From NCBI RefSeq assembly GCF_044704955.1, contig NC_092000.1, positions 11,098,001 through 11,162,000 on the forward strand: a stretch of 64,000 bases of DNA, read 5' to 3'. Positions 1 to 64,000 of this stretch are shown here, in pieces. The position numbers were made by a program, and so were the translations under genes. Positions within the stretch are counted from its first letter, which is position 1, and every line of letters starts with the position of its first letter. The DNA is from Pristiophorus japonicus. Lineage: Eukaryota. The notes under the pieces are model-generated. The model searched no databases. It was not told the origin of the DNA and worked only from the letters and a program-made list of their open reading frames with translations.

Positions 1-49
1 CGCTGGTATGGGGAGGAGGTGGCTTGGTGGGCGAGTAGGTGAGGGGAGT

Positions 50-680
50 CTAAAACAAAGGGGTATAACCTTAACATAAGAGCTTGGGCATTCAGGGGTG
101 ATGTCAGGAAGCATTTCTTCAAACAAAGGATCATGGAAATCTGGAACCCTCACCCCGAAAAATCTGGGGGTCAATTCAAAATTTCGAAACCAAGATTAAT
201 CATCATCATCATCATAGGCAGTCCCTTGGAATCGAGGAAGACTTGCTTCCACTCTAAAAATATGAGTTCTTAGGTGACTGAACAGTCCAATACGAGAACC
301 ACAGACCCTGTCACAGGTGGGACAGATAGCCGTTGAGGGAAAGGGTGGATGGGACAGGTTTGCCGCACGCTCCTTCCGCTGTCTGCGCTTGGTTTCTGCA
401 TGCTCTCGGCGATGAGACTCGAGGTGCTCAGCGCCCTCCCGGATGCACTTCCTCCACTTAGGGCGGACTGGTCTATGGCCAGGGACTCCCAGGTGTTGAT
501 GGGGATGTTGCATTTTATCAAGGAGGCTTTGAGATTAATAGATTTTTGTTCGGCAAGGGTACAGTATTAAGGGTTAAGGAACCAAGGCGGGTAGATGGAG
601 TTAGGATACAGATCAGCCGTGATCTAATCGAATGGCGGAACATGTTCGAGGGGCTGAATGGCCTCCTCCTGCTCTGATGC
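50..680 (+). mobile_element. CR1 LINE 3' fragment, split by an RTE insertion
   Basis: Degenerate CR1 ORF2 end and 3'UTR (gatcagccgtgatc...gaggggctgaatggcctcctcctg). Confidence 0.7.
200..531 (-). mobile_element. RTE LINE 3' end with TSD agattaat
   Basis: C-terminal CPTCDRVCGSRIGLFSHLRTH zinc finger, (ATG)n tail, agattaat on both sides. Confidence 0.88.
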
Positions 681-917
681 TCCTCACCTGTTTTATGGAT
701 ATGTGCTCATAAATCACTCCTTCACTATCTCACTTTCTGCATGAAAACGAGAATGAGATGGTGCAAGTGTTCTGACAAAGATGTTGAACCGCAATGCGGA
801 GAGTTGGGGGAAGGGAATGGGGAGTTTGCCACTTCTGAGTGTGACCTATCTCATTCCAGGGTCTCTCTCATAATGGCTTGGAATTCCCATTGTATGATTT
901 TTCCCTAAGCGCTGGGC

Positions 918-1162
918 TGGGTTGCCAACCCTCCTGGATTGCCCCGGAGTCTCCAGGCATGAACGATTTATCTCCTGGATTTATCTGCTGAGAGCAAACT
1001 GGGGAGTAAAATCACAGGGGGCATTCTAAAACAAAAATGCGTTTCTTTTTCATGATCTTTGAAGACTTGAAAATACCCATTTGACCGGGTGGGGGCAGCT
1101 GGAGACAGGAGGTCATGTGATGAAACCTCCAGTAGTACATCCAATCAGTGTTGGCGACCCTA
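918..1162. mobile_element. MITE / non-autonomous DNA transposon
   Basis: Terminal inverted repeats gggttgccaac ... gttggcgaccc; no coding capacity. Confidence 0.6.
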
Positions 1163-1277
1163 ATCGCGACCTTAATACTGCACCGTTGCCTAACAAAAAT
1201 CTATTAATCTCAAAACCTCCTTGATAAAATGCAATATCCCCACCGACACCTGGGAATCCCTGGCCAAAGACCGACCT

Positions 1278-2295
1278 AAGTGGGGTGCCGCAGGGTTCAA
1301 TGCTGGGACCCCAGCAATTTACAATATACATTAATGATTTAGATGAAGGAATTGAGTGTAATATCTCCAAGTTTGCAGATGACACTAAGCTGGATGGCGG
1401 TGTGAGCTATGAGGAGGATGCTAAGAGGCTGCAGGATGACTTGCACAGGTTCGATGAGTGAGCAAATGCATGGCAGATGCAGTATAATGTGGATAAATGT
1501 GAGGTTATCCACTTTGGTGGCAAAAACATGAAGGCAGAATATTATCGGAATGGCGGCAGATTAGGAAAAGGGGAGGTGCAATGAGACCTGGGTGTCATGG
1601 TACATCAGTCATTGAAAATTGGCATGCAGGTACAGCAGGCGGTGAAGAAGGCAAATGGCATGTTGGCCTTCATAGCTAGGGGATTTGAGTATAGGAGCAG
1701 GGAGGTCTTACTGCAGTTGTACAGGGCCTTGGTGAGGCCTCACCTGGAATATTGTGTTCAGTTTTGGTCTCCTAATCTGAAGAAGGACATTCTTGCTATT
1801 GAGGGAGTGCAGCGAAGGTTCACCAGACTGATTCCCGGGATGGCTGGACTGACATATGAGGAGAGACTGGATCGACTGGGAGTTTAGAAGGATGAGAGGG
1901 GATCTCGTAGAAACATATAAAATTCTGACGGGACTAGACAGGTTAGATGCAGGAAGAATGTTCCCGATATTGGGGAGGTCCAGAACCAGAGGACACAGTC
2001 TAAGGATAAGGGGTAAGCCATTTAGGACCGAGATGAGGATAAACTTTTTCACTCAGAGAGTTGTGAACCTGTGGAATTCTCCACCGCAGAGAGTTGTTGA
2101 TGCCAGTTTGTTAGATATATTCAAAAGGGAGTTAGATATGGCCCTTACGGCTAAAGGGATCCAAAGGGTATGGAGAGAAAGCAGGAAAGGGGTACTGAGG
2201 GAATGATCAGCCATGATCTTATTGAATGGTGGTGCAGGCTCGAAGGGTCAAATGGCCTACTCCTGCACCTATTTTCTATGTTTCTATGTTTCGAT
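1278..2295 (+). mobile_element. CR1 LINE, 5'-truncated, preceded by an RTE scrap at ~1210-1283
   Basis: GVPQGS..FADDTK..RPHLEYCVQFW motifs with stops; (TTTCTATG)n tail. Confidence 0.92.
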
Positions 2296-2394
2296 GAGAT
2301 CCGATTGTGTGGTGGCTCATGTTAGAAAGACAGGAAACTGTCTACTGCGGCAGACCATATGAAGTCTCGATAATAGGTTACAGATGATGTTGCA

Positions 2395-3600
2395 GGCGAG
2401 TGTCTCACCTTCTGACTTCCCAAAGCCTTTCCACCATCTACAAGGCACAAGTCAGGAGTGTGATGGAACACTCTCCACTTGCCTGGATGAGTGCAGCTCC
2501 AACAACACTTAAGAAGCTCGACACCATCCAGGATAAAGCGGCCCGCTTGATTGGTACCCCATCCACCACCTTCAGCATTCACTCCCACCAGCGCACCGTG
2601 GCTGCAGTGTGCACTGCAGCAACTCGCCAAGGCTTCTTCGACAACATCTCCCAAACCCACAACCTCGACCACCTAGAAGGACAAGGACAGCAGGCGCATG
2701 AGAACACCACCACCTCCAAGTTTCCCCCCAAGTCACACACAATCCTGACTTGGAAATCATAGAATCCTAGAAATTTACAGGACAGAAAGAGGCCATTTCG
2801 GCCAATCGTGTCCGCACCGGCCGACAAAGAGCTGTCCAGCCGAATCCCACTTTACAGCTCTTGGTTCGTAGCCTTGTAGGTTACGGCACTTCAAGTGCAC
2901 ATCCAAGTACTTTTAAAATGTGGTGAGGGTTTCTGCCTCTACCAGCCTTTCAGGCAGTGAGTTCCAGACCCCCACCACCCTCTGGGTGAAAAGATTTCCC
3001 CTCAAATCCCCTCTAAACCTTCTATCAATCACTTTAAATCTATGCCCCCTGGTTGTTGACCTCTCTGTTAAGGGAAATAAGTCCTTCCTATCCATCCGAT
3101 CTAGGCCCCTCATAATTTTATACACCTCAATAAGGTCTCCCCTCAGTCTCCTCTGTTCCAAAGAAAACAACCCCAGACTATTCAATCTTTCCTCATTGCT
3201 AAAATTCTCCAGTCCTGGCAACATCCTCGTAAATCTCCTCTGTACCCTCTCTAATGCAATCACATCTTTCCTGTAATGTGGTGACCAGACCTGCACGCTG
3301 TACTCCAGCTGTGGCATAACTAGTGTTTTATACAATTCAAGCATAACCTCCGTGCTCTTGTGTTCTATGCCTCGGCTAATAAAAACAAGTATTCCATATG
3401 CCTTATATATCGGAGTTCCTTCATTGTTGCTGGGTCAAAATCCTGGAACTCCTTCGCTAACAGCACTGTGGGAGCACCTTCACCACACAGACTGCAGCGG
3501 TTCAAGATGGCTGCTCACCACCACCTTCGCAAGGGCAATTATGGATGGGCAATAAATGCCGACCTTGCCAGCGACGCCCACATCCCAGCAACGAATAAAT
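2395..3600. mobile_element. older LINE 3' fragment (+; 2395-2755, 3410-3600) interrupted by a minus-strand CR1 (~2757-3400)
   Basis: IYKAQVRSVME..LAW on plus; LEYSVQVWSPHY..RRLRGDLIEVYK on minus. Confidence 0.8.
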
Positions 3601-4699
3601 AAAAAATTGATGTCATTTTTTCTCTGTATTTTGCTGAGTTGTTTCTGCATCAAATTAAATGTTCGTTGTGATTTTTATATTCAATTTAAAAGTGGTATTA
3701 AAATAAAATCAAGTTTGATTCTTCTAGCCCCCTTCCTTTATTTTGCATTCCCAGATTCTGAGGCTACAAGGTAATTGGATGCACTGCATCTCTTAACGTC
3801 TGAACAAACTCTATCCTGAGCCAGCAGTCATAGCACTGATGGTTGAAAGTCTAGATGGCTCAGTTGCTAACCGCAATGCAGGTGTGTCCCATAGACCAGG
3901 AAGGTCCTGGATTCAATTCTCTGTTTGTCCCTGGATAAGGATATGGGGCAATTCATCCAGAGGTTCTGCACCAGGGGTGACATCCAGTAAACCCCTCCCC
4001 TGCCCCAGCCGGCAAGTACATGTCCAGATGTTGAGTGAGGGCAGGATTGGATTTGAAGCAACGTCACTGCGAATAGTCTTTCTTAGATGGATAAAAAGAA
4101 AGGAATACTTGCATTTATATAGCACCTTTCAGCATGTCCCAAAGCGCTTTACAGACCATGAAGTACTTTTTCAAGTGTAGTCACTGTTGTAATGTAAGAA
4201 ACGTGGTAGCCAAATTGCACACTGCAAACTCTTACAAATGTGATGATGACCAGATAGTCTGTGGATGTGTTTATTTGCACCGCCAAAATGGCCACCTTGT
4301 CTCTGATTGGTTGTCCATTATCAATGTCCTATTGCTGATTGGACCCCTTGGAGGATGAGTCACACCCTGAAGTTTCTTTGGAAGGTGTAACTGGAACCAA
4401 TTAGCCCAATTTTTGACTGACTTTGCAAATTGTAATTCAATCCATTTTGACTTCAGAAGCCACAGAAGATAGATCTCCCCAAAAGCCACCAAGTTCCAGA
4501 GGAAGTCCCTTACCCCAATGCAAGTGTATCCCTTCACCAGCTGAAGATCCTTACCCCAGGACATGTACTGCTCCCCCCAGCCGAAGTGGGGCACTGTGTG
4601 TGGGTCAGGGATTGTTAACAGGTTTATTGGGTATGAAGTGAATAGTGACAGTATCATGACATCTGGATCATCCACTCTAATGATTTCCCTTGTTTCCTT

Positions 4700-5348
4700 T
4701 CCCCCGCCCCCCCGACCCCCACCGTCTCTCTCTCCCTTCTCTCTCCCTCCTCTCTCTCTCTCTCTCTCCCTCCTCTCTCTCTCCCCTCTCTCTCTCACCC
4801 CCTCTCTCTCACCCCCTCTCTCTCCTCTCCCCTCTCGCTCTCTCCCTCGCTCTCTCCCTTTCCTCTCTCTCTCCCTCCTCGCTCTCTCCTTTACCTCGCT
4901 CTCTCATCTCCCTCTCCCTCTCCTCTCCCTCTCTCCCTCGTCTCTCTCCCCTCTCTGTGTCCCCCCTCCCTCTCTCCCCCCTCCCTCTCTCCACACTCTC
5001 TCTCTCTCCCCCCCTCTCTACCCCTCTATCTCTCTCCCCCTCTCTCTACCCCTCTATCTCTTCCCCCCTCGCTCCCCCCAGCCTCGCTCTCCCCCCCTTG
5101 CACTCTCTCTCCCCGCCCCCTCACTCTCTCCTTTCCCTCACTCTCTCCCCCCCTCTCTCCCCCCCTCTCTCCCCCATGTCTCTCTCCCCTTCTCTCTCTA
5201 TCCCTCCTCTCTCGATCTCTCCCCTCCTCTCTCTCTCCCCAACTCTCTCTCTCCCCAACTCTCTCTCTCCCCCACTCTCGCTCTCCCCCACTCTCGCTCT
5301 CCCCCACTCTCTCTCTCTCCCACTCTCTCCCACCCCCTCTCTCTCCCC
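4700..5348. repeat. C/T-rich low-complexity tract
   Basis: Almost pure pyrimidine on the plus strand. Confidence 0.95.
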
Positions 5349-5351
5349 TGA

Positions 5352-7089
5352 TGTTATGTATGTAACTATGTAATACTTGCCACCAGAGGGCGAGACTGTT
5401 GGAGTCCTAATGGTCACCTGCACACATGTGCAGGGCCAGTATAAAAGGTTGGCTGCCATGTTGTTTAGGCACTCTGGAGTTGTAATAAAATAGACTAAGT
5501 TTAGCTCACAGTACTCAGCCTCGTGGAGTTCTTCAATACCAACAATTGGGGATGAGGGTGGGAACCCGCAGACTTGCTACTGGTCATGGATGCTTTTGAG
5601 AGTGAGGGGTCACCCGTCACAGCTCGCCAGATCAGGACCTGGACCAGCCAAGATCCTGTGCTATCATTAGTAAAGAGTTGCATCCTAAATGGGAACTGGT
5701 CGGCCGTTCCCGGGGAAATGCAAGATGAAATTAAGCCATTTCACCGACACAAAGAGGAAATGTACATCCAGTCGGATTGTCTCTTATGGGGTAATCGCGT
5801 GGTTTTACCAAAAAAAGGCAGAGAAACGTTTATACGCGACCTACACAGTACCCACCCAGGCATTGTCATGATGAAGGCAATTGCCAGGTCGCATGTTTGG
5901 TGGCCCGGCATTGACTCGGATTTGGAGTCATGCGTACATCAGTGCAATGCTTGATCGCAGCTGAGCAATGCACCAAGGGAGGCTCCAGTGAGTCTGTGGT
6001 CATGGCCCTCCAAATCGTGGTCCAGGATCCACATAGATTTTACCGGCCCCTTTCTAGGAAAGATGTTTTTAGTAGTAGTGGACGCTTACTCCAAATGGAT
6101 TGAATGCGTAATCATGTCATCCAGCACATCCACAGCCGCCATTGAAAGCCTCCGGGCCATGTTTTCTACCCATGGCTTGCCCGACGTCCTTGTCAGCGAC
6201 AATGGACCATGTTTCACCAGCTCGGAATTCAACGAGTTTATGACCAGCAATGGCATCAAGCATGTCAGGTCTGCTCCATTTAAGCCCGCGTCTAACGGTC
6301 AAGCAGAGCGGGTAGTCCAAACCATCAAGCAGAGCATGAAATGCGTGATGGACGGTTCCCTGCAGACCCGCTTGTCTCGCATTCTGCTCAGTTACCGGAC
6401 GCAACACCACTCGCTCGCCAGGGTTCCCCTGGTAGAATTGTTACTAAAGAGAGCCCTCAAAACCAAGCTCTCCCTAGTCCACCCCGATCTTAATGATCAC
6501 GTGGAAACCCAGCGACACCGGCAGAACATGTACCACGATCGCGCGGCTGTTTCACGTGACATTGATGTTAACGACCCCGTGATTGTCCTGAATTACGGTC
6601 ATGGTCCCAAGTCGGTTGCTGGCACTGTTTTGGCCAAGGAAGGGAATAGGTTGTTTATATTCAAACTGTTAAATGGCCAAATGTGCAGAAAGCATTTAGA
6701 TCAGACCAAATTGCAATTTACTGATAACCAGGAATGACTTGAAGAGGACATCACCATCAACGATCCACCAACACACACCCAACCAACAATCGACCTCGCT
6801 GTCAATCGCGAGGATGAACCCACCGTTCCTGACAGTCCGGTCAGACCAGTCACGGTGCAGTGCAGCAATGGTCCGGCCAACTCACACACGCCAGGGTTTG
6901 AACTTAGACGATCAACCAGGGAGCAAAGGGCTCTGGATTGCCTCAACTTGTAAATAACTTGTACCGAAGACTTTGCGGGGGGGGAAATGATGTTATGTAT
7001 GTAACTATGTAATACTTGCCACCAGAGGGCGCAATTGTTGGAGTCCTAATGGTCACCTGCACACACGTGCAGGGCCAGCATAAAAGGTT
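5352..7089 (+). mobile_element. internally deleted Gypsy LTR element (same family as 29264-39504)
   Basis: 5'LTR 5352-5544 (TG..CA), degenerate PBS joined directly to the pre-integrase region, HHCC and rve integrase (IHIDF..SDNGP..SNGQAER), PPT, 3'LTR from 6991 truncated. Confidence 0.9.
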
Positions 7090-7875
7090 TCTCCCCCGTT
7101 TCTCACCCCCTAGCTTTCTCCTCCCCTCTCTTGCTCCTCCCTCTCTCTCTCCCCCCACCTCTCTCCCTCCCTCTCTCTTTCCCTCCCTCTCTCTCTACCC
7201 TCCATCTCTCTCTACCCTCCATCTCTCTCTGCCCTCCATCTCTCTCTCTACCCTCCCCCCTCTCTCTACCCTCCCCCCTCTCCCTCTCTCCCCCTCCCCC
7301 CTCGCTCTCTCCTTTCCCTCCTCTCCTCTCCTCTCTCTCTCCCCACCCCCCTCTCTCTCCTCCCTTTCTATCTCCCCTCCCTCCCTCTCTCGCCCCCCCC
7401 TCTCTCTCTCCCCCTCTCTTCACCCTATCTCTCTTTCTCTCCCCCTCTCTCTTTCTCTCTCCCCCCTTTCTCTCTTTCCTCTCTCTCCCTAACCCCCTCT
7501 CTCTCTAACCCCCTCTCTCTCTCTCTAACCCCCTCTCTCCCCCCGCTCTCTCCTTCTCTCTCTCCCCCCTCTCTCATTCTCTCTCTCCCCCTCTCTCTTT
7601 CTCTCTCTCCCCCCTCTCCCCTCTCTCTTGTGCTCTCTCCCCCTCTCCCTTCCTCTCTCTCTTCCCCCCTCTCTACCCTTCCCCTCTTTCTACCCTCTCT
7701 CCACCCCCTCCCTCTCTCTACCCTCTCCCCACCCCCCTCTCTCTACCCTCCCCCCCACTCTCTACCCTCTCCCCCCCACACTCTCTACCCTCTCCCCCCC
7801 CCCACCAACCCTGCCCCCCCACTCTCTGACCTCCCCCCCCCCCCCCCCCACTCTCCCCCCCTCTCTCTATATCTC
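7090..7875. repeat. C/T-rich low-complexity tract
   Basis: Almost pure pyrimidine on the plus strand. Confidence 0.95.
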
Positions 7876-8459
7876 TAGCTTATCTCTCAATCAACACTAC
7901 AAAAAACAGATTATCTGGTCATTATTACATTGCTGTTTGCGGGAGCTTTCTGTGCGCAAATTGGCTGCTGCGTTTCCCACATTACAATAGTGACTACACT
8001 CCAAAAGTACTTCATTGGCTGTAAAGCGCTTTGGGACATCCGGTGGTCGTGAAAGGTGCTATATAAATGCAAGTCTTTCTTTCTGTAAAATACTGCGCGC
8101 ATTTTCCTACTTCTTGCTCCGCTTTGAGCCACAGCTACAGACACAATCACTGCGTGTGTGGGATGCTTTATTGTGAAGGACTCAGTTCCTGCATGACCTC
8201 AGGATTGCAGGAGGTGTCCCAACACCAGCCTTGAATGAACAGGCTGTGGTGTACAAGCCCGGACATGCTGGGATGTGCACGGCCTACGACCCTGCATCTC
8301 CATTGGCCAAGGCTGATCATTGTCAGCCCACATTGTGTAGATTGTTCTCACGGCAACAGGTCACACTGGGGTTATCTGCGGCCAATCAAATACAGCTCAA
8401 AGCAAACAGCTTTTGGTCAACATGCCAACCACCTTTGAACACTGTCGTAGTTCATAATA

Positions 8460-9330
8460 AAAGAAAGACTTGCATTTACATAGTGCCTTTCACGATCTCA
8501 GTCCCAATGAGGACTTTTAAAGTGAAGTAATGTAGGAAACGCGGCAGCCAATTTGTGCACAGCAAGGTAGGGCGCTGAACACCTCGAGTATCGTCGCTGA
8601 GAGCATGCAGAAAACAAGCGCAGGCAGCGGAAGGAGCATGCGGCAAATGAGACTCCCCACCCACCCTTTCCTTCAACCACTGTCTGTCCCACCTGCGACA
8701 AAGACTGTAATTCCCGTAATGGACTGTTCAGTCACCTAAGAACTCACTTTTAGAGTTGTCATGTATGTACTTTTGGGATCACCAGCCACTAGATGGCTTC
8801 ACTGTTGGAGGCCATTGGGCTGCACGCCTGTGCAGCCCAAGTATAAAAGGCCAGACATTTTGTATATTAGTCATTTTGGGCCTTAATAAAGCAGAGCCAA
8901 GGTCATACCTCTTGGAGTTAAACAGTACTCAGTCTAACAGTTATTGCATACACAACAAGAGTGGAAGCAAGTCTTCCTCGATTTCGAGGGACTGCCTATA
9001 ATGATGATGAGCAAGGATCCAGAAACAGCAATGTGATAATGGCCAGATAATCCATTTTTAGTGATGTTGGTTGAGGGATAAATATCGGCCCGGGACACCG
9101 GGGAGAATATCTCCTGCTCTTCTTCTAAATAGTGCTGTGGGATCTTTTACATGTACCCGAGGGGGCAGACGGGGCCTCGGTTTAACGTCTCATCTGAAAG
9201 ACGGCACCTCCGACAATGCAGCACTCCCTCAGTACTGCATCGATTTTGTGCTGAGGTCTCTGGAGTGGGACTTGAGCCCAAAACCTTCTGACTCAGAGGT
9301 GAGGGAGCTACCCACTGAGCTGTGGCTTGC
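8460..9330. mobile_element. nest: tRNA/Deu-type SINE (-) containing an RTE 3' end (+, ~8570-9010)
   Basis: SINE halves (gacttgcattta..gcagccaatttgtgcacagcaag / gagtgggacttga..cccactgagc) flank an RTE tail ending atgatgatga. Confidence 0.8.
8757..8957 (+). mobile_element. solo LTR with 5-bp TSD AGAGT
   Basis: TGTCATG...CAACA termini, TATAAAA and AATAAA; agagt at 8752-8756 and 8958-8962. Confidence 0.88.
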
Positions 9331-10061
9331 AGCTAATAAGTAATAATTGTCGTAAGAACCTAAGAAATCGGAGTATGAGTAGGCCATACGGCCCCTCGAG
9401 CCTGCTCCGCCATTCAATATGATCACGGCTGATCTGATCATGGACTCAGCTCCACTTCCCCGCCCGCTCCCCATAACCCCTCATCCCCTTGTCAGTGTCA
9501 AGGAAGAGCTGTCAATGGGAAAGGGTGTCACTGACATTAGGAAGCAACAGATAAATTTAAAGGGATCCAGTTAAGTGCTTACAGCAGCTCAGGAGACAAC
9601 TGATCTGTGTCTTGAACCTGGGAGAGGGGGTAAAAGCAATCGACACTCCAGTGAGGCCTTGTCTGAAAATGTCCGCTCAGTGAGATGGCAGGCAAAGAAC
9701 AGGAGCCTGGTCAGCAGCAAATAGTTGAAGATAAAAGTTTATTTAATCAGTTCTGAACTTGCTGACAAACGGAGTGATTACTAATGTAGTAACAATGTAT
9801 TGTACAATTGCAAATCGTGGAAATAGATGATTAAAAAAACAGTAAGTTCCCTTTGGCCTCTTCCTCCTCTCCTGGAAGCTCACCGTCTCTTTGCAGGCAG
9901 CAGTTGCACCTCCGTCCATCAAGGTCACAAGTGGCTAACCGTGTGACAATCATTCACCCTCCCTCATCTGGTGGCGTTAGTTTGCTGGCCGCGGTAAGAC
10001 CGGCCGGACGCATGGACCCTCAATCCTCCTTCCACTGAGTTCCCAATCTCAACCCGCAAGC

Positions 10062-10385
10062 CCCCTTATTAAAAAGGGGCACTAAAACCAACAATTTAAA
10101 AATTAACTTTTAACAATAATGGTTCAATTTAAAATTTGGTTGCCGGGGGTGATGGTGCACTCCAGTCCCTCCGGCGCCCACCTCTGGCGGAAGGCCACGA
10201 GCGTACCGGTGGACACCGCGTGCTCCATCTCCAGGGACACCCTGGCTCGGATGTAACCGCGGAAGAGAGGCAGGCAGTCGGGCTGAACGATCCCCTCGAC
10301 CGCCCGCTGCCTGGACCGGTTGATGGCCCCCTTGGCCGTGCCCAGGAGCAGTGCTACGAGGAGGCCTTCCGACCTGCCCGCTGAA
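10062..10385 (-). mobile_element. Tx1-like LINE 3' fragment
   Basis: Same ORF2 C-terminus (..RWAPEGLEC.ITPGNQIL) as 59339-62962. Confidence 0.8.
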
Positions 10386-10889
10386 GTTCTCTTTGGTCAT
10401 TATTCTAGTTTTCTCTCCCGCTTTTTCGAGATCGGGCGGAGACAGCAACAGGTGAGCAAGGGAGGGACTTCCTGCCATCCCTCGACTGGCCACTCAGCTG
10501 GTTGTCACTCCAATGTTCCCCGAGGCCGTGCTTCCCACTGCTTGCAGGTCGAGATTGGGAACTCAGTGGAAGGAGGGTCGAGGGTCCATGCGTCCGGCCA
10601 GACAGCCATCGGCAGCTCAGAGTCTTACCATGGCCAGCGAACTAACGCCACCAGCTGAGGGAGGGTGAATGATTGTCACACGGTCTCGGGGTTCATGACA
10701 AGGCAGCAGAAATGACCATGGTCCCTTTTTTCTGGGCAACCTGCTGACCCTGGTGGAGACCGTCAGGTCAGAGTGAGTGTAGCTAGGCATGTTCTACTGT
10801 TCCATTGAGCCACAAGAGATGAATGTTGACCCTTCCGCTTGTCTCTCTTTGGCGAGCTGCAAAAAAATTTAAACAGATCAGAGTTAAGG

Positions 10890-12347
10890 AAAGACTTGCA
10901 TTTATATAGCACCTTTCACGACCACCGGACATCTCAAAGTGCTTTACAGCCAATGAAGTACTTTTCATGCCAGACACGAGACTCCCAAAGCAAACGCTCT
11001 ACTCGGAACTCCTTCACAGCAAACGAGCCAAAGGTGGGCAGAGGAAACATTGCAAGGACACCCTCAAAGTCTCCCTGATAAAGTGCAACATTCCCACCGA
11101 CACCTGGGAGTCCCTGGCCAAAGACCAGTCCACCCTAAGTGGAAGAAATGCATCCGGGAGGGTGCTGAGCACCTCGAGTCTCATCGCCGAGAGCATGCAG
11201 AAATCAAGTACAAGCAGCGGAAAGAGCAGGCAGCGGCAGTGGCAAACCAGTCCCACCCTCCCTTACCCTCAACGACTGTCTGTCCCATCTGTGACAGGGA
11301 CTGTGGTTCTCGTATTGGACTGTTCAGCCACCTAAGGACTCATTTTAAGAGAGGAAGCAAGTCTTCCGAGGGACTGCCTATGATGATGATGACTTGTGGA
11401 ATGCAGTCACTGTTGTAATGTAGGAAACGCGGCAGCCAATTTGCACACAGACAGCAATGTGAGCATGACCAGATAATCTGTTGATTGAGGGATAAATATT
11501 GGCCAGGACACCGGGGAGAATTGCCCTGGAGTGGGACTTGAACCCACAGCCTTCTGACTCGGAGGCGAGAGTGCTGCCCACTGAGCCACGGGCTGACGCT
11601 GTAGGAGGTGAATGGGGCACTTGGCTTTCGTCCAACAAAATGAAACGGTACAGAAGTATGTGGCCTCGGCGGTCTCTCCCAGCCCCACCGGACCTGCCTG
11701 GGCTGTTATATCTCGCATCCGCCCCAACCACACGAGGCTCCTTCCTGCTTAATTGGAAATCCCATCTATTCCTGTTCACCCGAGTCCACATTCCCTGCAT
11801 TCGCTGACACTCCCCAAGTGTCAGCTTAGATCAGATTTAGCTCCACACCCTAGTGCTCACTCTCGCTTGCTGCTTCCACCCAAACTCCCTGGGCCCTTCA
11901 GTATTTTTAAGAATCTTACAGCGTACCTGCGCCATTAATCTTACTGCCACTGGGAACGGGCTCTACTCGGAACTCCTTTGCGGCAAACGAGCCAAAGGTG
12001 GGCAGAGGAAACGTTACAAGGACACCCTCAAAGCCTCCCTGATAAAGTGCAACATCCCCACCGACACCTGGGAGTCCCTGGCCAAAGACTGCCCTAAGTG
12101 GAGGAAGTGCATCCGGGAGGGCGCTGAGCACCTCGAGCCTCATCGCCGAGAGCATGCAGAAACCAAACGCAGACAGCGGAAGGAGCGTGCGGCAAACCTG
12201 TCCCACCCACCCCTTCCCTCAATGACTATCTGTCCCATCTGTGACAGAGACTGTGGTTCTCGTATTCGACTGTTCAGCCACCTAAGGACTCATTCTAAGA
12301 GTGGAAGCAAGTCTTCCTCGATTCCGAGGGACTGTCTATGATGATGA
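10890..12347. mobile_element. SINE (-) split by an RTE 3' end (10965-11392, +); second RTE 3' end at 11955-12347 (+)
   Basis: RLPKQTLYSEL..GGQRKR..CPICDRDC..HLRTH; (ATG)n tails. Confidence 0.85.
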
Positions 12348-13412
12348 GTCTCCTCATCTATTCATCTTACTTTTATGATCGGAGACCTAATTATCTCCTC
12401 CTTGCTGAACTGGGCCAATCTTTCCCCATGCGGACATGATATTCCACATGCGGGGGGCGGTAAAATTCAGGCGTTATCGCATCTTCCGACCGTCGTACGC
12501 CTGGACCGCTGCTCAGTTCGGTTGACTTCAGTGGGATTGAATATCAGGCAGGGCGTATAATGGGGGACGTATAATGGGTGATGTATAATGGGCAACGGAT
12601 AATGGGCGACGTCCGTTTTGCGTCCCGCCCAAGTCAGACAAACACCCCGTCTACCATCGCCCTTTGCTTCTTGCCAATGAGCCAATTTCAAATCCAACTT
12701 GCCACTTTCCCTTGAATCCTTTTTACTTTTCTGAGCGGTCTGCCATCTTCTTTGAAATAGTGCCGTGGGATTCTTAACATCCACCTGAGAGAGCAGACGG
12801 GGCCTCGGTTTAATGTCTCATCCGAAAGACAGCACCTCCGACAGTGCAGCGCTCCCTCGATTTATGTGCTCAAGTCTCTGGCCTGGGACTCGAACCCATG
12901 ACCTTCTGACTCAGACGAGAGACTGCTGCTCACTGAACCACAGCTGACACCTAAATGACTTTACCATTCCACATCTATGAGGACCAGCAGAGATTGTTTG
13001 CAAGGCTCTTGCCTCTGTCACCCTGGTGCTGGCCTCTAGGAGGTTCACTAATGTCCTTTCGGGAAGGAAATCTGCCACCTTTACCCGGTCTGGCCGATTT
13101 GTGTCTCCAGACCCACAGCAATGTGGTTGACTCTTAACTGCCCTCTGAAATGGCCCAGCGAGACACTCAGTTTAGGGCAATTATGGGAATGGGCAATAAA
13201 TGCTGGCCTTGCCAGCGACGACCACGTCCAGTGAATTAATAACGAAAAAAGAAACACGATGGCACGTTTGAGTTGACTGCTTTTCCGATTCTCCTTCCCC
13301 AGAGGGATTACTACGGAGCTCAGTGTCTGGGGAATCATCGATCTGCAGCCCAGAGTGCTGCCCCATAACCAGTTGCTGCGTCGCACCATTTAATAGCATC
13401 TTTAGAATGTTT

Positions 13413-14026
13413 GGACTGGATTTTCCGGTCATTTGCGCTCCAGGTTTCGCCCCGGAGCGGCGTGAAAGGCGGCGATGAGGTCTCCAGCGCCATGCCGCGA
13501 TCTTCGGGTCCGGTTTTGCCGGGAAGAGCTGCGTCCGGCGTGCAACGCCCCCTGGTTGCGACACCGGCGCGAGATTTGAGTCTTGCCCGAGCTGTCCGCC
13601 CGGAAGTGCGCCCACAATGACCGCCTGGGAAATCAGCGTGGTCCCACAAACCCGGCGTTGGGAGGAAGGTAAAGTGCTACTAAAGTAATTTTAAGTGTGT
13701 TTTTCTTTCAATTTTTTCATGCAATTTGTGTTGTGGTGGCGTGGGCGATGTTTTGGGAATGTTTTTGTGGGGTTTTTTAGGTTCCCCTCACCCCCGCCCC
13801 TTATCCCAGGCATCTCTGGGAGCGCTCCCGGCCCGGCTTTTTAGCTCGGGAGTTTCCCATGATAGTGCCCACGAGAGGTGTACAACGCCTCCCTTCGCGC
13901 TGCACCCCCGACTCAGGACCCAGTGCCCAAACTTAACAACGAAGACGCAAACTATTCCCAGCCGCTAACTTTCCCGCCCCGCCGCCATTATCGCCCCGAA
14001 AACATAAAAGCCTAAACATCCAGCCA
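13413..14026. mobile_element. GC-rich non-autonomous DNA transposon (second copy at 41355-43775)
   Basis: Imperfect TIRs ggactggattttcc / aaacatccagcc; colinear with 41355-41940 plus 43741-43775. Confidence 0.65.
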
Positions 14027-14176
14027 TTTATTTCAAAAGATCAACAGAAACAAAGAACCTCTCTCCAGCACGAGTCCACCTGTAGCTAGAGCACGCTGGT
14101 GTCACCCATCACCGTCTAACACTGCCGGCAGCCAGGGTGGGCTGACTGAATGGCCTGCTTCTGCGGCGTATATACT

Positions 14177-15040
14177 CATCATCATCATAGGCAGTCCCTC
14201 GGAATCAAGGGAGACCTGCTTCCACTCCCAAAGCGAGTTCTCTGGTGACTGAACAGTCCAATACGAGAGCCACAGACTCTGTCACAGACAATGGGGACAG
14301 ACATTCGTCGAGGGAAGGGGTGGGTGGGGCTGGTTTGCCGCGCGCTCCTTCCGCTGCCTGCGCCTGACCTCTTCACGCTCTTTGCGTTGAGACTCGAAGG
14401 ACTCAACGCCCTCCCGGATGCACTTTCTCCACCTCGGGCAGTCTTCGGCCAGGGACTCCCAGGTGTCAGTGATGATGTCACGCTTTACCAGGGAGGCTTT
14501 GAGGGTGTCCTTGTAACACTTCCACTGCCCACCTTTGGCTCGTTTACCATGAAGGAGCTCCGCATAAAGCATTTGCTTAGGGAGTCTCGTATCAGGTGTG
14601 CGAACTATGTGGCCTGCCCAGCGAAGCTGATCGCGTGTGGTCAGTGCTTCAATGCTGGGGATGTTAGCCTGGGCGAGGACACTGATGTTGGTGCGCCTGT
14701 CCTTCCAGGGGATTTGTAGGATCTTGTAGAGACATCGTTGGTGATATATCTCCAGCGACTTGAGGTGCCTTCTATACATTGTACATGCCTCAGATCCATA
14801 CAGGAGGGCGGGTATTACTACAGCCCTGTAGACCATGAGCTTGGTGGTAGATTTAAGGGCCTGGTCTTCAAACACTCTTTTCCTCAGACGGCCGACGGCT
14901 GCACTGGTGCACTGGAGGCGGTGTTGAATCTCTGCATCAATGTCTGCCTTTGTTGATAAGAGGCTTCCGAGATTTGGGAAATGGTCTACTTTGTCGAGGG
15001 CCACGCCGTGAATCTTGATGATTGGAGGGCAGTGAGATGC
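14177..15040 (-). mobile_element. RTE LINE 3' ~860 bp
   Basis: F..LGS..TKLMVYRAVVIPALLYGSE..QLRWAGH..RLPK; (ATG)n tail. Confidence 0.92.
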
Positions 15041-15574
15041 CTCCTCCCTCATCTAAATGAGTCTTTCCTCATCTAAATCTATCAGCATTACCCTCTATTC
15101 CCTTCTCCCCCATATGCTTGTCCAGCCTCTCCCTTAATTGCAAGTATACTATTCGCCTCAACCACTCCCTGTGGCAGCGAGTTCCACATTCTCACACACC
15201 CTCTGGGTAAAGATGTTTCTTCTGAATTCCCTATTGGATTTCTTCGTGACTATCTTATACTGATGGCCTCTAGTTATGCTCTTCCCCACAAGTGGATACA
15301 TTTTCTCTGTATCAACTCTATCAAAACCTTTCATAATTTTTTAAGACCTCTATTCGGTCACCCCTCAGCCTTCTCTTTTCAACAGAAAAGAGACCTATCC
15401 TGTTCATCCTTTTCCAACTGGTAAACCCTTGCATTTCAAGTATCATCCCAGTTCTGAGCCTTTTTGTCTTCTCGAAGACTTCCATCCCATTGATATCAAA
15501 GTCCTTAGGTCTACTTAGGTTGCTACTTCTCTATTCCACAGTGGGACGTTCTGTCTGTTAGATAACTGACTCCA

Positions 15575-16152
15575 GCTGTACTTCACCGGTATAGTGCAGG
15601 GAGCAGCATGCGGCGGTCCGGCCCGGAAATTGACGCGGTCCCGGCCTGCAGGCCGGGGCCATCGGAGGGAGCAGCGTGCGGCGGTATACCACTGCAGGGA
15701 GCAGCGCGTGCTGCTGCAGGAGGGCGACGGCTGCGAAGCCAGGTCGCTGATTGCAGCGCGGGCAGGCACAGCAGGAGGGGCGAAGGAGCGGCAAGAGTCC
15801 GTCGAGGGAAGTGACCGGGGCCCAGGAGAGGTGAGAGCCCAGGGGCAGCACGGGCCCAGCCCACACTGCGATATGTGTGCGCACTAGGTCCGTGCAGCAG
15901 AGCTGGTCTCCAGTTGTCTTGGGTAATCCTTGTCACTGGACCAAGACCTAGTTCTGTCAAGCCCGTGTGGTGGCTGGTGTGCAACAGCCACCCCACGTAA
16001 AAAAATCCACGCACAGGCATCTTCCACCCTTCACGATGTTGTTCGGGATCGGAAATATTAGGTCCTTCATTGAAACACCTGTGAACTCATCACTTTTTGG
16101 GGTGGAAGCAAGTCATTCTCGATACGATGGACTGCCTACGATGATGATGATG
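15575..16152 (+). mobile_element. short non-autonomous RTE-derived element
   Basis: GC-rich leader fused to an RTE terminus (gtggaagcaagtc..ggactgcctacgatgatgatga) with no RT coding sequence. Confidence 0.6.
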
Positions 16153-16210
16153 GTGGGATGCTTGCTGCTTGTTCCTGCTGCGCTTTTCATTCCCCATGGC
16201 TTACCTTGAA

Positions 16211-16273
16211 CTAGGCTGTCGTTGGATTATAGCTTTTGACTCTGTAAACGTTTTCGTAAACGGCCTCACTCGC
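16211..16273 (-). CDS. IgSF receptor exon 9: ASEAVYENVYRVKSYNPTTA-stop
   Basis: Acceptor cttttcatttctcttttaag. The exon runs to 16205 with donor AAG|gtaagc. YENV motif in phase 0; TAG at 16213-16211. Confidence 0.72.
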   Translation of the reverse strand, partial: ASEAVYENVYRVKSYNPTTA

Positions 16274-16597
16274 CTTAAAAGAGAAATGAAAAGCATCAGT
16301 TAGTGAGACGCACGGGTCCGGAGACTAGCCGGTGCAGTTGTTGCAATCCCTTTCAGTAGCAGTCATTAGACCTGGATTTTAGATTACACAGGAGACGGAG
16401 GGCTACCCCAGTGGCTGTCAAAGATCCATTTTAATCACCTTCTCAGTGATCAGGAACAAAATTCCTTAAAATTCAATTAATGGAGAGGAACACAGAAGAT
16501 ACAATGGATTTAAGTTTCCCAGAACTTGCAGGAAGAACTTAAGAATTAGGAGCAGGAGTAGGCCATTCGGCCCCTCGAGCCTGCTCCACCATTCAAG

Positions 16598-18040
16598 GGA
16601 CTGGAGGGTAGCTAATGTAACACCACTTTTTAAAAAAGGAGGGAGAGAGAAAACGAGTAATTATAGACCGGTTAGCCTGACATCAGGAGTGGGAAAAATG
16701 TTGGAATCAATTATTAAAGATGAAATAGCAGCACATTTGGAAAGCAGTGACAGGATCGGTCCAAGTCAGCATGGATTTATGAAAGGGAAATCATGCTTGA
16801 AAAATCTTCCAGAATTTTTTGAGGATGTAACGAGTAGAGTGGACAAGGGAGAACCAGTGGATGTGGTGTATTTGGACTTTTAAAAGGCTTTTGACAAGGT
16901 CCCACACAAGAGATTGATGTGCAAAATTAAAGCACATGGTATTGGGGGTAATGTACTGACGTGGATAGAGAACTGGTTGGCAGACAGGAAGCAGAGAGTC
17001 GGGATTAACGGGTCCTTTTCAGAATGGCAGGCAGTGACTAGTGGGGTGCCGCAGGGCTCAGTGCTGGGACCCCAGCTATTTACAATATACATCAATGATT
17101 TAGATGAAGGATTTGATTGTAATATCTCCAAGTTTGCAGATGATACTAAGCTGGGTGGCGGTGTGAGCTACAAAGAGGACGCTAAGAGGCTGCAGGGTGA
17201 CTTGGATCGTTTAGGTGAGTGGGCAAACACATGGTAGATACAGTATAATGTGGATAAATGTGAGGTTATCCACTTTGGTGGCAAAAACACGAAGGCAGAA
17301 TGTTATCTGAATGGCGGCAGATTAGGAAAAGGGGAGGTGCAACAAGACCTGGGTGTCATGGTACATCAGTCATTGAAAGTTGGCATGCAGGTACAGCAGG
17401 CGGTGAAGGCGGCAAATGGTATGTTGACCTTCATAGCTAGGGGTTTTGAGTATAGGAGCAGGGAGGTCTTACTGCAGTTGTACAGAGCCTTAGTGAGGCC
17501 TCACCTGGAATATTGTGTACAGTTTTGGTCTCCTAATCTGAAGAAGGACATTCTTGCTATTGAGGGAGTGCAGCGAAGGTTCACCAGACTGATTCCCAGG
17601 ATGGCTGGACTGACATATGAGGAGAGACTGGATCGACTGGGCCTGTATTCACTGGAGTTTAGAAGGATGAGAGGGGATCTCATAGAAACATATAACATAT
17701 AAAATTCTGACGGGAAGAATGTTCCCAATGTGGGGAAGTCCAGAACCAGAGGACACAGTCTAAGGATAAGGGGTAAGCCATTTACGACTGAGATGAGGAG
17801 AAACTTCTTCACTCAGAGTTGTTAACCTGTGGAATTCTCTACCGCAGAGAGTTGTTGATGCCAGTTCAAGAGGGAGTTAGATATGGCCCTTACGGCTAAG
17901 GGGATCAAGGGGTATGGAGAGAAAGCAGGAAAGGGGTACTGAGGTGAATGATCAGCCATGATCTTATTGAATTGCGGTGCAGGCTCGAAGGGCCGAATGG
18001 CCTACTCCTGCACCTATTTTCTATATTTCTATGTTTCTAT
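16598..18040 (+). mobile_element. CR1 LINE inserted in an older minus-strand CR1 (16535-16597, 18041-18428, 23528-23640)
   Basis: [18 protein letters not shown] motifs with stops; the host CR1 resumes after the tail. Confidence 0.9.
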
Positions 18041-18428
18041 AACATCATGGCTGATCTTCTACCTCAACTCCACTTTCCCACCCGATCCCCATATCCCTTG
18101 ATTCCACTCGAGTCCAAAAATTTATCGATCTCAGCCTTGAATATTGTCAAAGACTGAGCCTCCACAGCCCTCTGGGGTAGAGAATTCCATAGATTCACCA
18201 CCCTCTGAGTGAAGAAATTTCTCCTCATCTCAGTCCTAAATGGCCGACCTCTTGTTCTGAGACTGTGACCCCCAGTTCTAGGCTCTCCAGCCCGGGGAAA
18301 GAGCCTCTCAGCATCTCCCCTGTCAATCCCCCTCAAAATCCTGTGTTTCAATGAAATCACCTCTCATTCTTCTAAACTCGAGAGTATACGCCCCTTCTAC
18401 TGAATATCTCCTCATCGGACAGCCCTCT

Positions 18429-21400
18429 TGTAATGTCTGTAGCTCCACACTGTGGATGCTTGTGTTACTGCAGCTAGTGCTGTTAATAAAGAGCAGGTTA
18501 CCTGACCAGCAGGTCAGGGGTCACCAGAACCTGCAGCCATTTTACAGGTTCTGTGATGTGTGTGCTCTCTAAGATATGACATTGGCGTCGGGAATGGGAT
18601 GTAATCAGATAATACAAAGCTGAAATTTTTGGTGGTGAATGATTCAGCCAGCTGACAGAGAGACTTTGAAAGCTTCTCTGTTTTTGGAAATAGCTACAAA
18701 TCCGAGGTAAATTACGAGCACACTTGGTGAAACTGCCAGAGTCAAAATGGCTGCCCCTAAGGGAGCTATAGGACATGTGGGGGAACGCGACTGTGAAAGT
18801 TTCAGAGCATATGTCTATCAGATAGAAATGTTTTTCACTGCAAATAATATTATCGAAATTCCCGATAATGAATACAATAACCGGGCGGTGTTGGAACGAA
18901 AAAGAGCTATATTCTTAACTGAGGCTGGGCCCGAGTTGTATGAAACGCTAATAAATTTTCTTGTACCTGACAAGCAAAAGGATACAACGCTGAAACAGAT
19001 TCTAACTAAGCTAGAACAACATTACAGCCCCGTTCCGTTAGAAATTGCTGAAAGTTATCGTTTCGGAATACGAAATCAGAAGGCCGAAGAAAATATCAGT
19101 GAGTACGTTGTAGCATTAAAAAAGCTATCTATTCACTGTAATTTCGGAGACTTTCAGAACCGAGCATTGCGAGACCACTTTGTTTGTGGGATGAAAAATG
19201 ATGCGATCAGAAGGAAGTTATTGACAACGCCTGACTTGACTTCTGACAACTTGGTCGATGAGCATGGCCGACCAATATTCCCAAGAATTTCATACTAATT
19301 TCAGTCATCAGACAACCGAGATGAACCGCCTGCAGGTTCAAAGTAAAAGGCAGTGGGGCCCCAAAGTCTCAGAAACTGGAAATGGGAACAGAGCATTGAC
19401 ATCCTGCTACCGGTGCCTGGGACAACACATTGCTCAACATAGAAACATAGAAACATAGAAACATAGGGCTCAAGTTTCGGACTCCCGCTACAGCGGCGTA
19501 CATCGGAGAGGGCCGCCTAATTTGTAGAACAAAAATTGCGCCGAATACTTACCTCCCGACTCTCAGATAGCTGTAGGCCCATTTCTAGCTTGGCGCGGCC
19601 CAGCAGGAACTGCTGGGGGCGGAGCTACAGCCCTGCGCCAAAAACAGTGCCGGCAGCTGAGCACGTGCACAGTGGCGGCTGCGCGCATGCGCAGTAGCTC
19701 CCGGCCCTCCCAGCGCATCCTGTCTCTGGGCGACGACCCTATCCCAGGCCGAAGGGACGTCGCCCCTATCGAAAATAGGTGCAGGAGTAGGCCATTCGGC
19801 CCTTCGAACCTGCACCACCATTCAATAAGATCATGACTGATCATTCACCTCAGTGCCCCTTTCCTGCTTTCTCTCCATAACCCTTGAGCCCTTTAGCCGT
19901 AAGGGCCATATCTAACTCCCTCTTGAATATATCCAATGAACTGCCCATATGTGAAGGTAGAATGCAGGAAAACTGGGCATCTTGTGAAGGCATGTCGACT
20001 GAAGGTTAACCAGCTTTCAAAGCTATGGGTAGAAATCCCCAGAGACTACATAGCATGGAAGAACAACAACAGGACGAGGAGATATTAGAGTTAAATATCA
20101 TCAGGAGCATGAGGTTAACAGACAGCGATTTGAAAAGTATCATAATCCACATAGATGTTGCAGGATTCAAGATACCCATGGAAATCAACACTGGTGCGTC
20201 CATGAGTGTAGTACCGGAGTCGCAATACCGCAACAAATTGCGGGATTTCCCATAGGAGAAAGCCAAGATAGAGCTGTGACGCTACTCGGGAGAGAACATT
20301 CTGGTGGTAGGTTGTATCACCGTACTGGTGAGATACAAGGATCAAGTTCAGAGCTTGCCTCTAATAGTAGTGGCAGGAGACAAACCTACCATACTAGGAA
20401 GAAATTGGTTGGGATCACAAACTGGATTGGAGTGAGATTTTTTGTGTCAAAACGGGATTTGTGTGAAAGGATGATGTCATCAAGAATTGTCCGAAGGTGT
20501 TCTGCAAAACAGGCAGTCCGATCCAAGGCGTCAATGTGAATGTCAGGGTACAGAAGGACGCTAGATTGGTTTATTGCAAGCCACGTTCCGTACCATATGC
20601 ACTCAAGGAGAACGTTGAGCAAGAACTCAAAAGACTAGAGACTGAGAGCATTATTTCTAAGATAGATCGATGTACCTACGTCCGATGGTAAGGTAAGATT
20701 GTGTGGTGATTATAAAGTAACCGTAAACCAGGTTCCAGAGAGTAATGTCCCCAATACATTGCCAAATGTAGAAGATTTGTTGACAACATTGACAGGTGGT
20801 CAGATCTTCTCAAAGTTGGATCTGACGAACGCCTACTTAAAGCTGGAACTAGATAAGGAGTCCAAGTCATGCTTGACTATTAATACACATCTAGGCCTAT
20901 CTCAATTTAATAGGCCACCATTTGGAGTGTCTTCCACCCCTGCCATATTCCAAGGGGTAATGAACCAGATTTTGCAAGGTATTGAAGGGGTAGTATGTTA
21001 TTTAGATGACATACTCATTTCAGCACCAAATAGGCAAATTCATAACATATTGAATGAAGTCCTCAAACGGCTAGAGAAGCACAGTGTACGAGTGGCTGCT
21101 CACAAATGTGAGTTATTTCAAACTCAGTGGAGTACTTAGGGTACAGAGTAGACAAAGATGGTTTACATCCAACCAAGGAAAAACTGGATGCAATCAGAAA
21201 TGCACCCACTCCCAAGAATATCACTGAACTTCGATTATTTTTGGGTCTTTTGAACTATTATGGGAAGTTCCTACCAAATTTGGCTAAAGTATTACATCGA
21301 CTAAATGAATTATTGATAAAACAGGTCCATTGGAAGTGGTCAAAAGAATGTGATACAGCATTCAAGGAGTGTAAAAACAACTTGGTAGAGAGCACCATGT

Positions 21401-23527
21401 TAGTTCACTATGACATATCTAAGGAGATTAAGCTAGCATGTGATGCCTCTCCATATGGAGTTGGGGCAGTAATCTCTCATGTATTAAGTAGTGGGGAGGA
21501 GAGACCAATTGCTTTTGCTTTATGCACTCTCAGTGCCAGTGAGCGTAATTATGTGCAAATCGAAAGGGAAGCTTTGGCATTAATTTTTGGGGTCAAGAAG
21601 TTCCACAAATACTTGTATGGTCGTAAGTTTACTCTCGTTACAGACCATAAGCCCCTGACAGCAATCCTCCATCCAAAGTCCCCAGTTCCAACATTAGCTG
21701 CAGCCCAAATGCAGAGATGGGCTTTGATTTTATCAGCATATATATATGATATTGAATACAGATGATCAGCGGATCACAGTAATGCTGATGCTATGTCTAG
21801 ATTGCCTTCCACATCACAAGTTACACCTGATAGGGAAGAGGTGTTCTATTTTTTATCCATCGATGAACTGCCAGTCACAGCTGAAGAGATTGGGCGAGCA
21901 ACGAAATGTGACCCAGTTATGTCAAAGGTGTATGATTATATTGCAAACGGATGGCCAAACCAGCAGGGAATAGACAAAGATATTCATCCATTCTTCATTC
22001 GTAAGAATGAATTATCAGTCGATAAAGATTGTATCATGTGGGGTGCAAGAGTGGTTATACCAAATAAATTCAGGTCCAAATTATTAGGAGACCTCCATGA
22101 CCAGCACCTGGGAATGTGCTTGACCAAGAGTTTTGCTTTGCACACAGTTACTTATGGTGGCCAGGTCTTGAAAAAGAGACAGAGTACATCGTCAGTCAAT
22201 GTACAACATGTCAATCGGTAAGCAAGCAACCACCACCAATACCATTACAGCCAGGGTGTGGCAAGGGCTACATATCGATTTTGCTGAGCTAGAAGGGCAA
22301 CAATTGTTCATTGTGATTGATAGCCATTCGAAGAGGTGTTTCCAATGTGGAAAACAACAAGTAAAACATTAGACATTTTGCGAAGATTATTTTCTTCATT
22401 TGGCCTGAAATTGTTTCGGATAATGGACCACAATTTAGTCAGAAGAATTTGCACAGTTCATGAGCAAAAATGGTGTGAAACATATCAAGGTCCCACCTTG
22501 CTTCGAATGGTGTAGCAGAGCGCACTGTCCAAATTGTAAAACGTGCCCTCATCAAACAAATGTTGGATCCAAATCCAAAGAAACGACAGTTGTCATTGGA
22601 CCACAAATTGGCTAATTTTCTAATAACGTATCGTAATACTCCTCACACAACTACTGGTAGACCAGCAGAGTTGTTTCTCAAATGACAGCCATGAACCAGA
22701 TTCTCGTTGTTAAAACTAAACTTGGCACAATCCGTAGAAGAGACACAATTAAGACAGGAAGAGAATCATGATAGAGGTAGAGTAAAAGAGAGAAGTGTGA
22801 AATTAAATCAGAAGGTGAGAGTGAAGAGCCATCACCTTAAATGGGTGAAGTGGTTACCAGGAAGAGTGGTGAAGTTATGTGGTCCTCGCACATATTTGGT
22901 CAAGATGTTTGATAATGGACAGGTTAGGTTTGTTCACATTGATCATATTTTATCTACAGACATGGAAGGTGGGACCGATTCCATTATTTCTGACTCATCA
23001 GATAGTTTTGATACACCAGTAGCAAATCCTACATCCAATGTACTGGAAACAAATCCAAGGGAAAGTCAGAATTTAAGTCTGAGTCCGAGTCAGGAAAACA
23101 AACAGTCTGAAGTTAGAGAGAGTTCAAATGGAAATCAAGGACATCCCTTGGTGGAAAACTTCCCTCAGGATCAGCCTCGAATGAGTTTAAATTCAACACC
23201 ATGTTTGGAAGGTTCTGTTCGAGAGCGAAGGTATCCTCTTCGAAACAGAAAACAAGTGGTTAAGCTTGATTTGTAAATATGGCAAAATAAGTCCATATCC
23301 TTTGTTATGTATAACCATGCAAGTTATGTATGATGATTGTTTGTTATAATAACTCTTCATTAAGGAGGGAGAAGTGCAATGTCTGTAGCTCCACACTGTG
23401 GACGCCTGTGTTACTGCAGCTAGTGCTGTTAATAAAGAGCAGGTCACCTGACCAGCAGGTCAGGGGTCACTGGAACTTGCAGCCATTTTACAAGCTATGT
23501 GATGTGTGTGCTCTCTAAGATATGACA
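18429..23527 (+). mobile_element. full-length decayed Gypsy LTR retrotransposon (family B)
   Basis: 153-bp LTRs 18429-18581 and 23375-23527 (TG..CA), PBS tggcgtcggga, PPT aaggagggagaag, near-TSD cctct/tctct. gag, protease (INTGAS), RT (YLDD), RNaseH (DAS..TDHKPL), integrase, all frameshifted. Confidence 0.93.
19437..19945 (-). mobile_element. CR1 3' end nested in Gypsy B, itself carrying a MITE fragment (~19466-19770)
   Basis: (catagaaa)n tail; gggctcaagtttc end resembles the TIR at 35213. Confidence 0.75.
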
Positions 23528-24270
23528 TCTCTCATCCCAAGAATTAATCTAGTGAACCTTTGTTGCACCCCCTTGAAGGCAAGGATATCCTTCCTTAGGT
23601 ATGGAGACCAAAACTATGCACCGTACACTAGGTGAGGTTTTATTTCCTTGTTAAAAAAATGGGTCAGATTCATCTGGAGAAATACAGATTGGGTTTCCAT
23701 GGAAACGGATGGGTGGAGCTCCTGGAGGTTTACATCACGGTATATGAATATCACTGAACACAAATCAGGCACCGCCCCACCCCCAAGCATAACATGATCC
23801 ACCTCACCCACTAATCATCATGCATACACACCCCCAAAAACTGTACACTGTTCACCGTGCCCACTGAACACCTTCCAGAACCAACCACCCCCAACCTGAA
23901 TAATGCACCCAAGCCACACCTTGTTGAATGCCATACTGCACCCATACCCACCCCCATGCCCGCCGACTCACTACACACTCTCTCCCTGCGGGTGAGCTGG
24001 TCCCTGTAATATAAAGCACCGCCTAATGGACAACTGTGGTAATGCAACTGCTGATGCAAAAAAAGCATCATGTGACTAGGTCACCTGACAAGTTCCTGTT
24101 GAGCCACCTTGTATGTGTGTGTTTATGATGTCGTAAGAATATATCACAATCCCAGCCTCTTCTCAAGCTGTCCCCAGCTGCTCGGAGTTATGAGCAACCC
24201 TGCCAAATACACACCATCAGCCCCGCTGCCCCGTGCCTGCACCCATCAGATTGTGCCCGCTGCGAGTTAC

Positions 24271-24339
24271 CTTTGCTGGGGCGCTGGGTTCCTTCGGCTC
24301 GTCTCTTTTCAGAGTGTCGTAGACCACAGCAGAGGGCAC
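24271..24339 (-). CDS. IgSF receptor exon 8 (paralog of exon 7): VPSAVVYDTLKRDEPKEPSAPAK, ITIM VVYDTL
   Basis: Acceptor cttttctcccttttaag, donor AAG|gtaact; 69 nt, phase 0-0; matches ITIM consensus (I/V/L/S)xYxx(L/V). Confidence 0.78.
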
Positions 24340-24969
24340 CTTAAAAGGGAGAAAAGCATAACCGTGAGGGAGTCATTCTGAATCGTGGGCTTGACAGAGC
24401 CACATCAGTGAGTGGGCACCCCAGGGGCACATCTGCAGCTTTCCTGAACAGGCACAGACCGAGTTGTAACCCCACATTGTCCCATCCATGCTGGACACCA
24501 CGTCCTGCTCACCTGTAGGAAGTCATGTGGGTTAATCCCATGATGCTGGAGAAAGAAAGACTTGCATTTATATAGCGCCTTTCACGACCACTGAATGTCG
24601 CAAAGCACTTCAAAGCCAATGAAGTACTTTTCAAGTGTAGTCACTGTTGTAATGTGGGAAACGCATCAGCCAATTTGCACACAGCAAGCTCCCATACACA
24701 GCAATGTGATAATGGCCCAGATAATCTGCTTTTTGTTGTGCTAATTGAGGGATAAATATTGGCCAGAACACCGGGGGTAACTCCCCTGCTCTTCTTTGAA
24801 ATAGTGCCAAGGGATCGTTTACGTCCAGCTGAGAGAGTAGACAGGGCCTCGGTTTAACGTCTCGTCCGAAAGAAGGCACCTCCGACAGTGCGGCACTCCC
24901 TCAGCACTGCACTGGGAATGTCAGCCTAGATTTTTGTGCTCAAGTCTCTGGAGTGGGACTTGAACCCAC

Positions 24970-25012
<43 letters not shown>

Positions 25013-25404
25013 GCTGACACAAGTAGTGGGGAAATAAAATGTTAAAAATCAGCTTTTGATTGCAATCAAGTGATTTGTTCTGTTCGATGAGTCTGTGTTT
25101 ACATGAGGGGATTCCAAGATCATATTTGGCTGCGAATTTCCCTCCCCTCAAACAATAATTAACATATATAGCACCTTTAACGTAACGTAAGGTTTTAAGG
25201 TGCTTTGCAGGAGGAGCATTAACAAACAAAATTTGACACCGAGCCACATAAGGAGATATTAGGACAGGTGACCAAAAGCTTGGGCATTGAGGCACGTTTT
25301 AAAGATGGTCAGAATGGAGGAGAGAGAGTTAGAGAGACGGAGAGATTTAGGGAAGAAATTCCAACGCTTAAGGTCCAGGCAGCTGAAGGCACTTCTGCCG
25401 ATGG

Positions 25405-25787
25405 AGAAATTGTGCCCGCAGCCCCGTGCCAGCGCCCATCAGGCTGTGCCTGCTGAACTGTGCCCGCTGAACCATGCCTGCACCCATCAGGCTGTGCCCG
25501 CTGGCCTGCACCCATCAGATTGTGCCTACTACCCCGTGCCCGCACCCATCAGATTGTGCCCGCAGCCCCGTGCCCATCAGATTGTGCCCGCTGCCCCATG
25601 CCCGCACCCATCAGATTGTGCCCGCAGCCCCGTGCCCACACCCATCAGATTGTGCCCGCAGCCCCGTGCCCATCAGATTGTGCCCGCTGCCCCATGCCCG
25701 CACCCATCAGATTGTGCCCGCAGCCCCGTGCCCATCAGGTTGTGCCCGCTGCCCCATGCCCGCACCCATCAGATTGTGCCCGCTGCG
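25405..25787. repeat. GC-rich minisatellite, 27/33-bp units (cccatcagattgtgcccgc[a/t]gcccc..)
   Basis: About a dozen directly visible units. Confidence 0.92.
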
Positions 25788-25793
25788 AGTTAC

Positions 25794-25871
25794 CTTTGCC
25801 GGGGCGCTGGGTTCCTTCGGCTCGTCTCTTTTCAGAGTGTCGTAGACATCAGCGGTGGGGCGTGAGGGCAC
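25794..25871 (-). CDS. IgSF receptor exon 7: VPSRPTADVYDTLKRDEPKEPSAPAK
   Basis: Acceptor cttttctcctttttaag, donor AAG|gtaact; 78 nt, phase 0-0; YxxL motif. Confidence 0.8.
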
Positions 25872-27269
25872 CTTAAAAAGGAGAAAAGCATAACCGTGAG
25901 GGAGTCATTCTGAATCGTGGGATTGATGGAGCCACATCAGTGAGTGGGCACCCCAGGGGCACATCTGCAGCTTTCCTGAACAGTACTGGACAGGTACAGA
26001 CCGAGTTGTAACCCCACATTGTCCTATCCGTACTGGACACCACGTCCTGCTCACCTGCAGGAAGCCATGTGGGTAATGGCTTAATCCCATGGTGCTGGAG
26101 AAAGAAAGACCTGCATTTATATAGCGCCTTTCACGACCACTGAATGTCTCAAAGCACTTCACAGCCAATGAAGTACTTTTCAAGTGTAGTCACTGTTGTA
26201 ATGTGGGAAACACGTCAGCCAATTTATGCACAGCAAGCTCCCACACACAGAAACGTGATATTGGCCCTGATAATCTGTTTTTTTGTTATGTTGATTGAGA
26301 GATAAATATTGGCCCCAGGACACCAGGGATAACTCCCCTGCTCTTCTTTGAAATAGTACCAAGGGATCGTTTACGTCCACCTGAGCGAGCAGACGGGGCC
26401 TCGGTTTAACATCTCATCCGAAAGGCGGCATCTCCGACAGTGCAGCACTCCCTCAGCACTGCACTGGGAGTGTCAGCCTAGATTTTTGTGCTCAAGTCCC
26501 TGGAGTGGGACTTGAACCCACAACCTTCTGACTCAGGCGAGTGTGCTGCCCACTGAGCCCCAGCTGACACAAGTAGTGGGGAAATAAAATGTTAAAAATC
26601 AGCTTTTGATTGCAATCAAGTGATTTGTTCTGCTCGATGAGTCTGTGTGCACATTAGGTGATTCCAAGATCATATCTGGCTGTGGTTTCCCCTCCCCAAA
26701 ACAATAATTAGCATTTATATAGCACCTTTAGTGTAGCGCAAGGTTTTAAGGGGCTTTGCAGGAGCATTAACAAACAAAATTTGACACTGAGCCACATAAG
26801 GAGATATTAGGACAGTTGACCAAAAGCTTGGACATTGAGGCACGTTTTAAAGAGGGTCTTAAAAGAGGCGAGAGAGGTAGAGAGGCGGAGAGGTTTAAGA
26901 AGCGAATTCCAGAGCTTGGGGCAGCTGAAGGAACGGCCTCCAATGGTGGAGCCATGAAATTTGGGAATGGGCTAGAGGCCAAAAGTGGAGGAGTGCCGAG
27001 ATCTTGGTGGTTTGTGAAGCTGGAGGAGGTTATAGAGATCGGCGAGGGGCGAGGTCATGGAGGGATTTTGAAATTGAGGTGTTGCTGGACAATGGTCAAA
27101 CAACTTGCCAATATTCACAGTCTCGGTTAGCGCACGAAAACTAACGATTTGGTTTGTCAGCCGTGGCTCAGTGGGTAGCACACTCGCCTTTGAGTCAGAA
27201 GGTTGTGGGTTCAAGTCCCACACCAGAGACTTGAGCACAAAAATCTAGGCTGACACTCCAGTGCAGTAG

Positions 27270-28772
27270 TGAAATTTACAGTGGAGAAAGAGGATAACAT
27301 GCCAGAAATCCCAAAGATACAATATTAAATCAGGGACTTAATGAAAATAAAATAATAGTAATGAAGAAAATAATGGCACGAAAGAGTGACAAATCCCCAG
27401 GGCCAGATGCTTTCCATCCCAGGGGTTTAAAGGATGGAGGTGAGCACATGCAGATGTCCCAACTATAATCTTCCAAGGTTCTTTTGATTCAGGAACCGTT
27501 CCTTGGAAAATTGCGCATGTCACTCCGCTATTTAAGAATGGGGAGAGAGGGAAACCAGGGAATTATAGACCAGTTAGCCGAACATCTGTTGTCAGGAAAT
27601 TGCTAGTGTCTATACTTAAGGAGAGGGTGACTGAACACCTTGAACATTTTCAGCTGATCAGAGAAAGTCAGCATGGATTTGTGAAAGGTAGGTCATGCCT
27701 AACAAACCTGATTAGTTTCATCATCTCCACAAAAAATTCAGTGGACAGGGGAATGTCTATGGATGTTATTTATCGGGTGGGGTGGAGTGTATATGTCGTG
27801 ATACACAAGGTATCGCAATTCTGTAGTACAGTTTTGGTTTCCATATTTATGAAAGGATATACTTGCTTTGGAGGCAGTTCAGAGAAGGTTCACTAGGTTG
27901 ATTCCGGAGATGAGAGGGTTGACTTATGAGGAAAGGTTGAGTACGTTGGGCCTCTACTCATTGGAATTCAGAGGAATGAGAGGTGGTCTTATCGAAACGT
28001 CTAAGACTATGAGGGGGCTTGACAAGGTGGATGCAGAGAGGATGTTTCCACTGATAGGGGAGAATAGAACCAGGGGACATTATCTTAGAATAAGGGGCCG
28101 CCCATTTAAAACTGAGATGAGGAGGAATTTCTTCTCTCAGAGGGTTGTAAATCTGTGGAATTTTCTGCCTCAGAGCTATGGAAGCTGGGTCATTGAATAA
28201 ATTTAAGACAGAGATAGACAGTTTCTTAACCGATAAGGGAATAAGGAGTTATGGGGAGCGGGCAGGGAAGTGGACCAGTGATAGATCTCTTAATTTCCAA
28301 TGAAATACGAACTCCGATGGTAGTTTTAACTTTTTAATACTGGCAGAGAGCAACAAACTGCTGGCTGATTGCCAGTTTCTTTGTTCTACTGAGACACATG
28401 GTCAAAATGGCTGTACTTTATACCTGGATCAATTTACAGAAAAGAACTCGCCTTCTTTGACCTTATTGGCTCAATTGAAAGTCTTTTAACGTTTTATTGG
28501 CTCGCTACCCAAGGTCCGAAAATGTCAAGTTGATTGATGAGTTAATGCAACATGCTGAGCAGCACGTAGCAGCCTTGACTTGGGGGTCTGTGAATTTTCA
28601 CAGAAAGTCTAAATGAGCCTGTTTGAATACTCTATCAATACCGATAAGGGAATAAGGAGCTATGGGGAGCGGGCAGGGAAGTGGACCAGAGTCCATGATC
28701 GTATTAAATGGTGGAGCAGGCTCGAGGGGCCATGTGGCCTACTTCTGCTCCTATTTCTTATGTTCTTATGTT
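27270..28772 (+). mobile_element. CR1 LINE pieces
   Basis: SQHGFVKGRSCLTNL, VQRRFTRLIP; 3'UTR with ttcttatg tail. Confidence 0.85.
28279..28637 (-). mobile_element. probable solo LTR
   Basis: Inverted termini TGATAGA/TCTATCA; TATAAA and AATAAA on the minus strand. Confidence 0.6.
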
Positions 28773-28833
28773 CTCATGGTCTTTACCTGTCCATCATTGC
28801 TCGTATGTTCGTAACTCTCACTTTCACACTCAC

Positions 28834-28887
28834 CATGTAAACCGGTTCCTCCTCCGGCCGCCCTGTCACTCTGCACTTCCTTACGAT
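28834..28887 (-). CDS. IgSF receptor exon 6: juxtamembrane IVRKCRVTGRPEEEPVYM
   Basis: Acceptor ctccctctttcag, donor ATG|gtgagt; 54 nt, phase 0-0. Supplies the basic stop-transfer RKCR directly after the TM. Confidence 0.85.
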
Positions 28888-31229
28888 CTGAAAGAGGGAG
28901 GCAACTAAGATTAACAGATTTGTCCGACCACCGCTTGATTGTAAATACAAAGGGCAACAGGCTGGAGATGCACGGCAGGTCGGGCAGCATTGGTGGAGCA
29001 ACAGAAGTCTGTTGGTCGAGGTTGCAGCTCTCGAGGACACCTGAGCAAGGGTCTGAGGACCTCAAAGCGCCGAAATGGCCGATTCAGTTTCTCCGTGGCT
29101 GCTGCCTGACCCGCCCGGTGTGGCCAGCCGTTGCCGGTCGAAGATTTCCAGCACCAGCGGCAATATGATTTTGCGCGGCTAACTGCACCATTGGCTGGCG
29201 GGCTTCACCGAAAAAGATGTGGAACAAGTGGAGCTCCAAAATAAAAGTCAACAAGGTACTTACTGTTATGTATGTAACTATGTAATACTTACCACCAGAG
29301 GGCGCGACTGTTGGAGTCCTAATGGTCACCTGCACACATGTGCAGGGCCAGTATAAAAGGTTGGCTGCCATGTTGTTTAGACTCTGGAGTTGTAATAAAG
29401 ATGACTAAGGTCACACTAACTTTAGCTCACAATACTCAGCCTTATGGAGTTCTTCTATACATAATAATTGGCGACGAGTAACAGAATACGAACCTTCACA
29501 CAACCATGGCTGCCATTGGACTATTAGAGAGATTCGTAGAGGGTGATGATTGGGAAGCCTTCGTCGAGCATCTCGACCAATACTTCGTGGCCAACGAGCT
29601 GGAAGAAGTCACTAATGTGGTCAAGCGCTGGGCGGTTCTTCTCACCGTCTGTGGGCCTAAAATATACGGCCTCATCAAGAATCTGCTCGCACCCCGACAA
29701 AACCAATGGAGAAGGAATATACAGAGTTGTGCATGGAGGTTCGGGACCACCTCAAGCCGAAGGAGAGTATCCTCATGGCCAGATATCGTTTTTACACGCA
29801 CCATCGCTCCGGGGGGCCAGGGCGTGGCGGATTATGTCGCCGTCCTGAGACTTCTCGCGGGACCTTTCGATTTTGGCGCTGCGTTGGGGCAAATGCTGCG
29901 AGACTTTTTCGTGCTGGGCATCAGCCACGAGGTCATTCTTCAAAAGCTGCTGGCTGCCGAAACCCTAGACCTGAACAGGGCCATCGCGATCGCCCAGGCA
30001 TGCATGGCCACGGATGATAACACCAAACAGATATCTTCTCAACATCGATGCTCACCGGCAAGTACTGTGCATGAAATGATTTCGCGAGCAGGCCGAACTG
30101 CATATGGCAGGGCCTATACGTCTGTGGCTGCAAGACCTGTGATACTCAGAGTCCGCCATCGGGAGTGAATGTGAATCCATTAACACCGTGTTGGCTCTGC
30201 GGGGGTAATCATCGGGCCCATCAATGTCGATTCAAGCACTACGTGTGCAAAGGCTGCACAACAATGGGGCACCTCCAGCGAATGTGCAAACGTGCTGCGA
30301 CACACCACGTGGCAGAGGATGATCGATCCGGCGCGGATCACGCAGCACAGGCAACTCAACCTGAGGAAGAAATGTATGGGGTGCATACCTTCACCACCAA
30401 GAGCCCTCCTATAATGCTGAAAGTCAAATTAAATGGAGTTCCAGTATCCATGGAGTTGGACACGGGTGCGAGTCAGTCAATAATGAGCCAGAAGGCTTTC
30501 GAGAAACTGTGGGGCAATAAGGCACAAAGGCCTAAACTGAGCCCGATTAATGCAAAGCTGCGTACCTACACCAAAGAGCTCATACCAGTCATTGTAAGTG
30601 AGGCAGTGAAGGTATCATATGATGGGGCTGTGCATGATCTATCATTGTGGATTGTTCCAGGCAATGGCCCAAAGCTGTTTGGCAGAAGCTGGCTGGAAAA
30701 GATTAGAATGACATCAAAGCACTATCTTCAGTGGATGACGCCTCGTGTGCTCAAGTGCTGAGCAAGTTTCCCTCGCTATTCGAACCAGGCATCGGCAACT
30801 TCACAGGCGCCAAGTTACAGATCCATCTAGGCCCTGAAGCACGGCCCATCCATCACAAGGCTCGGGCGGTTCCATACATGATGAGGGAGAGAGTCGAGAT
30901 CAAACTGGACAGACTCCAACGCGAAGGAATCATATCGCCAGTCAAGTTCAACGAGTGGGCCAGTTCAATTGTTCCGGTGTTGAAAAGCGATGGCACAGTC
31001 AGAATCTGCGGAGACTACAAGGTAATGATTAACCGAGTCTCACTACAGGACCAGTACTCGCTGCCCAAGGCAGATGACCTGTTTGCAACGTTAGCGGGGG
31101 GGGGGGGGGGGGGGGGGCGGCGGGCGGAAGTCGTTCACCAAGTTGGACCTAACCTCCGCCTACCTGACACAGGAGCTGGCTAAATCTTCGAAAAGACTGA
31201 CGTGCATCAGCACACACAAAGGACTGTTC

Positions 31230-34200
31230 ATCTGACCTAGATACATTTTAAAAAGAGGCAGCTCGTGCAGAGCACGGAATGCAACAGCATAGAGTGGCAT
31301 TTGTGAGTTTGGTAAGTGGGTGAGTTTTAAGGGTTATTCTCGTTAAACCATTTGGAGGCTGGAGTAAATTGTTAGTGGCAATTGCCAGTAGCTTCTAAGT
31401 AAGTAGCAGTTTAATTTAAAGGGGAAAAGTTAAATAGTTGGAAATCTTTCAGGTTTAGGCAGAGAAAACGAAGGTAACTCTCCAGTAGGAGGTAATTAGC
31501 AGCTAGTTAAAACCAGTTCTGTAAACGACTGACCAGTAGTGAGTCATCTGACCTAGATACAGTTTAAAAAGAGGCAGCTCGTGCAGAGCACGGAGTGCAG
31601 CAGCATAGAGTGGCATTTGAGAGTTTGGTAAGTGGGTGAGTTCGGGCGGCAGGTGCTGTTTTGTCTTGTTTTTCCTACCAGTGCTGACACTAGAGCAGCT
31701 AATAAGGAGTGCGAGAGTAGGAGACGGAGGCCCAGAGACCAGCCCAACCAGTTGCAGACAAAGAGAGAGGGATGCGAAATCGAGAGGTGACGTCACAGCC
31801 AAGATGGTAAGGGGTTAGCTGTTCGACTGGTAAGCATAACTCTCTTTTAGACTGACTTTTAGATTGGTTTAATTGGCAGCCAACCAATAAGTAGCTGTTT
31901 GGTGTTTAAGTAAATTTTAGTAAGTAAATTAATTTAAGGGTTAAGTCATGGCAGGAGAGCTCGGACCCGTGTTATGCTCCTCCTGTGCTATGTGGGAAGT
32001 CAGGGACGCTTCCAGTGTCCCTGACTACTATGTGTGCGGGAAGTGTGTCCAGCTGCAGCTCCTGACAGACCGCATGACGGCACTGGAGCTACGGATGGAC
32101 TCACTCTGGAGCATGCGCGATGCTGAGAATGTTGTGGATAGCACATTTAGTGAGTTGGTCACACTGCAGGTAAGGGTTAGGACAAATAGTGAATGGGTGA
32201 CCAAGAGACAAGGCAAGAGCAGGAAGGTAGTGCAGGAGTCCCCTGCGGTCATCTCCCTCCAAAACAGATATACCGTTTTGGATACTGTTGGGGTAGATGA
32301 CTTACCGGGGAAGGCACCAGCAGCCATGGCACCGTGGGTGGCTCTGCTGCACAGAAAGGTGGGAAAAAGAGTTGGAGAGCTATAGTGATAGGGGACTCTA
32401 TTGTAAGGGGAATAGATAGGAGTTTCTGCGGCCGCAACCGAGACTCCAGGATGGTATGTTGCCTCCCTGATGTCTCGGAGCGGCTGCAGAGCATTCTGGA
32501 GAGGGAGGGTAAACAGCCAGTTGTCGTGGTACATGTAGGTACCAACGATATAGGTAAGAAGCGGGAAGAGGTCCTACAAGCTGAATTTAGGGAGCTAGGA
32601 GTTAAATTAAAATGTAGGACCTCAAAGGTAGTAATCTCTGGATTGCTACCAGTGCCACGTGCTAATCAGAGTAGAGGGAGCAGGATAGTTAGAATAAATA
32701 CGTGGCTTGAGCAGTGGTGCAAGAGGGAGGGATTCAAATTCCTGGGACATTGGAAGCAGTTCTGGGGGAAGTGGGACCTGTACAAAAGGGACGGTCTGCA
32801 CTTGGGCAGGACTGGAACTGATGTCCTAGGGATAACATTTGCTAATGCAGTTCGGGAGTGTTTAAACTAATATGGCAGGGGGATGGGAACCTATGTAGCG
32901 AGATAGGGCGAAGTAATATGGAGTCAGAAACAGATGGTAGAAAGGTAAAAAGCAATAGTGGAAGGCCGAGTAAACAAAGGCAAGAAACAAAAAGGGCCAC
33001 ACTACATCATAATTCTAAAAGGACAAAGGGTGTTAAAAAACAAGCCTGAAGGCTTTGTGTCTTAATGCAAGGAGTATCCGTAATAAGGTGGATGAATTAA
33101 CTGTGCAAATAGATGTTAACAGATATGATGTGATTGGGATTACAGAGACGTGGCTCCATGATGATCAGGGCTGGGAACTCAACATCCATGGGTATTCAAT
33201 GTTCAGGGAGGATAGAATAAAAGGAAAAGGAGGTGGGGTAGCATTGCTGGTTAAAGAGGAGATTGATGCAATAGTTAGGAAGGACATTAGCTTGGATGAT
33301 GTGGAATCTATATGGGTAGAGCTGCAGAACACCAAAGGGCAAAAAACGTTAGTGGGAGTTGTGTACAGACCTCCAAACAGTAGTAGTGATGTTGGGGAGG
33401 GCATCAAACAGGAAATTAGGGGTGCATGCAATAAAGGTGCAGCAGTTATCATGGGTGACTTTAATATGCATATAGATTGGGCTAACCAAACTGGAAGCAA
33501 TACGGTGGAGGAGGATTTCCTGGAGTGCATAAGGGATGGTTTTCTAGACCAATATGTCGAGGAACCAACTAGAGGGGAGGCCATCTTAGACTGGGTGTTG
33601 TGTAATGAGAGAGGATTAATTAGCAATCTCATTGTGCAAGGCCCCTTGGGTAAGAGTGACCATAATATGGTGGAATTCTATATTAGGATGGTGAATGAAA
33701 CAGTTAATTCAGAGACCATGGTCCAGAACTTAAAGAAGGGTAACTTTGAAGGTATGAGGCGTGAATTGGCTAGGATAGATTGGCGAATGATACTTAAGGG
33801 GTTAACCGTGGATGGGCAATGGCAGACATTTAGAGATCGCATGGATGAAATACAACAATTGTACATTCCTGTCTGGCGTAAAAATAAAAAAGGGAAGGTG
33901 GCTCAACCGTGGCTATCAAGGGAAATCAGGGATAGTATTAAAGCCAAGGAAGTGGCATACAAATTGGCCAGAAATAGCAGTGAACCCGGGGACTGGGAGA
34001 AATTTAGAACTCAGCAGAGGAGGACAAAGGGTTTGATTAGGGCAGGGAAAATAGAGTACGAGAGGAAGCTTGCAGGGAACATTAAGACGGACTGCAAAAG
34101 TTTCTATAGATATGTAAAGAAAAAAAGGTTAGTAAAGACAAACATAGGTCCCCTGCAGTCAGAATCAGCGGAATTCATAACGGGGAACAAAGAAATGGCA

Positions 34201-36968
34201 GACCAATTGAACAAGTACTTTAGTTCGGTATTCACTAAGGAGGACACAAACAACCTTCAGGATATAAAAGGGGTCAGAGGGTCTAGTAAGAAGGAGGAAC
34301 TGAGGGAAATCCTTATTAGTCAGGAAATTGTGTTGGGGAAATTGATGGGATTGAAGGCCGATAAATCCCCAGGGCCTGATGGACTGCATCCCAGAGTACT
34401 TAAGGAGGTGGTCTTGGAAATAGCGAATGCATTGCCAGTCATTTTCCAACATTCCATAGACTCTGGATCAGTTCCTATGGAGTGGAGATTCGCCAATGTA
34501 ACCCCACTTTTTAAAAAAAGGAGGCAGAGAGAACACAGGGAATTATAGACCGGTCAGCCTGACATCGATAGTGGGTAAAATGATGGAATCAATTATTAAG
34601 GATGTCATAGCAGCGCATTTGGAAAGAGGTGACATGATAGGTCCAAGTCAGCATGGATTTTTGAAAGGGAAATCATGCTTGACAAATCTTCTGGAATTTT
34701 TTGAGGATGTTTCCAGTAGAGTGGACAAGGGAGAACCAGTTGAACCAGAAGGCTTTCGACAAGGTCCCACACAAGAGATTAATGTGCAAAGTTAAAGCAC
34801 ATGGGATTGGGGGTAGTGTGCTGACATGGATTGAGAACTGGTTGTCAGACAGGAAGCAAAGAGTAGGAGTAAATGGGTACTTTTCAGAATGGCAGGCAGT
34901 GACTAGTGGGGTACCGCAAGGTTCTGTGCTGGGGCCCCAGCTGTTTATATTGTACATTAATGATTTAGAAACATAGAAACATAGAAAATAGGTGCAGGAG
35001 TAGGCCATTCGGCCCTTCGAGCCTGCACCGCCATTCAATGAGTTCATGGCTGAACATGCTGAACATTAGACGAGGGGATTAAATGTAGTATCTCCAAATT
35101 TGCGGATGACACTAAGTTGGGTGGCAGCGTGAGCTGTGAGGAGGATGCTATGAGGCTGCAGAGAGACTTGGATAGGTTAGGTGAGTGGGCAAATGCATGG
35201 CAGATGAAGTTATGGGCCCAAGTTTCCACACGATAAAAAACGGGCGCCCCTCCGAGCTGGGCGCCCGTTTTCCGCGCCTAAAACGGCGCCTAAAAACAAA
35301 ATCGCGATTCTGGAGCGTTCTGCAGCTCCTTGTCTGCTTGGCACGGCGCCCAGGGGGGGCGGAGCCTGCACTCGCGCCGATTTTGTAAGTGGGAGGGGGC
35401 GGGTACTATTTAAATTAGTTTTTTTCCAGCCGGCAACGCTGCGCGTACGCGTTGGAGCGTTCGCGCAGTGTGAAAAAAACATTGGCACTCGGCCAATTTT
35501 GTAGTTCTTTGTAGCTGTTTAATTTTTGAATTTTTTTTTAATAAAAGCACATTGCCATCAGCACATCAGCACTTGCAGCCTTCTCACTGTCTCCTTCCCC
35601 TGCCCCCCCGCAGGAAGAACGGGCGCCTCCCCCCCCCCCTGCGGGAAAGAACGGGCTCCTCCTCCCCCCCCCCCCCGCAGGAAAGAATGGGCGCCTCCTC
35701 TTCCCCCCCTACCCCCGCGGGAAGAATGGGCGCCTCCCCCCCCGCGGGAAAGAACGGGCGCCTCCCCCCCCCCCGCGGGAAAGAATGGGCGCCTCCTCTT
35801 CCCCCCCCACCCCCGCGGGAAGAATGGGCGCCTCCTCTTCCCCCCCCACCCCCGCGGGAAGAATGGGCGCCTCCCCCCCCGCGGGAAAGAACGGACGCCT
35901 CTTCCCCCCCCCCCGCGGGAAGAACGGGCGCCTCCTCCCCCCCCCCCCCCGCGGAGTACGTTTTCACTGTGGAAACTTTGAAATCAGGCGTCAGTGGCCG
36001 GACACGCCCTCTTTTGAAGAAAAAATTCTGTTCCAAAGTAGAACTGTTCTACCTGACTAGAACTGCAGAAAAAAAAATGTGGAGAATTGTGATTTCTAAG
36101 ATAGTCCGTTCTCCACCAGTTGCTCCTAAAAATCAGGCGCAAATCATGTGGAAACTTGGGCCCATAATGTGGATAAATGTGAGGTTATCCACTTTGGTGG
36201 TAAAAAGAGAGAGACGGACTATTATCTGAATGGTGACAGATTAGGAAAAGGAGAGGTGCAACGAGACCTGGGTGTCATGGTACATCAGTCATTGAAGGTT
36301 GGCATGCAGGTACAGTAGGCGGTTAAGAAAGCAAATGGCATGTTGGCCTTCATAGCGAGAGGATTTGAGTACAGGGGATTTGAGTACAGGGCTTTGGTGA
36401 GGCCACACCTGGAGTATTGTGTACAGTTTTGGTCTCCTAACTTGAGGAAGGACATTCTTGCTATTGAGGGAGTGCAGCAAAGGTTCACCAGACTGATTCC
36501 CAGGATGGCGGGACTGACATATCAAGAAAGACTGGATCAACTGAGCTTGTATTCACTGGAGTTCAGAAGAATGAGAGGGGATCTCATAGAAACGTTCAAA
36601 ATTCTGATGGGTTTAGACAAGTTAGATGCAGGAAGAATGTTCCCAATGTTGGGGAAGTCCAGAACCAGGGGTCACAGTCTAAGGATAAGGGGTAAGCCAT
36701 TTAGGACCGAGATGAGGAGAAACTTCTTCACCCAGAGAATGGTGAACCTGTGGAATTCTCTAGCACAGAAAGTTGTTGAGGCCAATTCACTAAATATATT
36801 CAAAAAGGAGTTAGATGTAGTCCTTACTACTAGGGGGATCAAGGGGTATGGCGAGAAAGCAGGAATGGGGTACTGAAGTTGCATGTTCAGCCATGAACTC
36901 ATTGAATGGCGGTGCAGGCTCGAAGGGCCGAATGGCCTACTCCTGCACCTATTTTCTATGTTTCTATA
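31230..36968 (+). mobile_element. near full-length CR1 LINE nested in the Gypsy A RT
   Basis: 5'UTR; ORF1 with CxxC..CxxC and SGNH esterase (GDS, VGTND, DGLH; 31948-32870, frameshifted); ORF2 APE endonuclease (NARS, ITETW, GDFN, SDH) plus RT; (TTTCTATG)n tail. Confidence 0.95.
35213..36164. mobile_element. MITE with 22-bp TIRs and an internal G/C minisatellite
   Basis: tgggcccaagtttccacacgat ... atcatgtggaaacttgggccca, flanked by TA on both sides; tandem ccccgcgggaagaatgggcgcctc units at ~35600-35955. Confidence 0.88.
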
Positions 36969-39509
36969 TAGCACAGGTGCCCTTTCGCGATTCGCTCGGC
37001 TGCAGCCATTTTCCAGAGAAACATGGAGAGTTTGCTGAAATCTGTTCTGCACACCATTGTGTTTCAAGATGACATCCTGATCACTGGTCGTGACACCATC
37101 GAACATCTGTACAACCTGGAAGAGGTTCTAAGTCACCTAGACAGAGTGGGACTCAGGCTGAAACGCTCCAAGTGTGTTTTCCTGACGGCAGAATTTTTGG
37201 GGAGAAAGATTGCAGCAGACGGCATCAGGCCCATGGACTCAAAGACAGAGGCCATCAAGAATGTACCCAAACCACAGAATGTGATGGTGCTGCGTTCTTT
37301 CCTGGGACTCCTCAACTATTTCGGTAACTTTCTACCCGGGTTGAGCACGTTGTTCGAGCCTTTGCACATGTTGCTATGCAAGGGTGACAGCTGAGTTTGG
37401 GGCAAATCTCAAGACACAGCCTTTGAGAAGGTCAGGAATGTTGAAATAAGTTAATTTTACACTATGACTCATGGAAACATTTAGTGCGAGCTTGTGACGC
37501 CTCATCGTACAGGGTCAGCTGTGTGTTACAGCAAGCCAATGTATTGGGCAACCTTCAACTGGTTGCATACGTATCTAGAAGTCTGTCTAAGGCTGAGAGA
37601 GCCTATAGTATGGTCGAGAAAGAGGCATTAAGAAAATGCACCAATACCTATTTGGACTTCGGTTTGAGCTTGAAACTGACCACAAGCCGCTCATTTCGCT
37701 GTTTTCAGAGAGCAAAGATATAAATACCAATGTTTCATCCGCATCCAAAGATGGGCACTAACATCATCTGCTTATGACTGTTATCCGCCACAGACCAGGC
37801 ACTAAAAACTGTGTCAATGCTCTCAGCTGGCTACCATTACCCACCACTGGAGTTGAAATGGCGCAGCCCGCAGACTTGCTACTGGTCATGGATGCTTTTG
37901 AGAGCGAGGGGTCACCCGTCACAGCTCGCCAGATCAGGATCTGGACCAGCCAGGATCCTGCGCTATCATTAGTAAAGAGTTGCGTCCTAATTGGGAACTG
38001 GTCGGCCGTTTCCCAGGGAAATGCAAGATGAAATTAAGCCATTTCACTGACGCAAAGATGAAATGTCCATCCAGTTAAATTGTCTCTTGTGGGGTAATCG
38101 CGTGGTTTTTCTAAAAAAAGGCAGGGAAACGTTTATACGCAACCCACTCAGTACCCACCCAGGCATTGTCATTGAAGGAAATTGCCAGGTCGCATGTTTG
38201 GTGGCCCGGCATTGACTCGGACTTAGAATCATGTGTACATCAGTGCAACACTTGATCGCAACTGAGCAATGCACCAAGGGAGGCTCCACTGAGTCTGTGG
38301 TCATGGCCCTCCAAATCATGGTCCAGGATCCACATAGATTTTGCCGGCCCATTTCTAGGAAAGATGGTTTTAGTAGTAGTGGACGCTTACTCCAAATGGA
38401 TTGAATGCGTAATCTGTCATCCAGCACATCCACAGCCGCCATTGAAAGCCTCTGGGCCATGATCGCCACCCATGGCTTGCCCGAAGTCCTTGTCAGCGAC
38501 AATGGCCCGTGTTTCACCAGCTCGGAATTCAACGAGTTTCTGACCAGCAATGGCATCAAGCATGTCAGGTCTTCTTGGTTTAAGCCCGCGTCTAACGGTC
38601 AAGCAGAGTAGGCAGTCCAAACCATCAAGCAGAGCATGAAACGCGTGACGGACGGTTCCCTGCAGACCCGCTTGTCTCGCATTCTGCTCAGTTACCGGAC
38701 GTGACCCCACTCACTCACCAGGGTTCCCCCGGCAGAATTGTTAATGAAGAGAGCCCTCAAACCAGGCTCTCCCTAGTCCACCGGGATCTTAATGATCCCG
38801 TAGAAACCCAGCGACACCGGCAGAACATGTACCACGATCGCGCGGCTGTTTCATGTGACATTGATGATAACGACCCTGTGATTGTCCTGAATTACGGTCA
38901 TGGTCCCAAGTCGGTTGCTGGCACAGTTTTGGCCAAGGAAGGGAATAGGTTGTTTATAATCAAACTGTTAAATGGCCAAACGTGCAGAAAGCATTTAGAT
39001 CAGACCAAATTGTGATTTACCGACAACCAGGAATGACTTGAAGAGGACATCACCATCGGCGATCCACCAACACACACCCAACCAACAATCGACCTCGCTG
39101 TCAATCACGAGGATGAACCCACCGTTGCTGACAGTCTGGTCAGACCAGTCACGGTGCAGTGCAGCAATGGTCCGGCCAACTCACACATGCCAGGGTTTGA
39201 ACTTAGACGATCAACCAGGGAGCGGAGGGCTCCTGATTGCCTCAACTTGTAAATAACTTGTACCGAAGACTTTTGGGGGGGGGGGGGCGGGTGGAGTGAT
39301 GTTATGTATGTAACTATGTAACACTTGCCACCAGAGGGGGTGACTGTTGGAGTCCTAATGATCGCATGCACACACGTGCAGGGCCAGTATAAAAGGTTGG
39401 CTGCCATGTTGTTTAGGCACTCTGGAGTTGTAATAAAGAAGACGAAGGTCACACTAAGTTTAGCTCACAGTACTCAGCCTCGTGGAGTTCTTCTACACGT
39501 AATACTTAC

Positions 39510-39601
39510 AACATATGTGACGATGGATGTCACAATGACCAGGAAAAGCACAGCACTGACACTGATCACAATGACCATCAACTGTTGGTCGGTAATCTCA
39601 T
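39510..39601 (-). CDS. IgSF receptor exon 5: transmembrane (Y)EITDQQLMVIVISVSAVLFLVIVTSIVTYV
   Basis: Acceptor cctgtttgtgttacag, donor GTT|gtaagt; 92 nt, phase 1-0. About 24 uncharged, mostly hydrophobic residues. Not in the ORF track. Confidence 0.88.
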
Positions 39602-39639
39602 CTGTAACACAAACAGGAAATCAGGAGTCACTACCACAG

Positions 39640-40830
39640 GATTACACAGGATATACGGCACAGAAACAGGCCATTTGGCCCAACCAGTCCATGCCGTCGT
39701 TTATGCTCCACTCGAGCCTCCTCCTGTCTTTCCTCATCTAAATCTATCAGCATAACCCTCTATTCCCTTCTCCCTCATATGCTTGTCCAGCCTCCCCTTA
39801 AATGCATCGATACTATTCGCCTCAACCACTCCCTGTGGTTGCGAGTTCCACATTCTCATCCCTCTCTGGGTAAAGAAGTTTCTTCTGAATTCCCTATTGG
39901 ATTTCTTGATGACTATCTTATATTGATGGCCTCTAGTTATGCTCGTCCCCACAAGTGGAAACATTCTTTCTGCATCTTCCCTTTCATAATTTTAAAGACC
40001 TCTATTAGGTCACCCCTCAGCCTTCTCTTTTCAAAAGAAAAGAGACCCATCCTGTTCATCTTTTCCTGATACGTATACTCTCGCATTTCTGGTATCATCC
40101 TTGTAAATCTTCTCTGCTTCTCCTGTATATTCTTTTTATAATATGGCAACCAGATGCACACAGTACTCCAAGTGTGGTCTAACCAAGGTTCGATAGTTTA
40201 GCATAACTTCACATTGAGTGGTTTGTCTTTATTATTAATTCACGGGATGTGGGCATCGTCGGCAAGGCCAGCATTTATTGCCCATCCCTAATTGCCCTCG
40301 AGAAGGTGGTGGTGAGCCGCCATCTTCAATACGGCTGAGTGTCTCGCTGGGCCATTTCAGAGGGCAGTTAAGAGTCAACCACATTGCTGTGGGTCTGGAG
40401 TCACATATAGGCCCAGACCGGGTAAGGACGGCAGATTTCCTTCCCTAAAGGACATTAGTGAACCCGATGGGTTTTTATGACAATCTGGTAGTTTCACGGT
40501 CACCATTACTGATTCCAGCTTTTTATTCCACATTTATTAAATTAACTGAATTTTTTAATTCCCCAGCTGCCGTGGTGGGATTTGAACTCGGGTTTCCGGA
40601 TCATTAGTCCAGGCCATAACCACTATGCTACCGATCCCTAAATTGAGACGAATAACATCGATGCATTTAAAATGAAGCTAGATAAGTATATGAGGGAGAA
40701 AGGAATAGCAGGATATGCTGATGGGGTGAGAAGAAGAGAGGTGGGAGGAGGCTCGAGTGGAGCATAAACACTGACACAGAGTCGGACCTGTTGGGCTGAA
40801 TGGCCTGTTTCCGTAGGTTCTGTCATTCTG
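39640..40830. mobile_element. CR1 3' end (-), SINE (~40235-40635, -), CR1 tail (+)
   Basis: KRRLRGDLIEVFK on minus; gcatttattgcccatccctaattgccc SINE tail. Confidence 0.75.
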
Positions 40831-41940
40831 TGTATTACAAAGTATATGTAGTGTCTGGTTCTTTTGCTAATTCTCTTATATCTGTGTCCTCCAGTTACCG
40901 ACCCTTCTGCCAGTGGAAACAGTTTCCCCTTCTATGACAACCCATTAACAATGTGAATGCTTCCATTACATCTCCCCTTAACCTTAGGCGTACGTTTGCG
41001 CACACATTGGACGAGAGCGTTGGGCTGGGCTTTAGGCAGCTGGGGAATTTAAAAATTCAGTTAATTTAATAAATGTGGAATAAAAAGCCTGACAACTGTT
41101 CCTTGTTCCTGGAGCGTATCCGGTGTGCATGGAACTGCCACACAGCAACAACAACAAAATCGGCGCTTTTGGGAAGGAGGGAAGAGAAACATGAAAAGAA
41201 AAAAAAAAAAGCACACAACAAAGCCACAACAATAAAACTTGCGTCCCATTCTGGGCACCGCACTGTGGCGACAGGGCAGGGGTGTGGAGCTAATCGCCAG
41301 CCCTTTCAGAGATCGAGCACAGGCAGGATGGGCTGAACGACCTCCTTCTGTGCTGTTGGACTTTCCCGTCCTTTGCGCTGCGGGGTTTGGCCCCGGAGCG
41401 GCGTGAAAGGCGGCGGTGCGGTCTCCAGCGCCCTGCCGCGATCCTCCGGTCGAGTTTGCGGTGGCGCGGAGCACGAGCGCCGGGAAGAGCTGCGCCCGGT
41501 GTGCAACGCCCCCGGGTTGTGACACCGGTGCGAGTTTGAACTCCTGCCCGAGTCGTCCGCCCGGAAGTGCGCACCGCAATGGCCGCCTGGGAAATCAGAG
41601 CGGTCCAGCATAGCCGGCGGCATGGAGGTAGGGTACTCGGCAGGTAAGTGCGAGTCTTTCTCGTTTTAATTTTTTGTGCGATTTGTGTTGCTGTGGCGTC
41701 GGCAATATTTTAGGAATGTTTTGTGTGGTTTTTATAGGTTTTCCCTCCACCCTTACCCATGGCTTCTCTGGAAGCGCTCCCAGCCCGGCTCTTTAGCTCG
41801 GGAGTTTCCCATCCTAGCGCCCCGAGAGGCGTACACCGCCTCCCTTAGCGCTACGCCCCCTAACGCGGGGCCGAGCTGCCCAAACTTACAGACTGAGGCA
41901 CAAACTATCCCCGGCCGCTAACTTTCCCGCCCCGCCACCA

Positions 41941-43742
41941 TACGTAGGTCCCTTGCAGTCAGATTCAGGTGAATTTATAATGGGGAACAAAGAAATGGCG
42001 GATCAGTTGAACAAATACTTTGGTTCTGTCTTCACGAAGGAAGACACAAATAACCTTCCGGAAGTACGAGGGGAGCGAGGGTCTAGTGAGAAGGAGGAAC
42101 TGAAGGATATCCTTATTAGTCAGGAAATTGTGTTAGGGAAATTGATGGGATTGAAGGCCGATAAATCCCCGGGGCCTGATAGTCTAGAGTACTTAAGGAA
42201 GTGTTCCTAGAAATAGTGGATGCATTGGTGATCATTTTCCAACAGTCTACCAATTCTGGATCAGTTCCTATGGACTGGACGGTAGCTAATGTAACACCAC
42301 TTTTTAAAAAAGGAGGGAGAGAAAAAAATGGGTAATTATACACCGGTTAGCCTGACATCAGTAGTGGGGAAAATGTTGGAATCAATTATTAAAGATGAAA
42401 TAACAGCACATTTGGAAAGCAGTGACAGGATCGGTCCAAGTCAACATGGATTTATGAAAGGGAAATCATGCTTGACAAATCTTCTGGAATTTTTTGAGGA
42501 TGTAACTAGTAGAGTGGACAAGAGAGAAGCAGTGGATGGCGTGTATTTGGACTTTCAAAAGGCTTTTGACAAGGTCCCGCACAAGAGATTGGTGTGCAAA
42601 ATTAAAGCACATGGTATTGGGAGTAATGCACTGACGTGGATAGAGAACTGGTTGGCAGACAGGAAGCAGAGAGTCGGGATAAACGGGTCCTTTTCAGAAT
42701 GGCAGGCAGTGACTAGTGGGGTGCCGCAGGGCTCAGTGCTGGGACCCCAGCTATTTACAATATACATTAATGATTTAGACGAAGGAATTGAGTGTAATAT
42801 CTCCAAGTTTGCAAATGACACTAAACTTGATGGCGGAGTGAGCTGTGAGGAGGACGCTAAGAGGCTGCAGGCAGATTTGGACAGGTTAGGTGAGTGGGCA
42901 AATGCATGGCAGATGCAGTATAATGTGGATAAATGTGAGGTTATCCACTTTGGGGGCAAAAACACAAAGGCAAAATATTACCTGAATGGCGGCAGATTAG
43001 GAAAAGGGGAGGTGCAAAGAGACCTGGGTGTTATGGTACATCAGTCATTGAAAGTTGGCATGCAGGTACAGCAGGCAGTGAAGAAGGCAAATGATATGTT
43101 GGCCTTCATAGCTAGGGGTTTTGAGTATAGGAGCAGGGAGGTCTTACTGTAGTTGTACAGGGCCTTGGTGAGGCCTCACCTGGAATATTGTGTTCAGTTT
43201 TGGTCTCCTAATCTGAGGAAGGACATTCTTGTTATTGAGGGAGTGCAGCTAAGGTTCACCAGACTGATTCCCAGGATGGCTGGACTGACATATGAGGAGA
43301 GACTGGATCGACTGGGCCTTTATTCAGTGGAGTATAGAAGGATGAGAGGGGATCTCATAGAAACATATAAAATTCTGACAGGACTGGACAGGTTAGATGC
43401 AGGAAGAATGTTCCCGATGTTGGGGAAGTCCAGAACCAGGGGACACAGTCTAAGGATAAAGGGTGAGCCATTTAGGACTGAGATGAGGAGAAACTTCTTC
43501 ACTCACAGTTGTTAACCTGTGGAATTCCCTACCGCAGAGAGTTGTTGATGCCAGTTCATTGGATATATTCAAGAGGGAATTAGATATGGCCCTTACAGCT
43601 AAAGGGATCAAGGGGTATGGAGAGAAAGCAGGAATGGGGTACTGAAATTGCATGATCAGTCATGATCATATTGAATGGTGGTGCAGGCTCGAAGGGCCGA
43701 ATGGCCTACTCCTGCACCTATTTTCTATGTTTCTATGTTTCT
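41941..43742 (+). mobile_element. CR1 LINE inserted in the GC-rich DNA element 41355-43775
   Basis: RT ORF 42328-43515; host sequence resumes (tatcgccccgaaaac) after the tail, as in the intact copy at 13990. Confidence 0.92.
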
Positions 43743-43833
43743 ATCGCCCCGAAAACAAAAGCCAAAAATCTAGTTCTTAACATGATTCTACGAAAAACTC
43801 AAGACGCCTTCAGTACAAAGCGGAGATACAAAC

Positions 43834-44112
43834 AGTTTATCTGCGGGTCAATCACAGTGACTATCAGCATGGACTGCCTCTTTCCCAGCTTGTTGCTCGC
43901 GATGCAGCGGTAGACACCCTGGTCGTTGGATGAGATGTTATGCACCCTGATCCTCAGGTGTCTCGTTTTTCTGACCAGCAAGACCATGCTATTTCGGTAC
44001 CAACTCATTTCGGCTGTAGGGTTGCTACTGGCCAAGCATGTCAACTCGAGCAGCTCACCCGTCGTCTTCACAATATTTCCCTCAGGTTCCACCCGAAGAT
44101 TTACAGGCCCAT
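43834..44112 (-). CDS. IgSF receptor exon 4: C2/I-set Ig domain
   Basis: Acceptor tttcttttaacag gives a YGPVNL linker. Canonical GELLELTC..SNP..SWYRN..DQGVYRCIASNKLG. The 3' boundary uses a weak T|gtttgt donor (279 nt, phase 1) and is less certain. Confidence 0.85.
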
Positions 44113-44134
44113 CTGTTAAAAGAAAGAAAGACTA

Positions 44135-46470
44135 AGCAGAGCCTCCATTTCAAAATTCTCAGCCTTGTTTTCAAATTCCTCCATATCCCTAAGCTCCTCC
44201 AGCTCCCCACCCCCCACCCACTACCCCCCTCCCCTCCAGCTTCCCCTCCCCTCCCACCCGAGATGTCTGCGCTCCTCTAATTCTGCCCTCTTGAGCATCC
44301 CTGATTATAATCGCTCAACCATCGGTGGCCGTGCCTTCAGCTGCCTCGGCCCCAAGCTCTGGAACTCCCTCCCTAATCCTCTCCGCCTCTCTTTCCTCCT
44401 TTAAGACACTCCTTAAAACCTCCCTCTTTGATCAAGTTTTTGGTCACTTGCCATAATTTCTCCTTATGGGGCTTGGTGTCAACTTTATTTTTTTGTCTTA
44501 AAACACTCCTGTGAAGCGCCTTGGGACATTTTACTATGTTAAAGGCGCTATATAGATACAAGTTGTTGTTATTTATATAGCACCTTTCACGACCTCAGGA
44601 CGTCCCAAAGCGCTTTACAGCCAATGAACTACTTTTGGAGTGCAGTCACTGTTGTAATGTGGGAAATGCGGCAGCCAATTTGCGCACAGCAAGCTCCCAC
44701 AAACAGCAACGTGACAAATGACCAGATAATCTGTTCTTTTGTCACTTTGAGTGAGGGATAAATATTGGCCAGGACACAAGAACATAAGAACATAAGAACA
44801 TAACATAAGAAGGCCATCTAGCCCCTCGAGCCTGCTCCGCCATTCAACAAGATCATGGCTGATCTGGCCGTGGACTCAGCTCCACTTACCTGCCCGCTCC
44901 CTGTAACCTTTAATTCCCTTATTGGTTAAAAATCTATCTATCTGTGATTTGAATACATTCAATGAGCTAGCCTCAACTGCTTCCTTGGGCAGAGAATTCC
45001 ACAGATTCACAACTCTCTGGGAGAAGAAATTCCTTCTCAACTCGGTTTTAAATTGGCTCCCCCGTATTTTGAGGCTGTGCCCCCTAGTTCTAGTCTCCCC
45101 GACCAGTGGAAACAACCTCTTTGCCTCTATCTTGACTATCCCTTTCATTATTTTAAATGTTTCTATAAGATCACCCCTCATCCTTCTGAACTCCAACGAG
45201 TAAAGACCCAGTCTACTCAATCTATCATAAGGTAACCCTCTAATCTCTGAAATCAGCCTAGTGAATCGTCTCTGTACCCCTTCCACCAGGGACTAGTGCC
45301 ATGGGATTTTTTTATGGCCACCTGAAAGAGCAGATGTGGCCTCGGTTTAACATCTCGTCCGAAAGAAAAGAGTCTCTGAAAAAACACGAACAAAAAAATC
45401 ATTTTAAACTCCCCCCAGATTAAAACTTGCCTGAAATAGTAGATATAAGGAACATACTCTCGCCTAGTGGGCAGAAGCATGGTACTAAGTCAAACAGACC
45501 AGAAGATCCTAGTCTGTCTGATACCTGCCGTGTGTCGAGTTAGCCAATCCCAGCTAGGGCAGCAGTAAGGGTGCCTTCATGGATTTGGCCTCAGTGCCCT
45601 TTAGCTCAGAAATAGACAAAATCAGCCACGGTTCCTCATCACCTTCCAGCAATCCCTGCTGCCACAGTGAGTGTTTGAGGACATGAGGAGAGGAGCAGGC
45701 TTGGCTATGGTTGGATAGCCTGCTGATGCTCACTGTTCAGGGTCACTCGTGGAGAATAGCCACTCTGCCAAGATCATAGAATTTCATTGAGGGGATTGAC
45801 TTAGGAGGAAAGGTTGAGTAGGTTGGGCCTCTACTCATTGGAATTCAGAAGAATGAAAGGTGAGCTTATCGAAACACATAAGATTATGAGGGGGCTTCAC
45901 AAGGTGGATGCAGAGAGGATATTTCCACTGATGAGGGAGACAAGAACTAGAGGGCATAATCTTAGAATAAAGGGACCACCCATTTAAAACTGAGATGAGG
46001 AGAAATTTCCTCTGAGGGTTGTGGATCTGTGGAATTCGCTGCCTCAGAGGGCTGTGGAAGCTGGGACATTGAATAAATTTAAGACAGAAATAGACAGTTT
46101 CTTAAACGATAAGAGAATAAGGGGTTATGGGGAGTGGGCAGGGAAGTGGAGCTGAGTCCATGATCAGATCAGCCATGATCGTATTACATGGCGGAGCAGG
46201 CTTGAGGGGCCGTATGGCCTACTCCTGCTCCTATTTCTTGTGTTATGTTCTTAGTAGCACAGAAGGAGGCCATTCGGGCTCATCATGCCTGTGCCGGCTC
46301 TTTGGTAGAGCTGTCGAATTGGTCCCACTTCTCCCGCTGATCTTTCCCCATAGCCCTGCAAATGTCTCCTATTCGAGTAGCTGTCCAATTTCCTTTTGAC
46401 AGTTACTATTGAATCTGCTCCCACCGCCCTTTCAGGCTGCGCGTTCCAGATCACAACAACTCGCTGTATT
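44135..46470. mobile_element. intronic cluster: L2-like tail, SINE, CR1 3' ends in both orientations
   Basis: GGRAFSCLGPKLWNSLP; CR1 ends at 44775-45290 (-), 45800-46250 (+), 46250-46470 (-). Confidence 0.78.
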
Positions 46471-46592
46471 AAGAAGAAACTAGAAAATACTTGGTGGACG
46501 ACCAGGTCCAGCCCAACAAGGGGTTAGCACCTTCAGGGAAGGAGGAAGAGAAAGTATTTTGTTGCTGGATGTTCTGGCTGTCCAATACTTAC

Positions 46593-46892
46593 ATAAAACA
46601 TGGAGTCTTTGAGACCACGATGAGTTCATAGATTTGTGAGTGATCCGGCAAGTAATTGTTTTACCGTGGTCGTTTATCTGCGGTACAAATGAAACCGTGG
46701 ACATAGCTTTGAAGGTTCCATTGACATACATGGTGATAGATAACCCAACTCTTTCTCGTAGCGGAATCCCATCCTTCAGCCAATGCATCAGAATCTCTTT
46801 TGGATAAAATCCAATCGCACTCAAACTCAAAGTTGCAGCCTTCTTCACCTCCAACTGGGGCACATTCAAAATAGCCTGAGCAATTGGCACAG
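46593..46892 (-). CDS. IgSF receptor exon 3: C1-set-like Ig domain
   Basis: Acceptor tttattctttaag, donor T|gtaagt; 300 nt, phase 1-1. Motifs ATLSLSAIGFYPKEILMHWLKDG, NGTF, DHGKTITCRITHKSM. Confidence 0.9.
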
Positions 46893-46957
46893 CTTAAAGA
46901 ATAAATGAGAAAAGTATCGTTGAAATATTTTGCCACAACAGGAGGAATAAGTCGTCA

Positions 46958-48580
46958 GACATAGAAACATAGAAACAGAAAATAGGTGCAGGAGTAGGAG
47001 CCTGCATTGCCATTCAATATGATCATGGCCGATCATGCAACCTCAGTACCCCACCCCTGCCTTCTCTCCATATCCCCGATCCCTTTCGCCGTAAAGGCCT
47101 TATCTAACTCCCTTTGGAATATGTCAGAGCTGGAATAACAACTTTATGTGGCAGAGAATTCCACAGGCTCACAACTCTGGGTGAAAAAGTTTCTCCTCAT
47201 CTCAGTCCTCTATGGCTTACCCCTTATCCTTAGACTGTGACCTTTGGTTCTGGACTTCCCCAACATCGGGAACATTCTTCCTGCATCTAACCTGTCCAGT
47301 CCTGTCAGAATTGTATAAGTTTCTATGAGATCCCCTAAATTCCAGTGAGTATAAGCCTAGTCGATCCAGTCTCTCCTCAAATGTCAGTCCTGCCATCCCA
47401 GGAATCAGTCTGGTGAACCTTCGCTGTAATCCTTATTAGGCTGGACCTGGTCGTCCACCAACTTCTATATTTGTAATTAATTGCGTACATGGTTTGTGCT
47501 CAAGTACATTCCTGCTTCAAAAAAGTTGAGAACAAATATTTGTTCTTTTGACTTCCAGTCGCTCTCCTCTCTCATCCTTACCTGTGCTGAAGGCATTCAC
47601 TCATGTCAGGCAATTGTATGAAGACTGCCATGGCCAGGGTGTCCACCGGTATGCTCGCGACCTTCCGCGAGAGATGGGCACCGGAGGGACTGGAGTGCAT
47701 CATTTCAACAAGGAACAGAATTTTAATTTGATCTGGTTTGAAAAAGGTTCCCTTTAATTTCCAATTATTAAATTGTGGTTTATGGTGCCCTCAAAAAAAA
47801 AGGGCCACTTGATTTAAAATTGATTTAAAGTTACTTTTCAAAATAGTTGAAGACTGCCGCCATGTCTCTCATCCTCATAAGCATGCAAAGGACTAGACAT
47901 CAAGTGGCTGTAGGGTACTCAACCACAGCCATGAAGGTAGCAGGCCAGGACGATAAGGTGGTTAAGAAGGCATATGGGATACTTGTCTTTATTAACCGAG
48001 GCAAGGAGGTTATGCTTGAACTGTATAAAACACTAGTTAGGCCACAGCTAGAGTAATGAGTGCAGTTCTGGTCACCACATTACAGGAACAATGTGATTAC
48101 ACTAGAGAGGGTACAGAGGAGATTTACGAGGATGTTGCCTGGACTGGATTTTAGCAATGAGGCAAGATTGGATAGACTGGGTTTGTTTTCTTTGGAACAG
48201 AGGAGGCTGAGGGGAAACCTTATTGAGGTGTATAAAATTATGAGGATCCTAGATAGAGTGGATAGGAAGGACCTATTTTCCTTAGCAGAGGGGTCAGAAA
48301 CCCGGAGCCATAGATTTAAAGTAATTGGTAGAATAATTAGAGGGGATTTATGGGGAAATGTCTTCACCCAGAGGGTGGTGGGGGTCTGGAACTCACTGCC
48401 TGAAAGGGTGGTAGAGACAGAAACCCTCACCACATTTAAAAAGTACTTGGATGTGCACCTGAAGTGCCGTAACCTACAGGGCTACGGACCAACAGTTGGA
48501 AAGTGGGCTTAGGCTGGAGAGCTCTTTGTTGGCCGGCACGGACACAATGGGCCGAAATGGCCTCCTTCCGTGCTGTAAAA
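46958..48580. mobile_element. CR1 (-, 46958-47428), Tx1 3' tip (+, ~47630-47848), CR1 (+, 47930-48580)
   Basis: Family-typical 3' sequences and ORF 48060-48512. Confidence 0.8.
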
Positions 48581-49529
48581 CAAGGCACAGGAGTGTTCTC
48601 AAACTAAATTTGACACCGAGTCACATGAGATAGTAGGACAGATGACCAAAAGTTTCGTCAGAGAGGTAAATTTTAAGAAGGGTCTTAAAAGAAGAGAGAG
48701 AGAGAGAGAGAAAGAGAGAGATCCAGAGTTTCAGAGTTTAAGTTCTAGGCAGCTGAAGGCATGGCCGCCAATGGTGGAACGATGAAAATTGGGGATGTGC
48801 AAGAGGCCAGAATTGAAGGAGCGCAGAAATCTGAGGTTGTAGTGCTGGAGGAGGTTACAGAGACAGGGAGGGGTAACCAGGAGTCATCTGCCATTTCCCC
48901 CTCCCAGTCAGAGATGGCAAGGTACCTATTGTCTCCGCTTCCAACTGGTAACAACTCATTCAGGACAGGCCAGAGATCAACAGCTGGACTTTCCTAGTCT
49001 GTATCATTTACTCACTATGTATACTCGCTGAACCATCGGGGAGCCATTCTCCGCCTCCCCCCTGCCCCACTCTCTTAGCACCCGCAGTGTTCCCTAGGTT
49101 GAAAGGGCAATCAGCTGGCCCACCCCTAGGAGCCTGATATTTGTGGGAGCTTGCTGTGTGCAAATTGGCTGCCGTATTTCCCACATTACAACAGTGACTA
49201 CACTTTAAAAAGTACTTCATTGGCTGTAAAGCGCTTTGGGATGTCCTGAGGTCATGAAAGGCGCTATATAAATGCAAGTCCTTTTTTTTTTTCAAGGTTA
49301 AATACTCTTCTTGGGATCACATGGGTCTCCACACAGCCTCAGTACAGCATCAGATAGTCCATTTCCTCACTGAGTCGTTGGGGAGGAACCCTGAGGTGTT
49401 TCCACTGCAATAAGCACTAGACCAAGAGCCCGATCTCAACCAGTGTTGAACCCCAGCCATGACTGTCAGACAATCACCAACATCCAATCACTCTAAAGCT
49501 AAGTTACCCGCCTAGTCAGGAAAAAGCTA

Positions 49530-50143
49530 TATGGACCATATACAGTAGACACCTCAAAGCGCTGGAGAAGTACCACCAGCGCTGCCTCCACAAGATCCTG
49601 CAAATGCACTGGGAGGATAGACACACCAATGTCAGTGTTCTCGCTCAGGCCAACATCCCCTGCATTGAAGCACTGACCACGCTTGACCAGCTCCGTGGGG
49701 CAGGCCACATCGTCTGCATGCCCAATACGAGACTCCCAGAGCAAGCGCTCTACGCGGAACTCCTACACAGCAAGCGAGCCCCAGGTGGGCAGAGGAAACG
49801 TTTCAAGGACACCGTCAAAGCCTCCTTGGTAAAGTGCAACATCCCCAATGGCACCTGGGAGTCCCTGGTCAAAGACCGCCCTAAGTGGAGGAAGAGCATT
49901 CAGGAGGGCGCTGAGCACCTCGAATCTCGTCACCGAGACCATTAAGAAGTCAAGCGCAGACAGCTGAAGGAGCATGCAGCAAACCAGGCTCCCCACCCAC
50001 CCTTTCCCTCAATGACTGTCTGTCTGTCCCACCTGTGACAGAAACTGTAATTCCTGTATTGGACTGTACAGCCACCTGAGAACTCACTTTGAGTGGAAGC
50101 AAGTCTTCTCCGATTTTGAGGGACTGCCTATGATGATGATGAT
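49530..50143 (+). mobile_element. RTE LINE 3' end
   Basis: WEDRHTNVSVL..AGH..RLPE; (ATG)n tail. Confidence 0.88.
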
Positions 50144-50339
50144 GGTGGTATAGCCGACTTGTGATAAGAGACCAAGAGCCCAATCTCAACCATGAACACC
50201 AGCCATGACTGTTTGACAATCACTAATATCCAATCACTCTAGGGTAAGTTATCCGCTTTATTTCTAACTTGGCCAGGCCCTCCCCCATCCAATGGCACAC
50301 CCTCTACAAGGGCTTGGACTTCAGCAGACCAGCACCCAC

Positions 50340-50723
50340 CTTTGAATAAGAGCTGTGTAACATCAGGCACAAATTCAACTGCTTCCTTTACACTAGAACT
50401 TGGAACACTGTAATAGAATCCAGCATCTGTCACTTGCAATCCTTTGATGTGAAGCTGTGCTGTGAACGAGGGGCTCGTAACACTGAATAAAAAACGATCA
50501 CCTTGCAGAAATCTACACAAGTTCTTTTGGTGTTCGCGGTGTTTGTAATAGCACCAACGCACAATCAGCAGTTCATCCGTCTTCCGGCTGGAGTTATCCA
50601 GCTTATCGCTCAGCCCCAAAGGTGCCGCCAAGCTGAATTTTGCATACTTGCTGGTGATTATGACGTCTTCCTTCACTACGCCGTAGATTGTCTTTATGCG
50701 CTGCTCCTCGCCTCTACTTGTAT
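50340..50723 (-). CDS. IgSF receptor exon 2: V-type Ig domain lacking both canonical Cys
   Basis: Acceptor aacttgttttccag, donor G|gtgggt; 384 nt, phase 1-1, open. V-set motifs: IYGVVKEDVIIT[S]KY, VRW, DRF, AQLHIKGLQVTDAGFYY[S], TQLLFK. Confidence 0.88.
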
Positions 50724-50949
50724 CTGGAAAACAAGTTAAAATGCACAAGGGAATGAAATGGGCATCAGCGCCAACTGCCTGCGAATGGTTAAGAAACTCG
50801 CTCGAGAAAGACAGGACCTAAACGGTCACGCGGCCATAATCAGTGACCTCAGCATTGCAGCACAACAACAGCAACTTGTATTTATATAGCGCCTGTAACG
50901 TAGATCTGATCTGTGGTAGTCTTGATACCAACTTAGTGAGGACTTGATA

Positions 50950-52860
50950 CCAACTTAGTGGATGAATATAAACCCCTTTGTGTGTGTTGAAAGTCAGATA
51001 CTGCTGACTTTCCTTATCAATGTGGAATTTAGCACAGGCGTGGGAGAGATCCAGTTTTGTGAAGACTTTGGTTCCCGCTAGTTCTACATACAGGTCCTGT
51101 GATGCCGGTCAAGGGTACTGTACATCATCAAATGCTCGAGTCAGGGTAATTTTATAACCCCCACAAAGCCATACCGTTTTGTCGGCCTTCGGAACTACAA
51201 CTAACGGGGTGGCCCAGTCACTCCTATCCGTCTTCACCAAAACTCTGTTTTTCTCCAACTTATCAAGCTCTCGCTCTACCTGCGATTTTAATGCTTTTGG
51301 TACCGGCCTTGGTCTACAAAAAATGGGTCTGACATCCAACTTAATCCAAATTTGTGCATTATATCCCTTGATGCCCTCGTATCAGTCCTCAAACTTGTTA
51401 GTATATTTCTCCAGCAGAGTATCTTGCCGAGACTTAACCATTTCTGTACTACAGATGCTGTACCAATCCAAACAAAGCACTCTTAGCTATCTTTGCCCAT
51501 AAGTGTTGGCCAATTGACGTATTTCGCTACAATAATAATAAGTAATCTTGCTTGTTGCCCCTGGTATTGTACGACACACCCCATTTGTCCAAGCTTCTGC
51601 AGTTTTTCCCCTGAATATGTTTTCAGCTTCGCTGAGCTTGCCTTTAGTGGCATGCCCCTGAAATTCTTGTAATACACATCTTGACTCATTATTGAGCAAT
51701 CAGCCGCTATATCTATTGTCATATCAATCCATCGATTATTATTCAGTGCTAACGTTCTGAAATCCTGACTGAATGAATGTATTGCCTTGCCCTTCACTGT
51801 ATATACACCAAAACCTACACTGCCTTGATAAAGTGCAACACATCCCCACTGCCACCTGGGATCCCTGGCTAAAGACCGCCCTAAGTGGAGGAAGTGCATC
51901 CGGGAGGGCGCTGAGCATCTCGAGTATCATCGCCGAGAGCATGCAGAAATCAAGTGCAGGCAGCGGAAGGAGCATGGGGCAAACCAGTCCCACCCTCCCT
52001 TTCCCTCAACAACTGTCTGTCCCACCTGTGACAGGGACTGTGGTTCTTGTATTGGACTGTTCAGCCACCAAAGGACTCATTTTAAGAGTGGAAGCAAGTG
52101 TTCCTCGATTCCGAGGGACTTCCTATGATGATGACATTGTTCTGATCGCTTTCCACCCAGTGAAGTCTTTGATTATCGTTGGGGCTGCCCTTGGATTTAC
52201 ATACGGCTACAATGTGTCCCCTTACTTGACACCGGTAGCATCTTTCCCACTTGAACCAACACAGTTGTGTGGTATGGTTGCCATTTCACATACAATATTT
52301 TGGTTTCATAACTCTCCCTCCGACTGGGCTCACTATCTTCTGTGTTTGTACAGCCCTGTACAATTTTTTTCTGCCATCTTCATGGGAGGTGGCTATGTTG
52401 CAAGCTCTCTCAAAAGAGAGAGATCATCCATACTTAACAATTATGACTGGATGCGTTCATCCCTTAGTCCACACACAAATTAATCTCAAAGAGCCCTGTT
52501 TAGGAATCCTCCAAAATTGCAGTGTAGAGACAATTTTCTTATGGCAATAATATATTCACTGATGGTTTCATCACGCATTTGGTTTCTCATTGCAAACGTA
52601 TAGTGCTCTGCTATTTCGTAAAGCTGTGGATCAAAATGATTGTCCAATATCTATAGCATGGCTGTGAATGAAGCATTCTTAACCTTTCTCGGGGGTAACA
52701 AATTCATTAAGATGTTATAATTCTCTGCTCCAACCATGACTGACAAAATATCTTTCATCTTCTCCTGAACTACTTGATTCCTTGATTGCGATTTTGCCAT
52801 CCTGCTGTGACTTCATTGACATTAGCTCTAAAAAAAATATTGCAATCTTTCCCTGAAGGA
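50950..52860 (-). mobile_element. old Gypsy gag-pro-RT remnant with an RTE insertion (51820-52134, +)
   Basis: PRPVPKALK..WATPLVVVPKAD..CGGYK; LKTYSGE; no LTRs seen. Confidence 0.8.
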
Positions 52861-52902
52861 TCTAAATGATTCCTTATTCTTGTCAAAATCTCACAAGTTA
52901 CT

Positions 52903-53946
52903 GACAACTATTTTGAGTTGTATCAGTAATCAAGTGCCCCCTGATTAAAGTGGGGGTTGGGGGAGGTCACACTCCAAAAACTTTTCAAGTGCCACCTTGT
53001 TTTTTTTGGGGGGGGGCACTAAAACCACAAATTATACAAGTGCCCCCTGGCTAAAAGCAGGGGGGGGGAGGCACTAAATCCAACAACTTAAACGAATTAA
53101 ACTAGACAGTAAAATCAAATTAAAATTTGGTTGCCGGGGGTGATGATGCACTCCAGTCCCTCCGGCGCCCACCTCTCACGGAAGGCCGCGAGCGTACCGG
53201 TGGACACCGCGTGCTCCATCTCCAGGGACACCCTGGCTCGGATACAACCGCGGAAGAGAGGCAGGCAGTCGGGCTGAACGATCCCCCTCGACCGCCCGCT
53301 GCCTGGACCGGTTGATGGCCCCCTTGGCCAGGCCCAGGAGCAGTGCTACGAGGAGGCCTTCTGACCTGCCCGCTCCCCTCCGCACAGGGTGCCCAAAGGT
53401 CAGGAGTGTGGGACTGAAGTACAACCAGAATTTGAGGAGCAACCCCTTCAAATATTGGAAGAGGGGCTGCAACCTCGCACACTCAATCTAAATATGGAAC
53501 ACGGACTCCTCCAGACGCAGAAATTGCAGGCGGCCTGGGAGTCTGTGAACCATCTTAAAAAACCGATTGCACGGGACTGCTCCATGCAACACTCTCCAGG
53601 CCAAGTCCCCACTAAATAAAGGGGGGACTCCCGCGTAGAGAGCATTCCACTGGGGACCCCCTGCCTCTTTCGGACGGCAAGATGTTGCGTTATGGCGTGT
53701 CCGGACGGCAAACGAGGATCGCAAAGTGGAGAGTGTGCAAGAGCATCCTGTACAGGAATCCCCACCGCGCAGAAATGAAAGGCACGGAGTGGATTTCCCG
53801 GAGGAGTCTCAAGCTGTGATGCGCCGGCTCCCGAGGGAGGTTTCGGGGCTTGGCGGCGATGAGGAATTCCGTCCGGACTGGGGTCAGTTCGGACGGGATC
53901 GCCCGACCTGCTTGAGCCTCCTCGACACACCTAACGGAGTCAGGGG
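52903..53946 (-). mobile_element. Tx1-like LINE 3' ~1 kb
   Basis: GDLAWRVLHGAV..CNFC..ESVFH..EC zinc-knuckle C-terminus, frameshifted. Confidence 0.85.
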
Positions 53947-54457
53947 CAACAGATCAACAAACCACATTACATATATATATATATATATATACACTAAAGA
54001 TCCCCAAAAAGTTTGAGTGAAATGGGAAGAATGAATAAAAATAGATGCAATCAAATATATCGTATACGAACAATGACAGACAGGTAAAGACCATCTGGTG
54101 CATCGAGCCTGTCCCACACAATTGTGATACCTTGTGTATCACAACATAGACACTCCACGCCACCCAAACCATGTGATCTCCTGGGAAAGGCAAAAAAAAA
54201 TTGGTAAAAATAGCATGGCAATTTGGGGAGAAAAATCTGGGAAATTCCTCTCCGAACCATCTAGGCGATCGAAACTTATCCAGGAAATCACTCTCGCCTT
54301 GAATTCCCTGCGGCACCTACCTGCTGTAAGGAGACCAAATGAGATCTCCCCTCCCTCACACAGTAGTTGGACAACCAGTTAAGCCCAACACACTTCAGCC
54401 TTATTCCCCAGAGTATCCCAACTCCTTAACACACAATGAAAGGATGTGGTGGCTCAC

Positions 54458-54545
54458 TCAGCCCATGAGACAATCCATTTAAGCACAAAATCAGCCAAAC
54501 CAACATGCTTTCCATTCCCCCAAACTCCACGGACAACCAACTCAT
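54458..54545 (-). CDS. IgSF receptor coding exon 1: signal peptide MSWLSVEFGGMESMLVWLILCLNGLSHGL
   Basis: Acceptor ttgttttacag; exon starts 54589. An in-frame TAA precedes the ATG at 54545. Hydrophobic core MLVWLILCL. Donor A|gtgagc is phase 1, matching the V exon (A+AT = Asn). Three in-frame Met are possible starts. Confidence 0.8.
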
Positions 54546-54964
54546 TGATGCACGAGAGGGAAAGAGTAAAAACGAAAGTTAAAGTGTACCTGTAAAACAA
54601 AGGCCAGTGAGAGAAAAGAGGAAAACCAACAAGGAGAGACCTGGACGATTCATGTTGCTCTGCAGGCTTCTGCCCTTCTACAAAGTGACTGTGTGTAATA
54701 CTCCTTAACAGGAAGAGAGACCCATATGATGGTGCAATTTTACTGTCCTTCTTCCCTTGTGCAATAGGAAATGAATGTGTTATACAGTCAGACCATGTTC
54801 CTTCATTTCCCACCATCTGTACAGTTTTTAAATGCAATTGGAATGTGTCTCATTTCCGACAGCCACTGAAATCTGACTTTTTTTCATCCTCCCCAACGAA
54901 CTATGGTGGAACGATGGAGCAGCCAGCCACACCGCCAGTGATAGGTGGACAACGCCATCACTTA

Positions 54965-57925
54965 ACATAGAAAATAGGTGCAGGAGTAGGCCATTCGGCC
55001 CTTCGAGCCTGCACCACCATTCAATAAGATCATGGCTGATCATTCCTTCAGTACCTCTTTCCTGCTTTCTCTCCATACCCCTTGATCCCTTTAGCCATAT
55101 CTAACTCTCTCTTGAATATATCCAATGAACTGGCGTCAACAACTCTCTGCGGTAGGGAATTCCACAGGTTAACAACCCTCTGAGTGAAGAAGTTTCTCCT
55201 CATCTCAGTCCTAAATGGCCTATCCCTTATCCTAAGACTGTGTCCCCTGGTTCTGGACTTTCCCAACATTGGGAACATTTTTCCCGCATCTAATCTGTCC
55301 AGTCCCGTCAGAATCTTATACGTTTCTATGAGATCCCCTCTCATCCTTCTAAACTCCAGTGTATAAAGGCCCAGTTGATCCAGTCTCTCCTCATATGTCA
55401 GTCCAGCCATCCCTGGAATCAGTGTGGTGAACCTTTGCTGCACTCCCTCAATAGCAAGAACGTCCTTCCTTAGATTAGGAGACCAAAACTGAACACAATA
55501 TTCAAGGGGAGGTCTCACCAAGGCCCTGTACAACTGCAATAAGACCTCCCTGCTCCTGTACTCAAATCCCCTAGCTATGAAGGCCAACATACCATTTGCC
55601 TTCTTCACCGCCTGCTGTACCTGCATGCCAACTTTCAATGACTGATGAACCATGACACCCAGGTCTTGTTGCACCTCCCCTTTTCCTAATCTGCTGCCAT
55701 TCAGATAATATTATGCCTTTGTGTTTTTGCCCCCAAAGTGGATAACCTCACATTTATCCACATTATACTACATCTGCCATGCATTTGCCCACTCACCTAA
55801 CCTGTCCAAGTCACTCTGCAGCCTCTTAGCATCCTCCTCACAGCTCACACTGCCACCCAGTTTAGTATCATCTGCAAACTTGGAGATATTACACTCAACT
55901 CCTTCATCTAAATCATTAATGTATATTGTAAAGAGCTGGGGTCCCAGCACTGAACCCTGCGGCACTCCACTAGTCACTGCCTGCCATTCCGAAAAGGACC
56001 CGTTTATCTCGGCTCTCTGCTTCCTGTCTGTCAACCAGTTTTCTATCCACATCGGTACATTACCCCCAAAACCATGTGCTTTGATTTTGCACACCAATCT
56101 CGTGTGTGGGACCTTGTCAAAAGCCTTTTGAAAGTCTAAATACACCACGTCCACTGGTTCTCCCTTGTCTACTCTGCTAGTTACATCCTCAAAAAATTCC
56201 AGAAGATTCGTCAAGCATGATTTCCCTTTCATAAATCCATGCTGACTTGGTCCTATCCTGTCACTGCTTTCCAAATGTGCTGCTATTTCATCCTTAATGA
56301 TTGATTCCAACATTTTCCCCACTACTGATGTCAGGATAACTGGTCTATAATTACCCGTTTTCTCTCTCCTTTTTTAAAAAGTGGTGTTACATTAGCTACC
56401 CTCCAGTCCATGGGAACTGATTCAGAGTCGATAGACTGTTGGAAAATGATCACCAATATATCCACTATTTCTAGGGCCACTTCCTTAAGTACTCTGGGAT
56501 GCAGACTATCAGGCCCCGGGGAATTCATCGGCCTTCAATCCCATCAATTTCCCACCTAATAAGGATATCCTTCAGTTCCTCCCTCTCACTAGACCCTCGA
56601 TCTCCTAGTACATCCGGAAGGTTATTTGTGTCTTCCTTCGTGAAGACAGAACCAAAGTATTTGTTCAATTTGTCTGCCATTTCTTTGTTCCCCATTATAA
56701 AATCACCTGAATCTGACTGCAAGGGACCTACGCTTGTCTTCACTAATCTTTTTCTCTTCACATATCTATAGAAGCTTTTGCAGTCAGTTTTTATGTTCCC
56801 AGCAAGCTTCCTCTCGTACTCTATTTTCCCCCTCTTAATTAAACCCTTTGTCCTCCTCTGCTGAATTCTACATTTCTCCCAGTCCTCAGGTTCGCTGCTT
56901 TTTCTGGCAAATTTATATGCCTCTTCCTTGCATTTAACACTATCCTTAATTTCCCTTGTTAGTCACGGTTTAGCCATCTTCCCCATTTTATTTTTACTCC
57001 AGACAGGGGTGTTCAATTGTTGAAGTTCATCCATGTGATCTTTAAATGTTTGCCATTGCCTATCCACCGTCAATCCTTTAAGTATCATTTGCCAGTCTAT
57101 TCTAGCCAAATCACATCTCATACCGTCAAAGTTACCTTTCCTTAAGTTCAGGCAATTTGGGAGATGGCAGGCAGCACTATTCTATAAATCAGTACAGGTA
57201 CACAGAGTGTGTTCGACCTTGTTGTAAGCCCAAGAACTGCACTGACTTAACCAATTCATCTTAGTCAAGAATGGCCTTTTTTGGTCATGATTGGACTTTT
57301 TTGGCCAAAACTTTGAACATGGTTCTAGGCTCCCCAGCCAGGGGAAACATCCTCCCTGCATCTACCCTGTCAAGCCCTGTAAGAACTTTGTATGTTTCAA
57401 TGAGATCACCTCTCATTCTTCTAAACTCTAGAGAATATAAGCCTAGTCTACTCAATCTCTCCTCATAGGACAATCTCCCCATCCCAGGAATCAGTCTGGT
57501 GAACCTTCGTTGCATTCCCTCAATGGCAAGCATATCCTTCCTTGGGTAAGGAGACCAAAACTGTACACAATACTCCAGGTGTGGTCTCACCAGGACCCTC
57601 AAAGCCTCCCTGATAAAGTGCAACATCCCCACTGACACCTGGGAGTGCCTGGCCCAAGACCGCCCTAAGTGGAGGAAGTGCATCCGAGAGGGCGCTGAGG
57701 ACCTCGACTCTCAACGCCAAGAGCATGCAGAAAGCAAGCGCAGGCAGCGGAAAGAGCGTGCGGCAAACCAGTCCCTTCTCTCAACGACTATCTGTCTCAC
57801 CTGTGACAGAGTCTGTGGCTTTCGTATTGGACTGTTCAGCCACCAAAGAACTCACTTCAGGAGTTGAAGCAAGTCTTCCTCAATTCCAAGGGACTACCTA
57901 TGATGATGATGATGATGATGATGAT
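54965..57925. mobile_element. CR1 LINE (-, 54965-57150), CR1 piece (-, 57320-57595), RTE 3' end (+, 57590-57925)
   Basis: RT ORFs 55048-56761; (GAT)n tail. Confidence 0.9.
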
Positions 57926-58945
57926 GAAGATGATATAATTGCAGTAAGACTTATTTACGCATATACCATTAGGTTAGATTCCCGCACTCGACTATTAGAG
58001 TTACAGAAATCTTCTAGGAGTATATTTCTAAAAAATCTTTTGTCAATTTTATTTTTTCCACTCTTACCCTTCATCCAATATATCGTTTATCTAACCCCCG
58101 TTGCTATGGGTATCTGGTTGCAGACACCACGGGTAGGCTTTCCCTAAAGGCCCTCAGCGCCCGATTGCCTGCTGAGAAACACCACTAATGTTTGGCAAAA
58201 AATGCTGGCGAGCGTTTCCATTTTAATGGTAATAGTCAGTAGAACTGATCCCCCGGCGAGAAAATGGGCATTGCACACTCATTGTCGACGGTTTTCTCGG
58301 TGGGTAAGTGCAAAGTTAGCCAAATGGGCGTTCGTTACCGCAATGGACGGTAAGTAGTAAAATTCCGTCCGAGGCTGCGGTTGGGCCTATGGAGGAGGGA
58401 AACTTAAAAAAAAAATTAAACATGTACATAGCATTCCCAAGATAGTTTTAACTCCAATCACTGTGTTAAAATTTTAAACAAATAAATAAAGAACCTTTAA
58501 CTGACCTTTCTTTGCAGGGTCCCCCCCTTACCGCCCTGTTTAAGCAGCTTTTGCAGGCCGGGTCTCTCGGCGATCAGGACGTCGGTGGTTGAGGCCAAAC
58601 TTACGCCTTGGCGATTGTTCTTGGCGTTGCACGTGGGTGGTTTGGTACCGGCGGGCGATTTCAGAAGTGGGCGATACCAAGGCAAAAACTTACATGGAAA
58701 CTCTCGCCGGGCGTAAAACCAGATGTAACGGCGAGAAAATCGCCGACAATGAAGTTGAACGTCTAGCCCAATGTTCCATCCGGTACAGATCCGGTTATAG
58801 ACTCTGGTCCTCATTCTATAAGGATCTGGTTAGACACCATCCTCCAATCCATATGGATCTGCTTACCGAAAGCACACGCATCTTATTGTAGGACCTGGTT
58901 ACAGACATGGAACCCTATCCCATCCAGGTCTGAAGTATACACAGT

Positions 58946-59242
58946 TGCAATATATTTGCTTCATGGATTCTTTGCTTAAGCATCTATAGCAACACATTGC
59001 TATGAAGAACTAGTTGGTTTATTAGCAAAGGATTACACATTACACATTACACATTACACATTACACATTACACATTACACATTACACATTACACATTACA
59101 CATTACACATTACAAGTTCATCCACCAGGCTCACAACCACCAGCCCCATCGTGGATCCCCCAAACCCAACTGGCCGGGGTTTTATTGAGTCTTGTGAACA
59201 GCGCGTGACTGGCTAAGCCACTCCCAACTTAACAGCTCTACA
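58946..59242 (-). mobile_element. probable solo LTR containing an (ATTACAC)n heptamer repeat (59032-59113)
   Basis: TG..CA termini, AATAAA on minus; no clean TSD because a Tx1 abuts one end. Confidence 0.5.
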
Positions 59243-62200
59243 ACTATTTTAATTAACAGATAAAGCCGAGTGCTCCCTTATTAAAGGGCCACTAGAACCC
59301 ACAAATTAACAATAAAACATTAAAGGAACCTTAACCGATCAAATTAAAATTTGGTTGCCGGGGGTGATGATGCACTCCAGTCCCTCCGGTGCCCACCTCT
59401 CGCGGAAGGCCGCGAGCGTACCGGTGGACACCGCGTGCTCCATCTCCAGGGACACCCTGGCGCGAATGTAACCGCGGAAGAGAGGCAGGCAGTCGGGCTG
59501 AACGACCCCCTCGACCGCCCGCTGCCTGGACCGGTTAATGGCCCCCTTGGCTGTGCCCAGGAGCAGTCCTACGAGGAGGCCTTCCGGCCTGCCCACTCCC
59601 CTCCGCACAGGGTGCCCAAAGATCAGGAGTGCGGGACTGAAGTGCAACCAGAATATGAAGAGCAGCCCCTTCAGATATTGGAAGAGGGGCTGCAACCTCA
59701 CACACTCAACATAAATATGGAACACGGACTCATCTAGACCGCAGAAATTCTCAGCGGCCTGGGAGTCCGTGAACCTACTTAAAAACTTATTGCACGGGAT
59801 TGCTCCGTGCAACACCCTCCAGGCCAAGAGCCCAATAAATAAACGGAGGACTCCTGCATAGAGAGCCCTCCATTGGGGACCCCCGCCTCCTCCGGACAGC
59901 AAAATGGTGCGCCATGGCGTGTCCGGACGGCAGACGAGGATAGCAAAACAGAGAGTGTGCAAGAGCAACCCGTACAGGAATCCCCTCCATGCAGAACTGA
60001 AAGGCACGGAGGGGATTTCCCTGAGGAGGCTGAAGTTGTGAGACGCCGGCTCCCGAGGGAGGTTTCATGGCTTGGCACCAATGAGGAATTCCGTCCGGAC
60101 GGGGGTCAGTTCAGGCGGGATTGCCCCATGTGCTTGAGCCTCCTCGACACACCTAACGGAGCCAGGGCCCAGTGCTGTTTTTAGCGACTTGATGGCATTG
60201 GCCACGCGCCAGACGTTGGCCCAGGATCAGCGCCATCCAGCCCGCTCCTCCACCCTGGTCACCTTGCCAAACACAGCCCTCTCTCGTCCGTCCGCCACCT
60301 AAAACTGCGCTCGTGGCGGTACGGACTCCTGAGCAGCGGCTCCTGAAGGACAGCCGCCACTCCAGACGGGGAGAACTGCGCTTGCAACTCTTTTGAGGTA
60401 AACAAAATTAAACATTAAATCAAGTGCCTGCCCGATCTGGGGGACACTCCAGACACTTTTAACTGCCCTCTTTTTTTATATATTTTTTTGTTGTTGTTTT
60501 TTTGGGGTTTTTTTGTGATTTTTTGGGGGGCATTAAAATCATATATTTTACAAGTGCCCCCTATAAAAGGGGAGGGGGACACTAAAACCGGCAATTAAAA
60601 CAAATTAAACTTTAAAACATATAAAATCAAATTAAAATTTGGTTGCCGGGGGTGATGATGCACTCCAGTCTCTCCGGCGCCCACCTCTCGCGGAAGGCCG
60701 CGAGCGTACCGGTGGACACCGTGTGCTCCATCTCTAAGGGCACCCTGGCCCAGATGTAAGCACGGAAGAGAAGCAGGCAGTCAGGCTGAACGACCCCCTC
60801 GACCGCCCGCTGCCTGGACCGGCTGATGGCCCCCTTGGCCGTGCCCAGGAGCAGTCCGACAAGGAGGCCCTCGGACCTACCCACTCCCCTCCACACAGGG
60901 TGCCCAAAGATCAGGAGTGTGGGACTGAAGTGCAGCCAGAAATTGAGGAGCAGCCCCTTTAAATAATGGAACAGGGGCTGCAGCCTCGCACATTCGATAA
61001 AAACGTGGAACACGGACTCCTCCAGACCGCAGAAATTGCAGGCTGCCTGGGAGCCCGTGAACCGGCTTAAAAACCGATTGCACGGGACTGCTCCGTGCAC
61101 CACCCTCCAGGCCAAGTCCCCGATAAATAGTGGGAGGACTCCCGCGTAGAGTGCACTCCATCGGGGACCCCTGCCTCCTCCGGACGGCAAGATGGTATGC
61201 CATGGCGTGTCCGGACGGTAGACGAGGATGGCAACTTTGAGAGTACGCAGGAGCAGCCCGTACAGGAAACCCCTCCGCGCAGCACTGAAAGGCACGGAGG
61301 GGATTTCCCCGAGGCGGCTCAAGTTGTGAGGCGCCGTCTCCCGAGGGAGGTTCCAGGGCATGGCGCCGATGAGGAATTCCGTCCGGACGGGGGTCAGTTC
61401 GGACGGGATCTACCCACGTGCTTGAGCCTCCTCGACACACCTAACGGAGTCAGGGCCCAGTGCTGTTTTTAGCGACTCGATGGCATCGGCCGCGCGCCAG
61501 ACGTTGGCCCAGGATCAGCGCCATCCAGCCCGCTCCTCCACCCTGGTCACCTTGCCAAACACAGCCCTCTCTCGTCCGTCCGCCACCTAAAACTGCGCTC
61601 GTGGCGGTACGGACTCCTGAGCAGCGGCTCCTGAAGGACAGCCGCCACTCCAGACGGGGGAGAACTGCGCTTGCAACTCTTTTGCGGGGGGGGGGGGAGG
61701 GGACAAATAAACATTAGATCGAGTGCCCCCCGATCTGAGGGACACTCCAAACACTATTAACTGCCCTCTTTTTTTTTGTTTTTTTGGGGTTTTAAAAAAA
61801 AATTTTGGGGGGGGCATTAAAACCATATAATTTACAAGTGCCCCCTATAAAAGAGGATGGGGACACTAAAAACACCGGCAATTAAAACAAATTAAATTTT
61901 AAAACATAAAATCAAATTAAAATTTGGTTGCCGGGGGTGATGGTGCACTCCAGTCCCTCCGGTGCCCACCTCTCGCGGAAGGCCGCGAGCGTACCGGTGG
62001 ACACCGCGAGCTCCATCTCCAGGGACACCCTGGCTCGGATGTAACCGCGGAAGAGAGGCAGGCAGTCAGGCTGAACGACCCACTCGACCGCCCGCTGCCT
62101 GGACCGGCTGATGGCCCCCTTGGCCGTGCCCAGGAGCAGTCCTACGAGGAGGCCTTCGGACCTACCCGCTCCCCTCAGCACAGGGTGCCCAAAGATCAGG

Positions 62201-62962
62201 AGCGTGGGACTGAAGTGCAGCCAGAATTTCAGGAGCAGCCCCTTTAAATATTGGAACAGGGGCTGCAACCTCACACATTCAATAAAAACGTGGAACACGG
62301 ACTCCTCCAGACCGCAGAAATTGCAGGCGGCCTGGGAGCCCGTGAACCGGCTTAAAAATTTATTGCACGGGACTGCTCCGTGCAATACCCTCCAGGCCAA
62401 GTCCCCGATAAATAATGGGAGGACTCCCGCATAGAGTGCACTCCATCGGGGACCCCCGCCTCCTCCGGACGGCAAGATGGCACGCCATGGCGTGTCCGGA
62501 CGGTAGACGAGGATGGCAAGGTTGAGAGTACGCAGGAGCAGCCCGTACAGGAAACCCCTCCGCACAGAACTGAAAGGCACGGAGGGGATTTCCCCGAGGC
62601 GGCTCAAGTTGTGAGGCGCCGGCTCCCGAGGGAGGTTCCAGGGTTTGGCGCCGATGAGGAATTCCGTCCGGACGGGGGTCAGTTCGGACGGGATCTACCC
62701 ACGTGCTTGAGCCTCCTCGACACACCTAACGGAGTCAGGGCCCAGTGCTGTTTTTAGCGACTCGATGGCATCGGCCGCGCGGCGGACGTTGGCCCAGGAT
62801 CAGCGCCATCCAGCCCGCTCCTCCACCCTGGTCACCTTGCCAAACACAGCCCTCTCTCGTCCGTCCGCCACCTAAAACTGCGCTCGTGGCGGTACGGACT
62901 CCTGAGCAGCGGCTCCTGAAGGACAGCCGCCACTCCAGACGGGGGAGAACTGCGCTTGCAAA
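59243..62962 (-). mobile_element. three head-to-tail 5'-truncated Tx1-like LINE copies
   Basis: ORFs 59339-60007, 60627-61361 and 61912-62607 are paralogous ORF2 C-termini with a CxxC..H..C knuckle. Confidence 0.9.
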
Positions 62963-62979
62963 CCTGTGAGCATACTCAC

Positions 62980-63051
62980 AGGTGCATATATTACAACAGT
63001 GAACAGGTACCCATAAGGATGCCAGTTGTAGCTGATACCACACCCACAGAG
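62980..63051 (-). other. candidate non-coding 5'UTR exon of the IgSF gene
   Basis: Unique sequence with donor CCT|gtgagt and possible acceptor cattctttatag. The signal-peptide exon has an acceptor, so an upstream exon is expected. TGTGGT (63087) and CAGGAAG (63111) motifs lie nearby. Confidence 0.35.
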
Positions 63052-63299
63052 CTATAAAGAATGATTCATTCGAAACTATGTAAGGATGTGGTCTGCATTT
63101 ACAGAAGTACCAGGAAGGTCTGATGTAACCATTTACTGTCAAATTATCTTTCCCAACAAGGAGATAAAATAATGTCGTTCTCATTGGTGGTGAGTGGGGT
63201 TACTTTTACACGACTGATCCTGTACTTCTTTCTAACTCAGAGACAATCTGCTTTAGGAGTTGACTGATTATAGATATCCCAGTAATCAATGCACTGAGA

Positions 63300-63772
63300 G
63301 AAAAAGAAAGAAAGGCTTGCATTTATATAGCGCCTTTGACGATAACCGGACGTCCCAAAGCGCTTTACAGCCAATGAAGTACTTTTGGAGTTTAGCCGCT
63401 GTTGTAATGTGGCAAACACGGCAGCCAATTTGCGCACAGCAAGCTCCCACAAACAGAAATGTGATAATGACCAGATAATCTGTTTTTGTCATGTTGATTG
63501 AGGGATAAATATTGGCCGGGACACCGGAGATAACTCCCCTGCTCTTCTTCAAAATAGTGCCATGGGTTCTTTCACATCCACCTGAGAGAGCAGACGGGGC
63601 CTCGGTTTAACGTTTCATCCTAAAGAGGGCACCTCCGACAGTACAGCACTCCCTCAGCACTGCACTGGAGTGTCGGCCTAGATTTATGAGCACAAGTCTC
63701 TGGAGTGGGACTTGGACCCACGACCTTCTGACTCAAAGGTGAGTGTGTTACCCACTGAGCCACGGCTGACAC
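63300..63772 (-). mobile_element. full-length tRNA-derived (Deu-domain type) SINE
   Basis: On minus: A box gtggctcagtgggta, degenerate B box gggtccaagtcc, tail gctatataaatgcaag. The family name is by resemblance only. Confidence 0.82.
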
Positions 63773-64000
63773 TTACACAAAGTTGGTAGCCCACTTCGAA
63801 TTTCTGAAGCCAAGCACAAAGTTAATATCAATTCGTAACAAAGATCGGAGTCACACACCATCCCAGCAGGAACTAGGATCTACACATGAACCTCATCCAG
63901 ACAGAATCTCGGGGTCATTTATTGACTCCATTCCATCAGGACCCTGGTAACGCATTGACCTTATCCCATTGAGATTCAGGGTACACACTGACTGACCCCA

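What the first reader, a model, noticed from the sequence alone, without database searches (positions are those of the whole stretch)
24215..26900. Recent tandem exon duplication doubles the YDTL motif and diversifies its context
Seen: a ~1.55 kb duplication, younger than the shared SINE, copied a phase 0-0 exon. Both copies keep their splice sites and are nearly identical from the Tyr onward. They differ just upstream of it by an in-frame 9-nt indel and substitutions: DVYDTL versus the canonical ITIM VVYDTL. The two Tyr would be 23 aa apart. Known: tandem pTyr motifs engage the tandem SH2 domains of SHP-1/2. Inference: a signalling module in the process of being gained; either exon can be skipped in frame.
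Basis: partly seen in the sequence, partly recalled or inferred. Interest (0 to 1): 0.75.

Follow-up and report, generated by a model that had tools for sequence, protein, structure and literature searches.

The report
Sawshark receptor's duplicated tyrosine-motif exon
In a sawshark, one small exon of an immunoglobulin-type surface receptor is duplicated and the two copies are found spliced together, adding a tyrosine site that fits the inhibitory (ITIM) pattern but would likely bind the usual inhibitory phosphatases only weakly.

Summary
The duplication is real. Two minus-strand phase 0-0 exons (A 25871-25794, B 24339-24271) lie in ~1.19-kb blocks that differ at 7.9% of sites. They belong to a V/C1/I-set receptor whose exons translate exactly to a Pristiophorus japonicus protein that is already annotated with both exons. 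An A-to-B splice joint stands in 3 of 3 putative RNA runs and not in the DNA run, so co-inclusion holds and strict mutual exclusion is refuted. Four other sharks have a single DVY(D/E)TL, so A is ancestral and B (VVYDTL, three codons shorter) is derived. 'Recent' is doubtful: K2P is 0.086, likely tens of millions of years. A tandem SHP-1/2 module is poorly supported: only B fits the ITIM pattern, both sites have Asp at pY+1 (which failed to recruit SHP-1 in PD-1 mutants), and B's changes are no more than drift would give. New here: exon A has the spacing and exon border of an ITAM's second half, with a defective first half, in all five sharks. B probably adds a second docking site of the ancestral type. 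Skipping isoforms and binding partners are untested.

The parts
54590..54653 (-). Signal-peptide exon of the host gene
   Evidence: the nine exons translate exactly to P0001
50340..50723 (-). V-like Ig exon; both canonical Cys lost, two new Cys (79, 91)
   Evidence: (V-set E 0.045, below cut-off)
46593..46892 (-). C1-set Ig exon (absent from annotated isoform X2)
   Evidence: (C1-set E 7e-10)
43834..44112 (-). I-set/C2-type Ig exon, weak donor
   Evidence: (Ig_2 E 7e-15)
39510..39601 (-). Transmembrane exon, no charged residue in the hydrophobic stretch, phase 1-0
28834..28887 (-). First tail exon, ends one codon after its Tyr (EEEPVYM)
25745..26934 (-). Duplicated block, upstream copy (A)
26099..26570 (.). 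SINE-like element inside block A
25794..25871 (-). Exon A, 78 nt, ancestral-type DVYDTL
25411..25786 (.). Minisatellite (28/34-nt units) behind the donor of exon A
24222..25392 (-). Duplicated block, downstream copy (B)
24550..25020 (.). SINE-like element inside block B
24271..24339 (-). Exon B, 69 nt, derived VVYDTL (ITIM consensus)
16205..16273 (-). Last coding exon (AVYENV, a YxN site), stop codon 6 nt before a further donor

Best explanation
A tandem duplication, likely tens of millions of years old, gave this sawshark Ig-type receptor two copies of one tail exon that are spliced in series and likely add a second docking site for the ancestral SH2 partner rather than a new SHP-1/2 switch. 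Shown: the two copies, their splice sites, the A-to-B and B-to-last joints, and a single DVY(D/E)TL in four other sharks. In those sharks the motif lies 11 residues after an upstream Tyr and 21-22 before a YxN site. After the duplication A kept the 11 spacing and B kept the 22 spacing. Inferred: B was freed from the upstream spacing, lost three codons and changed Asp to Val at pY-2, which happens to fit the ITIM pattern. Because pY+1 to +3 (D-T-L) are identical in both copies, they would likely bind the same partner. My pick is a Syk-family kinase reading a hemITAM-like site, with a Grb2-type adaptor on the YxN site (both from recalled SH2 preferences, untested). The effect would be added avidity or dosage.
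For: Copies and splice sites. Joint 24339|25794 (CT..AC on the + strand) in X5, X6 and X7 at contig depths 13.9, 343.3 and 23.9, none in DNA run X3. These contigs show no other letter at the A-specific site 25800, and the A- and B-specific letters lie 7 and 9 nt from the joint, inside one 31-mer. Joint 16273|24271 in X6 and X7. Copy-specific DNA contigs have depths 18.1 and 20, against 16.1-23.5 for four flanking contigs, so not half depth. Both annotated isoforms hold A and B. Single motif in all 7 proteins of 4 other sharks; Tyr spacing 11 in 5 of 5 species. The spacing fits the ITAM consensus, and the exon border splits the first module as in classical ITAMs (PMC4536121). Asp at pY+1 failed to recruit SHP-1 in PD-1 (PMC8631942). 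No amino-acid change from the Tyr on, where 3.2 are expected (P = 0.034).
Against: No binding partner was tested. The first module has P, C, S, S or P where an ITAM needs L/I, and Pfam's ITAM model matched 0 of 5 tails. The ITAM-type exon border is seen in the sawshark only; for the other sharks I have proteins, not genes. The three runs with joints are not on record as RNA, come from one study, and may be one animal. X5 does not show the B-to-last joint. The low divergence extends into the flanking intron (7 of 200 nt, P = 0.007, window chosen after the fact), so gene conversion could explain the sameness instead of selection. The pY+1 test was done on human SHP-1 in a PD-1 context, not on SHP-2 or shark proteins. 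The age rests on assumed rates.
Confidence: 0.6

Rival explanations
1. One reading: B is a working ITIM, and pA plus pB (or pB plus the YENV site) engage the tandem SH2 domains of SHP-1/2, giving the sawshark receptor an inhibitory arm that its orthologues lack.
For: VVYDTL fits S/I/V/LxYxxI/V/L. The spacings 23 and 22 are close to the 25 residues of PD-1 and BTLA. Both exons are co-included. Two weak sites can bind by avidity (discussion of PMC8631942). The codon changed at two positions, GAT to GTG, and only 1 of 8 single non-synonymous changes of GAT gives an ITIM-type residue.
Against: Asp at pY+1 at both sites; the G224D mutant of PD-1 failed to recruit SHP-1. A does not fit the ITIM or ITSM pattern. 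The 3-4 events in 27 nt compare with 2.4 expected. A loose ITIM match also arises elsewhere in the family (SIYANI in Heptranchias).
Confidence: 0.22
2. B is a tolerated passenger: it stays spliced in because it is in frame and harmless, and local gene conversion keeps it like A.
For: Divergence is also low in the intron next to the exon (4 of 100 and 2 of 49 nt). 1 difference in 51 nt is not significant overall (P = 0.075). The sawshark gene shows other decay-like changes: both canonical V-domain Cys are lost.
Against: Frame, Tyr, splice sites and inclusion persist after about 8.6% neutral divergence. No non-synonymous change from the Tyr on (P = 0.034).
Confidence: 0.16
3. Assembly artefact (two alleles placed in tandem), or mutually exclusive exons.
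For: No listed DNA contig spans the minisatellite between the copies, and no long reads were available.
Against: 7.9% divergence, full single-copy depth on each copy, and a direct A-to-B splice joint in three runs.
Confidence: 0.02

Closest known systems
UniRef100_UPI00398ECDAF and UPI00398E6030, 'sialic acid-binding Ig-like lectin 8' X1 and X2, Pristiophorus japonicus (P0001, P0002)
   Same: This gene: the window's exons give P0001 with 0 mismatches, and both models already include exons A and B.
   Different: The record gives only an automatic-looking name; it says nothing on the duplication, its direction or its function.
Shark orthologues XP_067877213.1 (Heterodontus), XP_067829186.1 (Heptranchias), XP_078387599.1 (Cetorhinus), XP_038640894.1 (Scyliorhinus)
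   Same: Same V/C1/I-set, TM and tail layout, 42-50% identity, invariant EEPxY, ADVYxTL and YxN.
   Different: One DVY(D/E)TL only; canonical V-domain Cys pair kept.
Xenopus laevis FcR-gamma with an extra exon (PMC4536121, passages read)
   Same: A lineage-specific extra tail exon creates an additional tyrosine motif; the exon border lies inside the first module.
   Different: There the result is a second ITAM in a charged-TM adaptor. Here the host is a ligand-binding-type receptor, the first module is defective, and the copy drifted to an ITIM pattern.
Dual-motif inhibitory receptors PD-1, BTLA and PECAM-1 (PMC8631942 and PMC5664058, passages read)
   Same: Two tyrosine motifs about 23-25 residues apart; in PECAM-1, skipping exon 14 removes SHP-2 binding.
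   Different: Their second motif is an ITIM or ITSM, and strong SHP-1 sites have a medium non-polar pY+1. Here A fits neither pattern and pY+1 is Asp.
Three-Ig ectodomains of MAG, CD22, nectins and CADM/Necl
   Same: Nearest folds and feature neighbours.
   Different: 13-22% identity, TM-score by query at most 0.25 on a low-confidence model (mean pLDDT 54); no family assignment follows.

Membership tests
Tandem duplicated exon pair | Two homologous exons in cis with intact splice sites | tested here: met
Tandem duplicated exon pair | Both copies present in one spliced product | tested here: met
   A-to-B joint in 3 of 3 putative RNA runs, 0 of 1 DNA run; the runs are not on record as RNA
Mutually exclusive exons | The copies are never joined to each other | tested here: not met
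ITIM (exon B) | Consensus S/I/V/L-x-Y-x-x-I/V/L | tested here: met
   VVYDTL
ITIM (exon B) | Medium non-polar pY+1, as in SHP-1 docking sites | tested here: not met
   Asp at pY+1; PMC8631942
ITIM (exon B) | Phosphorylation-dependent SHP-1/2 or SHIP recruitment and inhibition | not testable with these tools
   Needs pull-down and cell assay
Dual ITIM/ITSM SHP-1/2 module (A+B) | Both motifs fit ITIM or ITSM | tested here: not met
   A (DVYDTL) fits neither
Dual ITIM/ITSM SHP-1/2 module (A+B) | Tyr spacing near 25 residues | tested here: met
   23 against 25 in PD-1 and BTLA
Classical ITAM (first tail exon + A) | D/E/N-x-x-Y, seven-residue spacer, second YxxL/I | tested here: met
   5 of 5 species; consensus from PMC4536121
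Classical ITAM (first tail exon + A) | Exon border splits the first module | tested here: met
   Sawshark only: phase-0 intron one codon after the Tyr
Classical ITAM (first tail exon + A) | L/I at +3 of the first Tyr | tested here: not met
   P, C, S, S, P; no Pfam ITAM match in 5 of 5 tails
Siglec | Essential Arg on the V-set F strand (recalled feature) | tested here: inconclusive
   F strands of 5 species show no conserved Arg; only Heptranchias has one, directly after the F-strand Cys
Siglec | V-set lacks the canonical B-F disulphide and has Siglec-type Cys (recalled feature) | tested here: not met
   4 of 4 orthologues have Cys in the canonical B- and F-strand positions
Siglec | Sialic acid binding | not testable with these tools
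   Needs a glycan array

The most novel reading that the evidence does not exclude
An exon encoding the second half of an ITAM-type activating motif was duplicated, and the copy was turned into a working ITIM by a three-codon deletion and one Asp-to-Val change. One shark receptor thus carries activating and inhibitory arms born from the same exon, and splicing (A only, B only, or both) sets the sign of the signal. Skipping A would also shorten the ITAM-like Tyr spacing from 11 to 8.
Probability: 0.15. Interest if true: 0.72.

Novelty: new variant of a known kind. Interest (0 to 1): 0.38.

Why it matters
It is a clean, polarised case of a receptor tail gaining a tyrosine motif by exon duplication, with the ancestral copy kept beside the derived one. 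That makes 'does an ITIM consensus gained by one substitution work?' testable with a few peptides. If B recruits SHP-1/2, it would show a short route from an ITAM-like half-site to an ITIM. If not, it is a caution against calling inhibitory function from the six-letter pattern. The exon structure itself is already in the public annotation, and gaining a motif through an extra exon has precedent.

Tried and rejected
No whole genome is held for this window, so synteny and paralogues elsewhere were not examined. A profile search with five sharks scored 7996 candidates and returned the same 6 family proteins plus 2 weak unrelated hits. Among the best 150 representatives only P0002, P0004 and P0005 look like family members, judged by identity and length. 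No ray, chimaera, dogfish or angel-shark protein turned up, which is weak evidence of absence. No RNA holder was listed as such. Skipping joints and the first-tail-exon-to-A joint are not among the 15 rows shown, with 2535 not shown, so this says nothing on skipping. Contig depth ratios (343 vs 411 in X6; 23.9 vs 16.6 in X7) point in opposite directions and were not used. Two DNA contigs mix A- and B-type letters; identical runs of 37-72 nt between the copies can make such chimeras, so I did not read them as gene conversion. The structure model was too poor in the V domain to test a Cys79-Cys91 bond, and the fold search did not place the family. Positive selection on B: no excess of changes. 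Paper searches: no hits. One search gave 17 listings on the species and two, none on this gene by title or abstract start; one search gave one listing, not read. Most subscription papers are not in the library and supplements were not read. Earlier scan notes: none. No complex prediction was run, since phosphotyrosine cannot be given.

Full report
Observation. The window holds two homologous blocks, 25745-26934 and 24222-25392, 88.8% alike over 1202 columns. Each carries a minus-strand phase 0-0 exon with AG and GT intact: A at 25871-25794 (78 nt, with DVYDTL) and B at 24339-24271 (69 nt, with VVYDTL). From the Tyr codon on they differ at 1 of 51 nt, synonymously. Upstream they differ by a 9-nt indel and three substitutions. 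A minisatellite of 28/34-nt units behind A's donor accounts for most of the gap between the 1.19-kb block and the 1.55-kb period. The SINE-like element is 90.9% alike between the copies and 86% to the next full-length copy in the window, so it predates the event.

Host gene. Nine exons from 54653 to 16211 translate with 0 mismatches to P0001, a 460-residue protein that UniRef labels 'sialic acid-binding Ig-like lectin 8 isoform X1' of Pristiophorus japonicus. Its layout is signal peptide, V-like, C1-set, I-set, an uncharged TM and an 85-residue tail. Isoform X2 lacks the C1 exon, and both isoforms contain A and B, so the exon structure is already in the public annotation. The Siglec name is not supported: the orthologues have the canonical V-set Cys pair and no conserved F-strand Arg (the Siglec features are recalled). 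Fold and feature searches place it loosely among three-Ig ectodomains (MAG, CD22, nectin, CADM) without assigning a family (low-confidence model).

Are both copies real and used? Four runs were laid on 16100-29000. The joint 24339|25794, which removes exactly the A-B intron, stands in X5, X6 and X7 and not in DNA run X3. The joined contigs show no other letter at the A-specific site 25800, and the diagnostic letters lie 7 and 9 nt from the joint, so a graph chimera cannot explain it. The B-to-last-exon joint stands in X6 and X7 but not X5. Copy-specific DNA contigs have depths 18.1 and 20, against 16.1-23.5 in four flanking contigs, which argues against two alleles placed in tandem. Limits: X5-X7 are not on record as RNA (I infer it from joints at splice sites), they come from one study, and X3 may be the source of the assembly. 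Only 15 joints were shown and 2535 were not, so skipping is neither seen nor excluded.

Direction and age. All 7 proteins from Heterodontus, Heptranchias, Cetorhinus and Scyliorhinus have one ADVY(D/E)TL in a segment that aligns with A at full length upstream of the Tyr. This rests on annotated proteins, not on those genes' DNA. Intronic divergence is 88 of 1090 sites, K2P 0.086. At the epaulette-shark rate of 7e-10 per generation (PMC10587355, passages read) that is about 6e7 generations, probably an overestimate. At assumed rates of 0.5-2e-9 per year it is 86-22 million years. The duplication is lineage-specific but not recent.

What the ancestral tail is. In 5 of 5 species an upstream Tyr (EEPxY) lies 11 residues before DVY(D/E)TL, which lies 21-22 residues before a YxN site. 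The 11 spacing with an acidic residue at -3 matches the ITAM consensus D/E/NxxYxxL/I-x7-YxxL/I. In the sawshark the intron falls one codon after the first Tyr, and PMC4536121 states that the exon boundary of a classical ITAM always splits the first module (passages read). However, the first module has P, C or S instead of L/I in all five, and Pfam's ITAM model matches none of the five tails. It is ITAM-like in spacing and gene structure but fails membership. With both exons in, the spacings are 11, 23 and 22: A keeps the upstream relation and B the downstream one. B changed only in the stretch whose length is fixed in the orthologues, as release from constraint would predict. Skipping B restores the ancestral 11 and 22; skipping A gives 8 and 22.

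Is B a working ITIM? It fits the consensus, and 23 residues is near the 25 of PD-1 and BTLA (PMC8631942, passages read). Against this, A fits neither ITIM nor ITSM, and both sites have Asp at pY+1. In the same paper a polar or charged pY+1, including G224D, failed to recruit SHP-1 to PD-1. That test did not cover SHP-2 or shark proteins. The 3-4 events in the 27 nt before B's Tyr compare with 2.4 expected from the intron (P = 0.2-0.4), so nothing points to positive selection, though Val is only 1 of 8 single non-synonymous outcomes of the Asp codon. No amino-acid change from the Tyr on (P = 0.034) suggests constraint. The adjoining intron is also conserved, so gene conversion is an alternative.

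Mechanism and verdict. Shown: duplication, co-inclusion, polarity and spacings. Inferred: two pY-D-T-L sites that bind the same partner and add avidity, probably a Syk-family kinase on a hemITAM-like site with a Grb2-type adaptor on YENV (recalled preferences, untested), 0.6. A working SHP module, 0.22. Passenger, 0.16. Artefact, 0.02. Gaining a tyrosine motif through an extra tail exon has precedent in Xenopus FcR-gamma, and splice control of SHP-2 binding in PECAM-1 (PMC5664058, passages read). I found no paper on this gene in the searches (listings only; the library lacks most subscription journals; supplements not read). New variant of a known kind, interest 0.38.

Noticed in passing
window 50340-50723 (-): The sawshark V domain has Ser at both canonical Cys positions, which 4 of 4 orthologues keep, and has two new Cys (79, 91) on the C and C' strands that could form a replacement bond. 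The model was too poor to test this.
   Followed up: partly
window 46593-46892 (-): The C1-set domain lacks its first Cys in 4 of 5 sharks (kept in Heptranchias), and annotated isoform X2 skips this exon in frame.
   Followed up: partly
window 16205-16273 (-): The last coding exon is 69 nt like B and ends in a donor 6 nt after its stop codon. With flanks it aligns to A and B better than 1000 and 999 of 1000 shuffles, while the first tail exon does not (321 of 1000 reach its score). It may be a much older duplicate, but splice-site consensus inflates the score.
   Followed up: partly
window 59338-62760 (+): Three head-to-tail copies of a ~1.29-kb unit, 88-95% alike over 850 nt, each with a long ORF that resembles the end of a LINE ORF2 (by eye); related copies lie at 10113-10422 and 53104-53945.
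   Followed up: partly
window 25411-25786 and 24222-24270: The minisatellite expanded only behind A's donor; a single seed of it follows B's donor and marks the end of the duplicated block.
   Followed up: partly
window 18711-23400 (+), also 5556-6737, 29482-31183, 36972-39015: Broken LTR-retrotransposon-like remnants (gag, RT, RNase H and integrase-like ORFs by eye); the first fills much of the 8-kb intron between B and the last coding exon.
   Followed up: no
window 43834 (-): The I-set exon uses a weak donor (ACT|gtttgt); read-through would meet a stop 11 codons on and give a secreted three-Ig form.
   Followed up: no

What the first reader, a model, noticed from the sequence alone, without database searches (positions are those of the whole stretch)
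50340..50723. V domain with both canonical cysteines replaced by serine, plus an alternative Cys pair
Seen: B-strand VIIT[S]KY uses AGC and F-strand DAGFYY[S] uses AGT, each one T>A change from TGC/TGT. The C-strand Trp and the DxGxYY motif are retained. A non-canonical pair remains in WC-x11-C. Known: V domains without the B-F disulfide occur in the CD2 and CEACAM families, and a C-C' disulfide occurs in CD300/TREM/pIgR-type domains. Inference: paired loss with an open frame and intact splice sites suggests selection and a relocated disulfide rather than decay.
Basis: partly seen in the sequence, partly recalled or inferred. Interest (0 to 1): 0.78.

Follow-up and report, generated by a model that had tools for sequence, protein, structure and literature searches.

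The report
Sawshark V domain with moved cysteines
An expressed Japanese sawshark immune-type receptor gene has an antibody-like outer domain that lost both of its usual core cysteines and gained two new ones side by side on a surface hairpin, a likely natural case of a moved disulphide bond that still needs a structure or a biochemical test.

Summary
Window 50340-50723 (minus strand) is a phase 1-1 exon with consensus splice sites. It encodes a V-type Ig domain with AGC Ser in VIITSKY, AGT Ser in GFYYS, the strand-C Trp and WC-x11-C.

It is exon 2 of a nine-exon gene for a V-C1-C2-TM receptor with a tyrosine-motif tail. RefSeq predicts it in Pristiophorus japonicus as "Siglec-8".

cDNA-like contigs from two samples join this exon exactly to the C1 exon; the DNA run does not.

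All four orthologues found (Heptranchias, Heterodontus, Cetorhinus, Scyliorhinus) keep Cys at both Ser positions and have Q/Q/L/L and Q/Q/H/Q where the sawshark has its two Cys. So the loss and the gain are both derived in the sawshark lineage; the pair does not "remain".

The sawshark V domain has not evolved faster than its sevengill counterpart (19:19, 22:17, 15:16).

Alignment to a lambda VL, and a two-residue deletion at the hairpin tip in catshark, place Cys57 directly opposite Cys69 on the C-C' hairpin.

Verdict: a real, probably functional variant with a plausible but untested relocated disulphide. Moderate interest.

The parts
54590..54653 (-). Leader exon, coding part: MNRPGLSLLVFLFSLTGLCFT plus the first base of the next codon; donor GTACAC
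   Evidence: tblastn of P0001 against the window; sequence and donor read
50340..50723 (-). V-domain exon (the finding): 384 nt, phase 1-1
   Evidence: It is 100% identical to residues 23-149 of P0001 and P0008. cDNA-like contigs cover it: X5 record 16 and X6 record 17
50650..50652 (-). Ser24 codon AGC at the strand-B cysteine position
   Evidence: Cys in 4 of 4 orthologues
50551..50553 (-). Cys57 codon TGC, the residue after the strand-C Trp56
   Evidence: orthologues have Q, Q, L, L here
50515..50517 (-). Cys69 codon TGT in strand C', inferred to lie opposite Cys57
   Evidence: orthologues have Q, Q, H, Q; strand register
50407..50409 (-). Ser105 codon AGT at the strand-F cysteine position (DxGxYY-S)
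   Evidence: Cys in 4 of 4 orthologues; aligned to YYC of antibody V domains
46593..46892 (-). C1-set exon, 300 nt, phase 1-1. Present in isoform X1 (P0008) and skipped in X2 (P0001). Its strand-B Cys is replaced by Leu
   Evidence: The joint 50340 to 46892 is seen in X5 and X6
43834..44112 (-). Third Ig exon (I-set/C2-like, both Cys present), 279 nt
39510..39601 (-). Transmembrane exon
28834..28887 (-). Cytoplasmic exon 1 (IVRKCRVTGRPEEEPVYM)
25794..25871 (-). Cytoplasmic exon 2 (first VYDTL motif)
24271..24339 (-). Cytoplasmic exon 3 (second VYDTL motif, a duplicate of exon 2)
16211..16273 (-). Last coding exon (ASEAVYENVYRVKSYNPTTA plus the stop codon)

Best explanation
The exon encodes the N-terminal V-type Ig domain of a type I membrane receptor. 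The receptor has a V domain, a C1-set domain, an I/C2-type domain, a transmembrane segment and a tail with three or four conserved tyrosine motifs. The searches run here found the family in sharks only. In the lineage leading to the Japanese sawshark, the buried B-F disulphide was replaced by a Ser-Ser pair. Two cysteines were gained on the outer face of the GFCC' sheet. One follows the strand-C Trp (Cys57). The other is the residue directly across from it in strand C' (Cys69). The most likely mechanism is that these two form a short-range disulphide that staples the C-C' hairpin. This would work like the second disulphide of CD300/pIgR-type V domains, but would have arisen independently. Together with a gain of hydrophobic residues, it would partly make up for the lost core bond. 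Shown here: the sequence states, their derived status, expression, splicing, and the lack of rate acceleration. Inferred: the cross-strand position of the two Cys, the bond itself, and any stabilising role.
For: Sequence and splice sites. Identity with the RefSeq/UniRef models of Pristiophorus japonicus. Transcripts: the joint 46892<->50340 (skips 3447 nt, GT..AG on the minus strand) occurs in 1 contig each of X5 and X6 and in 0 contigs of the DNA run X1. The 1019-nt X6 contig runs V, then C1, then onward. Derived state: 4 of 4 orthologues have Cys at positions 24 and 105, and 0 of 4 have Cys at 57 or 69. No acceleration: Tajima counts of sawshark-unique versus sevengill-unique changes in the V domain are 19:19, 22:17 and 15:16 with three outgroups. 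Register: HMMER aligns the family profile to a lambda VL (8vur_L) with W56=W35, position 69=T46 and position 70=V47. The family is two residues longer in the C-C' hairpin. The catshark orthologue lacks residues 62-63, and three orthologues have P-E-D/N or L-N-D at 62-64. This marks the hairpin tip at 63, the midpoint of 57 and 69. The IgStrand paper states that the GFCC' anchors, including the strand-C Trp, form a run of backbone-backbone contacts (passages). Precedent: CD300 V domains have a YWCR motif in strand C and two disulphides (PMC3031540, passages). Extra hydrophobics: the sawshark has 9 polar-to-hydrophobic switches against 2 to 4 in the others.
Against: The pairing of Cys57 with Cys69 therefore rests on an alignment-based register. 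The spacing (11) is longer than the roughly 7 I recall for CD300/pIgR (recalled, not tested). The sawshark V domain shows more polarity switches than any orthologue: 14 against 7, 4, 2 and 5. One of them puts Arg at position 70, where the others have Ile or Val next to the core Trp. Its Pfam V-set score falls to 14.4 bits, against 39.5-42.4 bits in the orthologues. All 3 differences in the X6 contig are nonsynonymous. These facts also fit relaxed constraint. Extra cysteines occur elsewhere in this family (1 in basking shark, 2 in catshark), so new Cys are not rare here. The C1 domain of the same protein lives without its disulphide in 4 of 5 species, so this protein may need no replacement bond.
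Confidence: 0.55

Rival explanations
1. The domain folds with no intradomain disulphide, as CD2 and CEACAM N domains do. Cys57 and Cys69 are not bonded to each other. They are free, or they make intermolecular bonds, for example a covalent homodimer through the GFCC' face, which is the usual contact face of V domains of adhesion-type receptors.
For: This family tolerates loss of an Ig disulphide. The C1 domain lacks its strand-B Cys in 4 of 5 species while the strand-F Cys is invariant, so an unpaired Cys is already carried. Both new Cys are inferred to lie on the outer face of the GFCC' sheet. The IgStrand paper notes CD2 as an exception to the B-F bond (passages).
Against: If the register holds, two exposed thiols directly opposite each other on a hairpin would be expected to oxidise to each other in the secretory pathway (inference). 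Two new Cys landing on neighbouring cross-strand sites is unlikely if they have no relation to each other.
Confidence: 0.2
2. Relaxed constraint: the V domain is decaying in the sawshark after losing its disulphide. It is still transcribed and spliced, and the two Cys are incidental.
For: Polarity switches number 14 in the sawshark against 2 to 7 in the others, including Ile/Val70 to Arg. The Pfam V-set score is 14.4 bits, below the 26-bit cut-off. In the X6 contig, 3 of 3 differences are nonsynonymous (R55H and K66N in V, and one R>Q in C1) and none is synonymous, over about 695 nt. The third Ig domain of the same gene is accelerated in the sawshark: 16:3, 17:2 and 11:5. Isoforms that skip an Ig exon exist (P0001).
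Against: The V domain is not accelerated (19:19, 22:17, 15:16). There is no stop or frameshift in any of the nine exons, and all splice sites read are consensus. Both cDNA-like contigs that span the junction include the V exon. Ser is the isosteric replacement at both positions. The polarity switches are mostly gains of hydrophobic residues (9 gains against 3 losses other than the two Cys), which does not look like random decay.
Confidence: 0.15
3. Assembly or sequencing error, or a pseudo-exon that is not used.
For: None found.
Against: Contigs of X5, X6 and X1 cover the whole exon with no other letter at any of the four codons. X7 covers three of the four codons. X5 and X6 are from another study than the likely source sample and carry the spliced joint.
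Confidence: 0.02

Closest known systems
CD300 / pIgR / NKp44-type V domains (two-disulphide V domains with a WC motif in strand C)
   Same: A Cys directly after the strand-C Trp, and a partner Cys a short way on in the next strand. CD300 is described as having a YWCR motif and two disulphides (PMC3031540, passages). CD300a/f, PIGR and NKp44 form one structural subgroup (PMC3057841, one passage).
   Different: Those domains keep the canonical B-F bond as well; this one has lost it. The motif here is RWCY, without the Arg. The spacing is 11, against about 7 (recalled). No CD300, pIgR, TREM or NKp44 chain is among the PDB sequence hits (0 of 22; 0 of the 60 listed of 238). The four orthologues lack both Cys, so the likeness is convergent.
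CD2 / CEACAM N-terminal V domains without the B-F disulphide
   Same: A V-type first domain with no B-F disulphide, on a membrane receptor whose membrane-proximal Ig domain is CEACAM-like. The best PDB hit of the family profile is CEA, E 5.4e-38, through the LxVLYGP-type third domain. CD2 is named as an exception to the B-F bond in the IgStrand paper (passages).
   Different: In those families the loss is family-wide and old, and no replacement bond exists (recalled). Here 4 of 5 species keep the bond, and the one that lost it has a new Cys pair. A C1-set second domain is present here.
Siglecs (the name RefSeq gives this gene and two orthologues)
   Same: An Ig-only ectodomain, an I/C2-type membrane-proximal domain, and a tyrosine-motif tail. 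CD22 and MAG are among the PDB profile hits over C1 plus D3.
   Different: There is no Arg in strand F, no Cys in strands B or E, and the second domain is C1-set. The Siglec hallmarks used for this comparison are recalled. The name looks like an automatic best-hit label.
Nectin / CADM (Necl) family (the name RefSeq gives three orthologues)
   Same: An ectodomain of three Ig domains, V then C1-like then I/C2. Nectin-1 is hit over C1 plus D3 at E 2.4e-14.
   Different: The tails end in different tyrosine-motif sequences and share no common C-terminal motif. The V domain is closest by sequence to lambda light-chain V and shark VNAR domains, not to nectin V domains.
Antibody lambda V, shark VNAR and UrIg2 V-C1 (best sequence matches of the V-C1 part)
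   Same: The D-E-F region (DRF...TAQLHIKGL...DAGFYxC) and the V-C1 order. Hits are 8vur_L at E 3.1e-10 and VNARs at about 1e-5, and UrIg2 (9dmx) at E 7.9e-19 for V end plus C1.
   Different: There is no J-like motif in strand G. The stretch from C' to D is 8 residues shorter than in lambda V, so C'' is probably absent. The stretch from strand B to the Trp is long, 32 residues. UrIg and UrIg2 have a VJ exon and several C1 domains (PMC12227049, abstract and section 7).

Membership tests
V-set Ig domain (Pfam PF07686) | Match to the V-set profile at or above the gathering score (26 bits) | tested here: met
   The exon alone scores 14.4 bits, E 0.045, which is below the cut-off. The whole protein P0008 scores 28.9 bits, with no single stretch passing on its own. 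All 4 orthologues score 39.5-42.4 bits over profile positions 4-106. Membership of the sawshark domain therefore rests mainly on orthology.
V-set Ig domain (Pfam PF07686) | Cys(B)-Cys(F)-Trp(C) triad | tested here: not met
   Trp56 is present. Both Cys are replaced by Ser. The orthologues have the full triad.
CD300 / pIgR / NKp44-type V domain | YWCR-type motif in strand C | tested here: inconclusive
   The sequence is RWCY: W-C is present and the Arg is absent. The motif is as quoted in PMC3031540.
CD300 / pIgR / NKp44-type V domain | Two disulphides: the canonical B-F bond plus a second one | tested here: not met
   The canonical pair is absent; only two Cys exist in the domain.
CD300 / pIgR / NKp44-type V domain | Sequence relatedness to solved members | tested here: not met
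   0 of 22 hits and 0 of the 60 listed of 238 hits are CD300, pIgR, TREM or NKp44 chains.
Siglec | Sialic-acid-binding Arg in strand F of the V domain (feature recalled) | tested here: not met
   In all 5 species strand F reads DAGFY[YFS][SC] followed by non-Arg residues, except for an Arg two residues after the Cys in Heptranchias only. The sawshark has none.
Siglec | Intrasheet B-E disulphide and C2-set domains after the V domain (features recalled) | tested here: not met
   There is no Cys in strand E in any of the 5 species. The second domain is C1-set at 36.1 bits.
Nectin / CADM | Ectodomain of three Ig domains, V then C1-like then I/C2 | tested here: met
   Pfam finds V-set, C1-set/C2-set_2 and I-set/Ig_2 in that order.
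Nectin / CADM | Conserved C-terminal adaptor-binding motif (feature recalled) | tested here: inconclusive
   The five tails end differently (…NPTTA, …YANI, …ITKDS, …TLQN, …IGKL) and share Tyr motifs instead. The family motif was not checked against a source.
CD2 / CEACAM-type disulphide-less V domain | Family-wide absence of the B-F disulphide | tested here: not met
   Only 1 of 5 species lacks it.

The most novel reading that the evidence does not exclude
This is a natural, complete relocation of the Ig-domain disulphide within one orthologous series. The buried B-F bond is replaced by Ser-Ser and a new surface C-C' hairpin bond takes over, helped by extra hydrophobic packing. It would be a V-set domain held by a C-C' bond alone, a state I could not find described. 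The bond would sit on the usual ligand-contact face, next to two polymorphic residues (R55H, K66N). It could therefore also act as a redox-sensitive switch of binding.
Probability: 0.3. Interest if true: 0.6.

Novelty: new variant of a known kind. Interest (0 to 1): 0.42.

Why it matters
The B-F disulphide with its flanking Trp is the most conserved feature of Ig domains. Known exceptions either drop it entirely (CD2, CEACAM) or add a second bond beside it (CD300/pIgR). Here an orthologous series has four species with the canonical bond and one with both Cys lost and a new neighbouring pair gained. That gives a clean natural experiment on how a fold trades one stabilising bond for another. It also gives a template for designing V domains that do not depend on the buried bond. 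The finding also flags a shark V-C1-C2 receptor family that databases label inconsistently (Siglec-8, -12 and -14; CADM1 and CADM3). My searches did not find it described.

Tried and rejected
I fell back on the strand register from HMMER alignments and on indel and turn positions.

There was therefore no codon-level dN/dS, no check of the ancestral TGY codons and no synteny. I used protein-level relative-rate counts instead.

Closer relatives.
- The V exon alone found nothing (0 of 14 candidates).
- The V region of P0001 found only the two sawshark isoforms (2 of 88 candidates).
- The exhaustive representative search found 4 proteins at E <= 0.001: this gene, basking shark, sevengill shark, and a 3386-aa lamprey multi-Ig protein that I treated as generic.
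- No ray, chimaera or second sawshark paralogue turned up. This is no proof of absence.

CD300 membership was rejected on sequence. Siglec and CADM membership were rejected or left open (see the membership test). UrIg/UrIg2 was considered because 9dmx is a PDB hit. It was rejected because there is no J-like motif and the domain order differs.

Papers.
- Search listings only.
- Read: PMC12227049 abstract, outline and section 7; passages of PMC3031540, PMC11926128, PMC3057841 and PMC12051499.
- None describes this gene or a V domain with only a C-C' bond. The claim 'not in print' rests only and is weak.
- Supplementary files were not opened.

Earlier-finding look-ups gave context only.

Full report
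What is there. The finding lies on the minus strand. The stretch 50723-50340 is a 384-nt exon with a good acceptor (TTGTTTTCCAG|AT) and donor (AAAG|GTGGGT), phase 1 at both ends as is usual for Ig-domain exons. Its 127 full codons contain VIITSKY with Ser24 = AGC and DAGFYYS with Ser105 = AGT. They also contain VRWCYYKHREHQKNLCRF, with Trp56, Cys57 (TGC) and Cys69 (TGT). There is no other Cys.

The gene. An exhaustive HMMER search of 1.84 billion representatives found 4 proteins at E <= 0.001. The best is 100% identical over all 127 residues. The source names show it to be 'sialic acid-binding Ig-like lectin 8 isoform X2' of Pristiophorus japonicus; isoform X1 (P0008, 460 aa) was found. tblastn plus reading of the splice sites places nine coding exons on the minus strand:
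- leader, 54653-54590;
- V, 50723-50340;
- C1, 46892-46593;
- third Ig, 44112-43834;
- transmembrane, 39601-39510;
- three short cytoplasmic exons, 28887-28834, 25871-25794 and 24339-24271;
- last exon, 16273-16211.
All splice sites read are consensus. The exon lengths sum to 1383 nt, which is 460 codons plus a stop. I summed the lengths only and made no joined sequence.

Domains. Pfam calls the second domain C1-set and the third I-set/Ig_2. The V exon alone reaches only 14.4 bits for V-set, below the 26-bit cut-off. The four orthologues reach 39.5-42.4 bits.

Is it used? The exon's words are held by four DNA-type runs of the probable source sample. They are also held by three small runs of another study (X5-X7, kind not on record). 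Laying their contigs on 46450-50850 shows a joint from 50340 to 46892 that skips 3447 nt with GT..AG ends on the minus strand. It occurs in one contig of X5 (depth 10.7) and one of X6 (depth 149.3), and in none of the DNA run X1. The 1019-nt X6 contig covers the V exon, then the C1 exon, and continues beyond. These are therefore cDNA-like contigs, and the exon is spliced as predicted in at least two samples.

The alignment runs 11 nt past the acceptor, to 50734. The end of the leader exon differs from the end of the intron by one base, so this overrun is an alignment effect. No other letter was read at any of the four critical codons. X7 does not cover Cys57.

The X6 contig differs from the window at three places, and all three are nonsynonymous: R55H and K66N in the V exon, and one R>Q in the C1 exon.

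Are the serines at the canonical positions, and is the Cys pair old? A profile search found one protein each in Heptranchias perlo, Heterodontus francisci, Cetorhinus maximus and Scyliorhinus canicula. That is 6 proteins at E <= 1e-10 among 8000 scored candidates, two of them the sawshark isoforms. In alignments of the whole proteins and of the V domains alone, all four have Cys at position 24 (TITCK/TLTCK) and at position 105 (FYFC/FYSC). In the sevengill and horn sharks these are the only Cys of the domain. At position 57 they have Q, Q, L, L, and at position 69 Q, Q, H, Q. Given the usual shark tree (recalled), the loss of both canonical Cys and the gain of both new Cys are derived on the sawshark branch.

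Decay or function? Tajima-type counts of changes unique to the sawshark versus unique to the sevengill shark in the V domain are 19:19, 22:17 and 15:16 with three outgroups. There is no acceleration. Against this, the sawshark has more polarity switches than any other species: 5 hydrophobic-to-polar and 9 polar-to-hydrophobic, against totals of 7, 4, 2 and 5. These include Arg70 where the others have Ile or Val. The small sample of variants is all nonsynonymous. I read the excess of hydrophobic gains as repacking after loss of the bond, but relaxed constraint is not excluded.

The indirect evidence is as follows.
- HMMER aligns the family profile to a lambda-6 VL (8vur_L, E 3.1e-10) with W56=W35 and positions 69, 70, 71 = T46, V47, I48. 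The family is two residues longer between the Trp and strand C', and eight residues shorter between C' and D, so C'' is probably missing.
- In VL domains the Trp and residue 47 are cross-strand neighbours, as are residues 36 and 46. This is recalled, but it agrees with the IgStrand statement that the GFCC' anchors, including the strand-C Trp, form a run of backbone contacts.
- If the two extra residues sit at the hairpin tip, position 56 pairs with 70 and position 57 pairs with 69.
- The tip position is supported by a two-residue deletion at 62-63 in the catshark and by turn-type P-E-D/N or L-N-D at 62-64 in three orthologues. Residue 63 is the midpoint of 57 and 69.
- The alternation of conserved hydrophobic residues puts 57 and 69 on the same outer face.
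This makes a C-C' hairpin bond plausible, not shown.

Comparison with known kinds.
- CD300-type V domains carry a YWCR motif in strand C and two disulphides (PMC3031540, passages). They group structurally with pIgR and NKp44 (PMC3057841, one passage). The sawshark domain shares the W-C and a nearby partner. It lacks the canonical bond and the Arg, and has a longer spacing. No CD300, pIgR, TREM or NKp44 chain is among its PDB sequence hits. It works like that family at most, and is not a member.
- Ig domains without the B-F bond are known, CD2 for example (PMC12051499, passages). There the state is family-wide.
- The RefSeq names (Siglec-8, -12 and -14; CADM1 and CADM3-like) disagree with one another. 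The Siglec hallmarks (recalled) are absent.
- The family's third domain resembles CEACAM and contactin domains. Its V-C1 part resembles light chains, SIRP and UrIg2. It lacks the VJ exon and the multiple C1 domains of UrIg and UrIg2.

Verdict. A derived, paired loss with a gain of two adjacent Cys is the best reading (confidence 0.55 that they bond to each other). The rivals are a disulphide-free domain with unpaired or intermolecular Cys (0.2), relaxed constraint (0.15) and artefact (0.02). It is a new variant of a known kind, of moderate interest. A structure or a disulphide map would settle it.

Noticed in passing
window 46593-46892 (-), C1 exon; alignment A2: The C1-set domain lacks its strand-B Cys in 4 of 5 species (the sawshark has Leu in ATLSLSAIGFYP; only Heptranchias has LSCK). 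The strand-F Cys (ITC) is invariant. Most members therefore carry an unpaired Cys in a disulphide-less C1 domain.
   Followed up: partly
window 43834-44112 (-), third Ig exon: The third Ig domain, not the V domain, is the one accelerated in the sawshark. Changes unique to the sawshark versus the sevengill shark are 16:3, 17:2 and 11:5 with three outgroups.
   Followed up: no
window 50558, 50524 and 46757: The X6 contig differs from the window at three sites, all nonsynonymous: R55H and K66N on the C-C' hairpin beside the new Cys pair, and one R>Q in C1. There are no synonymous differences in about 695 nt. Whether this is an allele or another individual is not known.
   Followed up: partly
window 46593-46892 versus proteins P0001 and P0006: RefSeq models include isoforms that skip the C1 exon, in the sawshark (X2, 360 aa) and the basking shark (X3, 365 aa). 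The two junction-spanning contigs laid here both include C1. The skipping form could not be seen because the next exon lay outside the stretch.
   Followed up: partly
window 25794-25871 and 24271-24339 (-): Two near-identical cytoplasmic exons each encode VYDTLKRDEPKEPSAPAK. The four orthologues have a single copy of this motif.
   Followed up: partly
window 28887-39510 (-), intron after the TM exon: There is a 10.6-kb intron between the TM exon donor (GTAAGT at 39509-39504) and the next exon. It is full of retroelement-like open frames.
   Followed up: no
window 50821-51926 (-): Retrotransposon pol-like open frames start about 100 nt upstream of the V-exon acceptor, inside the 3.9-kb leader-V intron.
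   Followed up: no
V domain residues 24-56 (window about 50554-50652): The stretch from the strand-B Cys position to the strand-C Trp is unusually long: 32 residues, with an NSS glycosylation sequon. The length is shared by all five species. The C'-D segment is short and suggests that C'' is missing.
   Followed up: no
proteins P0002, P0005, P0006, P0004, P0007, P0009, P0010: Automatic names for what appears to be one orthologous gene disagree across species: Siglec-8, -12 and -14; CADM1-like; CADM3-like.
   Followed up: partly
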